A stretch of 64,000 nucleotides of DNA from the NCBI GenBank assembly GCA_963706715.1, contig CAVPNI010000002.1:448001-512000 (forward strand), written 5' to 3'. The stretch is from an uncultured Verrucomicrobiae bacterium. GTDB taxonomy: Bacteria; Verrucomicrobiota; Verrucomicrobiia; Chthoniobacterales; Xiphinematobacteraceae. The notes below the pieces were generated by a model, which had not been told where the DNA came from, searched no databases, and saw only the letters and a list, made by a program, of their open reading frames with translations. Positions 1-64,000 of this stretch are shown here, in pieces. Numbering within the stretch: the first letter of the stretch is position 1; every line of letters starts with the position of its first letter. A program made the translations under genes and the position numbers.

Positions 1-264
1 GTAAACATCAGGAGAAAGACACAGTTTTTTGGACGAAGGGTCATAATGATCACCTAACATAGTATCGATAGACGCAACCTCCACATCGTGGATTCCTGCG
101 GCGTTCAGGATCTGTCGAGCCACATCAGCTCCCGTCATCCCTGATGCAACCGGTACTTGCTTCCAGCGCGAAAATGCGCCGGAAACTTTTATTTGGGCAT
201 AGACCCCAAGGATCAAGGGGATGCCAATCAAAAATCCATATAATAATAACGAGTGCGAATTCAT
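1..264 (-). CDS. Zinc metallopeptidase, YugP/Zn_peptidase_2 family (5' part; runs off the window)
   Basis: Own translation: MNSHSLLLYGFLIGIPLILGVYAQIKVSGAFSRWKQVPVASGMTGADVARQILNAAGIHDVEVASIDTMLGDHYDPSSKKLCLSPDVY. The SGMTGADVAR and LGDHYDP motifs are typical of the family. Confidence 0.85.
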   Translation of the reverse strand, partial: MNSHSLLLYGFLIGIPLILGVYAQIKVSGAFSRWKQVPVASGMTGADVARQILNAAGIHDVEVASIDTMLGDHYDPSSKKLCLSPDVY

Positions 265-373
265 GGGGTTACAAAATGATTCATTTTAAGTGGGGGTTCC
301 AAGCTATAGTTGCGAGACAATTTTTACACTATTTTGTTCAATAGGTTCGACAAAGACGTGACATCAAAGGGGC

Positions 374-445
374 GAGACTTGGAGGAAGCCAAGCAAGGCA
401 AAAAGAGCGACAAAGGTGTGATCATTTTATAGGTGTTTCGCTATA
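374..445. repeat. IS630-like right-end relic, shared with 57070-57142
   Basis: gagacttggaggaagccaagcaaggcaaaaagagcgac...tcattttataggtgtttcgctata closely matches 57070-57142. The last 24 bp resemble the IR of the IS630 at 53901-53924. Confidence 0.65.
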
Positions 446-461
446 TTTTTGTTTCAAGAAA

Positions 462-1604
462 TTAGAGTTCTAGTGGCTTGGGCAAAGAACTGAGAAATCG
501 GCTTCCGGCGGCTGTCACTTGAAGGACATCTTCGTGCCGGACTCCTCCAAGCCCCGGGACATAAATACCCGGCTCCAGGGTAAGAACGTGATTGGGTCGA
601 AATCGAGTCGCGGCAAAACGTGGGTACTCGTGAATTTCGAGACCCAACCCGTGGCCGGCTCCGTGGAAAAATCCGCTCCACCTGTCAGCACGCCGTTCAG
701 TAGGATATCCATTTTGTGCAAAAAAGGATTTCAGGTCCTTCTGAATGGTTTTGCCGCTCGCTCGGGGCCGGATTTTAGCAAACGCTCGCTTTTGACCTTC
801 CAAACAAATTTCCCAAAGGTGCCGTTGAGCATCTGTTGCACGGCCTCGCACCACGGTACGAGTCAAATCTCCAAAGTATCCGGATTTCACATGGCGAGGA
901 AAAATATCCAGTATGATCAGCTGATGGGCAAACAAAGGTCCGCTCCCCGTTTCGTGTGGATCAATCGCCTGCTGTCCACCGGCAACGATAGTGTGAGATG
1001 CCAGACCACCATGGCTCACAATGCACATTTCAATTTCAGTCCGTAATTTCTCCGAAGTCAACAGGGTATTGCCCCACCGAAGAACGCCATCTTTCCCAAT
1101 TCTAGTGGCACGCAAGACTTCGAAGGCTCGTTCCATGGCCGTCTGAGTCATGTCCAAAGCATACCGTAAATGCTGGATTTCTTCGGGGGTCTTTGTTTCA
1201 CGCTCCGGCCAAAATGGATCGGGTACCCATCGCACGGAAATGCGCACTTTCCGTAGTGTCTCAGCAATGGAGAGCGGAAAATCAGCCGGCACCTCCACGT
1301 GAGAAATGCCCTGTTTTTTCAAGTAAAATGCTAATACGTTTACTTCACTCGGCTGATCATGACCCTTACGCTGCGCGTTTTTGCCTGCCTCAGCGGCAAG
1401 TTCGCTGTATGGAATGATTACATCGACGTGCGCATCACGTCGTCCGCGGTCCACTTCCAGATCGCTTAAAATCACATGGCTTTTGCCGCCATAAAAAAGA
1501 TAAACAAAGGGATCCGGAGCGAAAAATCCGGTAGCATAAAGAATGTTGGCATTTTGTTCGCTGGCCGCGAATAAAAGACGTGCGGATTGGATGGAAACGG
1601 ACAT
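462..1604 (-). CDS. Xaa-Pro aminopeptidase, M24 family
   Basis: Metal-binding motifs GDLTRT, HGAGHGLGLEIHE, TLEPGIY and GVRHED. Confidence 0.92.
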   Translation of the reverse strand: MSVSIQSARLLFAASEQNANILYATGFFAPDPFVYLFYGGKSHVILSDLEVDRGRRDAHVDVIIPYSELAAEAGKNAQRKGHDQPSEVNVLAFYLKKQGISHVEVPADFPLSIAETLRKVRISVRWVPDPFWPERETKTPEEIQHLRYALDMTQTAMERAFEVLRATRIGKDGVLRWGNTLLTSEKLRTEIEMCIVSHGGLASHTIVAGGQQAIDPHETGSGPLFAHQLIILDIFPRHVKSGYFGDLTRTVVRGRATDAQRHLWEICLEGQKRAFAKIRPRASGKTIQKDLKSFFAQNGYPTERRADRWSGFFHGAGHGLGLEIHEYPRFAATRFRPNHVLTLEPGIYVPGLGGVRHEDVLQVTAAGSRFLSSLPKPLEL

Positions 1605-1617
1605 CCGGGATAAATCG

Positions 1618-2736
1618 CTAATTTAGCAAGCCGTACCACGTGTTCCGACGTCGTGGCTCATAACCCGCAGCGCGAATCAGTTGTTCCATATCCTCTTTGG
1701 AAAGGCAGAAGGTGGTGCCTGCACTACTCACAACATTTTCCTCCATCATGACGCTGCCGAAATCATTCGCACCGTATTTAAGAGAAATTTGGCCGATGCG
1801 TGGACCTTGGGTGACCCAAGAACTCTGCAAGTTCACAAAATTATCGAGAAAGATACGCGAGAGTGCCTGCATACGCAGATACTCTGCAGCTCCAACCGGT
1901 TCAGCACGAAGTTTTGTATTTTCCGCCTGGAACGTCCAACAGATGAAAGCAGTAAAACCATTTGTTTCGTCCTGCAAATTACGAAGACGCTGCAAATGTT
2001 GAATTCTCTCTTCCACTGTTTCCACGTGGCCGAACATCATGGTAGCACTCGAACGTAAGCCCATCTCATGGGCAGTGCGCATAACACCAAGCCATTGATC
2101 CGAATTACATTTTAACGGAGCGATGCGATTTCTCACGCGGTCCACTAAAATTTCCCCGCCGCCACCCGGAATCGAACCCAACCCGGCTTCTCGAAAGCGT
2201 GAAATCACCTCTTTTACCGGAACTCCAAATACCTCTGCAAAATGAACGAATTCCGGAGGGCTAAACCCATGAACATTGATATGGGGGTATTTTTCTCGGA
2301 TGTGAGAAAGAAGACCGAGATAATAATCCATCTTCAGTTTCGGATGATGCCCCCCCTGCAAAAGAACCTGCACTCCTCCAATCTCAGAAAGTTCATCCAG
2401 TTTCCGGTCGATTTCCTCAACAGAGAGAACATAGGAATCATGATCTCTTTCAGTTCGATAAAATGCACAAAATTTGCAATATACATTGCAAATATTTGTA
2501 TAATTGATGTTGCGATCAACGATATAGGTGACGATGTCAGAGTCGCTCGTATTAGGAGCTTTCTTTTGCGCCAAACGTTTCCTCGCATCGGCAAGTGTAC
2601 CCAACGTATTCATAGGGAGCTGGTAAAGAATGCGAGCTTCTTGTGACGAAATGCGTTCACCTGCGAGAACTTTCGTTGTCATCTCTTCGACATCTAACTT
2701 GGACAGACGAGGGCAACTGTTTTTTATCGAGACCAT
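1618..2736 (-). CDS. mqnC: Cyclic dehypoxanthinyl futalosine synthase (radical SAM, futalosine menaquinone pathway)
   Basis: TYIVDRNINYTNICNVYCKFCAF (CxxxCxxC), SIPGGGGEIL, QSSWVTQG, GANDFGSVMMEENVV. Confidence 0.88.
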   Translation of the reverse strand: MVSIKNSCPRLSKLDVEEMTTKVLAGERISSQEARILYQLPMNTLGTLADARKRLAQKKAPNTSDSDIVTYIVDRNINYTNICNVYCKFCAFYRTERDHDSYVLSVEEIDRKLDELSEIGGVQVLLQGGHHPKLKMDYYLGLLSHIREKYPHINVHGFSPPEFVHFAEVFGVPVKEVISRFREAGLGSIPGGGGEILVDRVRNRIAPLKCNSDQWLGVMRTAHEMGLRSSATMMFGHVETVEERIQHLQRLRNLQDETNGFTAFICWTFQAENTKLRAEPVGAAEYLRMQALSRIFLDNFVNLQSSWVTQGPRIGQISLKYGANDFGSVMMEENVVSSAGTTFCLSKEDMEQLIRAAGYEPRRRNTWYGLLN

Positions 2737-2788
2737 GATTTTTTGAGGATATTCGGACGAAACTCAGAAATCAACGATGCTTATCCGC

Positions 2789-2920
2789 GGACTTCGTCGT
2801 TCCTTATTAGGAGCTTGTAATTGCAAATGAAATCTCTTTTGACCTACAAATTTTTGGAAGTTGTAGTACAAAAAAGACATAATTCTCAATCGGCTGCTTC
2901 TAAAAGAAACGGACGAAGCC
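2789..2920 (+). repeat. Palindromic dispersed element, copy A (near full length; overlaps the rdgB 3' end)
   Basis: ggacttcgtcgttccttattaggagc...gacctacaaatttttggaagttgtag...gcttctaaaagaaacggacgaagcc aligns by eye with 60661-60805 and 63781-63924. Confidence 0.8.
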
Positions 2921-3530
2921 CGCGGAGGGCCCGGCCCCGGTGGCTGATTTTATTTTTGATTTCAGGCGAGAGCTCGGCAAAAGTCTCGGAATAGCCTGCT
3001 GGACGAAAAATGGAATCGTAGCCGAATCCTTCCGTCCCACTTTCGCTTTCCATAATGACACCCTCAACTATCCCTGATGTAGTCAGGACTGTTCTGCCAT
3101 TTTTTGCTAAAGCAAGAACACAGTGAAATCGCGCTGTTCGCTGCTCACCACGGATCCCTAATTTCTCCAACTGCTTTAAAAGCAAAGTACGATTTTCAGC
3201 ATCAGTGGCATTTTCACCGGCGAAGCGTGCAGATAAAATCCCCGGAGCTCCCTGTAAAGCATCCACTTCCAATCCGGAGTCATCCGCTAACACCCAATGA
3301 GAAAAAAAAGTGGAAGTAAATTCGGCCTTCACGAGTGCATTCAATTTGAACGTATCTCCGCTCTCCTCTATCTGAGGTACCTCAGAGACGCTCTCCATTC
3401 CAAAGAGCTCAAAGTTTGGGCCCAACAACTCCGAAAACTCTCTTAATTTGTGACGATTACGAGTAGCCACCAAGATTCGGCGGACTTCGTCTGTTTCCTT
3501 GAGAAACCTGCAGGTCGAAAGAGACTCCAT
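2886..3530 (-). CDS. rdgB: dITP/XTP pyrophosphatase (RdgB/HAM1)
   Basis: ILVATRNRHKLREF, ADDSGLEVDAL, GFGYDSIF, KNKISHR. Start placed at the nearest in-frame ATG (3530). Confidence 0.92.
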   Translation of the reverse strand: MESLSTCRFLKETDEVRRILVATRNRHKLREFSELLGPNFELFGMESVSEVPQIEESGDTFKLNALVKAEFTSTFFSHWVLADDSGLEVDALQGAPGILSARFAGENATDAENRTLLLKQLEKLGIRGEQRTARFHCVLALAKNGRTVLTTSGIVEGVIMESESGTEGFGYDSIFRPAGYSETFAELSPEIKNKISHRGRALRGLRPFLLEAAD

Positions 3531-3540
3531 TTGCGACTGG
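3482..3540 (-). repeat. Palindromic element, copy B (internally deleted; overlaps the rdgB 5' end)
   Basis: ggacttcgtctgtttccttgagaaacc followed by tgcaggtcgaaagagactccatttgcgact, which matches the reverse complement of copy A (tgtaggtcaaaagagatttcatttgcaatt). Confidence 0.65.
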
Positions 3541-3620
3541 ATAACTAGATTTTCCGTGTGGGAGCCATCCAATCTTGTGCCGATCGATCGCGACATAGCC
3601 TTTATAATGAAATTCGTGTA

Positions 3621-3698
3621 TTATGAAATTTCCGGAATTTCCTCGATCCAAGCAGCCCACCATTCTCCTTCTTGCTTAAATGCGGCTGTCAGTTTCAT
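3621..3698 (-). pseudogene. HicB-family antitoxin N-terminal fragment
   Basis: MKLTAAFKQEGEWWAAWIEEIPEIS* resembles the HicB N-terminus but stops before the TQG motif. Confidence 0.6.
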
Positions 3699-3801
3699 AC
3701 CTACATTTTCGTTGCTTTTCTCACTTCTGTCCAGCCCTCTCAGCCAAGTTCCCTTTTTGGTCGAGAGCCATACAACTTCATCCCCTATACAGCGCATCCC
3801 C

Positions 3802-3875
3802 TGGCTGCCCCGCATGGACTCGAACCATGAATAACGCCTCCAAAGGGCGCTGTGTTACCATTACACCACAGGGCA
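3802..3875 (-). tRNA. tRNA-Gln (TTG)
   Basis: Reverse complement tgccctgtggtgtaatggtaacacagcgccc-TTTGGA-ggcgttattcatggttcgagtccatgcggggcagcca folds as a cloverleaf; anticodon TTG; CCA encoded. Confidence 0.95.
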
Positions 3876-4014
3876 AGAACTGTGAAATTAGCCCATCCGC
3901 TTACCTAGGGCAAATGCTTTATGCCGCCCTAAAAAAAATTAAAGCATTTATAAAATCAGGTACTACAGTGAACGCACAACCATCAGAAGAATTCCTTTAT
4001 TTTAAAATACCTCC

Positions 4015-5238
4015 ATGAATTGTATGAGCAATAAATTCCGAAATCGGATTTTGGCCCTGGTCTGTCTGCTCCTGTTTCTCAGCGGAGGGGTGGTCCTTTA
4101 CTATTTTAACTGGTTCATTCAAAAGCCGTTCGCAATCATCCTATTTATTGCGGACGGTCTGACACCGGGGACTCTGACCGCTTCTCGCCTTTATGAAGAT
4201 GGAGCCGACCATCGGCTTTCTCTGGAATCATTACCCCATGTGGCCGTTCTTTCAACATATGCAAATGACTACGCGGTCCCTGATGATGCTTCCGCCGCAA
4301 CGGCATTGGCAACGGGACAGAAAGTAAACCGCTTGACATTGGCAATGGATGGAAAGGGCGCTCCTTTACCTTCCTTGGCAGACCTCGCTCGCAACCAGGG
4401 AAGAAGCGTCGGGCTGATTACCAATTCTTCTCTTGCATCGCCGGGTCTCGCCGCATTTTTTGCAAAAACATCCTCCTCATTGGATGTGTCATCCATTTCG
4501 GCACAGCTTGCGGATCAGGCTATTGCCGATATTTTCTTGGGTGGGGGCGGAGGAGATTTTTTTCCCGCTGACTCGAATGGAGGGCGGCGCAAGGACGGAC
4601 GAGACCTCTTTTTGGAGATGCGTCAAAAAGGATACGATATCGTCCGTAACCGCACCGAATTGAATAACATCCAGCTCTGGCATAGACCAAAAATTTTGGG
4701 TGTCTTTGCCTTGGATGAGATGGCTTTCCCCGACGAAATTCAAGCGGGGGCCAATCAGCCTACTTTGGCAGAAATGGTGCGCCAAGCCATCCAGCTTCTC
4801 CAATATAATCGCAAAGGTTATCTCCTCATCGTCGATACTAGTTTGATGGATAGTGCAGCGTACCGCAATGAAGGAGAACGAGTACTCCGTTGTATGGGGG
4901 AACTCGACAAAGCCGTTGCAACCGCCCTTCAATACGCCGGCAATACTGCTCTCATCATCGTAACAGCAAAACAATCGATCGGCGGGTTACGCTTAAATGG
5001 ATATCCTTTCAGACGCGACAAAGGAGTCTCTCTGATCAGTACCAACACACAGGGTGTCCCCTCCCTCACCTGGTCTACCGGACCCGGAAAAACGGATGGG
5101 CCCTCTGCGTGGCCAACGAGCTCTGCATTGGGAGTAGCCGAAGATGTTCTAGCGCTGGGTAGCGGGCCCGGCGCTGAAAAACTCACCGGAATGGAAGACA
5201 ATACTCTCATTTTTAAAATCTTAGAGTCAGCACTCTAA
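4015..5238 (+). CDS. Membrane-anchored alkaline phosphatase-family protein, probably catalytically inactive
   Basis: N-terminal TM; IILFIADGL, VPDDASAATALATGQK, QPTLAEMV, GYLLIV and DNTLIF match the AP fold, but catalytic residues are substituted. Confidence 0.8.
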   Translation: MNCMSNKFRNRILALVCLLLFLSGGVVLYYFNWFIQKPFAIILFIADGLTPGTLTASRLYEDGADHRLSLESLPHVAVLSTYANDYAVPDDASAATALATGQKVNRLTLAMDGKGAPLPSLADLARNQGRSVGLITNSSLASPGLAAFFAKTSSSLDVSSISAQLADQAIADIFLGGGGGDFFPADSNGGRRKDGRDLFLEMRQKGYDIVRNRTELNNIQLWHRPKILGVFALDEMAFPDEIQAGANQPTLAEMVRQAIQLLQYNRKGYLLIVDTSLMDSAAYRNEGERVLRCMGELDKAVATALQYAGNTALIIVTAKQSIGGLRLNGYPFRRDKGVSLISTNTQGVPSLTWSTGPGKTDGPSAWPTSSALGVAEDVLALGSGPGAEKLTGMEDNTLIFKILESAL

Positions 5239-5259
5239 GTCTTCGCCGGACGGGCGGAT

Positions 5260-6627
5260 TTACAATTTTTTTCGTAAGTGCCGGGGCAGGATGGAAAGTT
5301 GTTCACGATATTTCGTAACCGTGCGCCTTGCAATGGGAAGTCCCTTTTCCTTCAACAATGTCGCCATTTCTTGATCACTCCATGGCTTATAAGGACTCTC
5401 CTTACTCACTATTTCCGAGATTGCACTGCGGACGCTTTCGTTGCTGATGGCTTCCCCCTCCGTTGTCTGATAGCCGGAGGTGAAAAAATACTTCATTTCA
5501 AAGGTTCCCTGTGGAGTAGCCATGTATTTTCCTGAGACCGCCCGGCTCACGGTGGTTTCGTGTAGTCCTACTGCTTCTGCAATTTGGGCCATAGTCATAG
5601 GGCGCAAACTCCCTGGTCCATTTTCGAAGAACTCCTGCTGTCGATTTACAATTTGTTGGGCGACTGCCAAAAGGGTTTCTTGCCGTTGTTGAATACTGCG
5701 AATAAAAAAACGTCCGCTCCGAATTTTTTCTCGCACATAATCCCTTACCTCCAAATCATTTTCGGGCTGAGAAAGCAGCTCTTTATAAGCGGCATTGATT
5801 CGTAATCGTGGCAATTCACTGTTATTCAGGACAACTCGATATTCTCCTTCTTCGCCCTTTTCCACTACGACATCTACAGCGACAGAAGGTTCGGAAGCAT
5901 CCGTAAACGACAGCCCCGGTTTGGGATTTAAGCGGGCAATTCGGTCGGCTGCCTTGCTCACCTCGACCAAAGGAACATGCAGTGCTTTTGCAATTTCAGG
6001 TAACTTTCTACGCCCCAAAGCTTCCAGGTGAAATTTGATCATCTGGCTTTCCAAACCATCCTCCTTTTTCTGGCGCTGTAATTGAAGAAGAAGGCATTCC
6101 CGTAGATTACGAGCGGCAACCCCCGGTGGTTCCAAAGTCTGAATCTGACCTAATACATTTTCCACACGCGCAACATCTACGTGAGCCAAACGAGCGATCT
6201 CCTCTACCGAGGCTTCCAAATAGCCAGTTTCATCTATATTCCCGATAATCCAAGCAGCGATGGGCATGTCTTCTTTACTCATCTCCAGCCAACCTAGCTG
6301 CTTACTTAGAAGTCGTTGCAATGTATTAACTTCAGTGAGCGAATCGACCAAAAATTGATGCCGCTGTTGTGCATCCGGGGAAGCCGCAGATTGCACGTAA
6401 TAGGTGTTCCATTCGTCTTCCAAGCGGGATAATTCTTTGTCGGGCAAAGAGTCTCCTGAATCTTGGGGAACCTCTTCTTCCAGAATGGGATTGAGCATCA
6501 TTTCCGTAGCGGCCAACCCCTTTAATTCCATGTGGGATGCCTGTAAAATCTGTAGGCTCTGCCGCATTTGTGGCGAAAGCACCTGCTGCAAGGTGAGCCC
6601 TTGGACTTGCTTCATTTCCGACATCAT
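5260..6627 (-). CDS. rpoN: RNA polymerase sigma-54 factor
   Basis: Q/L-rich region I, HETTVSRA HTH, RpoN box ARRTVTKYRE. Confidence 0.97.
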   Translation of the reverse strand: MMSEMKQVQGLTLQQVLSPQMRQSLQILQASHMELKGLAATEMMLNPILEEEVPQDSGDSLPDKELSRLEDEWNTYYVQSAASPDAQQRHQFLVDSLTEVNTLQRLLSKQLGWLEMSKEDMPIAAWIIGNIDETGYLEASVEEIARLAHVDVARVENVLGQIQTLEPPGVAARNLRECLLLQLQRQKKEDGLESQMIKFHLEALGRRKLPEIAKALHVPLVEVSKAADRIARLNPKPGLSFTDASEPSVAVDVVVEKGEEGEYRVVLNNSELPRLRINAAYKELLSQPENDLEVRDYVREKIRSGRFFIRSIQQRQETLLAVAQQIVNRQQEFFENGPGSLRPMTMAQIAEAVGLHETTVSRAVSGKYMATPQGTFEMKYFFTSGYQTTEGEAISNESVRSAISEIVSKESPYKPWSDQEMATLLKEKGLPIARRTVTKYREQLSILPRHLRKKL

Positions 6628-6640
6628 ATTCGAAAATTAC

Positions 6641-6656
6641 GGCACTGCAAATGCCC
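6641..6656. promoter_or_regulatory. Putative sigma-54 -24/-12 site upstream of rpoN
   Basis: ggcactgcaaatgccc gives GG-N10-GC on both strands, 14 bp upstream of the rpoN ATG. Confidence 0.4.
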
Positions 6657-6688
6657 ATCAAGCATTTTTGAAGCCATATCTTGATAAA

Positions 6689-6761
6689 TGGAGGTATGGG
6701 GATTCGAACCCCAGACCTTCTCATTGCGAACGAGACGCTCTACCAACTGAGCTATACCCCC
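6689..6761 (-). tRNA. tRNA-Ala (CGC)
   Basis: Reverse complement gggggtatagctcagttggtagagcgtctcg-ttCGCaa-tgagaaggtctggggttcgaatccccatacctcca; CCA not encoded. Confidence 0.95.
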
Positions 6762-6901
6762 ATAATACTACCGATCGGGATCCGCCTGTCCTCTCGTCCT
6801 CTTGTCTAAAACAAACAAAGGCTCCAATAAAAAAAAGCGGCTCCACCGCGCCGAATTAACCTAATTTTCCCGAGTACCGAGCGAAAATCAATGCAAAAGC
6901 A

Positions 6902-8146
6902 TTAGGTCTCGGAGATCTCGGGTGGGTCCGCAGGGAGCAACCGAGGCAGAACTTCGATTTCTCGAATCGCGCTGATTTGTTTGTCTCCGGAAACAGTTCC
7001 TAAATTACGAAATTTCCGTGCCGTAACCAGCACCCGGCTCTCCAGACTGCGAGAAGCATCATTAAACGAGCGAGCTGCGGAAGAAATGCCTACAGCCACC
7101 TTGTCCATATGTGAAACAAAAACAGCGAGACGGTCATGCAGCTCCTGCCCTAATTCACTGACCGCCCGAGCGCTTTCGGCAATTTTTTCTTGTTGCCAAC
7201 CATGATGAATCACACGAAGCAGTGCGATCAACGTAGTTGGCGTCGCAAGAATCACACGGCGGGTTGCGGCTTCCTCAATAAGGCTTGGCTCAATCTGCAA
7301 AGCGGCCCCAAAAACGGTTTCCATTGGGAGGAAAAGCACCACGAATTCGGGGGTCGGTTTAAATTGTTGCCAGTATGCCTTACGGGAAAGCTGCTGAATA
7401 TGTGTCTTTAATTGATGAGCGTGACGTTGTAACGCTGCTTCACGAGCAACTTCTTCGCTCAAATTTAGGGAGTCCAAATAAGCATTTAAGGGCACCTTGG
7501 AATCGATGACCACCTGTCTTTCGCCAGGAAGATGCACAATCAGGTCGGGACGCAGATTCCCTTCTTCAGACTGGATATTCTTTTGTTCTGTGAAGTCACA
7601 TTTTTCCAGCATTCCGGCAAATTCGACAACACGGCGTAACTGCATCTCTCCCCATCGTCCACGCGCTTGAGGTTCCCGTAATGCGCGGACGAGGTTGGCG
7701 GTCTCTCCTTGAAGCCGAAGCTGGCCTTCCCCCACTCCTCGCAGTTGTTCCGTGAGTTTTTCATAAGCACCGATCCGTTGCTTTTCGATCGAATGCACTT
7801 CATCCTGAAATTTATCCAGCGTTTCGCGGACGGGTCTTACAGTCTCTTCAATGCGTTTTCGACGTTCTTCCAAATCTCGATCGGCGATTTCCAAAAACGA
7901 TTTGTTGTTTTGCAACAGAGCTTCGCGAGAAAGTGCTTTGAATTCATCTGACAAGGCTTTCCGAGCACTCTCCAGTAAAGTCACTCGCTCACTACTTGCT
8001 TTCCTCTCATCCAGAAGCGCCTGCTCCAATTTTGCCAATTCCACTTCTTTTCGATTCAGCCTCCGGTCAAAATACACCTTACACGTGACCCACGTTACCA
8101 AGGTGGTCACTCCTATTAAGGATAGGGCGAGCAGAATAATTTCCAT
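6902..8146 (-). CDS. rmuC: DNA recombination protein RmuC
   Basis: N-terminal TM and coiled coil; RGRWGEMQL, RPDLIVHLP, IDSKVPL, ATPTTLIALL. Confidence 0.93.
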   Translation of the reverse strand: MEIILLALSLIGVTTLVTWVTCKVYFDRRLNRKEVELAKLEQALLDERKASSERVTLLESARKALSDEFKALSREALLQNNKSFLEIADRDLEERRKRIEETVRPVRETLDKFQDEVHSIEKQRIGAYEKLTEQLRGVGEGQLRLQGETANLVRALREPQARGRWGEMQLRRVVEFAGMLEKCDFTEQKNIQSEEGNLRPDLIVHLPGERQVVIDSKVPLNAYLDSLNLSEEVAREAALQRHAHQLKTHIQQLSRKAYWQQFKPTPEFVVLFLPMETVFGAALQIEPSLIEEAATRRVILATPTTLIALLRVIHHGWQQEKIAESARAVSELGQELHDRLAVFVSHMDKVAVGISSAARSFNDASRSLESRVLVTARKFRNLGTVSGDKQISAIREIEVLPRLLPADPPEISET

Positions 8147-8147
8147 T

Positions 8148-8173
8148 TACAGCGAAACACCTATAAAATGATC
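8148..8173. repeat. IS630-like terminal relic
   Basis: Reverse complement gatcattttataggtgtttcgctgta matches 420-445 at 25 of 26 positions. Confidence 0.65.
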
Positions 8174-8181
8174 TTTTTTTT

Positions 8182-8220
8182 CTCCCAGAGCTCCTAAAAG
8201 TGCGTAACGTCAATTACCAA
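8182..8220. repeat. 39-bp repeat shared with 15114-15152
   Basis: ctcccagagctcctaaaagtgcgtaacgtcaattaccaa versus ctcccagagctcctaaaggtgcgtaacgtgatttaccaa. Confidence 0.75.
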
Positions 8221-8290
8221 TTATAACACCCTCATATACTTGAACCAAGGAAGCTATGAATTCCGCAGCAGTTCAGACATTCATCAAAGT

Positions 8291-10276
8291 CTACTTTAAT
8301 GACTTTGCCGCTTCAACTACCGCCTCGGCCGTCATTCCTAATTCTTTGAATACTGCCGTCCCAGGCGCACTCAGCCCAAACCGGTTTATGGCTACCGTCT
8401 TACCATCCAGCCCAACATAGCGGAACCAAGTGTCGCTAACTCCAGCTTCTATGGAAACCCGCCGCCGTACTCCCTGAGGCAGTACTTTTTCTCGATATTC
8501 AGGTGATTGCCGCTCAAACCGTTCGAAGCAAGGCATTGAAACCACCCTGGTACCAGGCCCTAGCTGTTCGGACGCCTGCAACGCCAGTTGAAGTTCGCTA
8601 CCTGAGGCCAGGAGAATGAGATCCAAACCGGCTGTTTCTTTTTTCGCAATATAACCACCTAAAAGCACGCCCTTTCTCCTGTCTTCCACCGGGATTTGAT
8701 TTAAGTTTGGCACATTTTGACGGGTCAAGGCCAATAGAGTCGGTCCATCTTGACGGGAAAACGCTGCTGCGAATGCACCCGCAGTTTCCTCCGGATCAGC
8801 CGGACGAATCACATCCAAATTGGGAATGCAACGAAGTGCGGATACTGTTTCCACGGGTTCGTGCGTCGGTCCATCCTCTCCCACCCCAACGGAATCGTGG
8901 GTGAAAATATAAACAACAGGCAGATGAGATAAGGCTGCTAAACGGATAGAGGGACGCCCATAATCACTAAACACCAGAAATGTGGCTCCGCTCGCACGGA
9001 AAATTCCATCGTAGGCAATGCCGTTCAAAATGCCGCACATGGCATGCTCGCGAATTCCAAAATGCAAATTGCGTCCTTGCCGGTTCTCCCGATTAAAGTC
9101 TCCTCCGTCTTGGATATAATTGAGCGTCGAACCATGGAGATCCGCACTACCACTCATCAAGAGTGGAAGAGACTTGGCTATCGGTTGAAGCACTTCGCTG
9201 CCCGCTTTTCGGGTTGCAATAGTGACCGAAGAATCAAAAACCGGAATTTGCGCCAGCAGATCAGGAACGTCTCCTTTTAATGCACGGTCAAGAAGAGCAG
9301 CCAGATCGCTATTAGCTGCACGCCAACCTTTATAAGTTTTTTTCCACTCCTCATAATGGCAACGCAATTTTTCTCTGCGCTGCGCAAAGTACTGCCTAGT
9401 TTCCGGGGAAACATAAAAAGTTTCGTCGGGAAGCCCCAATCCCTTGCGAGCTTCAGCCGTAAATTTAACACCAGCTTCTCCATGTGCTTTATTCGTACCG
9501 CAAACCTCCGGAATTCCTTTACCGATCAATGTCTTCGCAATAATAAACTGAGGCTTACCGGACTCCGAAAATTTGGCCTTGTTAAAAACTTCCAAAAATT
9601 CCTGCATATTGTGCCCGTCAACTTCATAGACATCCCAGCCTAAAGCACGATAGTGCCCCGCCGTGTCCTCACTTTGGGTCACCGGAGCCATCGCATCCAA
9701 CGTCACATTGTTGCTGTCATAAATCATGATCAAATTGTCAAGACGGAGGTGCGCCGCCAGTGCGGAGGCTTCCTGACCAATTCCTTCCTGAAGACAACCA
9801 TCTCCCGCCAGGACAACAACATGGTGATCAAAAATACAATGTTGTGGGGTGTTAAAATGAGCTTCGGCCATTTTCCCGGCAATAGCGTATCCAACTCCGT
9901 TGGCTATTCCTTGACCCAAGGGACCCGTAGTAGCTTCGATTCCAGGCGTTTCACGAAATTCAGGATGCCCGGGAGTGATGCAATGAAGGGAGCGAAATCG
10001 CTTGATATCCTCAATACTAATCGCAAATCCGGAAAGATGTAACCACCCGTAAAGAAACATACTCCCGTGGCCGGCAGAAAGGACAAATCGATCCCGATTC
10101 AACCACTTTGGATCGCCCGGATAAATTGAAAGGGCTTCACCAAAAAGAACAGCCCCCATTTCAGCGGTACCCAGTGGAAGCCCGAGGTGACCGGACTTGC
10201 ACACCGTCACCGCATCCATTGCAAGACCGCGGGCATCACGAGCCGCTATTTCGAGGGATCGAACATCAATTGACAT
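8291..10276 (-). CDS. tkt: Transketolase
   Basis: [22 protein letters not shown] ThDP motif, [21 protein letters not shown]. Confidence 0.97.
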
Positions 10277-10409
10277 AAGCTTTTATTTATAAGTTGTTAA
10301 AATTTAATCTGAAAATGGTTGCGTTACCGCGATATCCTGTGAGGCAAAGTGAATATTTCTTTTTCCACATTTTAGGACATAGAATTCCATCGACCACTTT
10401 AATATAATA

Positions 10410-11333
10410 CTAGGCATCACGTGGAAAAAGCTCTTTTTGAGCCGCTCTTGGATTGTGCTCGGCTTCTCTTTTCACTTCGGTCAGTAGAGATTTAAATTCA
10501 TACCTCTCGAGTTTCTCAATCAATTGGGAAAACTGTGGTCGAATCCGTAAGTCTTTCACCGGGCGAGGCAGAGGGAGATCCAGATCGAGCCGAACCATCT
10601 CTCGATTTTGAAGAATGCGTTCTCGCGCGGCATCCAACTTTTTCCGGAGATTCTCATTCTTTACTTCCTTCAAATTCGCCAAAAGATCACTCACCTTACC
10701 GTGCTGACGAACCAATTCCGTCGCCGTCTTGGGTCCTATCCCTTCCACCCCAAAAATATTGTCGGATGCGTCACCTGTTAACGCGAGCACTTCGCCAATA
10801 TGTACTGGCGGGACTCCCCATTTTTTAAAAACATCTCCCTCTCCCAATAAAGCACAAGAATCCGAAGGAGCCACTAAATCCGCTTTATTGGTGGAATAGA
10901 TAAAGACACCCGGCCGTACCAACTGAAAAAGGTCTTTGTCGTTGGTGGCAATATCCACTTCAATCCCAATAGCAGCCGCAGCCTCGGCGTAACAGGCTAT
11001 CAGATCGTCCGCTTCCACCTCTGAGATACTGAGGCTGGCCAGACCGAGAAGTGGACAAATTTCTTGGATCAGAGGTTCCTGGCGGCGTAGGTCTTCCGGC
11101 ATTTCGGCTCGATGCTGTTTATACGTCGATTGCAGTGCTATTCTCCGTGCCGGAGGACCTGAGTCCCAGATTACCGCTCCCAATTCCGGCCGAAGATCCG
11201 CCAGCATACGGCGTACTGCTCGCACAAATCCGTAGATAGCATTAGTAGGCTCTCCCCGCGAGTTCTGAAGATTCCTGATCGCATGAAAGGAACGATAAAT
11301 ATAGTAGTGACCATCAATAAGAAGAAGACGCAT
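10410..11333 (-). CDS. Stand-alone 5'-3' exonuclease / flap endonuclease (PolA N-terminal-like)
   Basis: MRLLLIDGH, EADDLIA, DKDLFQL, GDASDNIFGVEGIGPKTA; no polymerase domain. Start moved to MRLLL. Confidence 0.9.
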   Translation of the reverse strand: MRLLLIDGHYYIYRSFHAIRNLQNSRGEPTNAIYGFVRAVRRMLADLRPELGAVIWDSGPPARRIALQSTYKQHRAEMPEDLRRQEPLIQEICPLLGLASLSISEVEADDLIACYAEAAAAIGIEVDIATNDKDLFQLVRPGVFIYSTNKADLVAPSDSCALLGEGDVFKKWGVPPVHIGEVLALTGDASDNIFGVEGIGPKTATELVRQHGKVSDLLANLKEVKNENLRKKLDAARERILQNREMVRLDLDLPLPRPVKDLRIRPQFSQLIEKLERYEFKSLLTEVKREAEHNPRAAQKELFPRDA

Positions 11334-11345
11334 TCGTTTAAACAA

Positions 11346-11416
11346 TTTGTAGCTCAAAAAGATGTTTGTTTGCAATTTTTGCTTCTAAAAGAAACTGACG
11401 AAGTCAGCGAAGTCAG
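11346..11416 (-). repeat. Palindromic element, copy C (half copy)
   Basis: tttgtagctcaaaaagatgtttgtttgcaatttttgcttctaaaagaaactgacgaagtcagcgaagtcag. Confidence 0.75.
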
Positions 11417-11456
11417 TTGACGCTTGGGGTCAATTTCCCATACTTTGCGCTCCTTG

Positions 11457-12665
11457 ATGCAGTTACGTGCCCCGCTTATTTTCACCCTGTTTTTGCTGTT
11501 TGCAGCATCTCCGGTGCTGCATGCCGCCACGGAACACGGTGCCCCGGAATCCGGAGAAACTTCCAAACGGAAGAAGGATACCGATCGAATCACCCAACCC
11601 CTTACTTCGAGCAGCGAGGCGGCTGCCCTGTTGAAGCAAGCAATCCAAGACGAACAGTCTGGAAACACTGCTCAAGCAATCAAGGGGTACCGTTACATTG
11701 TGAAGAATTATATTTTTGCTCAGGAAGCACCGCAGGCTCAATTCTTACTTGCCAAGCTATTCAAAAAGCAAGGACGCTTGCAACGGTCATTCGACGCTTT
11801 TCAGGCTCTCATCACACGCTACCCAGAAGCGAAACAATTCGATGAATCGATCGCAGAACAGATCAATATCGCAAACTGCTACATGGAAAAGCGAAATCAG
11901 GCTTTTCTCAACGTGTTGATATCGAATTTTGAAATTGCTCAACACATGTACGAGAAAATCCTGGCTTCCGCTCCTTTCGGACGATATGCCCCGATCGTTC
12001 AATTTAATTTGGGCCTTACCTATGAACGTCAAGGTCGCGTACAAGACGCTGTTCAAGCCTACCAAACTTTAATTGATAAATATCCAAATAGCAGCGTCGT
12101 AAGCAATGCACAGTACCAAATAGCCTACGTGTACATGCGAGTAGGCCTTAGCAAAAATTCGCAGGACCTTTCCGCCCTCTCACAAGCTCAAGACTACTTT
12201 CAAGACTATACACTACAATACGGAAATAACGAACACGCTACTCAGGTACGAAAAAATCTAAAAGATATCGACGAGAGGGAATCGATTAACATCTATAATA
12301 TCGCCAGATATTACGACCACGATCGCAATTATCAAGCAGCGTATACTTATTATAACGAAGTCATCCGGCGCCAGCCTTCCTCTCCCCAAGCCGTCTTAGC
12401 AAAAACACGAATCGAAGCCATTCGGAGTGCAGTGGGTGACGATGAGTTAAGGACAGGTCCCGATAAAGCTCAAACGGGCAGGATGGCTGCATTGCGTCGC
12501 CGAATGCAAGCGCAGGTGGAAACTCAGGGGCTGTCCGATTATGCCGGACCTCCGAAGAAAGATGTGATTCCCGATGAGTTGCCCGTCACCAAACCTAAAA
12601 TGCGCACCGGCGAACGCGAAATCCAACCTCTCGCTCCACCCGAACCACCTCTCCCGCATCCATGA
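11457..12665 (+). CDS. bamD: Outer membrane protein assembly factor BamD-like TPR protein
   Basis: Signal peptide, multiple TPRs, IARYYD...AAYTYY motif; adjacent to an lptE-like gene. Confidence 0.7.
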   Translation: MQLRAPLIFTLFLLFAASPVLHAATEHGAPESGETSKRKKDTDRITQPLTSSSEAAALLKQAIQDEQSGNTAQAIKGYRYIVKNYIFAQEAPQAQFLLAKLFKKQGRLQRSFDAFQALITRYPEAKQFDESIAEQINIANCYMEKRNQAFLNVLISNFEIAQHMYEKILASAPFGRYAPIVQFNLGLTYERQGRVQDAVQAYQTLIDKYPNSSVVSNAQYQIAYVYMRVGLSKNSQDLSALSQAQDYFQDYTLQYGNNEHATQVRKNLKDIDERESINIYNIARYYDHDRNYQAAYTYYNEVIRRQPSSPQAVLAKTRIEAIRSAVGDDELRTGPDKAQTGRMAALRRRMQAQVETQGLSDYAGPPKKDVIPDELPVTKPKMRTGEREIQPLAPPEPPLPHP

Positions 12666-13186
12666 GACAGACTTTTTCTCTCCTAGTCCTTTTTGCCCTC
12701 ACCAGTTGCTACCAATTGGGCGAAATTCGCCCCACTGCTATGCGTGCGGTTCACGCGCTAGCAATCCCTTCTTTTCGCAACAGTACGCTCCTTCCTCGGA
12801 CGGAGGTTTTACTGGCAGACATTACCATCCGCATGTTTCAAAATGACGGGACCTACCGAATTGTGCCGGAAGAACAAGCTGATGCCATCCTGCAATGCAA
12901 ATTAGTCGCGGTCTCACGTTCACCCATTCTTTCATCGACCACCAATATCTTTCAAACTCAACAATTTCAGCTTCAAATACAGGTTCAATATCAGGTCATC
13001 AATCGAATCACGGGCTCGGTTCTACAAGCAGGCAATGCAAATGGCGAGACGACCTACTTTGTGGGAGCTGACCGTTCATCTACCTTTGTCGGAACTGACC
13101 TGACGTCCGACGAGAGACAAGCTTTACCATTGGCAGCGCGTTCCATGGCTACTTCACTTATGGGGCAGCTCACACAGGGCTGGTAG
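12662..13186 (+). CDS. lptE: LPS assembly lipoprotein LptE-like
   Basis: Lipobox LTSC-YQLG, AIPSFRN, ADAILQ and a C-terminal helix ending in W. Confidence 0.7.
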   Translation: MRQTFSLLVLFALTSCYQLGEIRPTAMRAVHALAIPSFRNSTLLPRTEVLLADITIRMFQNDGTYRIVPEEQADAILQCKLVAVSRSPILSSTTNIFQTQQFQLQIQVQYQVINRITGSVLQAGNANGETTYFVGADRSSTFVGTDLTSDERQALPLAARSMATSLMGQLTQGW

Positions 13187-13189
13187 TCT

Positions 13190-13852
13190 ATGCTCACTAT
13201 TATTCCCACACCTATTGGGAATTTGGAGGATATCACCCTGCGAGCGATCCGTTCTTTACGTGAAGCAGACTATATTGCAGTGGAGGACACCAGGCATGCT
13301 TCCATTCTTTTGCGACATTTGAAAATTTTCAAACCGCTTGTCAGCTTTCATGAACATAATGAGGCCGCACGGAGTGCGGAATTAATCGGTCGCCTGAAAA
13401 GCGGCTTCCAAATCGCGTTAATCAGCGATGCCGGAACGCCGGGCATTTCAGATCCGGGGAGCCGATTAATACGTCTTTGTATTACAGAAAACCTGCCTTT
13501 TACCGTCCTGCCAGGCCCTTCCGCAATACCCACCGCATTAGTCGGCTCAGGCTTTCCTGCAGAAAAATTTTATTTTGGAGGCTTCCTGCCTAACAAATCG
13601 GGCCAACGCTCCATGGAATTGCAGCGAGCAATCAGCCGGTCGGAAACATCCATTTATTTTGAGTCACCTCACCGGCTGATCAAGTCGCTCACAGCTCTTG
13701 TGGAAATTGCTCCACAAATCTCGATCTGTGTGGCGCGAGAACTCTCTAAGAAATTTGAAGAATATCGCCGTGGATGCGCAGCGGAAGTTTTAGATCACTT
13801 CGTCCATCACCCCCCAAAAGGAGAAATCGTTCTTTTAATTCGAGCGTCCTAA
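13190..13852 (+). CDS. rsmI: 16S rRNA C1402 2'-O-methyltransferase
   Basis: PTPIGNLEDIT, EDTR, SDAGTPGISDPG, FESPHR, RELSKKFEE. Confidence 0.96.
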   Translation: MLTIIPTPIGNLEDITLRAIRSLREADYIAVEDTRHASILLRHLKIFKPLVSFHEHNEAARSAELIGRLKSGFQIALISDAGTPGISDPGSRLIRLCITENLPFTVLPGPSAIPTALVGSGFPAEKFYFGGFLPNKSGQRSMELQRAISRSETSIYFESPHRLIKSLTALVEIAPQISICVARELSKKFEEYRRGCAAEVLDHFVHHPPKGEIVLLIRAS

Positions 13853-14052
13853 AGAACACCGAACCGGCATGTAACCTTTTGAGTTTGATTCCGTAGATCA
13901 GTATTTTGGAGAATGTTCCCATATTCAACTATCTATATGGAACACTCTCGATACCACAGTTTAAACATCAAAATCGAAGTTGTTGTCATGCCATATCAGA
14001 GTCCGTTTGTGCAATGCCTATGACCTCTCGATTTGGTATTAATCATCAATCC

Positions 14053-15048
14053 CTAAATCAGCAATTCCGCGATTTGGACGGCATTTAGAGCAGCTCCTTT
14101 GAGTAATTGATCTCCACAGACCCAAAATGCCAGCCCATTATCCAAAGCACAGTCTACACGCAGCCGTCCGACTTCGCAGGTGTCTTTGCCTTCGACATCG
14201 AGTGGAACCGGGTAGAGGGTCCCGTCATCCAGGAGCCTGATGCCGGAGGCCTTTAGCAGTGCGGCGCGAGCAGTATCGAGTGAAACTGGCTTTTCAAATT
14301 CTGCCGAAACCGCAACCGAATGTGCGCGATAGACAGGAACTCGAACACAAGTGAGAGATGCTCGAAATTGAGGAAGGTGCATAATACGACGCCCTTCATC
14401 CTGCATTTTCATTTCTTCTTTCGTGTAACCAGAGTCGAGAAATGAATCGACATGCGGAATCACGTTGAAAGCAATCTGACGAGGATAAATCCGCTTTTCC
14501 ACTTCCTCGCCCTTTCCAATGGAACGGACTTGCTGCTCCAGCTCCTGGATTGCCTGAGCCCCAGACCCCGAGACCGCTTGATAACTCGAAGCAAAAACAC
14601 GCTTCACGCCAAATGCGCAATGAAGGGGATACAGCCCCATCAGTACAATTGCAGCCGTACAATTTGGATTAGCAATAATTCCGCGATGCTTTCGGACATC
14701 CGCCGCATTAATTTCCGGAATCACCAAAGGTACCTCCGGGTCCGCCCGAAAGGCTGAGGAATTATCAATAACTATTGCGCCGGATTGCACGGCGATACCT
14801 GCGTACTGCCGAGAAATTTCTCCGTTCGCACTAAAAAAAGCAAAATCGACCCCATCAAAAGCCTCCTCATTTAATTCTTGAACTGTAACCTTCTGATTTT
14901 CAAATTGTAGAGATCGATCGGCCGATCGCGAGGATGCAAATAAACTCAACTTGGAAATGGGAAAACGTCGCCGCTCCAATACCCGAATCATTTCCAACCC
15001 CACTGCCCCAGTGGCTCCTACAATCGCGACGTGAAATGCCTTCCTCAT
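14053..15048 (-). CDS. asd: Aspartate-semialdehyde dehydrogenase
   Basis: GATGAVG, DNSSAFR, ANPNCT, YQAVSGSG, KGAALNAVQIAE. Confidence 0.97.
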   Translation of the reverse strand: MRKAFHVAIVGATGAVGLEMIRVLERRRFPISKLSLFASSRSADRSLQFENQKVTVQELNEEAFDGVDFAFFSANGEISRQYAGIAVQSGAIVIDNSSAFRADPEVPLVIPEINAADVRKHRGIIANPNCTAAIVLMGLYPLHCAFGVKRVFASSYQAVSGSGAQAIQELEQQVRSIGKGEEVEKRIYPRQIAFNVIPHVDSFLDSGYTKEEMKMQDEGRRIMHLPQFRASLTCVRVPVYRAHSVAVSAEFEKPVSLDTARAALLKASGIRLLDDGTLYPVPLDVEGKDTCEVGRLRVDCALDNGLAFWVCGDQLLKGAALNAVQIAELLI

Positions 15049-15113
15049 ATTTTAAATTACCAAGTGATGTTACGCAAAAAAAGGGAACCTTGTTGGCCAA
15101 AATGGTTTTTTTG

Positions 15114-15152
15114 CTCCCAGAGCTCCTAAAGGTGCGTAACGTGATTTACCAA
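15114..15152. repeat. 39-bp repeat shared with 8182-8220
   Basis: Near-identical to 8182-8220. Confidence 0.75.
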
Positions 15153-15194
15153 AAATAATCTAATGGGGCAACTTGCCAAAGGAATTTTTCTTCG

Positions 15195-15695
15195 ATGAAT
15201 ACAGTACCTTCTTCTCAATGTGAGGAAATGAGATTTTTAATGGTGTCAGTCCCTGAGCAAAAAATGCAGTTGCGTCAAGGGGAGCGGATTGTAGCCACAT
15301 ACACTATTTCCACTTCAAGATTCGGTCTCGGCTTCCGCAAAGATAGCTTCAAAACCCCTCTGGGGCGTTTCTATATACACGCAAAAATTGGACATGGTGC
15401 CGCTCCGGGGGAAATTTTTCGAGGCCGACTACCTACGGGGGTCATTGCTTCTCAAGGAGGAGAAGAAGACTTGGTCACCACCCGCATTCTTTGGCTTGGA
15501 GGGTTGGACGCAGAAAACGCTAATACAAAAGATCGCTACATCTACATCCATGGGACTAATCAGGAACATCTTCTAGGCCAACCCGCCAGTCACGGCTGCA
15601 TTCGCATGAACAATATGGAAATTTTAGAATTGTTTGATCGCCTCAAGACCAACGATTCCGTCATCATTTTGAACACAAAATTTCCTTCTCGGTGA
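15195..15695 (+). CDS. L,D-transpeptidase (YkuD family)
   Basis: TPLGRF, IYIHGT, ASHGCIRM catalytic motif. Confidence 0.92.
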   Translation: MNTVPSSQCEEMRFLMVSVPEQKMQLRQGERIVATYTISTSRFGLGFRKDSFKTPLGRFYIHAKIGHGAAPGEIFRGRLPTGVIASQGGEEDLVTTRILWLGGLDAENANTKDRYIYIHGTNQEHLLGQPASHGCIRMNNMEILELFDRLKTNDSVIILNTKFPSR

Positions 15696-15815
15696 TCTAT
15701 TTAAAGTCATCTCAAACATTCGATCTATCGATAATAGTAAATTTTTCGTTGTAAGCCATAAGGGATTCGCCAGAATACGCTCCACGCAACCAGCGAAGAA
15801 AGGGGGGGAGAAAAA

Positions 15816-15938
15816 TTGAAGTTCGTTAAGATGACTGCTATCATCGCCATCGCCGGCGCCGCTTTAGGTCTTGGCGCATGTGCAAAACCAAAACCACAGG
15901 TGCAGCCAGCACCAGCTACTATTGGCACTTCTAAGTAG
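15816..15938 (+). CDS. Small 40-aa lipoprotein (absent from the ORF track)
   Basis: Purine-rich RBS (aggggggag), TTG start, MKFVKMTAIIAIAGAALGLGACAKPKPQVQPAPATIGTSK*, lipobox LGAC, downstream hairpin. Confidence 0.75.
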   Translation: MKFVKMTAIIAIAGAALGLGACAKPKPQVQPAPATIGTSK

Positions 15939-16039
15939 TGCCAACCGCACTCAAGCTAGACCAACGCCTTTAGGCATTTCTAACGCTTGAGTTTGAATCG
16001 TCTGCAACACGTTTTAAAACTGTTCGGATCAATGATTCA

Positions 16040-16069
16040 ACCGGACGTTTCTTTTCAGAAACGTCCGGT
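16040..16069. terminator. Hairpin between convergent genes (putative bidirectional terminator)
   Basis: accggacgtttct-tttc-agaaacgtccggt forms a perfect stem. Confidence 0.65.
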
Positions 16070-16081
16070 AGCCCCCCATGT

Positions 16082-16666
16082 TCATGACAGAGGCACTACC
16101 CCAGGACGTACGCTCAAATGAGGACTATCAGCGGCAACAAATCTCCACGGATAATCAACCGCGGTGGAAATACCAATCCGTGGACATTGCTGTAAGATTT
16201 TTGGCGACGGACCTAAATAAAATGAATAACAAGGATCGGAACACAAATCGCGTCCGTGATCCTCACCTTGAATTCCAAAAGCTTGCGTCAGCTTGCCAGG
16301 ACCGGAACACAACTGGGTGAGCGGTGTGAAGGCCGCACGCTTACGATTGATTCGCATCGCTTCAATCCCAGTTTTGGGATCGAGCGCACGGATTAAGACA
16401 AATCCGGAGCGCTTGCCTTTAACAAGCACGTTGAACATCCAATGGATACCGTAATTTAGATACACATAGGCGACACCCGCTTCGTGGGTAGCAACAAATG
16501 TGCGTGCCGAAGAACGAAAAAACGTGTGACAGGCAGGATCATCTTCACCGTCGTAAGCCTCGGTTTCGACAATACAGCCGGAAAAATTCCCCCATCGTAA
16601 AGTGCTCCCTATAAGCTCTCTAGAGCATTCGAGCGGAGACCTACTGAAAAACTCTCTTCCTATCAT
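16082..16666 (-). CDS. mpg: DNA-3-methyladenine glycosylase (MPG/AAG family)
   Basis: IVETEAY, YVYLNYGIH, VLIRAL, SGPGKLTQA, RIGIS; start overlaps the upstream stop (ATGA). Confidence 0.93.
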   Translation of the reverse strand: MIGREFFSRSPLECSRELIGSTLRWGNFSGCIVETEAYDGEDDPACHTFFRSSARTFVATHEAGVAYVYLNYGIHWMFNVLVKGKRSGFVLIRALDPKTGIEAMRINRKRAAFTPLTQLCSGPGKLTQAFGIQGEDHGRDLCSDPCYSFYLGPSPKILQQCPRIGISTAVDYPWRFVAADSPHLSVRPGVVPLS

Positions 16667-17418
16667 CTGCCCGTTGGATGGTCGATAAATAGCCATGGTA
16701 CCTCAAAGCGATCCGAAATATGCTGTGCAATAGCTTTAACTCCAAACGTTTCAGTAGCATAATGCCCGGCATACACCAAATTGATATGCGCCTCCTCGGC
16801 AGCGGTATAAGTCCAATGCGGTCCCTCACCCGTAATCAACGTGTCCACTCCCTCGGCCGCAACTTGAGCCACCTGGCTTCCGGCGCCTCCTGTAACTATC
16901 CCAATGGATTCGCAAATTTCGGGTCCTCCGGCAGAAAACTGCACAGGTCCCCCCACAGCCAATTCCACACGCCTTAATAGTTCTCCACGGTTTATTTTTG
17001 CCTTAACGCGGACCCCGATAGGCACACCAAACGTTTCCAAAAAAGGCTCATATTCAAAAAATCCGCAACTGCGCGCTAAGAGGACATTATTGCCATATTC
17101 GGGATGAGCATCGAGAGGAAGGTGAATGCTGTAAATAGCAAGATTTCCGGAAATTACAGCTCTCATTTTTCTATAAGTTGCATTTACATAACGACTAACA
17201 CCTCCCCACAGCAACCCATGGTGTACGATGAGTAGAGAGACCTCTTCTTGGAGCGCCTGATTAATCACGGCCTCGCAAGCATCGACGGCAGCTGCAATTT
17301 TTTTCACCGCGCCGCTATTTTCGACCTGAAGCCCATTGTGCGCACCGGGGTAATCCTTGAAAGTCTCAACAAAAAAAAGATCATCAAGGTAGGCCGTAAC
17401 TTCCTGAAGGCGGGTCAT
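16663..17418 (-). CDS. Nif3-like dinuclear metal centre protein (YbgI family)
   Basis: NGLQV, VHHGL, HLPLDAHPEYGNN, GHYATE. Confidence 0.93.
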   Translation of the reverse strand: MTRLQEVTAYLDDLFFVETFKDYPGAHNGLQVENSGAVKKIAAAVDACEAVINQALQEEVSLLIVHHGLLWGGVSRYVNATYRKMRAVISGNLAIYSIHLPLDAHPEYGNNVLLARSCGFFEYEPFLETFGVPIGVRVKAKINRGELLRRVELAVGGPVQFSAGGPEICESIGIVTGGAGSQVAQVAAEGVDTLITGEGPHWTYTAAEEAHINLVYAGHYATETFGVKAIAQHISDRFEVPWLFIDHPTGR

Positions 17419-17492
17419 CCAACTATTTTCAATAGTACGAAGAGCTATTCAAGTATTGTGTAACTGGGGCCTGCCGCTAATTTAGAGATTCT

Positions 17493-18611
17493 ATGCTTAA
17501 AGCCGGTATCGTCGGGCTGCCCAATGTTGGCAAGTCGACCCTTTTCAATGCGCTCACTCGAACTCGCAAAGCTCAGGCCGCTAATTTTCCTTTCTGCACC
17601 ATTGAACCCAATGTTGGAATTGTAAACGTACCTGATCCTCGCTTGGAAACTCTGGCGAAAATTGCAAAATCCGAAAGAATACTTCCAGCAACCATTGAAT
17701 TCGTGGATATTGCTGGGCTCGTTAAGGGAGCCAGTGAAGGAGAAGGGCTCGGCAACCAATTTCTCAGTCATATTCGAGAGGTTGACGCCATTGTACAAGT
17801 GGTCCGCTGTTTTGAAAATCCGGATATTCACCACGTAAGCGGCACCGTCGATCCCGTGCGTGATATTGAAGTCATCAATATGGAGTTGATTTTCGCGGAT
17901 ATTGCCTCTTTACAGAAAAGGAAAGACCGGCTTCAAAAGGGTACTCGAGCAGGAGATAAAATCGCAAAAGCGGAACTTCATCTTGTGGAAAAACTCATCC
18001 CGCATTTGGATTCAGGCCGACCGGCCTCAACGCTGGACCTCCCTACGGAGGAAAAAACCCTTCTCCGTTCCTTGTTTTTACTCAGTTCCAAGCCGGCCCT
18101 ATTTGCTTGCAATGTGCGGGAAGAAGATCTGGCAGATCCGGAAAATTGTCAGGCCACTCCATTTCTTCGCGCTGTTTCTGATTACGTCTCCACCCATTTA
18201 AATACTCGAGCGGTGGTTATTAGCGCTCAAATCGAAAGCGAACTTGCGGAGCTTCCTTCCGAGGAGGCCAAGGAATTTCTGGCTGGGCTAGGCGTTACGG
18301 ATAGCGGCGTGGGAGAGCTGATTCGTACGGTCTATCGTTTCCTGGGTCTTCGGACCTACTTCACAATAGGCCCCAAGGAAACACGCGCTTGGACCATCCA
18401 CGCAGGTGACAAGGCACCTGCCGCAGCTGGCGTCATTCATTCGGACTTCGAACGGGGTTTTATTGCAGCGGAAACCGTCTCCTACGAAGATCTGATTCAA
18501 CTCGGATCTTCGCCCAAAGCCCGTGAGGCTGGGCGACTTCGGATTGAAGGAAAGGATTATGTGGTCCTTGATGGAGATGTTATGGAATTCCGTTTTAACG
18601 TATCACCGTGA
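17493..18611 (+). CDS. ychF: Ribosome-binding ATPase YchF
   Basis: GLPNVGKST, NFPFCTIEPN, DIAGLV, TGS domain. Confidence 0.97.
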   Translation: MLKAGIVGLPNVGKSTLFNALTRTRKAQAANFPFCTIEPNVGIVNVPDPRLETLAKIAKSERILPATIEFVDIAGLVKGASEGEGLGNQFLSHIREVDAIVQVVRCFENPDIHHVSGTVDPVRDIEVINMELIFADIASLQKRKDRLQKGTRAGDKIAKAELHLVEKLIPHLDSGRPASTLDLPTEEKTLLRSLFLLSSKPALFACNVREEDLADPENCQATPFLRAVSDYVSTHLNTRAVVISAQIESELAELPSEEAKEFLAGLGVTDSGVGELIRTVYRFLGLRTYFTIGPKETRAWTIHAGDKAPAAAGVIHSDFERGFIAAETVSYEDLIQLGSSPKAREAGRLRIEGKDYVVLDGDVMEFRFNVSP

Positions 18612-21061
18612 TTCGGCTAGCTCACCGCATTGCATTCTTAACAGTCCGATACCCTTTCCTCCTGATTCTGGCAGCAGGATGCATTGCTCTTGCTGCTGGT
18701 ACGGCGATTTATTTCAAATTAGGTCTCGATTCAGAAATTTTAAATCTCTTACCGAAAGAGAAAGCCAGTGTTCAAGGGCTCCAAATTTATAATCAAAAAT
18801 TTTCAGAGGGACGCACCTTAGCATTCATCGTCACAGAAAAAACGGGAGAAACAAATGGTTATGAGGAGTTTGTCTCACAACTTCTTCAACAACCGTGGGT
18901 TTTGAGAATTTTGGATGGCTCACCTTTAGAGTCCCAAACAGGACGCAACACCCTGGCCGCCTTTGCGACACCGCTCTTATTTCGGCTAAATCACGAGGAC
19001 TTTTCTCAAATGGTCCAACAGTTAAAACCCGCCGTGATTCGCCAGCAAATGGAAAGGTTGGTGGCTCAGCTTCGAGGAGATTCTCCTTTGGCACGGTTTC
19101 AGCTTCAAACCGATCCACTCGGTGTCTTAGCGCTAGCAATTCGTCCCCTCACCGCTGCAAATACATTTCAAGACCAGGATAAAAACGTCTCCGGATCTTC
19201 GCGACTGGTTCCCGTCATCATCCGGCAGCCGACACTTTCAGCGGAAGATTCCTCACGCGTCATGCATAGCGTGGATGCTTTTATAACGAATTTTACCCAA
19301 CGTCATCCCGAGATGGAAATATTGGTAACAGGCCGTTCCGCTTATGTGGATCAAGTTTCCCAGAACATGAAAAGGGATTTTATGGTCAGTTCTTTTCTTT
19401 CCATGATGCTGATTTCGGGTCTGTTTTTGCTTGGCTTTCGCAGGCTGCTTCCATTGCTTGGTTCGACGCTGCTTCTGATATTAGCTGCTGTTGTGGCTCT
19501 GGCCGTTGGCTCCTTACTTTTTGGTCAACTCAATCTCATTGCCATAGCTTTTTGCTCCATTTTGTTTGGGCTGGGCAATGACTGTAGTCTTTTACTTTAC
19601 CAGGCTTATCTGAAGGCTGCGGGACGCGGGATCACTCGATATCAAGCGATAACTGAATCGATTCAAACTGCTTTCCCTTCGATTCTTTGTGCTACAATTA
19701 CTAATGCCGTCGGATTTTCCGCACTGGCACTCAGCGGGTCCGCCGGGTTTAGTCAGTTGGGCGTTCTGACAGCTGCTGGCCTAGGTGCCTGTGCACTCCT
19801 CATGTGTGTATTTTTCTTTGTTTTTGTTCATGCAGCGAGTCCTCCCGCCTCGGATCCTTTACAAGACTTCTTAAGCAAATGGCTCACCGTGACGACTCGG
19901 TATCCGTCTCGTATTTTGTATCCCACTTTGGGAATTCTTTTCATCATAGGTGCATTCGCTTTAAGTTCATGGAGACCGCTTCGATTTGATACCGCTTCCA
20001 ATTCGCTAGAACCCACGCAAATTCCAGCTTCTCGTGCCTTGCGGATCGTCCGCTCGGAATTTTCTTCCACTCCCTCACCACTGTTGATCGTTGTACCGGC
20101 TTCCCTCAAAACGGCGGCCCAAACAGCTCAGCAGTTAGATCACTGCCTTAGGTCGCTCGGAAGAAAATTTTCAAGTCCTCTGCCATTCATTTCACAACCT
20201 GCCTCGGAATCAATCAACCTGCAAATGCTCAATGTCGCTGATATTCAGTCCACACGATCGGAATTTTCCGCCATACTGCAACAATATGGATTCCATCCAT
20301 CGGCTTTTACCTCAACATTTGTACTCTTGAATTTTTTGGAAACCGCCGCTCAGACCGTTTCCCCTCCAAATTGGAAACAAATTCTCCCTCCCAACTCTCC
20401 ATGGTGGTTTCTCATCGACCGCTTTGTCTCATCAGATTCTTCGACCTTTCTGGCGCTTGTTTGGCCGCAGGATCAGGAACACCCGGAGGAAACGATTGCC
20501 TTGGTCAGACACGCTCTGCAAACGGCTGGGATCGCCGCTTATGTCACCGGCTTACAAGAAACTTTGGACGAATTGGTACCCTGGGCCGTGGATCAGCTGT
20601 GGAAATTTGGCACTGGAGCCGGTATCGTCATCCTTCTGATTCTTGCTATTGCCTATCGCAACTTCGCCTTATGGACGCTCCACGCGCTGAGCCTTGCATT
20701 CTCATTAGGCGGACTCATTGGCACTCTCAAATTTTTTAATCTTCCTATCAATTTTCTAAATATTTTGGCATTCCCGCTAATTCTTGGCGTCAGCGTCGAC
20801 TATGGTGCATTCCTCATCCTTTCTTTTCTCCGCAAAGGAAATTTTCGTGAGAATGTCGTTTCTGTGATGAAACCCATCTTAATTAGCGCACTGAGTAGCG
20901 TGATTGGATTTGGTTGCCTACTCACCGCTGAAAATCCCTCCCTCCGCGGTCTTGGCATTGTATGTTCTTTGGGCACTCTTTGGGCCCTTGTCACCACATT
21001 TTTAATGGTCTTGCCAGGGGTGACGCTTCTTCGCCAAGGAAGTTGCCACAAAGGCACTTAA
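18608..21061 (+). CDS. MMPL/RND-superfamily exporter
   Basis: Two sets of TM helices with periplasmic loops; GLGND and GVSVDY motifs. Confidence 0.82.
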   Translation: MIRLAHRIAFLTVRYPFLLILAAGCIALAAGTAIYFKLGLDSEILNLLPKEKASVQGLQIYNQKFSEGRTLAFIVTEKTGETNGYEEFVSQLLQQPWVLRILDGSPLESQTGRNTLAAFATPLLFRLNHEDFSQMVQQLKPAVIRQQMERLVAQLRGDSPLARFQLQTDPLGVLALAIRPLTAANTFQDQDKNVSGSSRLVPVIIRQPTLSAEDSSRVMHSVDAFITNFTQRHPEMEILVTGRSAYVDQVSQNMKRDFMVSSFLSMMLISGLFLLGFRRLLPLLGSTLLLILAAVVALAVGSLLFGQLNLIAIAFCSILFGLGNDCSLLLYQAYLKAAGRGITRYQAITESIQTAFPSILCATITNAVGFSALALSGSAGFSQLGVLTAAGLGACALLMCVFFFVFVHAASPPASDPLQDFLSKWLTVTTRYPSRILYPTLGILFIIGAFALSSWRPLRFDTASNSLEPTQIPASRALRIVRSEFSSTPSPLLIVVPASLKTAAQTAQQLDHCLRSLGRKFSSPLPFISQPASESINLQMLNVADIQSTRSEFSAILQQYGFHPSAFTSTFVLLNFLETAAQTVSPPNWKQILPPNSPWWFLIDRFVSSDSSTFLALVWPQDQEHPEETIALVRHALQTAGIAAYVTGLQETLDELVPWAVDQLWKFGTGAGIVILLILAIAYRNFALWTLHALSLAFSLGGLIGTLKFFNLPINFLNILAFPLILGVSVDYGAFLILSFLRKGNFRENVVSVMKPILISALSSVIGFGCLLTAENPSLRGLGIVCSLGTLWALVTTFLMVLPGVTLLRQGSCHKGT

Positions 21062-21079
21062 GCATTAGCTTTATCAGCC

Positions 21080-21349
21080 ATGCGTCGCTTTTTTACTCTC
21101 CTCCTTTTGGTTTTTCTCTGCATACATTTTACTGCCTTTGGAGAATCCACAATTTTATTAGTCCAAAAAAAATTAAAGTCACTAGGTGTTTATCATGGCC
21201 CTCTGGATGGATTAATTGGAAGCCAAACCAACGCTGCAATTCGACGCTACCAAATCAAGCACGGCCTCACCATAACAGGCGAATTAAGTGAAGAGACGTT
21301 ACACAGCCTGAAAATAAAGATTCTCACTAAGAGCCTGCCTAATAAATAG
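21080..21349 (+). CDS. Secreted peptidoglycan-binding domain protein (PG_binding_1)
   Basis: Signal peptide plus VQKKLKSLGVYHGPLDGLIGSQTNAAIRRYQ...TGEL. Confidence 0.85.
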   Translation: MRRFFTLLLLVFLCIHFTAFGESTILLVQKKLKSLGVYHGPLDGLIGSQTNAAIRRYQIKHGLTITGELSEETLHSLKIKILTKSLPNK

Positions 21350-21425
21350 ATTATATGGCGAAAGGCCTTCGCAGACTCGAAGCTCAACGTTCATTCAGCT
21401 TATTATCGTCTATTCGCCGGTATCT

Positions 21426-21923
21426 TCAATGGCGATGGGTATAGACCTCTTGCTCTCTGCGCTTTTGGCAGTTTCCATGCAATCGCAATTCGTCGCAATG
21501 TCCCTTAATTCGCAGCATTTTGTTTGCCGGGGAAAACCCCAATCGACGCGAAATGCAATTTTCCAGGAGCTCCATGTTTGTATCCTTGAACTCAATAATT
21601 TTCTCGCAATCCACACACATCAGATGATGGTGAGTCGGGTGCTCACCAAAGTTCGGGTCATAGTACTGGATCCCGTCACCCAGATCGAGTTCACGAAGGA
21701 GTCCGCATTTGAGCAATAAAGAGAGATTCCGATAAACAGTAGCTCTTGAAACCGATGGATTGACGGCTTGCGCCATACGCAAGAGCCCTTCCGCACTAAA
21801 ATATTCTTCGCTTGAAAAGATGGCCACAAGAATTGCATCCCGTTGGGCGGTCTGACGCAATCCCTTGCTAACAAAAAACTTATGTAGTTCGTTGCTTAAT
21901 TTTTCGCATTTCTCAGCGTCCAT
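21426..21923 (-). CDS. fur: Fur-family transcriptional regulator
   Basis: GLRQTAQR, SRATVYRNL, HHHLMCVDC, C-terminal CxxC. Confidence 0.9.
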   Translation of the reverse strand: MDAEKCEKLSNELHKFFVSKGLRQTAQRDAILVAIFSSEEYFSAEGLLRMAQAVNPSVSRATVYRNLSLLLKCGLLRELDLGDGIQYYDPNFGEHPTHHHLMCVDCEKIIEFKDTNMELLENCISRRLGFSPANKMLRIKGHCDELRLHGNCQKRREQEVYTHRH

Positions 21924-22200
21924 TGGAAAAAAACGGATGAAATTAGAGGATTCAAGAGGAGGCCAGAGGACTACGGCAAAGTAGAGCAGACTACCGTTGC
22001 TGCATTCCTGCCCTGGCGGGGTTTATCAGTCTACAGTCCGTAGCCCCTGGCCATTTTAGACTACGCTTTTTTATAGAATCCGCAATGAAAAGAACATCGT
22101 TTGGCAGTGAAGGTTCGGGTTTTGCGAAAAAAGAAGGATATTCTGTATATTTTGATCCAAAAAATCTCCGCAACTGCTAAAAGCTGCTTCCTCACCCATT

Positions 22201-22998
22201 ATGATCAGGTTTTTGCTAACTATTTCGATTCTGATTTCTGCTTTTACGGCCGGTCTTGGATACTTTAATAAGAAAAAATTGGATCGTGGAAGACACGTGC
22301 TAGCAAGTACTCAGGACGAACTGAGAGTCGCCCAAGTCCGGCTGGCACAAAAGAACAAGGACGCAACCGCTACTCAGAAGCAACTCTCCGAAACTACGGC
22401 TAAATTAGAACAAACCTCTACTGCTCTTACAGTTGCACAGGAAGATCTCAAAAAAACATCCTCAAAAATCGACGATTTGAACAAGCAGGCATTGGATCAT
22501 GAGGTTCAAATTAGCAACTTAAAAAATGAAAATCTCGTACAACAGAACAAGATTAAGGAATTGACACCTACTGCATCGCCTGGGAGTCCCCAGGCTAAAC
22601 AAGAAGCGGATTGGTCTGCTCAACTCGCAGAACAAAAAGCGCTGGTAAGCAAACTACAGGCTCAGCTAGAGAGTAGCCAAAATCGAATTCAAGAATATGT
22701 AAAGAAAGACATTGAGCGACAAAAACTCCAAACACGCCTAGGACTGGAAGGAAAAGTACTCGCAGTCAATCAAGCGTGGAACTTTGTCGTTCTGAGTATT
22801 GGTGATAAAAATGGAGTCACCAACAATGCTGAAATGCTTGTCAAGCGAGGCAATCAACTGGTGGGGCGAGTGCGAGTCACATCTGTAGAACCTTCCAGTT
22901 CCATTGCTGACATCATCTCTTCCAGTCTCTCTAAAGGACTCTTTGTGCAACCAGGCGATAGCGTGATCTACGACACGTCCGATGATGAGAAAAAGTAG
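22201..22998 (+). CDS. Membrane-anchored coiled-coil hypothetical protein with a C-terminal beta domain
   Basis: N-terminal TM, long heptad region, GKVLAVNQAWNFVVLSIG...PGDSV. Confidence 0.7.
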   Translation: MIRFLLTISILISAFTAGLGYFNKKKLDRGRHVLASTQDELRVAQVRLAQKNKDATATQKQLSETTAKLEQTSTALTVAQEDLKKTSSKIDDLNKQALDHEVQISNLKNENLVQQNKIKELTPTASPGSPQAKQEADWSAQLAEQKALVSKLQAQLESSQNRIQEYVKKDIERQKLQTRLGLEGKVLAVNQAWNFVVLSIGDKNGVTNNAEMLVKRGNQLVGRVRVTSVEPSSSIADIISSSLSKGLFVQPGDSVIYDTSDDEKK

Positions 22999-23263
22999 TC
23001 TTCCTTCGTAATCGACACGCCAAGCACCACTAGCTGCAATGCTGTTGACTTTGAAGCCATTGATGAAATTCGTCGCCAGGAAAGTCGCGCCCGTACCCAG
23101 GCTGGTTTGGATCCTCTGCTTTCTGCTTTTGAAAAAAGCTCATTTGAGAATCTATAAAGCAACTGGTTGCGGTCAATAAAAATGTGCAGCACCTACCAGG
23201 TTGGAAGCGTAGAAGGTCCTACGCAAGCCACTAAAACGATCGGCTTTTTAACAAAAGAGCAAG

Positions 23264-24244
23264 GTGCTATCGTTTAAAGCAATGTCACCTGCTACAGCAA
23301 AAAGTGTTCCTGATGCCTTGAAAGATCGTTTGGGATCAGATGTTTTCATTCGAAGGAAGCGGATTGAGGAAAGAATCTTGTGCTCAAGGAATTCTCCATC
23401 GAAATACCGAGGAATGGGGAAGTTCAGATCGAGAACTTTTCTGTTTAGGTGTGCGTTGCGCATCACAGGCCTCTACGAGAGGGGATTTCGTAATTACTTG
23501 GATATCCAAATCGTGGAGCGAGAGATATTCCTATCTACACTAGCGCAAGTATTTGATGGCTTTCGAATTCTCCAACTCTCCGACCTCCATTTTACTCTTT
23601 CCGAGAAATTCTTGGATGCGCTGCTTTCCAGATTAAAAAGAATTTCCCATGAAATGAAACCCTGTGATGTCGCAGTCTTCACCGGAGATTACTGTGCCAA
23701 AGTGGGACATAATCATGCTCAGGTCTTAAGAGACATGGAGCATGTTCTTGGTGTGCTGAAGATACCGAGTTGGGGAATTCTCGGAAACTATGATTTTCTG
23801 GAATTGGCTCCCTCTTTCGAGCAGCTCGGGCTCCGAATGCTTCTCAACGAGCACGACGAAATCAAAAAAGAAGAAGAGCGCCTTTTTATCTGTGGAGTGG
23901 ATGATCCTGCCTTATTTCAAACGCATGACCTGGTGCGTGCTCGACAAGGGATTTCTCGGGGAGAATGTACAATCCTACTGGCCCATAGCCCGCAAATTTC
24001 GAAGGAGGCGGTAGCATCGGAGTATTCTCTAATGCTTTCCGGACACACCCATGGAGGACAAGTTTGCTTTCCTGGGGGAATGCCAGTGATCAACAAAACC
24101 CATATTCTGGGTTCCCTGATGCGTGGAGAATGGCAAGAGGGGCCTCTCCTTGGATATACTTCTCCTGGAACCGGAGTCTCTCAGTTGCCTGTACGATTTA
24201 ATTGTCCGGGCGAAATCACAATTCATACTCTGCGGCGTTTGTAG
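23264..24244 (+). CDS. Calcineurin-like metallophosphoesterase (YkuE-like)
   Basis: SDLH, TGDY, GNYD, AHSP, SGHTHGGQ; start uncertain. Confidence 0.85.
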   Translation: MLSFKAMSPATAKSVPDALKDRLGSDVFIRRKRIEERILCSRNSPSKYRGMGKFRSRTFLFRCALRITGLYERGFRNYLDIQIVEREIFLSTLAQVFDGFRILQLSDLHFTLSEKFLDALLSRLKRISHEMKPCDVAVFTGDYCAKVGHNHAQVLRDMEHVLGVLKIPSWGILGNYDFLELAPSFEQLGLRMLLNEHDEIKKEEERLFICGVDDPALFQTHDLVRARQGISRGECTILLAHSPQISKEAVASEYSLMLSGHTHGGQVCFPGGMPVINKTHILGSLMRGEWQEGPLLGYTSPGTGVSQLPVRFNCPGEITIHTLRRL

Positions 24245-24615
24245 AGTCGAGGGACTCAATGGCGCCAGATTGTTCGCTTTGTGTGGTGTCAAATTAAGGA
24301 GAATGGCATGGAATGTTCCCATTTACGTTTGCAGTCGTAGAACACACCCTCCGTCAGCAGTTATCAAAATACACTTGGTTGCCTTCTAGTGAGGAAACCG
24401 GTTGTGTATTTCCCGTGTTTAATTGCTCTGATTTTTTTGGATGCAATTTTTCTCTTTTATGGAAGCTCCAAAACTCAATAATCAAAAAAGAACAGAAACA
24501 GTAGGTTAATATTTTTTCGGGCAAAATGGAAAATCTGTAAAGGTCTGATAGTCCAATAAATTTTAAGCACCTGTTTAGGGATTTATTCTTGAATGTGGTG
24601 TATCTAGAGATCCAT

Positions 24616-25032
24616 ATGAAATCTCTTGATACCTCTATTCTGACCGATGGTTTTCCACCTCTGTCTCAACTGGCACTAATTGACTTTCGCAATCTGTCGG
24701 TTCCAGAAACCTGGTTGCCTGGTTTCTTTTCCATAATTCCACAGATATTAATTGGTTTTGGAGGGGATTTGCTGAACGGCAATGCCATAAATAGTATCTT
24801 TTTAATAGCTAAGTTAGAGGATGCTTTGCAGAAGGGGCTTAGAATTATTTCTCTGTTTGCATTTATCGTAGCAACTATTGTGGTGATGTACGGCGGTTAT
24901 CAAATTCGCACCGGAAATCCGGATGCGGGGAAAATGTCCATTCTTGGCGGACTGGTGATTGGTCTGGCGGTAATCATCGTGACGAGCATTTTTGAAATTG
25001 CCGATCTGCCGGTTTTAAAAGTGACGAAATAA
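24616..25032 (+). CDS. VirB2/TrbC-like pilin
   Basis: Leader followed by two hydrophobic helices linked by GGYQIRTGNPDAGKMSILGG; first gene of a T4SS-like operon. Confidence 0.6.
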   Translation: MKSLDTSILTDGFPPLSQLALIDFRNLSVPETWLPGFFSIIPQILIGFGGDLLNGNAINSIFLIAKLEDALQKGLRIISLFAFIVATIVVMYGGYQIRTGNPDAGKMSILGGLVIGLAVIIVTSIFEIADLPVLKVTK

Positions 25033-25038
25033 GCTGAT

Positions 25039-25374
25039 TTGAAGGTTATGCCACTGCCACTTACAGATACTTGTGCTGGGAACGATTCGGATGGGAAGAT
25101 TTGGGGAATCGAAGGAACCAATTTATTGATCATACTCTTCGGCCTTCTTTTGTCTTTGGGATTTATTGTTCTGATTTGGATGAAGTCCGAACGTATTTTA
25201 CTGGGTCCTTTACTATTAAGTCTCATTCCGCTGATTTCAGCTTTGAGTTATGTTTTGTTTTTCCGTCAAGGAAAGCCAAAAGGATTCGATACGGATTTGA
25301 TAGAAACGCTTGTGGTTGGCAAAGGCTGGATGCCGGATTTCCGAAGCCGAAAAAGCAAAGGACTTAAATCGTAA
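25039..25374 (+). CDS. VirB3-like inner membrane protein
   Basis: Small two-TM protein (KIWGIEG...GKPKGF) directly before the VirB4-like ATPase. Confidence 0.6.
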   Translation: MKVMPLPLTDTCAGNDSDGKIWGIEGTNLLIILFGLLLSLGFIVLIWMKSERILLGPLLLSLIPLISALSYVLFFRQGKPKGFDTDLIETLVVGKGWMPDFRSRKSKGLKS

Positions 25375-25415
25375 ATTAACATCAAAATAGTTTAGACAGA
25401 GCGGAGAACCGTACT

Positions 25416-28100
25416 ATGAAAACGCCCGATGGTTGGATTTTTTCGGATCTGATAATTTGGAATGAGTTTGATACGCGAGGTTTTGCAGCACAGGGATGTA
25501 CGATTGAGATGCCGGATCTCCGGCAAGCTGCCGATACTACTCTGATCACATTACACGAAGCGCTCCGAGTGTTTCTCAAATCCTTGGACGAATCGATACG
25601 GCTCCAGTTTCGATGGTCCGTTGATAGCGATTATATCAGAGAGCTCCGTCGTTATCAGGCAGATACCGGACAGCGGCAGCAAACTCAGTGGTCTCGCCGG
25701 ACACGTCAGGAACGTTTCGACCGTTATTTTCAGGCTATGGAAGCGGGCCTCCTGCGAAGGGAACGTCTGGTCTTATTTCTCTCGCGTCGAATTCCGGCTG
25801 ATCCCCCTCAGGGAGCAAGCGACTCTCAATTAACGCTCCATTTTCAGCAACTAGCTCAACAAATGAACTTAGCTTTTCAGCAAAATTTTCAGATTTTAGA
25901 GGGATTATTAGACCAATTTGGGACGCGAATCCAACCGATGGATTCGAAACAACTGGCACGCTATTTTGCACTTTTTCTTAATCCCTCCTATACTAAACGT
26001 GCTGATTTTGAGCCGTGCGCCTCATTTGACCTTTCCATTCAGGAAAATTTTTGGAACGGGGGCTGCCAAGGTGGAAAAACGTTTGGGTTCTATTTGGATG
26101 GCTTTCTTCATAATTTAATTGTGTTAAAGCGACGGCCGCAGCGAACTTTCCCAGGCATTATTTATGCCCTCACAAATTTGCCCTTCCTGGATTATGCGCT
26201 TACAATAAACATCCAACCTCTTAATACCTTAAAAGAAATCGAAAAGGAGGAACGCGCCCTCCAGCGAGTACGTGGGGATTATACCTCAGAAGGCAAGTAC
26301 TCCTTGCTCACCGCCGTTCGAGTGAAGGAAGCGCGAATTCAAGAATTAGCTCAAGGAAATGTGGCGCCTTTCCGCTACGAGTTTTATGTCCATGTTTGGG
26401 ATGAAGATGCGACCTCTCTTGTGTCAAAGACCCGTCAAATCGAGGCGGCAATTCAGCAAATGGCGGAGGCACAGTCTTGGACAAGCAATCTTTCCAGTCC
26501 CGCTTGCACTAAAAATGTTTGGATTCAGACCTGGCCCGGATGGCTTTGGGGAACCTATACCTGTCATGCGGATACGGGACTGGATAGCTGGTTAGCGGAT
26601 CTTCTCCCCTTTTCTTCCTCATTTACAGGAATGATTGAAGGGGCGGAAGCGATTTATGAGGGGTCAAACCGAAATTTGATTGGGATACAAAATTTTGTTT
26701 CCAACACTCCCCAGCCAGCGGTGATTCTCGGAATGACAAGGGCAGGAAAATCCGCATTCATGTGTGATCTTCTCTCTCAGACACAGCCCTTCTACGACTT
26801 TACCTTAATTGTTGAAGAGGGTCTTTCTTATGGGACTTGGACACAGGCACAAGGGGAAATTCCTCTGATTATCAGTGCGGATGGCGAACTTACGTTGAAT
26901 TATTTTGATACCCAAGGTGGGCCCTTGACACGCACGCAGATCACTACTGCTGCGGCCCTCGTCCTAAAAATGAGCGGCGTTCCCCAAGAGGAGGATCGGC
27001 GCAACCTTCGGCTCGCGCAAATCGGACAATACGTAGAACAGCTCTATGACGATACGGCGCGGGAATGGCTGCAAAAACGTCCGAACGAGTGCGTTCGCTT
27101 GGCGCGACTGGCGCTTTATCTCAGAGATCTGCAACGCAACAAGATGCCGCTCAATTCCACATTTCAAGATGCCTGGTTGGAATTTCATCGGCAACTAGGG
27201 GAAGAGGGGGATGAAAGCTACAATGATGATTTTAGCGAACAAGAAGTCTCTCAGTTCCTTCAGGAGCCTGATTCAGCAAAGCTCATTCGTAATCTGACGT
27301 ATGCATTTTTTGATCCCCAAGATTATCCGACGCATGACCTCCTGTACGAAATGATGCTGGTCGCGCCTTTTTCTGAGCACGACAAGGAAGAAATCAAACA
27401 ACTCACCACTCTATTAGCCCCCTGGTGCGAGCAACGCTTGCTCTGCGGAAAAAGCACCGTTTCGATGCATCGAGCGATTGCTCATTTTGAACTTGGATTT
27501 ATTCAAGAATCCGACCGCACTCTAAAAGAAATTGCGGGATTTCTTATTGCTAATTATGGACGGCAGCACGTCCTGAATATGCCGCGCCGCGCGAGAAAAC
27601 GCGTGATCTTCGAAGAGGTCGCCCGGCTTTTGGATGTGTCCGGAGGCGATCATCTGGTCGCGGAATTCTATGCTCAATTGTCCAAATTCAATACATGGAT
27701 CGTCTCCATTGTTCAACAATATAGTCGTTTTAAGGAAAGTTGCATCCGGCCGGTGGTCTTTGGAAATGCCAAGCAGTTTTTCTTTATGCGCATGAACGAC
27801 CGGAGAGACGTGGATGATGTTGCATTCGATATTAATCTTTCCGAATCCTCGCGACAAATTATTTGTCGCCACCCGCTCCCCGAACATCTGCCGCAGGAGA
27901 ATAAGTATTCTGCGCTCACTTATTATCACCTGGATGCAAAACAGCCACTATGCGGAAGCATCCACAACCGTGTATCCCCTGAAATGCTCTACTGCGCTTC
28001 TTCCTCAGGCGATGTTTTTGATGATCGCTCCAAAAGCCTTGCCAACTGCTCCGATCCCGTCGCCACCATTGTAGAGAATGCTAAAAAAAGCAAGCAATAA
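25416..28100 (+). CDS. VirB4/TraG-like type IV secretion ATPase
   Basis: 894 aa; Walker A ILGMTRAGKS, LNYFD, Walker B-like VIFEEVAR, SKFNTWIVSIVQ; operon context. Confidence 0.82.
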   Translation: MKTPDGWIFSDLIIWNEFDTRGFAAQGCTIEMPDLRQAADTTLITLHEALRVFLKSLDESIRLQFRWSVDSDYIRELRRYQADTGQRQQTQWSRRTRQERFDRYFQAMEAGLLRRERLVLFLSRRIPADPPQGASDSQLTLHFQQLAQQMNLAFQQNFQILEGLLDQFGTRIQPMDSKQLARYFALFLNPSYTKRADFEPCASFDLSIQENFWNGGCQGGKTFGFYLDGFLHNLIVLKRRPQRTFPGIIYALTNLPFLDYALTINIQPLNTLKEIEKEERALQRVRGDYTSEGKYSLLTAVRVKEARIQELAQGNVAPFRYEFYVHVWDEDATSLVSKTRQIEAAIQQMAEAQSWTSNLSSPACTKNVWIQTWPGWLWGTYTCHADTGLDSWLADLLPFSSSFTGMIEGAEAIYEGSNRNLIGIQNFVSNTPQPAVILGMTRAGKSAFMCDLLSQTQPFYDFTLIVEEGLSYGTWTQAQGEIPLIISADGELTLNYFDTQGGPLTRTQITTAAALVLKMSGVPQEEDRRNLRLAQIGQYVEQLYDDTAREWLQKRPNECVRLARLALYLRDLQRNKMPLNSTFQDAWLEFHRQLGEEGDESYNDDFSEQEVSQFLQEPDSAKLIRNLTYAFFDPQDYPTHDLLYEMMLVAPFSEHDKEEIKQLTTLLAPWCEQRLLCGKSTVSMHRAIAHFELGFIQESDRTLKEIAGFLIANYGRQHVLNMPRRARKRVIFEEVARLLDVSGGDHLVAEFYAQLSKFNTWIVSIVQQYSRFKESCIRPVVFGNAKQFFFMRMNDRRDVDDVAFDINLSESSRQIICRHPLPEHLPQENKYSALTYYHLDAKQPLCGSIHNRVSPEMLYCASSSGDVFDDRSKSLANCSDPVATIVENAKKSKQ

Positions 28101-28219
28101 TATGTAATACGATAAAGCAGGATTTTAATAAATAGTTATCATCTGCTGAGAGCCTGAGAGATCAGAATATTTGCGATAAGCAGCAACAAAATTAATAAAA
28201 CTAATAAAATAAAATCATA

Positions 28220-28588
28220 ATGAAAAATATATCGATAAAACTTCCATACCGTTGTTTCAGGGATGGCACCTTAGCAGTTGTTATTTTTGCTTCAGGAGCA
28301 CAAACCGGCTGTCTTTCCCCCGAATCGGCTTACTCACTGGGAGGAGCCACACTTGGCGGCCTTTCAGGCGTTTTGGCATCAGCCCACAATCCACGGATCA
28401 CACCATTTGCTGCCGCAGGAGGCGCAGCAGTGGGGGGCCTGATGAGTGGCATGGCAATAAAGGCGGTCAAGTCGGGACGCTATGCCGCATTTCAAGAAGG
28501 CTATCAAAATGGCGCCTCCGACACCGCTAAGCGGCAATATTGGATTCTGCAAAATTTGCAAAAAGAACCAAGTAACAAAATTAAATAA
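28220..28588 (+). CDS. T4SS-associated glycine-zipper lipoprotein
   Basis: Lipobox-like QTGC, GxxxG repeats, EGYQNGASDTAKRQYW. Confidence 0.6.
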   Translation: MKNISIKLPYRCFRDGTLAVVIFASGAQTGCLSPESAYSLGGATLGGLSGVLASAHNPRITPFAAAGGAAVGGLMSGMAIKAVKSGRYAAFQEGYQNGASDTAKRQYWILQNLQKEPSNKIK

Positions 28589-28655
28589 AATGCCTGCTTG
28601 CTCAGTCAATAGTACCGAACGAACAACCATTTCAGTATGAAAATAGTCATCAAAA

Positions 28656-29639
28656 ATGAAAACGCCATACTTAATTATAGGTATTATTCTATTTTCTTCA
28701 AAAACTATTTTTGCACAATCGGCGGTGATAGACGTTGCTGCTGTTTCCGCACTTCAGATGCTTCTTATGGCTCAGAAAAAAGAGCAAGTGTCGGAAGAAA
28801 TACGGCACCGGCAGCGAATTACAAAACAGACGATGCAGCACAGCGAAACGCTCTCCCAATGGAGTGCTAATTTCGCTCGCCTGAAGGAACACTGGAAAGT
28901 CTTAGATAAGACACGCGGCCTCATTAATGAACAATTAGGATTTATCAAACAACTTCAAAATGCGACAGGGAACCCCGTAAAGCTGGTAGATCTTACTTTT
29001 CGGCATATTGATAAAGAAATCTTTTCCCGAGGTGGACTTGTTGACGACATTTCGGGTTGGCTCAAAAAATCTGAAAATTTTAGCGAGTGGGGAAAACTCT
29101 TGGAGGAACTTTTTAAGCCTTTTGATATTAATAAATTGAATAGTGATGAACTTGAGAAGTCCAGATTAGAGCGCCGCAAAGCCATTGACCGGGCATATCG
29201 AGAAGCCGAAGCTTTGCACGCCAAAACTAGGACACTCCAGCAAAAACTCGTGGAATTTATTCAAGGTGTGCGTGTTCATGCGGGAGCGTCAACTACACTC
29301 ACCGGAATGCAAAAAGTCGGCCTTCATCTTGCAGTTACAGAAAAGGGGATGCGTTCCGCAATGGAAATTGGGGAAGACCTAGCAAGACGCCTGGGGAACC
29401 TTAAGACCCGTGCGGATAATCGAGATGTTCTGGAAGACGAAGCGGAGAGGCAGGAGTGCAACAAGAAACATAAAGAAGCAGCGGAAAGAGCGTCAATACG
29501 CGCGCGGATTACCTATGACGATATCCGACGCCGAAGAAGACCGCGAAATCACATTTCAGCGGGTGTATCGATAGGAAATAAAGGAAAGATAAAAACTCGG
29601 ACCTCCATGCGGGTGAACGTGCCTATAAAGATGAACTGA
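28656..29639 (+). CDS. VirB5/TrbJ-like secreted helical protein
   Basis: Signal peptide, AQSAVIDVAA N-terminus, coiled-coil body, position before the VirB6-like gene. Confidence 0.55.
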   Translation: MKTPYLIIGIILFSSKTIFAQSAVIDVAAVSALQMLLMAQKKEQVSEEIRHRQRITKQTMQHSETLSQWSANFARLKEHWKVLDKTRGLINEQLGFIKQLQNATGNPVKLVDLTFRHIDKEIFSRGGLVDDISGWLKKSENFSEWGKLLEELFKPFDINKLNSDELEKSRLERRKAIDRAYREAEALHAKTRTLQQKLVEFIQGVRVHAGASTTLTGMQKVGLHLAVTEKGMRSAMEIGEDLARRLGNLKTRADNRDVLEDEAERQECNKKHKEAAERASIRARITYDDIRRRRRPRNHISAGVSIGNKGKIKTRTSMRVNVPIKMN

Positions 29640-29766
29640 AGACGAAGGATTCTATAAGATTATCGAGAATTACATAAAATAACAAAAAAGTCGTAATTAA
29701 TGATATGGTAGGTTGAAATGTATTAAGCTAATTTAGCCTTCACTGATGTAAATACGTATAAAAATA

Positions 29767-31137
29767 ATGGGAACTAAAAATATGGAAGCCGACGCACTAG
29801 CATATGCCTTGCGACAATCGTTACTCCCGATTTCGTATGTTTTGTGTGTTTTGGGATTCTGGGAGACTTTATGGCATCAAGCTACAGAAGTTAAGGTAAT
29901 CTTAGGAGCCATTCTCCGAGTTCTAATAGTTGCTGTATTTGTGTGGCAATACCCTAATTTTATTGATGCTGCGCGTGAATCGCTCAGTGGATTTAGAAAA
30001 GAAGTTTTTGGTCATGCGGCCGAGATGAAATCTAAAAATGCTCAAGTGAGCGAAACGGAATTTAAGAGGGCTCTAACGGCTCCGGTGAACGTACAACCCT
30101 CAACTTGGGATTTCACAGGTCAGATCTGTGCTGCACTCGTTCATTCTTTGCAGGGACTCGGACAGGTCATGTTGTCCATTTTGCTATTTCTACAAGAATT
30201 CTGTTTGGAAGGTCTCATTGCGATTTCGCCCATTTTATTAGGTTTTCTGGGATGGAACCTCACTCGGCCCATGGGGATTCAGTTTTGTCTCACAACAGTG
30301 GGAATTTTGCTCTGGGAGGTAGGGGTATTAATTGTAGATGTGCTTTTGCTGAGTTTCGGAGAGGAATACCTTAAGCCCACTTTAGAGGCAGCGGCGACAA
30401 TCGGCACTGCAGGAGCCATTACAGGAGTTGCTTCTTGGCCTTTGTTACTGAGCGCAATGGTCATTGCGGCGCTCACTCCAGCGTTTTTGTACCTTTCCGT
30501 ACCCTTTATCATTGCCACCGTTTTACGCGGTGGTGATCCCACCGCGCCTTTACTTCTTAAGGCTATGCAAATGGCCACCTCGGCATCAGGGGCCGCCGGC
30601 GCAATGATGCCGGGCTTAACAAGAGCGTTTGCGGCAGCAGGGTCGCCGCTTGGCAATTTGCTCCGAGGCGGAGGCGCTTTAGCAACCGCCGGAGGCGGAG
30701 GTAGAAACAGTTTTGCTGAGGCTGCAACGGCTGGAAACGCTCATTCCGATTCCGCTCCAATCGCTCATTCAGGAGGCATGAATGAGGGCGCGACATCACC
30801 TCCACCGCTTGCGACAAGTTCTTCAAAAAATTGCGGCGGCTCGCCGGGTTCGCCAGGAACAACGCTTCCGGGGATTTCTCTTGATGGCAGTGGTCGTGAT
30901 AAACCCGGAAAATCCGATGCTAAGATCGGAGATGCCTACGTTGGGAAACACGGTCATGTATTTAAGCAGCTCACACCGACAGAGTTCTCTTGTCAACATC
31001 CTCGGACAGGATTCACCTCCCAGCACGAAGGGAATATCGGGTCGCGTGAGGTGGCAGACAATGCCTTGTTGCTTCACAACAAGAATAGGATGGCTGCTGG
31101 CGACATGAGCAAAAAGCGCAAACCAAAATCAGCCTGA
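29767..31137 (+). CDS. VirB6/TrbL-like polytopic membrane protein
   Basis: Multiple TMs, ISPILLGF, LLWEVG, SVPFIIA, and a Gly/Ala/Ser-rich C-terminal tail typical of TrbL. Confidence 0.7.
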   Translation: MGTKNMEADALAYALRQSLLPISYVLCVLGFWETLWHQATEVKVILGAILRVLIVAVFVWQYPNFIDAARESLSGFRKEVFGHAAEMKSKNAQVSETEFKRALTAPVNVQPSTWDFTGQICAALVHSLQGLGQVMLSILLFLQEFCLEGLIAISPILLGFLGWNLTRPMGIQFCLTTVGILLWEVGVLIVDVLLLSFGEEYLKPTLEAAATIGTAGAITGVASWPLLLSAMVIAALTPAFLYLSVPFIIATVLRGGDPTAPLLLKAMQMATSASGAAGAMMPGLTRAFAAAGSPLGNLLRGGGALATAGGGGRNSFAEAATAGNAHSDSAPIAHSGGMNEGATSPPPLATSSSKNCGGSPGSPGTTLPGISLDGSGRDKPGKSDAKIGDAYVGKHGHVFKQLTPTEFSCQHPRTGFTSQHEGNIGSREVADNALLLHNKNRMAAGDMSKKRKPKSA

Positions 31138-31142
31138 ATCCT

Positions 31143-31859
31143 ATGAAAGAGAACCAAAGTGACGTTGATCAAAGTGCTCCGGTTCCCCTTTGCAAAAGCG
31201 CTTCCAAACCATCCACCAAAACGAATTGGCTAAAAAATGGGGCGGCATGGGTAATAGCTAATAACCGCATCGCAGCTCGTTTTTGGATGAGCATGTCACT
31301 GATCCTTGCAGCATGGGGTTTTGCCTCGCCTTTATGGTTAACATCGATTCTGAAAGAGCAAGAAAGAGTTGTTATTTTAGACCCCGCCGGAACACTGATT
31401 TATTCTGCTATTTTGGGTTTTGAAGAAGCGGGACAGCTCCACGCCTATCACGCCCGGCTTGCTGCGCTTGCCTTTCTTCAACGAAATCCTGAAGGACTGG
31501 ATCTTCCCGAGCTCTTCGAGCGCATATTTATTGAACCGGCACGTTCCGAAGGCGACCGCTTATTGGCTTTAGATGCGCAAGAATTTTCGGAAAAACAAAT
31601 TCATCAAAAATGCGAAATTACACGCATTGATATTATGGAAAGCCGCCGCATTAAAGATGGGTCCGGTCAGTCTTACGAAGCAATTTCTATTAAAAGTAAT
31701 GGAAATTTAGTTCGTACAGGCTCCTTAGGTGAAATGGAATTTCGTGAAGCTGCGGAATTCGAATTAATTTTGGAATTTATTCGAAATCCCGATCTTCTAA
31801 AAAATGGCTTACTGCCCCTCGTGGTGTATAACTTGCATTATTCTGAGAAACTCTTGTGA
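31143..31859 (+). CDS. VirB8/TrbF-like protein
   Basis: Single TM, VVILDPAG, periplasmic alpha/beta domain ending RNP...PLVV. Confidence 0.62.
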   Translation: MKENQSDVDQSAPVPLCKSASKPSTKTNWLKNGAAWVIANNRIAARFWMSMSLILAAWGFASPLWLTSILKEQERVVILDPAGTLIYSAILGFEEAGQLHAYHARLAALAFLQRNPEGLDLPELFERIFIEPARSEGDRLLALDAQEFSEKQIHQKCEITRIDIMESRRIKDGSGQSYEAISIKSNGNLVRTGSLGEMEFREAAEFELILEFIRNPDLLKNGLLPLVVYNLHYSEKLL

Positions 31860-32758
31860 TTCAATTTCTTTGCATGAAATTTACCTATTTTGAGAGCCAC
31901 TTCGAAGATGTGCTCTGTTATTTTCGGAGAAGCATTTTCTTGCTTACATCAACGAGTCTCTTCAGTATTTGTTTTGCAGAGCCTGTTCAGCCCATTATTC
32001 ATAAGCAACTCGATGAAAATGTAATCTATGGGATTAGAGTTGCCCGCCATACTGGAACTACAACCGTCCTTTTTCCAGCCCCTATTGCTGGGATCTATGG
32101 ACAGAAGGTGGCGAAGGCGCCGCAAGACAATGCTGATTTTCTGATCAATTTTGTTCCGGGAAGTTTTCATTTTACCCTGCATGCCTTACACGAAAAGGCG
32201 GAGGATAGACTCACGGTGATCTTTGAAAGAAAGGCCTATGTCTTGCACCTGAGCGCTGCGGATGATGCGCATTTCACTGTTTCTTTTTATTATCCAAGCC
32301 GGATTGCTTCAGGAAAATTTCTGGTGACTCCTGAAAAGCTTCTTTCGATTTTGGATCGTGCAAAAGCATACGGTCTTTTAAAAAGCGGCGCGCCGGATGC
32401 ATTGGTTGGTGTGGAGCGCACTACTCCTGATCGAGAGATCCACTACGAAGGATTTCGAGTGATCCTCCGAGAAGTCTTTCGATTTGATCCGGAGGATGTT
32501 CTGGTTTTTCATATAGAGTTTGAAAATGAGTCCGATCACTTAATTCGTTACCGGCCCGATCAACTTGCAGCACGCCTAGGGGATCGCATTTATGGTCAAA
32601 CTATTGCTGATGCTTCCGGAGTCATCCCTCAGAATGCTAGAACAAACGCCTTTTTTGTAATTACAGGCATGCCGGGCGGAGGAAGAAACAACCTCCGGGC
32701 TGAGAATCCGTGGAATATTTTGGTAGCCCGAGCTGGGCAGGAGGCGACGTCTAAATGA
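31856..32758 (+). CDS. VirB9/TrbG-like outer-membrane core complex protein
   Basis: Signal peptide, TTTVLFP, LTVIF...YVL beta-rich domains; lies between the VirB8-like and VirB10-like genes. Confidence 0.6.
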   Translation: MIQFLCMKFTYFESHFEDVLCYFRRSIFLLTSTSLFSICFAEPVQPIIHKQLDENVIYGIRVARHTGTTTVLFPAPIAGIYGQKVAKAPQDNADFLINFVPGSFHFTLHALHEKAEDRLTVIFERKAYVLHLSAADDAHFTVSFYYPSRIASGKFLVTPEKLLSILDRAKAYGLLKSGAPDALVGVERTTPDREIHYEGFRVILREVFRFDPEDVLVFHIEFENESDHLIRYRPDQLAARLGDRIYGQTIADASGVIPQNARTNAFFVITGMPGGGRNNLRAENPWNILVARAGQEATSK

Positions 32759-33831
32759 TCAATTTCCGCCACATTTGGGCATTCTTTAGGACGCCTTTTG
32801 GGCGACTTGCACTATTTTTTCTATTATTTTTCATTTTAGTAAACGGTGGAGTATTTAAGAAACGGTCACGCAATGAGCCTGAGGTCATGGAAAGAGAGGG
32901 AGCTACAGTTGCCACACACTCGCGGTTTATTCACCCAATTCCACCACTCCCTCCTAAAAAAGTAATCTCCAGTCCAATGCCGTTTGCCGGACTTATGAAG
33001 TCCATGCAGAAACCGGCTACTGACGAAGAATTGAGGGAACCGGCGACGACGCCTCCGAGGTCCTCGACTTCACCCATCCCTATGGCAATTTTCGATGCTT
33101 CAGACATGCTACCCATGCGACCCACACAGTATCTTCCCTTTGGGCGATTAATTCGATGTGAGTTAGTAAATACCGTCGACACTTCTAACATGCTAACACC
33201 TATCATTGGTCTCGTGACTAACGATGTTTGGCAGGAGGGTGAATTGATTATCCCGGCAGGGACGGAGGTTCATGGCATTGCTTCGAATCAACCGGAACGA
33301 GAGCGGATTGGAACTAATAACCACTGGATGTTGGTATTTCATGATGGGCGAGAATTGGGGGTGTCTGGCATTGCGTTAGACCATGCCCCAATACCTGATC
33401 AGGAAAGATGGGAAATTTCGGATGGTTCAGCCGGACTGCGCGGAAATATCATTCAGTCCGATCGCTATGCTGAGATGAAGGCGGTGAGTGCTGCGATGCT
33501 AGCGGCAGCTGCGGACGGTTTTATCGAAAATATCCAGTTCATCGGCCAATACAGCGGAACAACAATACGCAGAGTTCCAGGGTGGCGTACAGCCGTCGCT
33601 GCGGGAGTGGAACGGGGTGCACAACTCATTTCTCAGCGTCTTTTGGAGAGAGGAGATCCCTTCTTTGTCCGCGTGCCGGCCGGCGCCACCTTTTATCTTT
33701 ACGTTACCCAAAACGTGGATCTTCAGCAAGCTGCGATTGCCGGGTCCTCGCCGGACGGGCAGAAAGTCCGCAAAGGATCTGCCGCCCGATCCACGCAGCT
33801 TCTAAGTTTCCCGCATCCTCCTGAATCATGA
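32755..33831 (+). CDS. VirB10/TrbI-like protein
   Basis: TM, Pro-rich linker, PFGRLIRCELVNTVDT, IIPAGTEVHG, GSAGLRG, VRVPAGATFYLYV. Confidence 0.8.
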   Translation: MINFRHIWAFFRTPFGRLALFFLLFFILVNGGVFKKRSRNEPEVMEREGATVATHSRFIHPIPPLPPKKVISSPMPFAGLMKSMQKPATDEELREPATTPPRSSTSPIPMAIFDASDMLPMRPTQYLPFGRLIRCELVNTVDTSNMLTPIIGLVTNDVWQEGELIIPAGTEVHGIASNQPERERIGTNNHWMLVFHDGRELGVSGIALDHAPIPDQERWEISDGSAGLRGNIIQSDRYAEMKAVSAAMLAAAADGFIENIQFIGQYSGTTIRRVPGWRTAVAAGVERGAQLISQRLLERGDPFFVRVPAGATFYLYVTQNVDLQQAAIAGSSPDGQKVRKGSAARSTQLLSFPHPPES

Positions 33832-34397
33832 AAATCTATTTTATTACTTTCCTTGCGATCTTAGACATTGGTTGTTTTTCCTGGAGAACAGCTCAGATAC
33901 CTGTGGCGAGGGCCCTTCCAGCAAACACGGGGCCCCTGGCATCACGAAACCGAGATCGCTTACGAACGTCCGAAATAGTGAAAGCGTACCCTATCGGACG
34001 CTATGTTGATCCCGCTTCCGGACGGGTGATGCACGAGAAACACACCATCTATCGCGTGGAAGAAGACGCTGCCTGGAACACCTGGAATGAGGCAAAAGGA
34101 GAAAACAGAGCTGGCAATGGGCCAGACTCCGAGGTTTCCGCAAAAGCTCACGAAATCAGCAAGGCACATCTTGCTGCAATGGCCGAACAAAATGCTGTGT
34201 TGGAAAAAAAGATCCGAACTTTAGAAAAAGAGCATGCACGCTGTTTGGATGAACAGGGTGGTAATGAACGGCGGATAGACACCACGGATATCGTCCTTTC
34301 CACTCGACGAAGAGCGTCTGAGATCCACCGCGTACCCTTTCGGATTGAACCTCTTGTTTCCAAGGATTCCACCTCACCTCCCGCGCCAGTGCAATGA
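33828..34397 (+). CDS. T4SS-associated putative lipoprotein
   Basis: Short signal ending IGC, YPIGRYVDP...MHEKHTIYRVE, coiled coil; ATGA overlaps on both sides. Confidence 0.55.
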   Translation: MKIYFITFLAILDIGCFSWRTAQIPVARALPANTGPLASRNRDRLRTSEIVKAYPIGRYVDPASGRVMHEKHTIYRVEEDAAWNTWNEAKGENRAGNGPDSEVSAKAHEISKAHLAAMAEQNAVLEKKIRTLEKEHARCLDEQGGNERRIDTTDIVLSTRRRASEIHRVPFRIEPLVSKDSTSPPAPVQ

Positions 34398-35314
34398 ACC
34401 ACCATTTGGCCCGAAACAAACTGCGTCAATTGGAAACGCGTTTATGGGAACGTATCTGCGGTCAAGATCATGTGATCCCTAGAGTAATGTCTCTCTTGGA
34501 GCGAGGAGAACTGGGCTTGCAGCCGCGAGAGCGTCCCAGGGGATCCTTTCTTTTTCTTGGACCAACGGGCGTCGGAAAAACTCAGATGACTTTGGAAATT
34601 GCGGAATGTCTTTTTGGACAGCATGGCGCCATTCGTTTTGATATGTCCGAGTTTCTTCACCTTGATCAAGTGAAGTCGTTTGTTGGAGAGGGAAAAGATC
34701 GTCCTGGGCGGTTAGGGATAGCCCTGGAAGCCCATAGGACGGGAGTTTTGCTATTCGATGAAATTGAAAAGGCCCACCCTCGAATTTGGGATCTTTTTTT
34801 ACAGATGTTGGACGCCGCTAGGATTACTTTAGGAGATCATCGTCAATGGGACCTTTCGGGGTTTTACATAGTGTGCACAACGAATATCGGTTCGGAAAAT
34901 CTTCTTCGCCGGACGCGATTGCCGTTTGCCACCTTGGAGCGCGCGGTGCTAGGTCAATTGCATGCCCATTTTCGGCCTGAACTTGTGGCACGATTTGACG
35001 AAAAACTGGTCTTTTGTCCCCTAAGCTATTCTGTGCAGCGAAAAATTGCGGATGCTACTATTATAGCGGAGTTAGCTCGAATGGGTCGGGAAGGCTATCA
35101 TTTGGGGGTCGGAGAGTCGGCTGTTGAATTTATCATTAGGTATGGAATGCACCATTCCTTAGGAGCGCGCCCAATGAAGCAGGCCGTACTGAGATATGTT
35201 GGGGATGCGATTTGTGCCGATTTAAAAAAGGGGGGGAAAGGCTGTGGATATCTGGTGGCGGCTCCTAGTGGCGAAAGATTGACGATAGTTCCGGAAAAAC
35301 CCGACTGCGTGTAA
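34394..35314 (+). CDS. Stand-alone ClpB/ClpA D2-type AAA+ ATPase
   Basis: ICGQDH, FLFLGPTGVGKT, RFDMSEF, LLFDEIEKAHP, RPELVARFD, GARP; no N domain and no D1 domain. Confidence 0.85.
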   Translation: MNHHLARNKLRQLETRLWERICGQDHVIPRVMSLLERGELGLQPRERPRGSFLFLGPTGVGKTQMTLEIAECLFGQHGAIRFDMSEFLHLDQVKSFVGEGKDRPGRLGIALEAHRTGVLLFDEIEKAHPRIWDLFLQMLDAARITLGDHRQWDLSGFYIVCTTNIGSENLLRRTRLPFATLERAVLGQLHAHFRPELVARFDEKLVFCPLSYSVQRKIADATIIAELARMGREGYHLGVGESAVEFIIRYGMHHSLGARPMKQAVLRYVGDAICADLKKGGKGCGYLVAAPSGERLTIVPEKPDCV

Positions 35315-35600
35315 TAAAGCTGGGGCAGCTCTAGCTGCGCTGGTTTCTACAGTTGGTGGTTCGTAGTTCGCAGAGGCTCCATTGTTTGACTGAAGAAATT
35401 GTTGGATCAAGGAAAGGCGCCCGTTTCTGAAGGCTTTGAGGTCTGAATGGAGTCCCCATATCCGAAAATTTCCAATCGCCGCTAAATTATAACATCCATA
35501 TATTCAATATATTATAAACGTATGGCAAAGTTTGATACAAAACTAATTGGACAGACCAAGGGGAAATAACATACAACAGGTTGCGCCAATTGAAACTCCC

Positions 35601-37316
35601 ATGAACTTAGTTTCGTTCCCTGTCTTAGCTGTCGAGACATCACGCCTTTTACATCTTAGCGGAGTTGATTCTCTCATCATTCTGATCTATTTTTGCTTTG
35701 TTTTAGGGATCGGATTTTATTTGAAGCGCTTTACTAAAACGAGTGAAGATTTCTTCTTAGCTGGACGCAGTATGACTGCGTGGATTGCCGGCCTGAGCTT
35801 TCTTTCCGCTAATCTTGGCTCTCTGGAATTAATGGGTTGGGCTGGAGCCACTTATCAGTACGGCATCTTAGCCGCTCATTGGTATTGGATCGGTGCCGTA
35901 CCCGCCATGCTCTTATTGGGTATTGTCATGATGCCCTTCTATTATATCTCTAAAACCCATTCGGTTCCTGGCTATTTACAACTGCGATTTGGCGATGGAA
36001 GCCGAACGCTCTCCGCAGTCACATTTGGCGTTATGACCATTCTAATGAGTGGCATTAACATGTTCGCAATGGCGTTAGTCATGAAAGTGGTGCTAGGGTG
36101 GGATCTTAATCTTAGTATTTGGATTTCATCTCTCACTGTCGCAACTTATGTGGTCTTCGGCGGCTTGCTCTCCGCTATTTTCAACGAGGTTCTCCAGTTT
36201 ATGCTCATATGGTTTGGCGCCTTGGTCATCCCTATTCTTGGTTTGACCGAAGCCGGTGGTTGGTCAGGCATGGTCAAACGGATCCATGAACAATTCCCAG
36301 CAACGGATTATACTCATCTTTGGTCGCCTCTTTCTTCGTTTACAACTAATCCTATGGGGATTCATTGGACGGGCATTGTATTTGGATTGGGATGCGTGCT
36401 TGCTATGGGATATTGGACCACGGATTTTCTAGTAGTCCAGCGAGTGCTTAGCGCAAAAGATCTCCGTGCAGCTAAAATGGCTCCTATTATCGGAGCATTT
36501 TTTAAGATGTTTGTACCGGTGATTGTCATTCTGCCCGGTTTGCTTGCCCTCGCAGTCCTTCCAATAAAATTAGTGCCTGAAAATGCATCTGTTGGCGCTG
36601 GGGTGCACACTTATAACGAAGTGCTCCCGCTCATGCTGGCGCGGTATGCGGGACCAGGCTTATTGGGTTTGGGTATCACTGCTCTGATCGCTGGATTTAT
36701 GTCCGGTATGGCTGGGAATGTGAGCGCATTTTCGACCGTCTGGACCTATGATATTTATCGTCCCCTATTCAAGCCTAATGCAGCTGATTCGCATTATATG
36801 ACCGTAGGCCGCTGGTCCACTCTCATTGGCGTCCTCGTCAGCATCGGAGCCGCATATCTTTGTATGCAGTTCAAAAGCATTATGGATTATGTTCAGGCAT
36901 TATTTAGTTTCTTCATCGCACCCCTATTTGGCACCGTATTGTTAGGGATGCTTTGGAAGCGTGCAACCAACGCGGGAGGATTTTGGGGGTTATTGGCGGG
37001 CATTGGCTCCTCAATAGGGATGTACGCTTGGGTAAAAATTGATCCCATCGCACTCAAGTATATTGCGTTAAGCGACCATGCACAGGACATGGCTGAAAAT
37101 ATGTATCGAGCGTTATGGAGCTGGATGATTTGTGTGGCGGTCACGATCGTCGTGAGTTATGCAACGAAACCACGCCCTGATGCGGAGCTGACAGGCCTGG
37201 TACGAAGTTGTACTCCTCTTCCTACCGAAGGGCATTATCCCCTCATTCAGCGACCCAGTTTTTGGGCAGTAATTGTTATTTTAATTTTCCTGATCATTAA
37301 TTTCATTTTCCGTTAG
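35601..37316 (+). CDS. Sodium:solute symporter family protein
   Basis: EDFFLAGRSM, GGLLSA, VVQRVLSAKD, many TMs. Confidence 0.93.
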   Translation: MNLVSFPVLAVETSRLLHLSGVDSLIILIYFCFVLGIGFYLKRFTKTSEDFFLAGRSMTAWIAGLSFLSANLGSLELMGWAGATYQYGILAAHWYWIGAVPAMLLLGIVMMPFYYISKTHSVPGYLQLRFGDGSRTLSAVTFGVMTILMSGINMFAMALVMKVVLGWDLNLSIWISSLTVATYVVFGGLLSAIFNEVLQFMLIWFGALVIPILGLTEAGGWSGMVKRIHEQFPATDYTHLWSPLSSFTTNPMGIHWTGIVFGLGCVLAMGYWTTDFLVVQRVLSAKDLRAAKMAPIIGAFFKMFVPVIVILPGLLALAVLPIKLVPENASVGAGVHTYNEVLPLMLARYAGPGLLGLGITALIAGFMSGMAGNVSAFSTVWTYDIYRPLFKPNAADSHYMTVGRWSTLIGVLVSIGAAYLCMQFKSIMDYVQALFSFFIAPLFGTVLLGMLWKRATNAGGFWGLLAGIGSSIGMYAWVKIDPIALKYIALSDHAQDMAENMYRALWSWMICVAVTIVVSYATKPRPDAELTGLVRSCTPLPTEGHYPLIQRPSFWAVIVILIFLIINFIFR

Positions 37317-37324
37317 GACATCTT

Positions 37325-37543
37325 ATGAAAGAACACATTGTCTCTATTTGGTACCTGATCGGTCAAATCATGGTTGTTTATGGAATTCTGATCGGCGGAG
37401 CCGGAATTTATTATTGTTTTTATCCCCCGCCAGAGCATCTCATCCTAGCACATTTACATGCGGATCTTTGGTGGGGCGCGTTGATGTTTGCCTTGGGTGT
37501 CTTCTATCTCTCAAAATTTCATCCTTCGAAAACAAAAAAGTAG
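37325..37543 (+). CDS. Small two-TM protein associated with the symporter
   Basis: 72 aa, two hydrophobic helices, HADLWWG, 8 bp after the symporter. Confidence 0.7.
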   Translation: MKEHIVSIWYLIGQIMVVYGILIGGAGIYYCFYPPPEHLILAHLHADLWWGALMFALGVFYLSKFHPSKTKK

Positions 37544-37550
37544 TTTGGGG

Positions 37551-38996
37551 TTATCTTCCTTGTCCGGTATAAAGGACGTGTTCCACAATTTCTCCTAATC
37601 GCATCAAGGCACTTTTGTGCAGGTCGTTCCAAGGATGACCACAGGCAAGTCTGATAAAATTCCTGTAGTTTCGTGAAATCGAAAACGCATTGCCAGGCGC
37701 GATACCAATTTTTTCTTGGCGGGCAGCGTGAAATATAACATGAGAATCCACTTCTTCAGGGAGCTCCACCCAAAGGGCGGTCCCTCCCTTCGGAGGGATG
37801 AGCTTTGTTCCGATAGGAAAATATTTCAGAACCGCCTCTGTCATAATTTGCATCTGTTCAGCCAAAGCCCTTCTTAATCCTCGGAGATGATAATCATAGC
37901 CTCCGGTAGCCAAAAACTCGGCAACCGCCATGGCGGGAAGGGTAGCATTGGACATCGTTGACATCGCTTTTCTATCAATTATATCCCGATAAAATTTCCC
38001 GGGCACAACGTAGCCTACCCGATAAGACGGGGCCAAAGTTTTGGAAAAGGAGCTGCACAGCATGATCGAATCTTTGCGATCCAAGGTTTTTAACGTCATC
38101 GGACGTTTGCCTTCAAAAATTAAATCTCCATGGAGATCGTCCTCGATAATTGGAACGTTATGGAATGCGCACAATTCGACCAATGCCTTCTTGTTCCGTT
38201 CCGGCATTAAGGAGCCTGTGGGATTGTTGAAATTCGGCGCAATGAGCAACCCTTGGATGCGCCGCATAGAAAGGAGGCGCCCTAATTCAGCAATTACCAA
38301 CCCATTCGGCGGATAGCAGGAAATTTCCAACGCATGGATTCCCAGTTCTCGCAACATCGGGACCACCGCTGGAGACATGGGAGACTCCACCGCAATGGTA
38401 TCACCCGGACTGCTAATTGCCCGTATGCAGAGGGCAAGTGCCTCGGTTGCCCCGTTGGTAATCACCACATCCTCGGGTCCCAACACACCTCCCCATTCCA
38501 CCGAACGTTTTGCAATCTGCTGCCTCAAACTTAAATTACCAGGAATCAAATCATATTCCATTGCTTTGTACCCAGCTCGCCTCGCCGCAGACCCCAATGC
38601 ACGAGAAAGTTTTAAGGACGGAAGCAAACGGGAAGACGGTGCACAGAGTCCAAAAGAAATAAAATCAGGACGCGTTGCATCTCGCAGCAACGTCACCAGA
38701 AAGCTATCTACATTTTGCCTCTGATCGTCTTTCCGCTGAGAAGAAGGCCGAAACCCCCGCAAATAGAAGCCGGATCGCGTTCGAGCCTCCACAATTCCGC
38801 GGGTCTCTAGCAATACATAGGCCTGTGTCACCGTTGGAATGCTGACTCCGTACCGGCGGGCCAAAGATCGTAATGAAGGCATCCGGTCGCCTATCCTCAA
38901 ACATCCCCTGCGGATCAATTCCTCTACGGCTGCTGCCAATCTTCGATACAACGGTTCATGCGATTGGGGGAGCGGAAGCGTCTCGCCGTGGATCAT
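37551..38996 (-). CDS. MocR/GabR-family PLP-dependent GntR regulator
   Basis: GDRMPSLR HTH, NNPTG, IIEDD, SFSKTLAP. Start uncertain (the ORF extends to 39137). Confidence 0.93.
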   Translation of the reverse strand: MIHGETLPLPQSHEPLYRRLAAAVEELIRRGCLRIGDRMPSLRSLARRYGVSIPTVTQAYVLLETRGIVEARTRSGFYLRGFRPSSQRKDDQRQNVDSFLVTLLRDATRPDFISFGLCAPSSRLLPSLKLSRALGSAARRAGYKAMEYDLIPGNLSLRQQIAKRSVEWGGVLGPEDVVITNGATEALALCIRAISSPGDTIAVESPMSPAVVPMLRELGIHALEISCYPPNGLVIAELGRLLSMRRIQGLLIAPNFNNPTGSLMPERNKKALVELCAFHNVPIIEDDLHGDLIFEGKRPMTLKTLDRKDSIMLCSSFSKTLAPSYRVGYVVPGKFYRDIIDRKAMSTMSNATLPAMAVAEFLATGGYDYHLRGLRRALAEQMQIMTEAVLKYFPIGTKLIPPKGGTALWVELPEEVDSHVIFHAARQEKIGIAPGNAFSISRNYRNFIRLACGHPWNDLHKSALMRLGEIVEHVLYTGQGR

Positions 38997-39570
38997 ATCC
39001 AACGGATCTTCTTCCTCTAGAACATCAATCCGAAAATCTCTCCAACGTGGTAATACGTCACAAATCGGTATTGTCTGCTCGAATTCAATAGAATGCACAT
39101 TTTCGCCATAACTTTTCACAAACGGTTCTATCTGCATGATTCTAATGGGATATGTTTACTGACTTACTGTATCTATAAGTATCACTGCCATTGCAACTTT
39201 GATGCTCATATTTAAAATAATGATAATGAAAGAATTTTTGTCATAATTTTGATTTTCTATTGTAAAAAAATGTCATTCCAACTGATCACAATGGAGGAGG
39301 CACCAGATGGAGCCGAGGTTACTTCCGGCGCCTCGTATCAAGATTTCAACCGTCAGAATTACAAAGCATTGTGCTGGCAAGTTTAGCACAGAATTGACAG
39401 TTCTGCATCTCAACAGAACGAGAAATTCAATTTATGACGCATTTTTTTTGGCAATAGCACGATATTGCGATCAATGAGTCGGCCAAGATGCACGCTTGTG
39501 TTTCTTCGGTGAATCCGTCACATCGGACCGGCATTGGCGGATTCTTTTTTATAGGGGTCATGCTATAGCT

Positions 39571-39629
39571 GTAGTGCAAATAAAGTTTATTCTCGTTCAG
39601 CGGCTTCCAAAAGAAACCGACGAAGTCGG
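39571..39629 (+). repeat. Palindromic element, copy D (right half; overlaps the 3' end of the 39597-40124 gene)
   Basis: gtagtgcaaataaagtttattctcgttcagcggcttccaaaagaaaccgacgaagtcgg. Confidence 0.72.
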
Positions 39630-40124
39630 CGGATCCTGATCATCCCGTGCCATTTTTAGCAAACGCTTCGCCGTACAATATGTAATAGATTGATAATGAA
39701 TATCTTTCCTTCCGGATATTCTCACGGCCACCTTAATTCCTCGTGCTGCAAAAAAAATCGGCCAGCCCTTAAGTGCAGACAGAAGGAATTGGTAAAGTGT
39801 TTTTAGCTCAGCTCCTTTTAGCACTAGTTGCAGAGTGCCATTGGGCACTATTTTAGTATTCCGGATCTGCTGACATGCGAGCTGATCCTTAAGTAAAATC
39901 CCGGCATCCCAAATTATGTTTGTGACACGGATTGTCTCGGGGCAGCTATTAGAAATTTTGAGGGTGATTTGATGAGCATCTTCCTCCGTTCGAAGTTCCG
40001 TAACGAAAATTTTCTTACTTTTATGAACCCAAGATCGAGCCAGAAAGAAAACTATTAAGGTACTCATTGCCAATCCGGCATTGATAAGAAGTCCAGAGAT
40101 CTGCTGAATTTCTTCGCTAGTCAC
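39597..40124 (-). CDS. Hypothetical membrane protein
   Basis: 175 aa ORF with an N-terminal TM; no family recognised. Confidence 0.55.
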   Translation of the reverse strand: MTSEEIQQISGLLINAGLAMSTLIVFFLARSWVHKSKKIFVTELRTEEDAHQITLKISNSCPETIRVTNIIWDAGILLKDQLACQQIRNTKIVPNGTLQLVLKGAELKTLYQFLLSALKGWPIFFAARGIKVAVRISGRKDIHYQSITYCTAKRLLKMARDDQDPPTSSVSFGSR

Positions 40125-40196
40125 AACGCGCTGATTACTTAAATAATACCCATACGTACGATCCTGTCACGTTTCATTTTTCAAGGAGGACAAATG

Positions 40197-42239
40197 CTAT
40201 GCATATTGATCCACACCTTTCTCTCGTCCCAGCCATCTCCGCAAACGGAATATGTGCGCGGGCTTCGTCGACGGATCTAAGATCACATAGTTCCGGGAAC
40301 CGCTCCAAAAAAATCGCTCTCCATTCAGGAGATCTTCGACTTCGTAAGAATCATTTTCCAACCACCCGAAATTATTTACAGGCACCTGTAGATAACCGGA
40401 TTGGGTCTGAAAGGGATCTAAGTTTACAACCATTAGGAGGATGTTTTCTTTGGAAGGAGTTGACTTGCTGTAAAAGAGAATCTGGTCGTTATCCACAGGG
40501 TGAAAGCGCAGAGTATCAAAAAATTGCAACGCTCGATTTTCACGGCGAATGCGATTGAGGGAGGTTAAATATTTCTTGATATTACCCGGAGCATTCCAAT
40601 CTCGCGCTTTAAATTGATATTTTTCAGAGTCAAGGTACTCTTCTTTTCCCGGGATAGCTGTATTCTCGCAGAGCTCAAAGCCACTGTATATACCATAAGT
40701 AGTCGAAAGCGTTGCAGCCAATGTGGCGCGAATTAAGAATGCGGGGCGTCCACCCTGTTGAAGGAAATAAGGCAGAATATCCGGCGTGTTAGTAAAGAGG
40801 TTTGGCCGGAGATAGTCTCTGACTTCGGTTTGAGTTAATTCCGTGAAATACTCAATGAGTTCCCGCTTTGTATTTCGCCAAGTAAAATAGGTATAACTCT
40901 GGGTAAATCCGATCTTGGCCAGTTCTTGCATCATCTTCGGCCGTGTAAATGCCTCGCTGAGAAAAATAGCCTCCGGATACGCCGTTTGGACTTTTGCTAT
41001 CACCCATTCCCAGAATGCGACTGGTTTGGTGTGGGGATTATCGACACGAAAGATGGTCACGCCACGAGCACACCAGAACAATAGGACATCGCAGAGCTCT
41101 TCCCAAAGTGCCTTCCAATTTTTGTTATAAAAGTTAAGTGGATAAACATCTTCGTATTTTTTTGGAGGATTTTCCGCGTATTTGATCGATCCGTCGGCGC
41201 GCTTAAAAAACCATTCCGAATGTTTGCGGACATACGGATGATCAGGGGAGCAGTTGATGGCAAAATCCAAGGCGATCTCCATACCACGTTGCCGCACTTC
41301 CGAAACCAGCCATTCGAAGTCCTCAAGCGTTCCCAATTCAGGGGCCACGTCCAAATGGCCGCCCCCATTTACTCCCTGGCTGGAATTTCCGATGGCATAA
41401 GGGACTCCTGGTTCACCGGGTTTGCATTTCAATGAATTGTTGCGTCCCTTTCGATTTGTTTCTCCGATAGGATGGATCGGAGGAAAATAAATCACGTCAA
41501 ATCCCATTTCCTTTGAATCATCGATCCGGCCCAGACAGTCTCGAAATTTTGATCCCCCATCGGCCTTGCCTTCCGCTGAACGAGGGAAGAATTCGTACCA
41601 CGCGCTAAAATACGCTCGTTGACGATCCACTCGGACTTTTCGAAAAGGATGGAGTATGGTCGAGAGTTCACGGCTAGCCCAATAGGACATTAAGGCAATC
41701 AATTCAGGCTCTTCGCAAAAAGAACGCAGTTCCTCAGCGGACGCGACTTTCACTCGGTGAGCTAACTTTTTCAGTATTTCAGCGTCAGGGGATCCGGCTG
41801 CGTGTTGGGCACCCGATTCAATAATTTGAGACCCTTCCAATGCCTCGTTAGTCAGTTCACGCAAGCCAGCATCGAATTTTTTTTGAACTTCTTCCTGCCA
41901 TGAAAGAAATTCATCTCCCCATGCTTCAATAGTATATTCACAGATCCCCATTTGAAGTAGAGGAAACGTTCCCCGCCATCGATCGTTTTCCAGAGGAATC
42001 ATTGCAGTTTCATGCCATACCCGCTCGTGGAGACGACGCCATTTTAAACAGGCGCGGATGACGCCGTGTCCTTCCTTAAAAATATCCGCTTCGACACTCA
42101 AATCCTGCCCAACCGCCCGTTTGACGACAGCTTGTCCGTCGTTCAGCGTTGGAGTGAGGTTGCTAATAACGACACTAACGGGATTGTTCACTATGCCTCC
42201 TGAGAAAATCGACCGGGCTGTAGTAGCGTTGGCGCGCAT
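40197..42239 (-). CDS. glgE: Alpha-1,4-glucan:maltose-1-phosphate maltosyltransferase
   Basis: WYEFFPRS, PPIHPIG, YAENPPKKYEDVYP, FRVDNPHTKP, LSEAFT, NTPDIL. Confidence 0.95.
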   Translation of the reverse strand: MRANATTARSIFSGGIVNNPVSVVISNLTPTLNDGQAVVKRAVGQDLSVEADIFKEGHGVIRACLKWRRLHERVWHETAMIPLENDRWRGTFPLLQMGICEYTIEAWGDEFLSWQEEVQKKFDAGLRELTNEALEGSQIIESGAQHAAGSPDAEILKKLAHRVKVASAEELRSFCEEPELIALMSYWASRELSTILHPFRKVRVDRQRAYFSAWYEFFPRSAEGKADGGSKFRDCLGRIDDSKEMGFDVIYFPPIHPIGETNRKGRNNSLKCKPGEPGVPYAIGNSSQGVNGGGHLDVAPELGTLEDFEWLVSEVRQRGMEIALDFAINCSPDHPYVRKHSEWFFKRADGSIKYAENPPKKYEDVYPLNFYNKNWKALWEELCDVLLFWCARGVTIFRVDNPHTKPVAFWEWVIAKVQTAYPEAIFLSEAFTRPKMMQELAKIGFTQSYTYFTWRNTKRELIEYFTELTQTEVRDYLRPNLFTNTPDILPYFLQQGGRPAFLIRATLAATLSTTYGIYSGFELCENTAIPGKEEYLDSEKYQFKARDWNAPGNIKKYLTSLNRIRRENRALQFFDTLRFHPVDNDQILFYSKSTPSKENILLMVVNLDPFQTQSGYLQVPVNNFGWLENDSYEVEDLLNGERFFWSGSRNYVILDPSTKPAHIFRLRRWLGREKGVDQYA

Positions 42240-42243
42240 ATTC

Positions 42244-43248
42244 TTAAGCAGTCTTATCAAGAGTTTCCACAAGAGGATCAAGACCACCAAGGTCCATAGC
42301 AACTTCATAAAGTAATCGACGTGCTACAGGGATGTATTGCAGAAAACTTTTACGCCTTTTTTTCTGCCCCAAAAATCCATAAGCTCCCAGAGCCTGCATT
42401 AAACGTTGTATTACACACATACGGAATGTCACTTCAAAGTTATCATCTTGCTGAAGGCCCGCATCCATCCACAGTTTTTTATAAAATGCCAATAATTCTT
42501 TACGTTCCTCAGCTACGAGATCCACGTAAGGATCATACAAAAGCGACGCCACATCATAAAGGCCTAATCCAGGACGCATACCTTGGAAATCAATTAAGCA
42601 AGCTTTTTCGGCCAAGATGATGATATTTTGAGATTGAAAGTCACGGTGCACCAATGTTCGAGGCAAGCTGGCAAGTTGAGTTGCAATTTTCCGCAATGCC
42701 GGAGATTCGTTGAGCACACCTGCCTCAAGCCCCCAAACACCCTTTACACAATTTTCAAAAAAGTATTGCTGTTCCCAAAGATAAAGTTTTTCGTCGAATT
42801 CCAGTTCTATTTTCAAGCTTCGAGCGGAAAGACTCGTTTCACGGTGGATCAAAAAAACCTGGGAAAGTGCCGACTGGTATAAAGGGCGTCTCACGGCCCA
42901 AGAGCTATACCGGTAGGACCACAGATCCTCTTCACCCAAGTCTTCCATCAGAATGAGCCCGGACTTCGGTTCATGAAAATGAACACGGGGCACCCGAACA
43001 CCGGTCTCATCAAGAAATTTCGCAACGTCCACATAATGTGCGTTTTCGGATCGCTCCTGGGTATATTGGACCAAAATGACCGAGAATCCGTCCCGAAATC
43101 GGATGCGATAATATTTACGCCCCGAACCGCCCTTTTTTAGGGCGGTCACAATAAATTCATTGTCCTGATCCCAGAGAAAGTTCCGCATGGTAGATTCAAC
43201 AAGTCGACGCACTTCGTTGGGACTTCGTCCCTTTCCTTTAGAAAGCAT
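42244..43248 (-). CDS. AmgK-like phosphotransferase (APH family)
   Basis: GGSGRKYYR, MEDLG, HRDFQSQN, IDFQG, YDVASLL, QRLMQALGAYG; next to a MurU-like gene. Confidence 0.85.
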   Translation of the reverse strand: MLSKGKGRSPNEVRRLVESTMRNFLWDQDNEFIVTALKKGGSGRKYYRIRFRDGFSVILVQYTQERSENAHYVDVAKFLDETGVRVPRVHFHEPKSGLILMEDLGEEDLWSYRYSSWAVRRPLYQSALSQVFLIHRETSLSARSLKIELEFDEKLYLWEQQYFFENCVKGVWGLEAGVLNESPALRKIATQLASLPRTLVHRDFQSQNIIILAEKACLIDFQGMRPGLGLYDVASLLYDPYVDLVAEERKELLAFYKKLWMDAGLQQDDNFEVTFRMCVIQRLMQALGAYGFLGQKKRRKSFLQYIPVARRLLYEVAMDLGGLDPLVETLDKTA

Positions 43249-43380
43249 TGAATAAAAATGGGGATTATTTGTGCTACAACTCTCATCCGGCGGTAGCCGG
43301 ACAAGAAAACTTGTAGATCAAAAAAGACATTATTCGCAACCACAGGCTCCTAAAGGAAACTGAGGCAGTCGGCGAAGTCA
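43211..43380 (-). repeat. Palindromic element, copy E (full length, with a central hairpin insert)
   Basis: Reverse complement of copies I and J plus an inserted tccggcggtagccgga. Confidence 0.85.
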
Positions 43381-44310
43381 GCAAAAATCATGGTCCGAAA
43401 AATCTCCGGCGGCTTCCGCCCGATCACAGACGATACAGCGACGGAGGTGACTGCCGGAAGCAATTTTTGCTTCCTCCCAAACAATTGTATCTTCCAAAAT
43501 AACGCCTGGTTCGATTTTACAATTTTCGCCGACCGTACAAACCCCGCGTAGTTCGACTCCCACGGGAATATGACTTTTAAGCAATTGGTTTCCAGGAAAT
43601 TGAGAGGTTAATTCCTGATGAACTTGGAGGTAGGAGGCTCGGTTTCCCACCTCGCTCCAGAAGCCTGAATCAAGAACCAAGGCACCAATTCGCTTTCCTT
43701 CGGCCAGAAGCCGCCAAAATACCGACATCATGGGAACCGGCCCAGTGGCTGGTATCCAATTGTAAATATCGGGTCGAAGAATATAGAGGCTCGCAAACAA
43801 GAAGTATGATAACCTTTTTTTGTTTAATTTATTATGAAAATCCAATACAGCATTGGTCCCGGTGTCCATTCCCACTTGTGGCGCGCCAGGACGGAGCCCT
43901 AAAATGACACAAGCATCATCTTTCTCTGGAGCCTCCAACAAGCTTGTAAGAGGACTATTTGTCACAACATCCCCGTTAACAACCAGAAAAGGATCTTCTC
44001 CAATCCACGGTCTTGCATTTCGGACTCCCCCGGCTGTTTCCAGTAGTACCGGCTCATGCACAAGGTACACTGGGGCACCACGATAAGAAAATTCGCCATG
44101 ATGTCCCCCAAAAAACCGGTCAAATACGTGAGCCAGATGATGCGTATTGATCACAAAACGGGCAATGCCTTGACTCAGCAGGTAATCGAGGGTCCGAAAA
44201 ATCAGCGGTTCCCCCAAGATCGGAACCAAGAGTTTCGGGCGTGAGTTTGTTATGGGGCGCAGTCGAGTCCCCAATCCCGCTCCTAAAATAAAGGCTGTTT
44301 GAATGTTCAT
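43378..44310 (-). CDS. MurU-like NDP-sugar nucleotidyltransferase
   Basis: AFILGAGLGTRLRPIT..RPK, INTHHL, LETAGG, NGD, C-terminal hexapeptide repeats. Confidence 0.85.
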   Translation of the reverse strand: MNIQTAFILGAGLGTRLRPITNSRPKLLVPILGEPLIFRTLDYLLSQGIARFVINTHHLAHVFDRFFGGHHGEFSYRGAPVYLVHEPVLLETAGGVRNARPWIGEDPFLVVNGDVVTNSPLTSLLEAPEKDDACVILGLRPGAPQVGMDTGTNAVLDFHNKLNKKRLSYFLFASLYILRPDIYNWIPATGPVPMMSVFWRLLAEGKRIGALVLDSGFWSEVGNRASYLQVHQELTSQFPGNQLLKSHIPVGVELRGVCTVGENCKIEPGVILEDTIVWEEAKIASGSHLRRCIVCDRAEAAGDFSDHDFC

Positions 44311-44371
44311 TTCTGAAGCTCACATAGCGAAATCCAGATAAAATAAATAAGGGATTTACCATCACCATTCC

Positions 44372-44854
44372 TTAAGAGTGCTCGTTAGCTGAGAGTTTCA
44401 TCCGAAGCGGGAGCATTTCACTTTGGGTAAAGCCCGCTCTTAGAAAAAACTGTTTGGCAGCTACATCGGCTTTGTCTGTCAGCAAGGTGATCCTTAAAAA
44501 TTTCTTATCTTTCGCAAATTCAATGGCATGCCGAAGAAGGCGGCTTCCATATCCCTGGCGGCGATGCTGAGTGTGAATAACCAGATCTTCCAAAAGTAAC
44601 ACAAAGCCTCCTTCAGCGGTACTCAGAGTAATGAGCAGGTTTATCATACCGAAAATATAATTCTCGTTTCGCAAGACAAAAATCCGTCCTCGGCTTGGTT
44701 GTTCTAATATCAGTCGCAATCCTCTTAATTGCTTATCTCGGTTAGGCGTAAAATCCGCCTCTTGAGAAAAGAGATCGTAGAGTAAATCAGCAAGTTTTGG
44801 CAGATCATCCAAAACAGCCGGCTCAATACGCAAGGAATTAGACATACCTAGCAA
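44372..44854 (-). CDS. GNAT-family acetyltransferase
   Basis: LEDLVI...RRQGYGSRL acetyl-CoA binding motif. Confidence 0.9.
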   Translation of the reverse strand: MLGMSNSLRIEPAVLDDLPKLADLLYDLFSQEADFTPNRDKQLRGLRLILEQPSRGRIFVLRNENYIFGMINLLITLSTAEGGFVLLLEDLVIHTQHRRQGYGSRLLRHAIEFAKDKKFLRITLLTDKADVAAKQFFLRAGFTQSEMLPLRMKLSANEHS

Positions 44855-44970
44855 TCCGTGTTAAAATAAAATTTTTTTCTCTGCAATCTAATACTCTCAC
44901 GGTAAGCACTGTTTAATGGCAGGTTATGTTGAACTGCAAGGTAGATACAGTACATGTGCTGAGGTGATTC

Positions 44971-46821
44971 TCAGGTATCACATCCAAATCGTCTTTTTAG
45001 TTCGGAGAGCGGGATAGGAATCATAGTGGCTTTTCCTATTGGGCAGGAATACGGCAACTCACATCGAAGTAGCTCCAAGATGAGTGTTTCGATTCTTTCC
45101 CGTTCCGTGGGGAGGGTTTCTCCTCCCACAAGCCGAGCAACGGACCGAGCCAAGGCTTCCTCCGCCATCCGATTGCCACTTCGAATGCCGCCTCTCACTA
45201 AATCCTCGATTAATCTCACCAAGAGCTGCTCAATATCTGTCTTATTGACAGAGGCTGGAATTGCTTCCACTTTGACAGAGGCTCCCCCAAAACATTCGAC
45301 TGAAATACCCGCCCGTTGGAGCAACTCAGTGTTTTCTGCGATCCAGGCAATGTCACGTGGAGGTAAATTAAATATGACCGGAAGCAGCAGCGCCTGAGAA
45401 TTTGCTTGTCCTTGCTTCATTTCTTTGAGGAGTCGTTCGAAAAGAATTCTTTCACAAGCAGCGCGCAAATCGACCACCACCATACCAAAATTTCCCTCTA
45501 AAATAGCGAAGCGCCCCGCAATTTTTCCGACCACAATGATATCCTGCGATTCCAACAAATTTTTGATTTCCATTTGTTCAGCCGACAGGAAAATTTGTTT
45601 GGATTCCCTCCTTGTTTCAGAGGGAGCGACTGTAACTGGTGACGTCGTAGCCTGAGTCTGCAAAGCGTCCGCAGTTGACCGTGCTTCAGATCCCGGCTGG
45701 CCTACAGCCGCTAGTGAGTAACTCGGAACTCTCAGCACAGGTGTTTTTAGCTGTGTCACCAATTTTGGCGTCCCCTCAGACTTCAAAGAAGTCTCCTCCT
45801 GTGCCTCTGTCGTACTGAACATTGTCCTCCGGCTTCCTGCTAACACTTGCTGCGCAAAATCTCTGATTGCTTCAGCTACGACAGCGGATTCTCGAAAACG
45901 CACTTCTCGTTTTGCCGGATGCACATTGCAATCCACTAGTGCCGGGTCCATTTCGAGGAATAAAATGGCTCCCGGATGGTAGCCTTTTGGCAAGAGAGCG
46001 TGGTAAGCTTCACGTAGAGGCCCAGAAACGGCTGGCGCTACGACGGACCGGCCATTTACAAAAATAAATTGCTCAGAGCGATCTGTTCTTCCTCTTCCGG
46101 GTTGAGAAAGAAATCCCCGGATATGAAGCCCGCCCGTTTTAAGAGGTTCCCCCTGGATCAATCGACCTACCCAATCCGAGCCAAAAAGATCGTGCACCCG
46201 GACTGCGAGGGTTTCTGTCGGGGCAAGTTCCATGAACTTTCTGCCCTCCCGAACCGCCACGAAGGCAACGCCAGGGTTTGCCAGTGCCAAGCAATGTAAT
46301 TGATGAATAATATGGCCGGCTTCAGTTTGAAGTCCCCGAAGAAATTTTCTCCGTGCGGGCACATTAAAAAAAAGCGAACGCACCTCGATCCGAGTACCGT
46401 ATGCTTCGCCACTTTCGCGCACTGCCTCAATGCGGCCCCCATTGACCAGCACCTCGGTCCCAGTTGCTGCATCGCGACAGCGAGTGACGATGCGAAATTT
46501 TGAAACGCTCGCGATACTGGGGATCGCTTCGCCACGAAATCCAAAAGTCGAAATGGACTCCAAATCGCGGGCGGTACTCAGCTTACTTGTGGCATGTCTT
46601 TCCAAGGAAAGAAGCGCATCTTCTCGGTCCATTCCAATACCATCATCCGACACACGAATGAGGGCGGTCCCCGCTTGGAAAAACTCTACGTGGACCCTCT
46701 TTGCGTGCGCATCCAAGCTGTTTTCTATAAGCTCCTTAACTATTGAAGCAGGGCGTTCCACCACCTCCCCTGCGGCAACTTGGCTAGCGACTATATCTGT
46801 CAATATTCGGATATTACCCAT
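44971..46821 (-). CDS. mutL: DNA mismatch repair protein MutL
   Basis: AAGEVVERPASIVKELIENSLDA, HATSK, GFRGEA, NVHPAKREVRF. Confidence 0.96.
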   Translation of the reverse strand: MGNIRILTDIVASQVAAGEVVERPASIVKELIENSLDAHAKRVHVEFFQAGTALIRVSDDGIGMDREDALLSLERHATSKLSTARDLESISTFGFRGEAIPSIASVSKFRIVTRCRDAATGTEVLVNGGRIEAVRESGEAYGTRIEVRSLFFNVPARRKFLRGLQTEAGHIIHQLHCLALANPGVAFVAVREGRKFMELAPTETLAVRVHDLFGSDWVGRLIQGEPLKTGGLHIRGFLSQPGRGRTDRSEQFIFVNGRSVVAPAVSGPLREAYHALLPKGYHPGAILFLEMDPALVDCNVHPAKREVRFRESAVVAEAIRDFAQQVLAGSRRTMFSTTEAQEETSLKSEGTPKLVTQLKTPVLRVPSYSLAAVGQPGSEARSTADALQTQATTSPVTVAPSETRRESKQIFLSAEQMEIKNLLESQDIIVVGKIAGRFAILEGNFGMVVVDLRAACERILFERLLKEMKQGQANSQALLLPVIFNLPPRDIAWIAENTELLQRAGISVECFGGASVKVEAIPASVNKTDIEQLLVRLIEDLVRGGIRSGNRMAEEALARSVARLVGGETLPTERERIETLILELLRCELPYSCPIGKATMIPIPLSELKRRFGCDT

Positions 46822-46944
46822 GAGATATTTGACTTCTATCCGTAACACTTCTATTTATAATAGGAAATTGCTTCAATGAGCACGCTTTGGCATTCCCATT
46901 CCTCTTTTTTGTGCTCATTGCAGAAATAATTTGCGATAATCGCT

Positions 46945-47280
46945 ATGTTAGACATTAGCCAGAATGCATCCAAGCAGCTTGCCAACCTCCTTGCGGAGCG
47001 AGGAGGTGAAGGCCTTCGCTTGGCTGTTGAAAAAGGTGGATGCGCCGGGTTACAGTATGCCCTATCCGTTGATTCTCGACGCAGTGACGACCATATTTTT
47101 TCGTGCGAGGGAGGCGACATCTTTGTTGACCCGGAAAGTTTTATTTATTTGGACGGCAGTACGCTGGAACATGACGATGGCCTGAGCGGCGTGGGCTTTC
47201 GTATTGAAAATCCCCGAGCCAGTCGTAGCTGTGGATGCGGCACATCCTTTGAATACAACGCCCAAGCTTCCAAATCCTAA
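46945..47280 (+). CDS. A-type Fe-S cluster carrier (IscA/ErpA/HesB)
   Basis: GGCAGLQY and NPRASRSCGCGTSF. Confidence 0.93.
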   Translation: MLDISQNASKQLANLLAERGGEGLRLAVEKGGCAGLQYALSVDSRRSDDHIFSCEGGDIFVDPESFIYLDGSTLEHDDGLSGVGFRIENPRASRSCGCGTSFEYNAQASKS

Positions 47281-47338
47281 TCTTCTCAAAGCGCATGAGA
47301 TCTGATGTGTTTATAGCACTTGGTTTCCAAAAAAAAGT

Positions 47339-49030
47339 TTGTGCTTACTCCAAAAAATTTGGAGATCACTCTGGCCGCTGCTTGTGAGATTCGACACCGA
47401 CACTGAATGCGATGATCTGCCCGACGCGCGACGGTGGGAAAAGAAGGACACTCTGTTTTACTGGACCATTTTTATTCTGCTGCTGATTCTTTTCACGATA
47501 TTTTGTTGGGCAGGCAGCTATTTTATTTTTTGGCATCCCGAAAAGGCGCTGAGTTACAAGATCCTCAAAAAGCTAAAAAAGCTGGACGCTCCGCAAAAAT
47601 TTGAACTCACAGCAGCGCCCAAAGGGGAATTTTTAAACTCAAAAGTATTGCTCCAACGCTACGGGTCTCTGACACCAAGAGCTCTTGAAGAGGTGAACGC
47701 CGCCCTGTTGCGTAACTTTATCCGCAATTACAAAGAAACGCGTGACCTCGTCCCTTATATTATCGGCACCTATAATATTCTCGATTCATTTGAGCTTACT
47801 ATTAATGATTTCTTTCCGTCCGGAGTTGTTGCTCTCACACAGTCCACAGACTCCCCTATGGTACTTTTGGAAAACGTTTTTACCGCTGATCAACGAATTG
47901 TTCCCGTACTTCATCGGACGCTGCTTACCGGCCTAAATATCCGTTTGGAAAAACGATTTGATCTCTCGGCTCTGATCCATGTACGACGATTGGCTGACGG
48001 ACGAATGTTATTTACCACCCTGCCGATCCTTTATGGGAGCTATGCCTCTAACCATGGCCCTGGCAGTTTTTCTCTTCTGCCACCGGAAATCTTAAACATA
48101 AAGGTGGGTCTTCCTATCCTTTCTCAAGCCAGAATCAGTGCGGCGGAAAAAGCTTATGCCAAATATCGCCAACAAATGGCTTCGAAAACTTCGCCAGATG
48201 AGGCGAAGGCGGCAGCGGCGAGTAAAAGTCCGGCACCTGTGGCCAGTAGTGAACAAAGCCCAAATATCAAGGAACAATTAATTCGTATTGAAAAGCCGAC
48301 TGGGAGTACCCTGCCTGAAAATATTGCTGTGCACAATAATCCAGTCAAGAAGGGCAACGCAAAGCGCTTTCTGACTTCCGTTCCCAAAAAATCTTCAAAA
48401 GCACCAGTCCTTCTTCCTCCACCAGCTTCTCTGGAAGAAGTTCAGGTTGCTCGAGCACTTCCGGCACAAGCAGCCCTCACCGCTACGCCATTCCCATCTC
48501 AACCAAGGGAGACACAGGAAACAACGCAGGAGGGTGTGGCGACGCCTCCTCCAGTGCTTCCCAATGCTACCCCCGTCACTGAGCTTCCTCCCTCTTTGGC
48601 CGACGCATCTTCTTCAACTCCGGCCCCCTCGCCTTCTCCCAGCGTCCCTGCCGTAGCTTTCACCAACGTTGCTTCTGGAAATTGGCAAACGTATGACGCT
48701 GGCCAAATGCCATTGGGGCGCTTGATGGACTTGTCAGATGTCCCTCAATTTGCCGAAAAGGGCTTAACTGATGAGCGACTTTACCTGAAAGGAAATTTTT
48801 TGGTCACGGCTGCCCGTGCTAATCGAGCAGTTCTCCGTTCCCAAGGCTCCTTTCTTGGCAATTCTTCGTCAAAAGTACGGATCATTGTGGAATTCCCATT
48901 CAATTCCAAAACCCCTGAACTCGGCTCCACATTTAGCCGCAGCGCTCAACGCCCATTCCTCGTTACTGATGTCCAGAAAGCGCCAGGTGGTATGATCAAC
49001 ATATTTGTACGGGAAATTACACACGATTGA
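47339..49030 (+). CDS. Hypothetical membrane-anchored protein with a Pro/Ser-rich linker
   Basis: 563 aa ORF; one TM; two globular-looking domains separated by a PAST-rich region. Confidence 0.7.
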   Translation: MCLLQKIWRSLWPLLVRFDTDTECDDLPDARRWEKKDTLFYWTIFILLLILFTIFCWAGSYFIFWHPEKALSYKILKKLKKLDAPQKFELTAAPKGEFLNSKVLLQRYGSLTPRALEEVNAALLRNFIRNYKETRDLVPYIIGTYNILDSFELTINDFFPSGVVALTQSTDSPMVLLENVFTADQRIVPVLHRTLLTGLNIRLEKRFDLSALIHVRRLADGRMLFTTLPILYGSYASNHGPGSFSLLPPEILNIKVGLPILSQARISAAEKAYAKYRQQMASKTSPDEAKAAAASKSPAPVASSEQSPNIKEQLIRIEKPTGSTLPENIAVHNNPVKKGNAKRFLTSVPKKSSKAPVLLPPPASLEEVQVARALPAQAALTATPFPSQPRETQETTQEGVATPPPVLPNATPVTELPPSLADASSSTPAPSPSPSVPAVAFTNVASGNWQTYDAGQMPLGRLMDLSDVPQFAEKGLTDERLYLKGNFLVTAARANRAVLRSQGSFLGNSSSKVRIIVEFPFNSKTPELGSTFSRSAQRPFLVTDVQKAPGGMINIFVREITHD

Positions 49031-49070
49031 CCAGCTTCGCTGTTGACTTCGTCTGTTTCGACCTACAAGC
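49031..49070 (+). repeat. Palindromic element, copy F (deleted remnant at the methyltransferase 5' end)
   Basis: ccagcttcgctgttgacttcgtctgtttc followed by gacctacaag (terminus joined to the centre). Confidence 0.55.
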
Positions 49071-50221
49071 CTCCAGAGGAAATCAGCGTGCTCAGTGCTC
49101 GAGAAATCATTCTCTCTGAAATTTTCTCCTCCGGAGCGATCTCCTTCGCTCGTTTTATGGAGATTGCTCTTTATCATCCCATAGCCGGTTATTACTCGAC
49201 CGGAGGAGGCTCAAATATCGGAAAATCCGGAGATTTTTATACAAGCGTCACAGTAGGAAGCATTTTCGCACGAATCCTCTATACACAGTTCGAGGAGGTT
49301 TGGACCGCGTTTGGCCAACCTTGGCATTTCCCTCTTGTGGAATTTGGTGCTCATTCGGGGCTGTTTGCTTCGGACATCCTGAGGCATGCATCACAAACTG
49401 CCACGCCATTCAGCGAGTCCCTCGAGTATCACATCGTCGAAAATCAGCCGAAACTGCGAGAAATACAGGCTGAAGCCCTTCGCAATTGGCCCCATCAAAT
49501 TCATTCTCACTGGGAGGAACTCTCTGCATTCGAGGGCCTCGTTTTTGCAAACGAACTTCTGGATGCCTTTCCCTTTCACCTGATCGAGTGGACCGGCTCT
49601 CGTTGGCTGGAACGTCGCGTTCAGGAAAACCGCGGGAATCTTCAATTCGTTGTTGCTGAGATTGTTGATCCTATTTTGGAATCTGCGGCTCGCTCAATCC
49701 CTCTTCCCTTACCAAAGGGCTACGTCACAGAAGTCTGCCCTCTTCGTCAACTTTGGCTGAAACGAATCTGCCGACAAATCATCCGTGGTGTGATCCTTCT
49801 TATAGACTATGGATACCCTCGGGGCGAATTTTTTGCACCGCATCGCCGGTCAGGAACATTCGCCTGCTATCACCGGCACCACCGCACTGGAACCCCATTG
49901 GAACAAATTGGATATCAAGATATTACTTCGCATGTGGAATTCACCTCGCTTATTGAGGTTGCCGAGGAATGTGGTTTTTCCCTCTTGGGTTTTACTGATC
50001 AACACCATTTTCTTACTGCTGCTGCGGAGCCCTGGCTACGTTCGCTAACAAATAAAACCCTCAGCCATTCCCTACAATCCGATCTTCGCCGTCTTCAAAC
50101 ACTCCTTCATCCCGCTCTTATGGGATCACAATTTCGGGTTCTTGCATTAAGCCGGGGCCTCTCCTTTCCTGTTCTCAGTGGATTCCGTTATCAGCAACTC
50201 GTGCTGGGGCAGGATTTTTAG
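49043..50221 (+). CDS. SAM-dependent methyltransferase, MidA/NDUFAF7 family
   Basis: FARFMEIALY, GDFYTS, EFGAHSG, NELLDAFP, IDYG, QDITSHV. Confidence 0.92.
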   Translation: MTSSVSTYKPPEEISVLSAREIILSEIFSSGAISFARFMEIALYHPIAGYYSTGGGSNIGKSGDFYTSVTVGSIFARILYTQFEEVWTAFGQPWHFPLVEFGAHSGLFASDILRHASQTATPFSESLEYHIVENQPKLREIQAEALRNWPHQIHSHWEELSAFEGLVFANELLDAFPFHLIEWTGSRWLERRVQENRGNLQFVVAEIVDPILESAARSIPLPLPKGYVTEVCPLRQLWLKRICRQIIRGVILLIDYGYPRGEFFAPHRRSGTFACYHRHHRTGTPLEQIGYQDITSHVEFTSLIEVAEECGFSLLGFTDQHHFLTAAAEPWLRSLTNKTLSHSLQSDLRRLQTLLHPALMGSQFRVLALSRGLSFPVLSGFRYQQLVLGQDF

Positions 50222-50395
50222 AGTCCTCTCAAGTGCCACAAATCTTATCGTAGGATAAGTGCAAGCTTAACTCCCTGTTATATAATATAATATATCGCTA
50301 TCTTCCCCAAAAAATGACGTTCTTTTTTTTAAAAATAGGTCTTTGGAGGGCTAATTGACCAACGTTCTAATTTAGGTGTAGAATGCAAAAAAGTT

Positions 50396-50854
50396 ATGAA
50401 AACTCAAGTGCTAAGAATCGCTGCTATGCTGTCATTATTTGTTGGAATCGGGACGGCTCAAGCACATTCATACTACTATCATCACGGACACTGCGGCGGC
50501 TGGGGTGGTAGATGGGGAGGAGGATGGTATGGTCCGGGATGGGGAGGCTGGGGGCCTCCTGTGTCGATTGGATTCAGTCCAGGGTGGGGACCAGGCTATT
50601 ATTATCCAAGTACCTCTGTTATCGTAAGCACGCAACCAACCGATGTCTTTTACAAATCCGGACACACCTCAAACTCGGTATTAGTGAAAGCACAGGCTCG
50701 GCTGAAGAATCTTGGATATTATAAAGGGTCCGTAGACGGCAGCTTTGGACCCGCCACTAGAAAGGCAGTCGAAATGTTTCAGGGTGAAAATGGTTTGCCA
50801 GTCACCGGAAGGCTTGATTCCCAAACATTACGACAACTGAAAGTCAGCACTTAA
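50396..50854 (+). CDS. Secreted Gly/Trp/Tyr-rich protein with a C-terminal peptidoglycan-binding domain
   Basis: Signal peptide, GGW repeats, AQARLKNLGYYKGSVDGSFGPATRKAV. Confidence 0.85.
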   Translation: MKTQVLRIAAMLSLFVGIGTAQAHSYYYHHGHCGGWGGRWGGGWYGPGWGGWGPPVSIGFSPGWGPGYYYPSTSVIVSTQPTDVFYKSGHTSNSVLVKAQARLKNLGYYKGSVDGSFGPATRKAVEMFQGENGLPVTGRLDSQTLRQLKVST

Positions 50855-50873
50855 TGGAGCCTGTCAGAAAGTT

Positions 50874-51077
50874 ATGACAACAACATTGGAGAGTATGCCA
50901 AAGCACGCTACTCATTGGAGTACTCGATCGTTGGCCAAAAAATTGGCAATGAGCCAATCGAGTCTTAGCCGGATATGGCGCGCCTTTGCTCTTCAGCCGC
51001 ATCGGCAAAAGAAATATTCACTTTCTGCCAATCGCTTTCCATCCTACCATCGATTCCGATGGCTGGCCTGGCTCTGA
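50874..51077 (+). pseudogene. IS630-family transposase internal fragment
   Basis: ATHWSTRSLA...SRIWRAFALQPHR is a characteristic IS630 HTH segment; no DDE domain follows. Confidence 0.75.
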
Positions 51078-51138
51078 TTGTGGGGGGGGGTGCATCGGTT
51101 TATATCTGATGGCAGCGCCCTTACCAATTTTGTAGGAT

Positions 51139-51190
51139 TTAGAAGCCGTCGTTACAAATAAAATTTTTCTCAACTACAAGTTTCAAAAAG
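51139..51190 (+). repeat. Palindromic element, copy G (degenerate partial)
   Basis: ttagaagccgtcgttacaaataaaatttttctcaactacaagttt versus ttagaagcccatagttacaaataaagttttttgatctacaaattt in copy I. Confidence 0.5.
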
Positions 51191-51344
51191 AATTAGACAC
51201 AGTCCGCTTCCGCAGCACAGTGGGTTGCGCTCTCTCTGATTTTTAATCTGTGGATTTGCTCTGGCATTTTTTGGTCCCCAACTCATATTTGCCTATTTGA
51301 AATATTGAGCGCCCTCGCTATTTCAAATATTCTTAAATATTGCG

Positions 51345-52049
51345 ATGCTTCCAGAAATCGAAAAACTCCTTATTCTTCAAGACTCAGATCAGAGAATTCG
51401 AACGCTTCAATTGGAACTTTATGCCATGCCCGAGCAACGGGCCGCAAAAGAAAAAGCCTTTTCCGAGGTAACTCATCAACTCACTCGTATCAAAGCTCGC
51501 TCACGTGAAATTGAACTGGAGAAGCAGCGCTTGGAACTGGATGTCCAAACGAAACGTGAATCCATCGCTCGTTACAAACAGCAGCAGCTTCAAACTCGGA
51601 AAAATGAAGAATACTCTGCATTAAGCCATGAAATTTCTGTTGCTGAAGAAAGAATCCGCAGCATCGAGGATCGAGAACTCGAACTGATGGAAGAGGCCGA
51701 GAAACTCCGACCTCTGATCGAACAAGCCGAAAAATCCGACGCGGATGGGCGCACTAAGCTGGAAACGCAATTGTCAGGCCTGGAAACCCGCAAAAACTCG
51801 CTTGAAGCACGAATCCGCGAAATACAAGCAACCCGCACTCGATTGACAGAAGGCATTGAAGAGGATTTGCTCGACCGGTACACTCGCCTTTTTAAAAGCA
51901 AAGGCGGGCAGGCCGTTGTGCCCGTGGAACACGAAGTGTGTTCCGGATGCCATATGAAAGTCACAACTCAGACGGTGATTTTAGTCAAATCTGAAAAGTC
52001 AATCACCCACTGTCCCCAATGTGGCCGGATCCTTTATTTATCCTGTTAG
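51345..52049 (+). CDS. Coiled-coil protein with a C4 zinc ribbon (DUF164 family)
   Basis: LQDSD, KNEEYSALSHEI, CSGCHM...CPQCGRIL. Confidence 0.9.
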   Translation: MLPEIEKLLILQDSDQRIRTLQLELYAMPEQRAAKEKAFSEVTHQLTRIKARSREIELEKQRLELDVQTKRESIARYKQQQLQTRKNEEYSALSHEISVAEERIRSIEDRELELMEEAEKLRPLIEQAEKSDADGRTKLETQLSGLETRKNSLEARIREIQATRTRLTEGIEEDLLDRYTRLFKSKGGQAVVPVEHEVCSGCHMKVTTQTVILVKSEKSITHCPQCGRILYLSC

Positions 52050-52116
52050 GTAGGGAGATCAAGCATGTGGGAGACCGGGGGGGCGCAGTCTCCGAACCCA
52101 TCCTCAGGACGCGCAT

Positions 52117-52935
52117 TCAAGCTGTCCCAGGCCGAGCGTTTACGAAATCCACCAAACCCCAATCTTTTTGCTGATGGAAATCGGTCTCAAAATGAGGCGA
52201 GGTCGATGAATGGCACGGTGGACGCGCATCCATCCAATGATCATGACGGCAAACAGAAATCCAGCAAGCACATCCCAATAAGGGGTTATCGCCAGAAAAT
52301 AAAATTCTGCCTGGAATCTCGATTAGAACCCTCCACTTTTTATCTTTTACCTGCGAACGAACCGCAAAAACCGGTTCACGAATGAGGAAGTTGCTCAGCC
52401 CTGCCACATCAGTATGACGAAGAGTGGCGATCGCGGCTGCATCGGGATAGCCAAGCTGGAGAGTGTCACCATTTGGCGCTACCTGTAGCTGATAACATTC
52501 TGACGCACCGGTCGATTTAAGAAATATCTCCACAGCATCACCACCTTCCCATAACTGTTTATTATCCCGGTGGGCGGTAATTACTATACTCTGATCTTCC
52601 ATGGCCGCCAAAAGATAAATTTTATCGTCCTTCCACCCGATTCGAACTGAAGCGGATTCGAAATACGCATCACCACCGTTTTTCCCCCATTGTTCAAGCG
52701 GAAGATCCGGATGATGTTTAAAGGCTTGCGTTACTTGATTCCAGTCCTCCCAGGCGCAGTTCCCCAACAACTCTTCCCCACGTATCATAACTTTTGGAAC
52801 TTCAAATTCGCGTAACGCTTGTAAATCCTGAACTGTTGCCGGATCTTGGACGAATTCCTGTACTTTTTCTGGCTGCTGCTTCATTCCCTTTCTCATGTCT
52901 GAATATGTTTCCAAAAATTCGGCCGAGCTCCGCAT
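52117..52935 (-). CDS. Carbohydrate-binding family 9-like (DOMON-like) protein
   Basis: IGWKDDKIYL, LWEGGDAVEIFL, YQLQVAPNG, TDFH; start uncertain. Confidence 0.65.
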   Translation of the reverse strand: MRSSAEFLETYSDMRKGMKQQPEKVQEFVQDPATVQDLQALREFEVPKVMIRGEELLGNCAWEDWNQVTQAFKHHPDLPLEQWGKNGGDAYFESASVRIGWKDDKIYLLAAMEDQSIVITAHRDNKQLWEGGDAVEIFLKSTGASECYQLQVAPNGDTLQLGYPDAAAIATLRHTDVAGLSNFLIREPVFAVRSQVKDKKWRVLIEIPGRILFSGDNPLLGCACWISVCRHDHWMDARPPCHSSTSPHFETDFHQQKDWGLVDFVNARPGTA

Positions 52936-53164
52936 TTACTTTTGAGCGAAATATGCGCCCTCTAAAAGCAGTTGCTGTAAATTTTGTTTGGAAGGAGATC
53001 GTTTTTCTTAGCACAAGCGGCCGCTTTTAAAATCACTACAACTTCCGTTACGCGCCAGGTCGCATTGGTTAACGTATAGGTCTGTTAACAAATTTTATTA
53101 ACAATCTTCTATCATTTCAGAGGACCAATAGAGCATATTTGAGTACACTCCGTACTCAGATCGA

Positions 53165-53924
53165 TATAGCAAGGCCCGTATAAAATGATAACAAAATTAT
53201 GTCCTATCCATTAAAAATTCGAGAACATGTAATCAAGATTAAAAAAGAGGAAAATAGACATGGAATTATTAGCAAAAGATGTTGAAGAATATCCAGATGA
53301 CTATCAGAGAGAACGAGCAGCCCGGTTTGGAGTGAGTAAACATGGGATATATTGAGCTCTAAAAAAATTAGGAGTGCCTATAAAAAAATCCTTTCACCAT
53401 CCGAAGGCGGAGCATCTTGCCAGAAAAACTTTTGAAACAAAAATGAATGAACATCGGGAAAGTGGGAAAACTATTGTCTATATCGATGAGAGCGGCTTTG
53501 CAGAAGATATGGCTATGCTGTTAAAGGAAAACGCTCTTTTGGAAAACATGATTGGCACAAGAAGACTAGAACTAATGTCATTGGGGCTTTGATAGGGACT
53601 TGTTTACTTACCACCGGCCTCTTTACGAGTTCCATAAATGGCGACATTTTCCATAACTGGGTGCAAGAAGACCTTTTGCCAAAACTACCGAAAAATTCAG
53701 TGATCGTTATGGATAATGCCACTTTTCATAAGAGAAGTGATACACAAGCCCTGGTAAAAGAGGCTGGTTTTATCTTAGAATATCTCCCTACTGACTCTCC
53801 GGATCTTAATCCTATTGAACATAAATGGGCTCAAGCTAAAGCTCTCCGTAGAAGTCGCCAATGTGCCATGACTTCACTTTTTTCAGATAATTATTTGTAA
53901 TCATTTTATACGGGCCTTGCTATA
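53165..53924 (+). mobile_element. Degenerate IS630-family insertion sequence
   Basis: Perfect IRs tatagcaaggcccgtataaaatga / tcattttatacgggccttgctata with TA ends. Broken transposase: MSYPLKIRE, KIDMELLAKDV...in-frame stop, VYIDESGF, VIVMDNATFH, SPDLNPIEHKW. Confidence 0.92.
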
Positions 53925-53953
53925 TCCGAGATACTACCCACTTTTCCATCCAT

Positions 53954-55153
53954 CTATTCCCGCGCCACAATTGGGGCGACGCCTTTGGTATTTTTAACCA
54001 ACTGATGGATTCTCCAGAGAATAAAACCGCCGCCATTTCGAGGTTGTATGGATCTTTCAAGGCGAAGTTGAAGCGCAATTTCGGAAGCGGGCCATTTCCC
54101 CTCAGAGAGGCGTTCCAGGGCAATTCCCGGATATACGGGGATGCCACGAGGATTGACTGTTGGGTTCCGCCACCAGTTTAGTAAAGTGCTGAAGCTTTGC
54201 TCGCCTCCATCCTTCCAGTACAGTTGAGGGGCAATATAGTCCACCCATCCCTGACGCATCCAGTAGATGGGATCTGAATATAACTGGTTGAGCTGATCAA
54301 TGCCAGCCAGCACGGTTGCTGGGTGTCCTTTTGTATAAATTCCGAACGGACTGATTCCGAATTTCATTCGCGGACGCTGCTGATGAATGAGGGTGCTGAT
54401 TTGATACACCAGCATATTTATGTTTCTGCGACGCCAGTCTCCAAGCCCGAGTTGGCCTCCCGCGGCACGGTAGGCAGAATATTGAATGGCGTCCGGAAAA
54501 GAATGGCCTCCCGCTTGGTCCGGATACGGATAAAAATAATCGTCCAGGTGAATACCCGCCAGATCATAGCGAGAAATGAGATCCTTGACCACCATCAGCA
54601 CGTGGCGTTGGACCGCAGGACTGGAGGGATCCATCCAAAGCGACCGTCCTACCCTTCTCACAGACGTCGCCATCGAACGGCTGATATGCCTTTTATCAAA
54701 GGCATTTTGGGCATTTGTTGCTGCCCGGTAAGGATTAATCCAGGCATGAACCGCAATTCCCCGTCGTTTTCCTTCGTCAATAAAGGCTTGGAGCGGGTCG
54801 AAACCCGGTGATCGCCCCTGCCGACCAGTCAGAAAACGGCTCCAAGGTTCTATAGTCGAGTGATATAACGCATCTCCCTCCGGCCGCACCTGTACAAAAA
54901 CGTTGTTTAGGCGGCATTGTGCTGCGACTTCCATCAGATGCCTAATTTCCTGACGCTGCTCAATGGCAGTCATGCTCTTACGCGATGGAAAATCCAGATT
55001 ATAAACCGAGGAAACCCACGCTCCCCGCATCTCGGGTGCCGCTTGTATCCAAGTAAAGGAAAATGCTAGAAGGCCAACGGTGATCCAACATTTCAAGAAA
55101 TGCCGGATCAATGCGATTCGGGACTTTCTCAGGGGCCGAATAAAAATACACAC
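53954..55153 (-). CDS. Glycosyl hydrolase-like 10 family protein (YddW/DigH-like)
   Basis: EMRGAWV, QVRPEGDALY, HAWINPYR, GIHLDDYFYPY, DYIAPQLYW. Confidence 0.92.
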   Translation of the reverse strand: MCIFIRPLRKSRIALIRHFLKCWITVGLLAFSFTWIQAAPEMRGAWVSSVYNLDFPSRKSMTAIEQRQEIRHLMEVAAQCRLNNVFVQVRPEGDALYHSTIEPWSRFLTGRQGRSPGFDPLQAFIDEGKRRGIAVHAWINPYRAATNAQNAFDKRHISRSMATSVRRVGRSLWMDPSSPAVQRHVLMVVKDLISRYDLAGIHLDDYFYPYPDQAGGHSFPDAIQYSAYRAAGGQLGLGDWRRRNINMLVYQISTLIHQQRPRMKFGISPFGIYTKGHPATVLAGIDQLNQLYSDPIYWMRQGWVDYIAPQLYWKDGGEQSFSTLLNWWRNPTVNPRGIPVYPGIALERLSEGKWPASEIALQLRLERSIQPRNGGGFILWRIHQLVKNTKGVAPIVARE

Positions 55154-55271
55154 AACGGCATAAAACTTATAACCTTTTGTATGAAAATGTCAAAATTTTC
55201 CCATCTAATTGATTTACCGGAGTTTTTTTTGGCCAGAATGGGCTAATTCATATAAAAAGCTTAGGCTTGCT

Positions 55272-56312
55272 ATGAAATACCGAGAACTCCCGGGTACCGG
55301 GCTCCAAATCAGCGAAGTGGGTTTCGGAATGTGGACGGTCTCTACCGGTTGGTGGGGCAATTATTCCGATGCGGAAGCCATTAGACTCATGCGGGGAGCC
55401 TTTGATTTAGGAATCACACTTTTCGATGCTGCCGACACCTACGGGAATGGTCGCAGCGAGGATCTTCTTCGCTACGCTTTCCAGGACGATCGCGATAAAA
55501 TAGTGATCGCTACCAAGGTTGGATATGATTTTCGTCACCACGGTAATGAACGTCGCGGGCAGCGCGAGATTCCCCAGGATTTTAGTCCTCAAGCCATTCG
55601 AAGCGCTACGGATGCGGCCCTATCGCGCCTGGGTACCGATGTGATTGACGTCCTGCAATTGCATAATATTCGCATGGCTCAAGTGGAGGATGATACGATT
55701 TGGGAGGCTTTGGAAGATCTTCGTTCCCGCGGAAAAATTCGTTGTTATGGGGTTGCACTGGGACCTGCCATCGGCTGGCTGGCTGAAGGTGTTTTGGCGA
55801 TTCGGCGCCGCAATCCGACAATTCTCCAACACATCCATAACATGTTGGAACAGCATCCTGGAGCCACAATTCAGCATGCAGCAACGCGGACAAATGCTCA
55901 AACGCGGTTTTTTGTTCGCGTCCCTCATTCCTCAGGCATGTTGGAAGGAAAATACACGGAAAATACGGTATTCCCCGCTAATGATCACCGCAGTCACCGC
56001 CCCCGTAGCTGGCTTCTCAATGGCATTAAGAAAGTGGATCAACTCCGTTTCCTAGAACATCCGAACCGAACTCTCGGACAAGCTGCGCTTCTTTGGCTAC
56101 TGGCTGACAGTCGAGTCCTTTCGACATTGCCAAATATCTATAATTATGAACAACTTACAGAGTTTACTGCTGCTCCCGATGCCCTCCCCCTCACGCCTGC
56201 AGAATTGGAATGTATTCAAACCCTTGTTGAGGCTAACTTCGGGCTCGAATCAGAGCCACCGCGCTTCAAGGGAACCATGGAGTTAGAAGCCGTTTCTTAC
56301 GTCAATCAATAG
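55272..56312 (+). CDS. Aldo/keto reductase
   Basis: GITLFDAADTYGNGRSE, IATKVG, SRLGTDVIDVLQLH. Confidence 0.93.
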   Translation: MKYRELPGTGLQISEVGFGMWTVSTGWWGNYSDAEAIRLMRGAFDLGITLFDAADTYGNGRSEDLLRYAFQDDRDKIVIATKVGYDFRHHGNERRGQREIPQDFSPQAIRSATDAALSRLGTDVIDVLQLHNIRMAQVEDDTIWEALEDLRSRGKIRCYGVALGPAIGWLAEGVLAIRRRNPTILQHIHNMLEQHPGATIQHAATRTNAQTRFFVRVPHSSGMLEGKYTENTVFPANDHRSHRPRSWLLNGIKKVDQLRFLEHPNRTLGQAALLWLLADSRVLSTLPNIYNYEQLTEFTAAPDALPLTPAELECIQTLVEANFGLESEPPRFKGTMELEAVSYVNQ

Positions 56313-56313
56313 C

Positions 56314-57057
56314 TTGAAACGGATTGCTCAACTAATACTAAACAAAGCGTGTCATAGGCTGCGCCCGCGCCCCTCGCATTCATTACATCGACTCCCAAAA
56401 GTCCCTGAACTTTTGATTTTCGATTTCGACGGCACAATTGCCGACACTTTTCAGAATGGACTGGATATCCTCAATGAAATGGCGGCTGAATTTGGCTACC
56501 GTCCACTTTTGGGTGACGATGTCGAAGCTGCCCGGAATATGACAACGCGCCAGCTCATGCGATTCCTAGGGATCTCTCTCGCACGCCTGCCCGTAATTTC
56601 CTTGAGAGGCGTCAAGCTTCTTCACTCCCGAATGCATCGAGTCCATCCAATTTCTGGCATTCCAACGGTTCTCCATAAGCTCCAAGAGGCAGACATCCCT
56701 ATGGGGATTCTTACCTCAAATTCCGAAGAAAACGTGACCACATTTTTACAACGTCATCACTTGGAGATTTTTTCATTTATCCGCAGTTCGTCGCGCCTTT
56801 TTGGGAAAGCACATGAAATCAATACCATCTTGCGCACCTATGGCTTGAGTCCAGAAAAAGTCATCTTTATTGGAGATGAAACCCGCGATGTTGAAGCCGC
56901 CCATCGCAGTAAAGTACCCATTATTGCCGTAGGCTGGGGATACAACAGTCAAGAGGCGTTGATAGCACAAAAGCCCCAAGCCACCGTGGCACACCCCACC
57001 GAATTATTAAAATTTTTGTCGCTAAAAAAACGGACGGACTGTGTCCGCTTCCTTTAG
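56314..57057 (+). CDS. HAD-family hydrolase (phosphoglycolate phosphatase-like)
   Basis: IFDFDGT, ILTSN, FGK, IGDETRD, WGY; start uncertain. Confidence 0.9.
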   Translation: MKRIAQLILNKACHRLRPRPSHSLHRLPKVPELLIFDFDGTIADTFQNGLDILNEMAAEFGYRPLLGDDVEAARNMTTRQLMRFLGISLARLPVISLRGVKLLHSRMHRVHPISGIPTVLHKLQEADIPMGILTSNSEENVTTFLQRHHLEIFSFIRSSSRLFGKAHEINTILRTYGLSPEKVIFIGDETRDVEAAHRSKVPIIAVGWGYNSQEALIAQKPQATVAHPTELLKFLSLKKRTDCVRFL

Positions 57058-57073
57058 AAGCAGCCGATTGAGA
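57038..57073 (-). repeat. Palindromic element, copy H (terminus; overlaps the HAD 3' end)
   Basis: tttagaagcagccgattgaga is the exact reverse complement of the corresponding stretch of copy A. Confidence 0.65.
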
Positions 57074-57142
57074 CTTGGCGGGAGCCACAAGCGAGGCAAA
57101 AAGAACGACAAGGCATGGTCATTTTATAGGACTTTCGCTATA
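57070..57142. repeat. IS630-like right-end relic, shared with 374-445
   Basis: gagacttggcgggagccacaagcgaggcaaaaagaacgac...tcattttataggactttcgctata. Confidence 0.65.
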
Positions 57143-57151
57143 GCTGGCATT

Positions 57152-57421
57152 TTATGCTTTGAGATGCGACGTATTTTTCAGAATGTAATGTGCAATAGTG
57201 TTAACACTTACAAACGCTTCCCTCGCAACCTGAGCATTAGGTGTCACCACGCCAAAATTTTTTTCGATGGCGACAGTGAGTTCCAAAGCATCTATGGAAT
57301 CCAATTTCAAGCCCTCCACAGCAAACAAGGCGATATCATCTTGAATTTCCTCGGGACTTATTTGCAGCATTAAATTCTCTACCAAGATTTTCTTAATGCG
57401 GGCCTTTAGTTCATCACTCAT
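57152..57421 (-). CDS. Acyl carrier protein
   Basis: MSDELKARIK...GLKLDSIDALEL phosphopantetheine-site Ser. Confidence 0.9.
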   Translation of the reverse strand: MSDELKARIKKILVENLMLQISPEEIQDDIALFAVEGLKLDSIDALELTVAIEKNFGVVTPNAQVAREAFVSVNTIAHYILKNTSHLKA

Positions 57422-57565
57422 GTACGATTCATTAGGATTGTCAAAATTCAGTCCAAGGCAAGATCTCTTCATCCGGACATTTAACATACTGAATATCTAT
57501 AACTTACCATTTTACGGGAACATCTTGGGGGTCTTTGGCACTCCGGAATTTTTGCTACCGGCTTA

Positions 57566-58297
57566 ATGAAACGCTGCCGTTTGGATAGTCTATTGATAGA
57601 AAGAAAATTTTTTGAATCTCGGGAAAAAGCTCAACGGGCTATCATGGCCGGAGAAGTTCGGATGGAGGGACGATTCGCTTTGAAACCGGGCACGTTAGTT
57701 CCGGTCGATGCAACAATCGAGATTGCTACACGCGAGCGTTATGTTGGCCGGGGAGGAATCAAACTGGAAGCGGCTCTTTCTAATTTTGATATCGATGTCC
57801 AAAACAGAATCTGTTTCGATATAGGTTCCTCAACCGGAGGATTCACGGATTGCTTGTTACAACATGGCGCTCGACGTATTCATGCGGTTGATGTGGGACG
57901 GGGTCAACTTCATTGGAGCCTCCGCGAAAATCCCTGCGTTGTGGTTCACGAGGGAATCAATGCCCGCTACCTCACGGCGTCGGAACTTGGAGAGCGTCCG
58001 GAAATTGGGGTGATCGATGTCAGCTTCATCTCCCTAACATTGATTTTACCAGCTTGTTTTGCCTTACTGAACGAGACAGGCTGTATGATTGCCTTGATCA
58101 AACCCCAATTTGAGCTGGAGAGAAAACGCGTCGGCAAAGGGGGGATTGTCCGAGATCCCAGTGCTCACCAGGTAGCTATCGAAAAAATTCGTGCTTTTGT
58201 TAATGATGTTCTCAAAGCACATTGGGAAGCAGTTATGGAATCCCCTATCACAGGCACTTCCGGAAACAAAGAATTCCTAGCCTATCTTCGACCATGA
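57566..58297 (+). CDS. tlyA: TlyA-family rRNA methyltransferase
   Basis: S4 domain, YVGRGGIKL, DIGSSTGGFTD, DVSFISL, IKPQFE, GNKEF. Confidence 0.95.
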   Translation: MKRCRLDSLLIERKFFESREKAQRAIMAGEVRMEGRFALKPGTLVPVDATIEIATRERYVGRGGIKLEAALSNFDIDVQNRICFDIGSSTGGFTDCLLQHGARRIHAVDVGRGQLHWSLRENPCVVVHEGINARYLTASELGERPEIGVIDVSFISLTLILPACFALLNETGCMIALIKPQFELERKRVGKGGIVRDPSAHQVAIEKIRAFVNDVLKAHWEAVMESPITGTSGNKEFLAYLRP

Positions 58298-59157
58298 TTG
58301 GTTTGATTGCCCATGCTTCCAAACAGGAAGCCAAACCCCTGATTATGGAGCTCACGGAGAAGCTCCGGAAAGCTGGAATTGAGGTACTACTCGAAAGCTA
58401 TACGGCGGCCGCAGTCGGTGAAAAGAATCATGCCAACACCAAAGAAATGGCAGCAGCTTGTGACCTTATAGTTGTACTCGGGGGGGATGGCACCCTACTG
58501 CGCGCCGTTCGGCATATGGTGCCAGTCATACCGCCCATTTTTGGCATCAATATCGGATCACTGGGTTTTCTGACCTGTCTAGGGCCCCGGGAAATCAAAG
58601 AAGCTATTGAATGTATTGTAAACCGCAGCTTTCTGATTAGCCATCGTTCAATGCTTTCGGTTAAAATTGAAAAGGAGGATGGCTCAGATGCCCCCCGAAC
58701 CCAGATGCTTGCACTTAATGATGCGGTCATCAGCCGTGGTTCTCGCTCTTCACTCGTGCATCTCAGTGTCCTGATTGATGGTGACGTGCTCACAAACTAC
58801 TATGCAGACGGTCTCATTATTGCGACACCGACTGGTTCTACGGCATACTCGCTCGCTGCAGGCGGTCCCATCCTCACGCCAACATCGGGCGCTTTTGTTG
58901 TAACGCCAATCTGCCCCCATGTACTGACTAACCGCTCAACTGTCGTGAGCGACAAGTCGGTCATTGAAGTTCGTCTCTCGATTCCGAATCAAGAAGTGAA
59001 CGTTGCTATCGATGGACAGACCTCTCGCCAACTCCATCCCAACGAATTATTGCACCTGACAAAGTCTCCGATCACTCTCCCATTGGCCATATTGCCCGAA
59101 CGATCTTTTTCCCAAGTCCTCAGGCAAAAATTGAAATGGAGTGGCAGCAATTTCTAA
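58294..59157 (+). CDS. nadK: NAD kinase
   Basis: LGGDGT, GSLGFL, LND, ADGLIIATPTGSTAYSLAAGG. Confidence 0.96.
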   Translation: MIGLIAHASKQEAKPLIMELTEKLRKAGIEVLLESYTAAAVGEKNHANTKEMAAACDLIVVLGGDGTLLRAVRHMVPVIPPIFGINIGSLGFLTCLGPREIKEAIECIVNRSFLISHRSMLSVKIEKEDGSDAPRTQMLALNDAVISRGSRSSLVHLSVLIDGDVLTNYYADGLIIATPTGSTAYSLAAGGPILTPTSGAFVVTPICPHVLTNRSTVVSDKSVIEVRLSIPNQEVNVAIDGQTSRQLHPNELLHLTKSPITLPLAILPERSFSQVLRQKLKWSGSNF

Positions 59158-59198
59158 TTTTGACCACAAAACCATTCGCCATACCAGGTGATTGCATC

Positions 59199-60563
59199 AT
59201 GAGCCACACCAAAACCGCACGCCTCCACTGCCTTGCCCTTGAAATTGTTCACCGCCTCCATGAGGCTCACCATGAGGCTCTCTTCGCAGGCGGCTGTGTG
59301 CGCGACCAACTTCTCGGCACCCCGCCTCATGACTACGATATCGTAACTGATGCTCATCCGGACCAGATACAGACGCTTTTCGAAAGGACAGTTCCGGTAG
59401 GCGCACAATTTGGAGTCATTCTTGTAATTCAAGAAAGCATCCCCTTTCAGATAGCCACTTTTCGAAGGGATGGACGGTATTTGGATCATCGTCATCCGGA
59501 AAAAGTTTCTTTCGGAGGACGTGAAGAAGATGCTCTTCGAAGGGACTTCACGATCAATGGACTTTTTGAGGACCCATTAAAGGGGAGTATTCTCGATTAT
59601 GTGGGGGGTCAAAAGGACCTCCACGATCGGGTGATCCGCTGTATTGGTGACCCCGCAACTCGTTTTGAAGAAGACCGTTTGCGTCTCCTGCGAGCCATTC
59701 GTTTTGCAACCATCCTTAATTTTGAAATTCACCCTGATACCTGGCAAGCAGTAATTGCGCGCTCTCATCTGCTAAGCCAGATTAGTGCGGAGCGAATCCG
59801 CGAAGAACTTTGTCGCATTCTTCTTTCTCCTCAAAGGACACGAGGCTTTGATCTGTTAGATCAAAGCGGCATTTTGAAGCATCTGCTCCCCGAAGTGGAG
59901 GCCTTAAAAGGCTGCGAACAGCCGGTGGAATTTCATCCCGAAGGAGACGTCTTTGTCCACACTCGTCTTATGCTCTCTTTACTCCCCCCCAAAGTTTCGC
60001 TTCCTCTAGTTCTCGCCGTACTTTTTCACGACCTTGGAAAGCCGGGAACGGCACGAGTGGATGAGACAGGGAGAATCCGCTTTAATGCCCATGAAAAGCT
60101 CAGTGCTGAAATGACGGTTCAGATTATGAAGCGGCTGCGCTATTCAAATTCAGAAATCGAAAAAACCGAAGCCATTGTCCGCAATCACATGTCATTCAAA
60201 GACGTGAAAAATATGCGACGATCAACGCTGAAACGTTTTCTGGCTCGTCCGGCTTTTGAGGATGAATTGGAATTACACCGGGTGGATTGCCTGGGAAGTC
60301 ACGGACTTCTCGACAACTACGAATTTTTGGTCGCAAAACGTCAGGAGCTTTCAACCGAAGTCCTGGTGCCTCCTGCACTCTTGACGGGAAGAGATCTCAT
60401 TGCTCTTGGTTGGAAGCCGGGTCCTCAATTCAAAATTGCGTTGGAGGCCGCTCACAATGCGCAACTGGAAGGCATTCTCTCCTCCAAACAAGAAGCCATC
60501 GCGTTTGTAACAAAAAAATATCCACCGGCATCCTCGGATCTCCAATTGAAAATTGGAGATTAA
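59199..60563 (+). CDS. cca: CCA tRNA nucleotidyltransferase / PcnB family with HD domain
   Basis: GGCVRD, DYD, RRDFTIN, EDRLRLLR, SAERI, HDLGK. Confidence 0.85.
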   Translation: MSHTKTARLHCLALEIVHRLHEAHHEALFAGGCVRDQLLGTPPHDYDIVTDAHPDQIQTLFERTVPVGAQFGVILVIQESIPFQIATFRRDGRYLDHRHPEKVSFGGREEDALRRDFTINGLFEDPLKGSILDYVGGQKDLHDRVIRCIGDPATRFEEDRLRLLRAIRFATILNFEIHPDTWQAVIARSHLLSQISAERIREELCRILLSPQRTRGFDLLDQSGILKHLLPEVEALKGCEQPVEFHPEGDVFVHTRLMLSLLPPKVSLPLVLAVLFHDLGKPGTARVDETGRIRFNAHEKLSAEMTVQIMKRLRYSNSEIEKTEAIVRNHMSFKDVKNMRRSTLKRFLARPAFEDELELHRVDCLGSHGLLDNYEFLVAKRQELSTEVLVPPALLTGRDLIALGWKPGPQFKIALEAAHNAQLEGILSSKQEAIAFVTKKYPPASSDLQLKIGD

Positions 60564-60578
60564 ACCATTCGAGTAAAA

Positions 60579-60650
60579 TGGGCGGTGAGGGGTTCGAACC
60601 CCCGACCTACTGGGTGTAAACCAGCCGCTCTACCGCTGAGCTAACCGCCC
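60579..60650 (-). tRNA. tRNA-Val (TAC)
   Basis: Reverse complement gggcggttagctcagcggtagagcggctgg-ttTACac-ccagtaggtcgggggttcgaacccctcaccgccca; CCA not encoded. Confidence 0.95.
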
Positions 60651-60660
60651 CCCAACTGCG

Positions 60661-60805
60661 CCAGCTTCGCTGGTTTCTTTTAGAAGCCCATAGTTACAAA
60701 TAAAGTTTTTTTGATCTACAAATTTTTTAGAGTTGTAGCGCAAATAACACTCATTTTTATTCAATGGTTTCTAAAGGAAAGGGACGAAGTCCCGACGAAG
60801 TCCGC
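60661..60805 (+). repeat. Palindromic element, copy I (full length; overlaps the 3' end of the HD gene)
   Basis: cagcttcgctggtttcttttagaagc...ctacaaattttttagagttgtag...gtttctaaaggaaagggacgaagtcccgacgaagtcc. Confidence 0.88.
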
Positions 60806-61821
60806 AATGGGGAAATCGGTCCCACCTTTAAGATATGATGTTTTTCAAACACCCCTGGGGCTACCTGCTGACTTGTAGCATAAGCGTCTTTGATTATTTC
60901 TAATTTCGCGTCAAGATTGTCAATAAAGTGCAAGGCAAGCGCTTCGGGAGTTTTCGGGAGAACTGGAGAGCCAAATTCATATTCCCCGTGGTGGGCAGCT
61001 ACCAAATGAACGAGATGTAAGCGCACATCCTCCGAAGGCGGTGACACTTCTTTCCAGGATTCCAACGGAAGTTTTCTCCACAAGGTGTTGATAAGCTCTA
61101 TACCGATGGAGATATGCCCCATTAATTCTCCTCTCATATCGTGTGGAATTAAAAATCCCTGGTCGGGAGGGCAGACTTCCCAGAGCTTTCCACAATCATG
61201 AAAAAGTGCGCCGGTCATCAAGAGATCCCGATTCAAGTGAGAGTAAACAGAAGCCGCTTGATCAGCCATTCGCATTATTTGCGCAGTATGTCGACAGAGC
61301 CCTCCACGATAAGCATGGTGGATCTTTCGGGCCGCAGCAGCACGACAGAACCTGAGTCCAAACTCTTTTAGAAAAATCAGCGCTAATTCCCGAAGGCGCG
61401 GATCTCCCAGTTTTTCCGCAGTCTGCTCAATCCAGTTAAAATCCTCATCCGTCGTCAATTTTCCTTGGAAAAGACACCGGCTTTCCTCCTCAGAGAGAAC
61501 CCGAATTTCCCAACGGCGAACATCCAAACCATATTGCCCATTGTGGAAAAATTCGCCTGTTATTTCGACCGCAGCATGGACGGCAAGAGACGAACATTGC
61601 GAAAACGCCAAACCATCGCTCCAAGCCCGCAGAGTCATGCTCCCCTCCGCGTCCCGAATTCCTAATTCCCAATAGGGCTTGCCATTCACTGAATCTTTTC
61701 GCCTCAGCGACTCGATCTGCGCACGAAGTTTACCCTGCCAGGAATTTTTCTGGCAGAGAGATCTAAGCTCCGGAATGGATTTCAAATCCATGGCTTCGTG
61801 TTTTAAAGCCAACTGTGCCAA
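60757..61821 (-). CDS. OB-fold/HD-domain 3'-5' exoribonuclease, YhaM family
   Basis: N-terminal OB fold, AARKIHHAYRGGL..H, HDCGK, GHI, HHG...GSP, DNLDAK. Confidence 0.88.
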   Translation of the reverse strand: MAQLALKHEAMDLKSIPELRSLCQKNSWQGKLRAQIESLRRKDSVNGKPYWELGIRDAEGSMTLRAWSDGLAFSQCSSLAVHAAVEITGEFFHNGQYGLDVRRWEIRVLSEEESRCLFQGKLTTDEDFNWIEQTAEKLGDPRLRELALIFLKEFGLRFCRAAAARKIHHAYRGGLCRHTAQIMRMADQAASVYSHLNRDLLMTGALFHDCGKLWEVCPPDQGFLIPHDMRGELMGHISIGIELINTLWRKLPLESWKEVSPPSEDVRLHLVHLVAAHHGEYEFGSPVLPKTPEALALHFIDNLDAKLEIIKDAYATSQQVAPGVFEKHHILKVGPISPLRTSSGLRPFPLETIE

Positions 61822-61961
61822 TACTGATACAAGCGCGCCTGAGTCAGCGTGTTTGCCTGAAATTTTGTGCCCACCATACTGATCGATCCTAAGTCAAACA
61901 TCTCTGGCAACAGTAAAACATCCCAAAAATGAGATATCCCCGGAGATCCAGCTAAGTCGCT

Positions 61962-62204
61962 TTAAATCTCGACGTTTACGCGACGCCCTCCGCCATCAAA
62001 AAAGACTTTTCCTGGGGAAAGAGCAAAAATGGTATAATCCCTGCCCAATCCAACATTCTGTCCCGGAAGAAATTTTGTTCCACGCTGACGTATGATAATA
62101 CTGCCAGGCTGGACGACTTCGCCTCCAAATTTTTTTACTCCAAGTCGCTTACTTTGGCTATCACGACCGTTCTTAACGCTTCCTTGTCCTTTTTTATGCG
62201 CCAT
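61962..62204 (-). CDS. rpmA: 50S ribosomal protein L27
   Basis: [27 protein letters not shown]. Confidence 0.98.
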
Positions 62205-62218
62205 AAAAACAAATCCAA

Positions 62219-62533
62219 TTAGTGACTGATTTCAGTGATTTTGAGGCGAGTGAGTCTCCGACGGTGCCCCACCGTACGGTGATATCCTTTACGGCGCTTA
62301 AATTTGAAAGCCGTAATTTTGTCACCCTTACGATGTTCCATTACTTCAGCTTTAATTGAGGTTCCGTTTAGAAACGGGGTTCCCAGCGAGATCTTTTCCT
62401 CTTTTGAGACCAAAAGCACCTCATTAAATACGGTCTGAGAGCCTGTTTCCACATCCAGTAACTCGACATCGATGATATCTCCGGGACAAACACGATACTG
62501 TTTCCCACCCGTTTTAAAAATTGCGTATGCCAT
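62219..62533 (-). CDS. rplU: 50S ribosomal protein L21
   Basis: [22 protein letters not shown]. Confidence 0.98.
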
Positions 62534-62661
62534 AGGTTTAGACCCCGGAACAAATTAGCCCGGCGGAACCGATGATCATGAATTACTTTCAGCGCTTTTC
62601 AAGACAAATTTTCAGCTTGCGGGCCGCTGTCAGAATCGCCAAGTTTACATTCCTCCCCTTC

Positions 62662-62745
62662 GCTCGGGTGGTGAAATGGCAGACACATACGTTTGAGGGG
62701 CGTATGCCGCAAGGCGTGCGGGTTCAAGTCCCGCCCCGAGCACCA
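62662..62745 (+). tRNA. tRNA-Leu (GAG)
   Basis: gctcgggtggtgaaatggcagacacatacgt-ttGAGgg-gcgta, long variable arm, ggttcaagtcc, CCA encoded. Confidence 0.95.
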
Positions 62746-63125
62746 ATCCCCCTCTAGCCCGAATTTTTGCTGTTAAATAGGTGTCCCCTCTCACGCCCTC
62801 AGAAGATCTCAGCCTAACGGCCTGCACGTAAGCGAAGGCTGTTTTTTATTGATCCCCTTTACTTATCTTTTCGGATCAATACATTTCATTATACCATAGC
62901 CGCTTGAACATCTATAGCGAGCTTGTTCTGATCCACCGCTGAATTCTGGCGGGAACAGTGATTTTTGAGCATTCCCAGCCGGGTACCAGGTGAGCCGGAA
63001 GGGCTGGCCAAATTTCCTCCAATCAATATTGCTAATATTTTATTACATAAATAGTTGACATTTAATGACATATTGTATATTTAGGCTCCACGCATGCATA
63101 AACATATGCGTATCCAACCTCACTT

Positions 63126-63665
63126 ATGAAGCTCACAAAATATCTCATGCTGGTCCCGGCCCTAGCATTATTAGTCTCCTTTGCAAATGCCGGGGAATAC
63201 AAAGTCATGCAAAAACAGTACAAAGCTCCCGTCGAGGAATGCGTATTCCGCGATTACGAGTTTCAGATAGATGGCTTTGTTGCCGGTTTGGCAACTTGTA
63301 ATAATCGCACCATCGCACCTGGCATCGGTGGTGGTGTAGGAGCAAATTACATCTTTCTGAGATATTTCGGATTGGGAACAGATGCCATATGGACTGACAG
63401 TAATCACAGATGGACTCAGCAGACCTTCACAGGCTATGGCTTATTGCGTTATCCCATTTGCTCGTGGAACCTAGCTCCTTACCTCCTTGTTGGCGGTGGT
63501 GCGACTCTAGACGGTCGCGCTTATGGATTTGTCCAAGTGGGCGGTGGCTTGGAGTGGCGGCCATGGTATCACGTCGGCTTTTTTGTGGATGGTCGTGGCT
63601 GTATCGTTCAAAAAGGCGCCAACTCGTTCGCTCTCATACGCGGCGGTATTCGCCTTGTTTTCTAA
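63126..63665 (+). CDS. Small outer-membrane beta-barrel protein
   Basis: Signal peptide, alternating beta strands (GGGVGANY, PYLLVGGG, GGGLEWR), C-terminal Phe. Confidence 0.82.
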   Translation: MKLTKYLMLVPALALLVSFANAGEYKVMQKQYKAPVEECVFRDYEFQIDGFVAGLATCNNRTIAPGIGGGVGANYIFLRYFGLGTDAIWTDSNHRWTQQTFTGYGLLRYPICSWNLAPYLLVGGGATLDGRAYGFVQVGGGLEWRPWYHVGFFVDGRGCIVQKGANSFALIRGGIRLVF

Positions 63666-63692
63666 AAACGCTGAATTCACCTGTTAGGGACG

Positions 63693-63731
63693 AAAAACCC
63701 CAACCGGCTAAAAAGCCGGTTGGGGTTTTTT
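63693..63731 (+). terminator. Rho-independent terminator
   Basis: aaaaaccccaaccggct-aaaa-agccggttggggtttttt. Confidence 0.88.
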
Positions 63732-63734
63732 CGT

Positions 63735-63924
63735 GCCAACTTCGCCAACTTCGCCAACTTCGTTGGTTTTCTTTAGGAACCCGACTTCGTCGGTTTCTTT
63801 TAGAAGCAGACAACTACAAATAAAGTCTTTTTTGATCTACAAGTTTTTGAGAGTTGTTGTGCAAATAACGCCCATTTTCATTCAACAGGTTCTAAAGGAA
63901 AGGGACGAAGTCCCCGAAGTCCGC
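63735..63924 (+). repeat. Palindromic element, copy J (full length, duplicated left end with 9-bp tandem repeats)
   Basis: (gccaacttc)x3, a partial left end, then a full copy at 63781-63924 highly similar to copy I. Confidence 0.88.
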
Positions 63925-64000
63925 TACAAGCTCAGGCATTATATTCTTACCCCCTTGGGCACCACGGGAGACGTTAATCCCTTTTTTTGGATGGGGAACC

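What the first reader, a model, noticed from the sequence alone, without database searches (positions are those of the whole stretch)
24616..35314. Minimal, apparently non-conjugative T4SS-like operon ending in a Clp-type AAA+ ATPase
Seen: eleven co-oriented genes with open frames in the order pilin, VirB3-like, VirB4-like, lipoprotein, VirB5-like, VirB6-like, VirB8-like, VirB9-like, VirB10-like, lipoprotein, AAA+; the last five overlap at stop/start codons. The block sits between a metallophosphoesterase and a sodium:solute symporter. No relaxase, VirD4/T4CP, VirB11, integrase, adjacent tRNA or direct repeats were recognised. Established: conjugative elements need a relaxase and a coupling protein. 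Inference: this is either a domesticated secretion or adhesion machine (e.g. for host or competitor interaction) that may use the Clp-like ATPase as energiser or recycler, or the mating-pair remnant of a stripped ICE. Intact frames in a window otherwise full of decayed IS fragments suggest selection. Most VirB assignments other than B4 and B10 rest on position and topology.
Basis: partly seen in the sequence, partly recalled or inferred. Interest (0 to 1): 0.78.

Follow-up and report, generated by a model that had tools for sequence, protein, structure and literature searches.

The report
Chromosome-fixed type IV secretion operon with Clp-like ATPase
This is an intact, selected copy of a conjugation-type secretion machine that has lost its DNA-transfer genes, and its odd Clp-like ATPase turns out to be a standard part of a whole, apparently undescribed family of such machines in Verrucomicrobiota.

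Summary
The eleven co-oriented genes are real. VirB6 and VirB10 pass Pfam cut-offs, VirB8 and VirB9 are confirmed by predicted fold, and VirB4 is a very divergent TraC-like ATPase with intact Walker motifs. Pilin, VirB3 and VirB5 rest on weak or positional evidence.

The window holds no relaxase, coupling protein, VirB11 or integrase. The same genome carries two broken paralogous copies (40-58% identity). One sits in a complete ICE with integrase, coupling protein, relaxase, topoisomerase III and its own copy of the AAA+ gene.

The short ClpB-NBD2-like AAA+ is therefore not a local addition. It is linked to this VirB4 type in 10 of 10 positive genomes of the order sample, and shares a contig with 25 of 29 VirB4 places in a phylum sample. 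It keeps its ATPase motifs but has lost the pore-loop tyrosine.

The window copy plus the upstream metallophosphoesterase is conserved in order in two other species of the genus. dN/dS is 0.04-0.27 and synonymous divergence equals that of chromosomal genes, though the flanks differ.

Best reading: a vertically inherited, transfer-module-less derivative of an ICE machine, kept by selection. I cannot tell whether it was exapted or serves resident relaxase/coupling modules in trans.

The parts
23264..24244 (+). Calcineurin-like metallophosphoesterase (326 aa), no signal peptide. It is the only neighbour that stays attached to the block in all three species.
   Evidence: Pfam Metallophos E 9.5e-8. 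Directly upstream of the pilin gene in G001 and G002, although the outer flanks differ. dN/dS 0.13-0.14. No hydrophobic segment.
24589..25032 (+). VirB2/TrbC-like pilin candidate. The real start is probably the ATG at 24616. Two C-terminal hydrophobic helices.
   Evidence: Pfam TrbC E 0.008-0.023, below cut-off. 5 of 6 family members tested give the same weak TrbC match. Hydrophobic segments at 79-106 and 112-146. The G002 orthologue aligns from residue 10.
25039..25374 (+). VirB3-like small inner-membrane protein (111 aa, two hydrophobic segments) directly before VirB4.
   Evidence: Assigned by position and topology only: segments 21-51 and 51-76. No Pfam match in 8 of 8 family members. In the ICE-type paralogues the same domain is the N-terminus of a 587-aa coiled-coil protein.
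25416..28100 (+). VirB4/TraC-like ATPase (894 aa), very divergent.
   Evidence: NCBIfam TraC-F-type E 1.3e-10, CD1110 VirB4-like 1.6e-6, VirB4_CagE 2.4e-6, all far below cut-offs. No Pfam hit. Relatives at 44-47% identity carry PF19044/PF11130 and are named 'TraC family protein'. Walker A G-x4-GK[ST] and a Walker B-like hhhh[ED]E are conserved in 9 of 9 aligned homologues. dN/dS 0.046-0.048.
28220..28588 (+). Small glycine-zipper lipoprotein candidate (122 aa, Cys31).
   Evidence: The G002 orthologue matches Pfam Gly-zipper_Omp at E 1.1e-5, just above cut-off. The window protein itself does not match. Only the C-terminal about 30 residues are shared with the G039 loci.
28656..29639 (+). Secreted coiled-coil protein in the VirB5 position (327 aa, N-terminal signal-like segment). 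The fastest-evolving gene of the block.
   Evidence: Hydrophobic segment 6-25. No family match. Weak pairwise link (E 2e-5, 29% over 121 coiled-coil residues) to the ICE-copy protein in the same position, which matches Pfam T4SS/VirB5 PF07996 at E 2e-4, below cut-off. 49-64% identity to orthologues, dN/dS 0.14.
29767..31137 (+). VirB6/TrbL polytopic membrane protein with a long low-complexity C-terminal extension (456 aa).
   Evidence: Pfam TrbL E 2.7e-7, 31 bits against a cut-off of 25.9. Several hydrophobic segments between residues 38 and 254.
31143..31859 (+). VirB8-like bitopic protein (N-terminal helix plus NTF2-like periplasmic domain).
   Evidence: AlphaFold2 model from an 11-sequence alignment, mean pLDDT 77. 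The best Foldseek PDB matches are VirB8-family proteins: TraM, DotI, IcmL-like, R388 TrwG, CagV, Brucella VirB8, pKM101 TraE (E 2e-4 to 9e-3, TM by target up to 0.74). 3 of 11 family members weakly match Pfam VirB8 and 1 matches TraE.
31856..32758 (+). VirB9-like outer-membrane core protein (two beta-sandwich domains).
   Evidence: AlphaFold2 model from a 12-sequence alignment, mean pLDDT 80. All nine top Foldseek PDB matches are chains of T4SS core-complex or periplasmic-ring entries: F plasmid, pED208, Dot/Icm, Xanthomonas, and R388, whose chains are labelled TrwF/VirB9 (E 1.5e-10 to 2e-5). Weak Pfam CagX (E 0.0075) and a weak profile hit to TrwF (E 0.48) fall on the same region.
32755..33831 (+). 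VirB10/TrbI (N-terminal membrane anchor, proline-rich linker, TrbI domain).
   Evidence: Pfam TrbI E 9.7e-15, 55 bits against a cut-off of 35. Hydrophobic segment 9-36.
33828..34397 (+). Conserved lipoprotein candidate (189 aa) between VirB10 and the AAA+ gene. Possibly plays a VirB7-like role.
   Evidence: Invariant Cys16 after a hydrophobic leader, and a conserved motif around H69/E70, in 8 of 8 homologues from five genera plus an Akkermansia MAG. No family match.
34394..35314 (+). Single-ring AAA+ ATPase (306 aa) equal to one ClpB NBD2 module, lacking the canonical pore-loop tyrosine.
   Evidence: Pfam AAA_2 E 8e-29 and ClpB_D2-small E 1e-6. It aligns to E. coli ClpB residues 555-839 (E 6e-47) with a 5-residue deletion that removes 'PPGYV'. 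Walker A, Walker B, sensor-1, the R-finger position and the GARP sensor-2 are kept. The tyrosine loop is missing in 10 of 10 T4SS-linked members and present in 2 of 2 host Clp NBD2s. dN/dS 0.05-0.10.

Best explanation
The block is a complete mating-pair-formation (channel plus pilus) module of a Verrucomicrobiota-specific T4SS family. Its parts are pilin, VirB3, a TraC-like VirB4, a glycine-zipper lipoprotein, a VirB5-position protein, VirB6, VirB8, VirB9, VirB10, a second lipoprotein and a ClpB-NBD2-like AAA+. Members of this family normally ride on ICEs or plasmids with integrase, T4CP, relaxase and topoisomerase III. In this genus one lineage lost all DNA-processing and integration genes, became resident in the chromosome, and has been inherited vertically under purifying selection, together with an upstream metallophosphoesterase.

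Shown: anatomy, family membership, loss of Dtr genes in cis, orthology in three species, selection, and family-wide linkage of the AAA+.

Inferred: VirB4 powers assembly of an envelope-spanning channel and pilus. The AAA+ lacks the threading tyrosine but keeps its ATPase motifs, and it is the only non-VirB gene retained when the Dtr genes were lost. So it most likely works on the channel itself, as a VirB11-like third ATPase or assembly/remodelling factor, and not on DNA or as a classical unfoldase. Without its own coupling protein, the machine now most likely serves a host-selected contact function (pilus adhesion, contact-dependent exchange or export), not self-transfer.
For: ORFs and overlaps. 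Component identities.

No Dtr or integrase genes in the window. In the whole genome there is only one T4CP, at C3:526533-528182, inside a paralogous ICE. That ICE runs integrase - MPF - ParA - AAA+ - TopoIII - T4CP - relaxase - primase. Its VirB4 is split by a 20-kb insertion, and the other paralogous copy is cut by IS elements.

The orthologous 12-gene block is in the same order in G001 and G002. dN/dS is 0.04-0.27. pS of the block is 0.53-0.78, against 0.54-0.80 for 21 flanking chromosomal genes.

In the VirB4 tree the window clade (3 species) is monophyletic (SH-aLRT 100) and sister to ICE-borne copies.

AAA+ linkage: 10 of 10 VirB4-positive genomes in the 41-genome order sample have a short AAA+. 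25 of 29 VirB4 places in 20 further genomes share a contig with one, 20 of them within 12 kb. AAA+ and VirB4 identities to the window fall in step: 61/59, 54/54, about 46/45 and about 38/37 %. Pore-loop deletion.
Against: The outer flanks differ in all three species. That could mean movement and not just rearrangement, although these genomes are scrambled at the few-kb scale.

The genome holds an intact T4CP, a MobA/VirD2-like relaxase, an intact MOBF relaxase-primase-integrase element (C1:2998-12035) and a truncated copy of it. All of these could use the only intact channel in trans.

dS is near saturation (pS 0.53-0.78), so the ratios are rough. Pilin, VirB3 and VirB5 assignments are weak. 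The two 0.9-Mb genomes of the genus lack the system, so it is dispensable there. No substrate is identified.
Confidence: 0.55

Rival explanations
1. Split conjugation system. The block is still a mating channel and works in trans with the single T4CP and the relaxases encoded elsewhere (the C3 ICE Dtr module; the MOBF relaxase-primase-integrase element on C1). It would be kept by selection on those mobile elements.
For: In G000 it is the only intact MPF, since both C3 copies are broken. The T4CP, relaxase, TopoIII and second AAA+ on C3 are intact and conserved with G001 (79-80% identity, pN 0.12-0.14, pS 0.63-0.70). An intact MOBF relaxase element without its own MPF or T4CP exists.
Against: VirB10, the usual T4CP contact (recalled), is only 43% identical to the ICE's own. 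G001 keeps the block although it also has two full-length ICE-type VirB4 genes (C25, C27), so the block is not merely a spare. Synonymous divergence equals that of host genes in both species, as expected for host-level inheritance. Not tested experimentally.
Confidence: 0.28
2. A ComB-like DNA-uptake or DNA-release machine: a T4SS without coupling protein or VirB11, used for natural transformation.
For: The gene content (VirB2, 3, 4, 6, 7-like, 8, 9, 10; no T4CP, no VirB11) resembles the Helicobacter ComB set. That comparison is recalled, not tested. Absences in the window.
Against: No specific similarity to ComB proteins was found in any scan. The same composition plus the AAA+ occurs in the ICE-borne relatives, so it is inherited and not an adaptation. 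Competence partners (ComEC, DprA) were not examined.
Confidence: 0.08
3. A decaying remnant of a stripped ICE with no present function.
For: The Dtr and integration genes are gone, the genome holds other decaying copies, and the reduced genomes of the genus have lost the system.
Against: All 11 frames are intact in G000 and in G001. All that can be seen are intact in G002, whose contigs break inside the block. This holds at 49-90% protein identity and dN/dS 0.04-0.27. The four translationally coupled junctions are kept.
Confidence: 0.04
4. One reading: the Clp-like ATPase was recruited at domestication, as energiser or recycler of this minimal machine.
For: It ends the operon and overlaps the preceding gene.
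Against: The same gene family is linked to this T4SS type across the phylum, including complete ICEs and an Akkermansia MAG with the same VirB10-lipoprotein-AAA+ order followed by a T4CP. Its divergence tracks that of VirB4.
Confidence: 0.02

Closest known systems
Conjugative T4SS of the TraC (F-like) branch of VirB4, and VirB/Trb-type MPF operons
   Same: VirB6/TrbL and VirB10/TrbI domains. VirB8 and VirB9 folds. The VirB4 gives its best, though weak, hit to TraC-F-type, and relatives carry PF11130/PF19044. No VirB11, as in F-type systems (recalled). Gene order resembles VirB/Trb.
   Different: VirB4 is far below every curated cut-off. None of the F-specific families (TraF/H/N/U/W) appeared in the Pfam scans. 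A conserved ClpB-NBD2-like AAA+ and a conserved post-VirB10 lipoprotein are present. Of 72,556 plasmid records only two, both Opitutaceae, match the VirB4 (28% identity). There it is annotated 'hypothetical', and one of the two plasmids is typed only 'mobilizable'.
T4CP-less T4SSs: Helicobacter ComB (DNA uptake), Bordetella Ptl, Brucella VirB (all recalled, not fetched)
   Same: A functional T4SS can work without its own coupling protein and relaxase. ComB also lacks VirB11.
   Different: No sequence-level affinity was found. Here the T4CP-less state is a recent derivative of an ICE family whose other members do have a T4CP.
ClpB/Hsp104 NBD2, the NBD2-only disaggregase CLPB/Skd3, and ClpV (TssH) of type VI secretion
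   Same: AAA_2 plus D2-small architecture with intact nucleotide motifs. PDB sequence matches to ClpB NBD2 (E 6e-47) and to human CLPB (E 1e-26). NCBIfam TssH E 3.8e-36, below cut-off. Like ClpV, it is a Clp-family ATPase dedicated to a secretion apparatus.
   Different: It has a single ring module only, with no N-domain, NBD1 or M-domain. The GYVG pore-loop tyrosine is deleted, so canonical threading is doubtful. No IGF/IGL ClpP-docking tripeptide is seen on inspection. Its partners are T4SS genes, not T6SS genes.
   Same: A conjugation-channel gene block that always travels with a Clp-type ATPase without substrate-threading loops (AI note; not checked here).
   Different: A different phylum and a monoderm T4SS type, a double-ring instead of single-ring ATPase, and a VirB4 said to have lost its motifs there, whereas they are intact here.

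Membership tests
Type IV secretion system (MPF module) | VirB4-family ATPase with Walker A/B | tested here: met
   Weak TraC/VirB4 NCBIfam hits (E 1e-10 to 2e-6, below cut-offs). Relatives carry PF11130/PF19044. Motifs conserved in 9 of 9 homologues.
Type IV secretion system (MPF module) | VirB6/TrbL polytopic channel protein | tested here: met
   Pfam TrbL 31 bits against a cut-off of 25.9.
Type IV secretion system (MPF module) | VirB10/TrbI | tested here: met
   Pfam TrbI 55 bits against a cut-off of 35.
Type IV secretion system (MPF module) | VirB8 (bitopic, NTF2-like fold) | tested here: met
   Predicted fold matches TraM/DotI/TrwG/CagV/VirB8/TraE. Weak Pfam VirB8 in 3 of 11 relatives.
Type IV secretion system (MPF module) | VirB9 core-complex protein | tested here: met
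   The top nine Foldseek matches are all chains of T4SS core-complex or periplasmic-ring structures, including R388 TrwF/VirB9. Weak CagX and TrwF sequence hits.
Type IV secretion system (MPF module) | VirB2 pilin, VirB3, VirB5, VirB7 lipoprotein | tested here: inconclusive
   Pilin: sub-threshold TrbC in 5 of 6 members. VirB3: topology and position only. VirB5: an indirect weak chain only. Lipoproteins: conserved Cys and a Gly-zipper hit in one orthologue.
Type IV secretion system (MPF module) | VirB11 traffic ATPase (present in many but not all T4SS) | tested here: not met
   No T2SSE domain in the block or in the paralogous ICE regions. Of the three T2SSE genes of the genome, the one I annotated lies beside a secretin gene and the other two were not examined. 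All three lie far from every copy of the block.
Self-transmissible conjugative element (ICE) | Relaxase in cis | tested here: not met
   None in the window. Elsewhere in the genome: C3:528314-529465 (weak MobA/VirD2), C1:2998-5844 (TrwC, E 1e-75) and C4:231684-234212 (truncated). PF03389 and PF07514 gave nothing over cut-off.
Self-transmissible conjugative element (ICE) | Type IV coupling protein in cis | tested here: not met
   The only T4CP of the genome is at C3:526533-528182.
Self-transmissible conjugative element (ICE) | Integrase and attachment repeats at the borders | tested here: not met
   No integrase in the window. No flanking direct repeat. No adjacent tRNA.
Hsp100/Clp unfoldases (ClpB/ClpA/ClpC/ClpV) | AAA_2 NBD2 with D2-small domain and intact Walker A/B, sensor and arginine motifs | tested here: met
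Hsp100/Clp unfoldases (ClpB/ClpA/ClpC/ClpV) | Two AAA+ rings plus N-domain (class I architecture) | tested here: not met
   306 aa, aligning only to ClpB residues 555-839. T4SS-linked homologues have ORFs of about 295-470 aa, against about 830-950 aa for host Clp proteins.
Hsp100/Clp unfoldases (ClpB/ClpA/ClpC/ClpV) | Aromatic pore loop (GYVG) for substrate threading | tested here: not met
   A 5-residue deletion removes it in the HMMER alignment to E. coli ClpB. It is absent in 10 of 10 T4SS-linked members and present in 2 of 2 host Clp NBD2s.
MPF type F (F-plasmid-like) | F-specific assembly genes (TraF, TraH, TraN, TraU, TraW, TrbC) | tested here: not met
   None of these Pfam families was reported for the 11 block proteins or for the 139 ORFs of the paralogous ICE regions.
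ComB-type DNA-uptake T4SS | Dependence on ComEC/DprA and a transformation phenotype | not tested
   The resemblance in gene content is recalled. No search for competence genes was run.

The most novel reading that the evidence does not exclude
A ClpB-NBD2-derived, pore-loop-less single-ring AAA+ is the hallmark third ATPase of an unclassified, phylum-wide class of type IV secretion/conjugation systems in Verrucomicrobiota (with at least one Lentisphaerota relative). It acts on the channel itself in place of VirB11. In this genus, which also contains 0.9-Mb genomes, one such machine was stripped of its DNA-transfer genes and domesticated as a host-encoded contact or secretion device.
Probability: 0.3. 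Interest if true: 0.8.

Novelty: new variant of a known kind. Interest (0 to 1): 0.62.

Why it matters
T4SS classification rests on eight MPF classes (abstract of PMC4027160 as listed). The 2025 nomenclature review I searched for terms, PMC12857230, mentions neither Clp/AAA+ partners nor Verrucomicrobiota.

This locus points to a family found in 21 of 201 sampled Verrucomicrobiota genomes. Its VirB4 escapes every curated model cut-off tried, and it always brings a Clp-like ATPase. In the window copy every DNA-processing gene has been lost, yet the AAA+ remains under strong constraint. That acts as a natural dissection, assigning the ATPase to the channel and not to DNA processing, and it gives a testable entry to a new accessory motor of T4SS.

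It is also a clear case of an ICE machine becoming a resident, selected chromosomal operon. The lineage in which this happened also includes genomes reduced to 0.9 Mb.

Tried and rejected
1. Profile searches of PDB sequences with the VirB8-like and VirB9-like alignments gave nothing significant: best E 0.26 for unrelated chains, and TrwF at E 0.48. Predicted folds were needed.

2. Pfam on 8 VirB3-like members gave no relevant family.

3. The genome-contig scan with the AAA+ was swamped by ordinary ClpB/ClpC. Among the ten of the 80 loci that I checked (picked by Verrucomicrobiota-like record titles), only two (L050, L051) were T4SS-linked short forms.

4. The consensus promoter/terminator scan gave no more sites than shuffles for promoters (13 against 16.5) and nothing decisive. 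There is a weak hairpin at 35325-35338, just after the AAA+ stop.

5. The repeat search found no att-like flanking repeats.

I did not pursue expression by any other route.

7. Complex prediction was not used. I claim no specific binding partner, and VirB4 plus the AAA+ exceeds the size limit.

8. Seven literature searches and term searches in two papers found no description of a Clp-like ATPase in a T4SS or of this Verrucomicrobiota family. One search used a symbiont genus name that I only guessed from genome sizes. That guess is not established.

9. Rejected: a compositional island (G+C is not distinct) and a pseudogenised remnant.

Full report
OBSERVATION. The window (G000:C2:448001-512000) carries eleven co-oriented + strand ORFs between 24589 and 35314. 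The last five genes overlap by 4 nt at each junction. Upstream lies a calcineurin-like metallophosphoesterase (23264-24244) and downstream a sodium:solute symporter (35547-37316).

Pfam scans of 59 window ORFs show ordinary chromosomal genes all around: Fur, MMPL, sigma-54, transketolase, MutL, GlgE, L21/L27 and others. They show no relaxase, coupling protein, VirB11 or integrase. The tRNA genes are 18 kb and 25 kb away. No flanking direct repeats stand out, and G+C is not distinct. The remark that the window is otherwise full of decayed IS fragments does not hold. There is one DDE_3 fragment (53589-53900) and about 1.5 kb of DNA repeated elsewhere in the genome, mostly 70-80-bp intergenic repeats.

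COMPONENTS. Two assignments pass curated cut-offs: TrbL/VirB6 (31 bits) and TrbI/VirB10 (55 bits).

The 894-aa ATPase has no Pfam hit. It has only sub-threshold NCBIfam hits to TraC-F-type (E 1.3e-10), CD1110 VirB4-like and VirB4_CagE. Relatives at 44-47% identity carry PF19044/PF11130 and are named 'TraC family protein'. Walker A and a Walker B-like hhhh[ED]E are conserved in 9 of 9 aligned homologues.

I tested two positional assignments by structure prediction on alignments of homologues taken from related loci. The protein at 31143-31859 (pLDDT 77) folds as a membrane helix plus an NTF2-like domain, and its best PDB matches are VirB8-family proteins (TraM, DotI, IcmL-like, TrwG, CagV, Brucella VirB8, TraE). 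The protein at 31856-32758 (pLDDT 80) has, as its nine best matches, chains of T4SS outer-membrane core-complex or periplasmic-ring entries (F plasmid, pED208, Dot/Icm, Xanthomonas, and R388, where the chains are labelled TrwF/VirB9), with E 1.5e-10 to 2e-5.

The other assignments are weaker:
- The pilin gives a consistent but sub-threshold TrbC/VirB2 match in 5 of 6 family members and has two C-terminal hydrophobic helices.
- The VirB3-like protein rests on position and two hydrophobic segments only.
- The VirB5-position protein has a signal-like N-terminus and coiled coils. Its only link to the VirB5 family is indirect and weak, through the ICE paralogue.
- The two lipoprotein candidates have a conserved cysteine and, for the first, a Gly-zipper_Omp hit in one orthologue.

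THE AAA+ GENE. The last gene (306 aa) is one ClpB NBD2 module: AAA_2 plus D2-small. It aligns to E. coli ClpB residues 555-839 at E 6e-47. Walker A, Walker B, sensor-1, the arginine position and the GARP sensor-2 are kept. A 5-residue deletion removes the 'PPGYV' stretch that holds the NBD2 pore-loop tyrosine. In an alignment of ten T4SS-linked members and two host Clp NBD2 regions, all ten lack the tyrosine loop, and two of them lack the whole segment. Both host proteins have GYVGY. A classical threading unfoldase is therefore unlikely.

THE FAMILY IS AN ICE FAMILY. The same genome holds two further copies of the module on contig C3, at 40-58% protein identity.

The copy at 479-511 kb lies in a full ICE. 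Its parts, in order, are a tyrosine integrase (473235-474302), YdcK-like beta-solenoid proteins, lipoprotein-VirB10-VirB9-VirB8-VirB6-VirB5-like-VirB4, a VirB3-coiled-coil fusion, pilin, ParA/VirC1, AbiE, a group II intron, a 320-aa AAA+ paralogue (523114-524076), topoisomerase III, T4CP (526533-528182), a MobA/VirD2-like relaxase (528314-529465) and a Toprim/DUF3991 primase. Its VirB4 is split by a 20-kb insertion that carries an integrase, a D5-type primase and RHS genes.

The copy at 138-154 kb is cut by ISL3, IS630-like and DDE_Tnp_1 transposase genes. So the window copy is the only intact channel module in this genome.

Family searches of the whole genome find one T4CP. They also find an intact MOBF (TrwC) relaxase beside a primase and an integrase at C1:2998-12035, and a truncated copy of that relaxase on C4. 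The three T2SSE genes lie far from every copy of the block. The one I annotated sits beside a secretin gene, and the other two were not examined.

AAA+ LINKAGE. In a 41-genome sample of the order, 10 genomes have this VirB4 type, and all 10 have a short (about 300-450 aa ORF) AAA+ homologue. Among the 31 genomes without the VirB4 type, only one short-ORF hit appears (G013:C428, 35% identity, the level of ordinary ClpB; not inspected).

The gene sits in one of three places:
- After VirB10 and the lipoprotein: the window, G001, G002, G037, G010, and an Akkermansia muciniphila MAG where a T4CP follows.
- Divergently next to the pilin gene: G036, G031 and a Chthoniobacteraceae MAG.
- Next to T4CP/TopoIII: the G000 C3 ICE, G001:C17 and both G039 copies.

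In a 201-genome sample of the phylum, 21 genomes (19 of 103 genera) have the VirB4 type. Of the 29 VirB4 places outside G000, 25 share a contig with a short AAA+. Twenty of these lie within 12 kb and five at 19-48 kb. The other four are on short contigs or are fragments.

Identities of the AAA+ and of VirB4 to the window copy fall together: about 61/59% for G039, 54/54% for the C3 type, 44-52/44-46% for G036 and G031, and 37-39/36-38% for G037 and G010. The AAA+ is thus an inherited core gene of the family, not a recruit of this locus.

The short-AAA+ family is large: 7386 proteins at E <= 1e-10 among the 8000 candidates scored, usually named 'Clp protease ATP-binding subunit'. Only two of 72,556 plasmid records match the VirB4 (28% identity). 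Both are Opitutaceae plasmids, the gene is annotated hypothetical, and one is typed only 'mobilizable'.

THE WINDOW COPY IS RESIDENT AND SELECTED. Two other species of the genus carry the same twelve genes (metallophosphoesterase plus eleven) in the same order: G001 on contig C57, and G002 on C149 plus C179. Protein identities range from 49% (VirB5-position gene) to 90% (AAA+, VirB8-like).

Nei-Gojobori estimates give dN/dS of 0.04-0.27 in 22 of 24 comparisons. Two had pS above 0.75 and gave no estimate. Synonymous differences in the block (pS 0.53-0.78) match those of 21 flanking chromosomal orthologues (0.54-0.80). That fits vertical descent since the species split. dS is near saturation, so the ratios are rough.

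In a VirB4 tree the three window-type genes form a clade (SH-aLRT 100) that is sister to the clade of G039 and C3-type copies. Each of G001 and G002 has a single T4CP. It is orthologous to the C3 ICE's T4CP and not linked to the block, and the G002 copy has one stop codon.

The outer flanks differ in all three species. However, the contigs examined are mosaics of few-kb blocks relative to G000, so rearrangement explains this at least as well as mobility. The two 0.9-Mb genomes of the genus lack VirB4, T4CP and the short AAA+.

MECHANISM. Shown: a full set of channel genes with intact ATPase motifs, translational coupling, and purifying selection, with no cis coupling protein, relaxase or integrase.

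Inferred from established T4SS biology (recalled): VirB4 hexamers energise pilin extraction and channel assembly; VirB3/6/8 form the inner-membrane complex; VirB7-like/9/10 form the outer core; VirB2/5 form the pilus.

The locus acts as a natural deletion experiment. Every DNA-processing gene is gone, yet the AAA+ stays, is among the most constrained genes (dN/dS 0.05-0.10), and overlaps the preceding gene. I therefore place its action at the channel, as an assembly/remodelling ATPase or a VirB11-like third ATPase, and not at the relaxosome. The missing pore tyrosine argues against polypeptide threading.

What the resident machine delivers is not shown. I give about 0.55 to a host-selected, non-self-transmissible function (pilus-mediated contact, export or exchange). 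I give 0.28 to continued use as a mating channel in trans by the resident T4CP/relaxase modules, 0.08 to ComB-like DNA uptake or release, and 0.04 to a functionless remnant.

LITERATURE AND NOVELTY. Seven full-text searches returned no paper describing a Clp-like ATPase in a T4SS or this Verrucomicrobiota family. I saw only the listings and abstract openings. In the 2025 T4SS nomenclature review (PMC12857230) a term search found no 'AAA+', 'Clp', 'Verrucomicrob' or 'Planctomyc' (passages only). In PMC4701971 'Clp' does not occur (passages only). Subscription journals and supplements were not covered.

An earlier AI note of this scan (e1-1986188) reports a streptococcal plasmid T4SS that always travels with a Clp-type double-ring ATPase lacking threading loops. 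I did not test it. If it is right, Clp-derived, non-threading ATPases may be a recurrent T4SS accessory.

VERDICT. This is a real T4SS operon of a known kind of machine. It belongs to an apparently undescribed Verrucomicrobiota family, marked by a pore-loop-less ClpB-NBD2-like ATPase, and is present here as a vertically inherited, Dtr-less, selected chromosomal copy. I rate it a new variant of a known kind, with interest 0.62.

Noticed in passing
G000:C3:473235-533772 (loci L023-L027): A complete ICE of the same T4SS family: integrase, YdcK-like beta-solenoid proteins, MPF, ParA/VirC1, AbiE toxin-antitoxin, a group II intron RT, an HNH protein, a GHKL ATPase, AAA+, TopoIII, T4CP, relaxase and a Toprim primase. 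Its VirB4 is split by a 20-kb insertion carrying an integrase, a D5/PriCT primase and RHS-repeat genes.
   Followed up: partly
G000:C3:138228-154393 (loci L020-L022): A second paralogous MPF copy. Its VirB8-VirB10-lipoprotein genes give the same identities to the window proteins as those of the other C3 copy. It is interrupted by ISL3, IS630-like and DDE_Tnp_1 transposase genes, and an integrase lies at 154827-155918 next to tgt.
   Followed up: partly
G000:C1:2998-12035 (L131) and G000:C4:231684-234212 (L133): A MOBF (TrwC plus helicase) relaxase with a DnaG-type primase and a tyrosine integrase, but no MPF or T4CP. It looks like an integrative mobilizable element. A truncated second relaxase copy lies on C4, about 9 kb from a 2203-aa RHS protein with an LHH nuclease tip and a SUKH immunity-like gene.
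   Followed up: partly
window 23264-24244: The metallophosphoesterase is the only neighbour that stays attached to the T4SS block in all three species, although the outer flanks differ. It is cytoplasmic by sequence and under purifying selection, and its link to the machine is unexplained.
   Followed up: partly
window 369-448, 8164-8233, 11340-11417, 57070-57152; also 35351-35426: Short (70-80 bp) intergenic repeats with 10-27 further matches in the genome. One, with a single further match, lies directly after the AAA+ stop codon.
   Followed up: no
L025:13675-15438 and L021:17003-18766 (G000 C3); L044:7916-9286 (G001): In the ICE-type copies the VirB3-like domain is the N-terminus of a 456-587-aa coiled-coil protein, whereas in the window type it is a free-standing 111-aa protein.
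   Followed up: no
L130 (CP007054.1, Opitutaceae bacterium TAV5 plasmid, 49214-81931): A 100-kb plasmid, typed 'mobilizable' with a MOBF relaxase, carries a VirB4 homologue (28% identity) among genes nearly all annotated 'hypothetical protein', including a 6.6-kb gene just upstream. Its conjugation module seems unrecognised by standard typing.
   Followed up: no
G003 and G004 (same genus, about 0.9 Mb, one contig each): These strongly reduced genomes lack the VirB4 type, the T4CP and the short AAA+, and keep only the long Clp genes.
   Followed up: no
L035:14346-15364 (G036): The T4SS-linked AAA+ next to the pilin gene appears split into two overlapping ORFs. This could be a frameshift or a sequencing error.
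   Followed up: no
window 22201-22998: A 265-aa protein with an N-terminal hydrophobic segment and a long coiled coil (weak SMC-like hits) lies between fur and the metallophosphoesterase. It is not found next to the block in G001 or G002.
   Followed up: no
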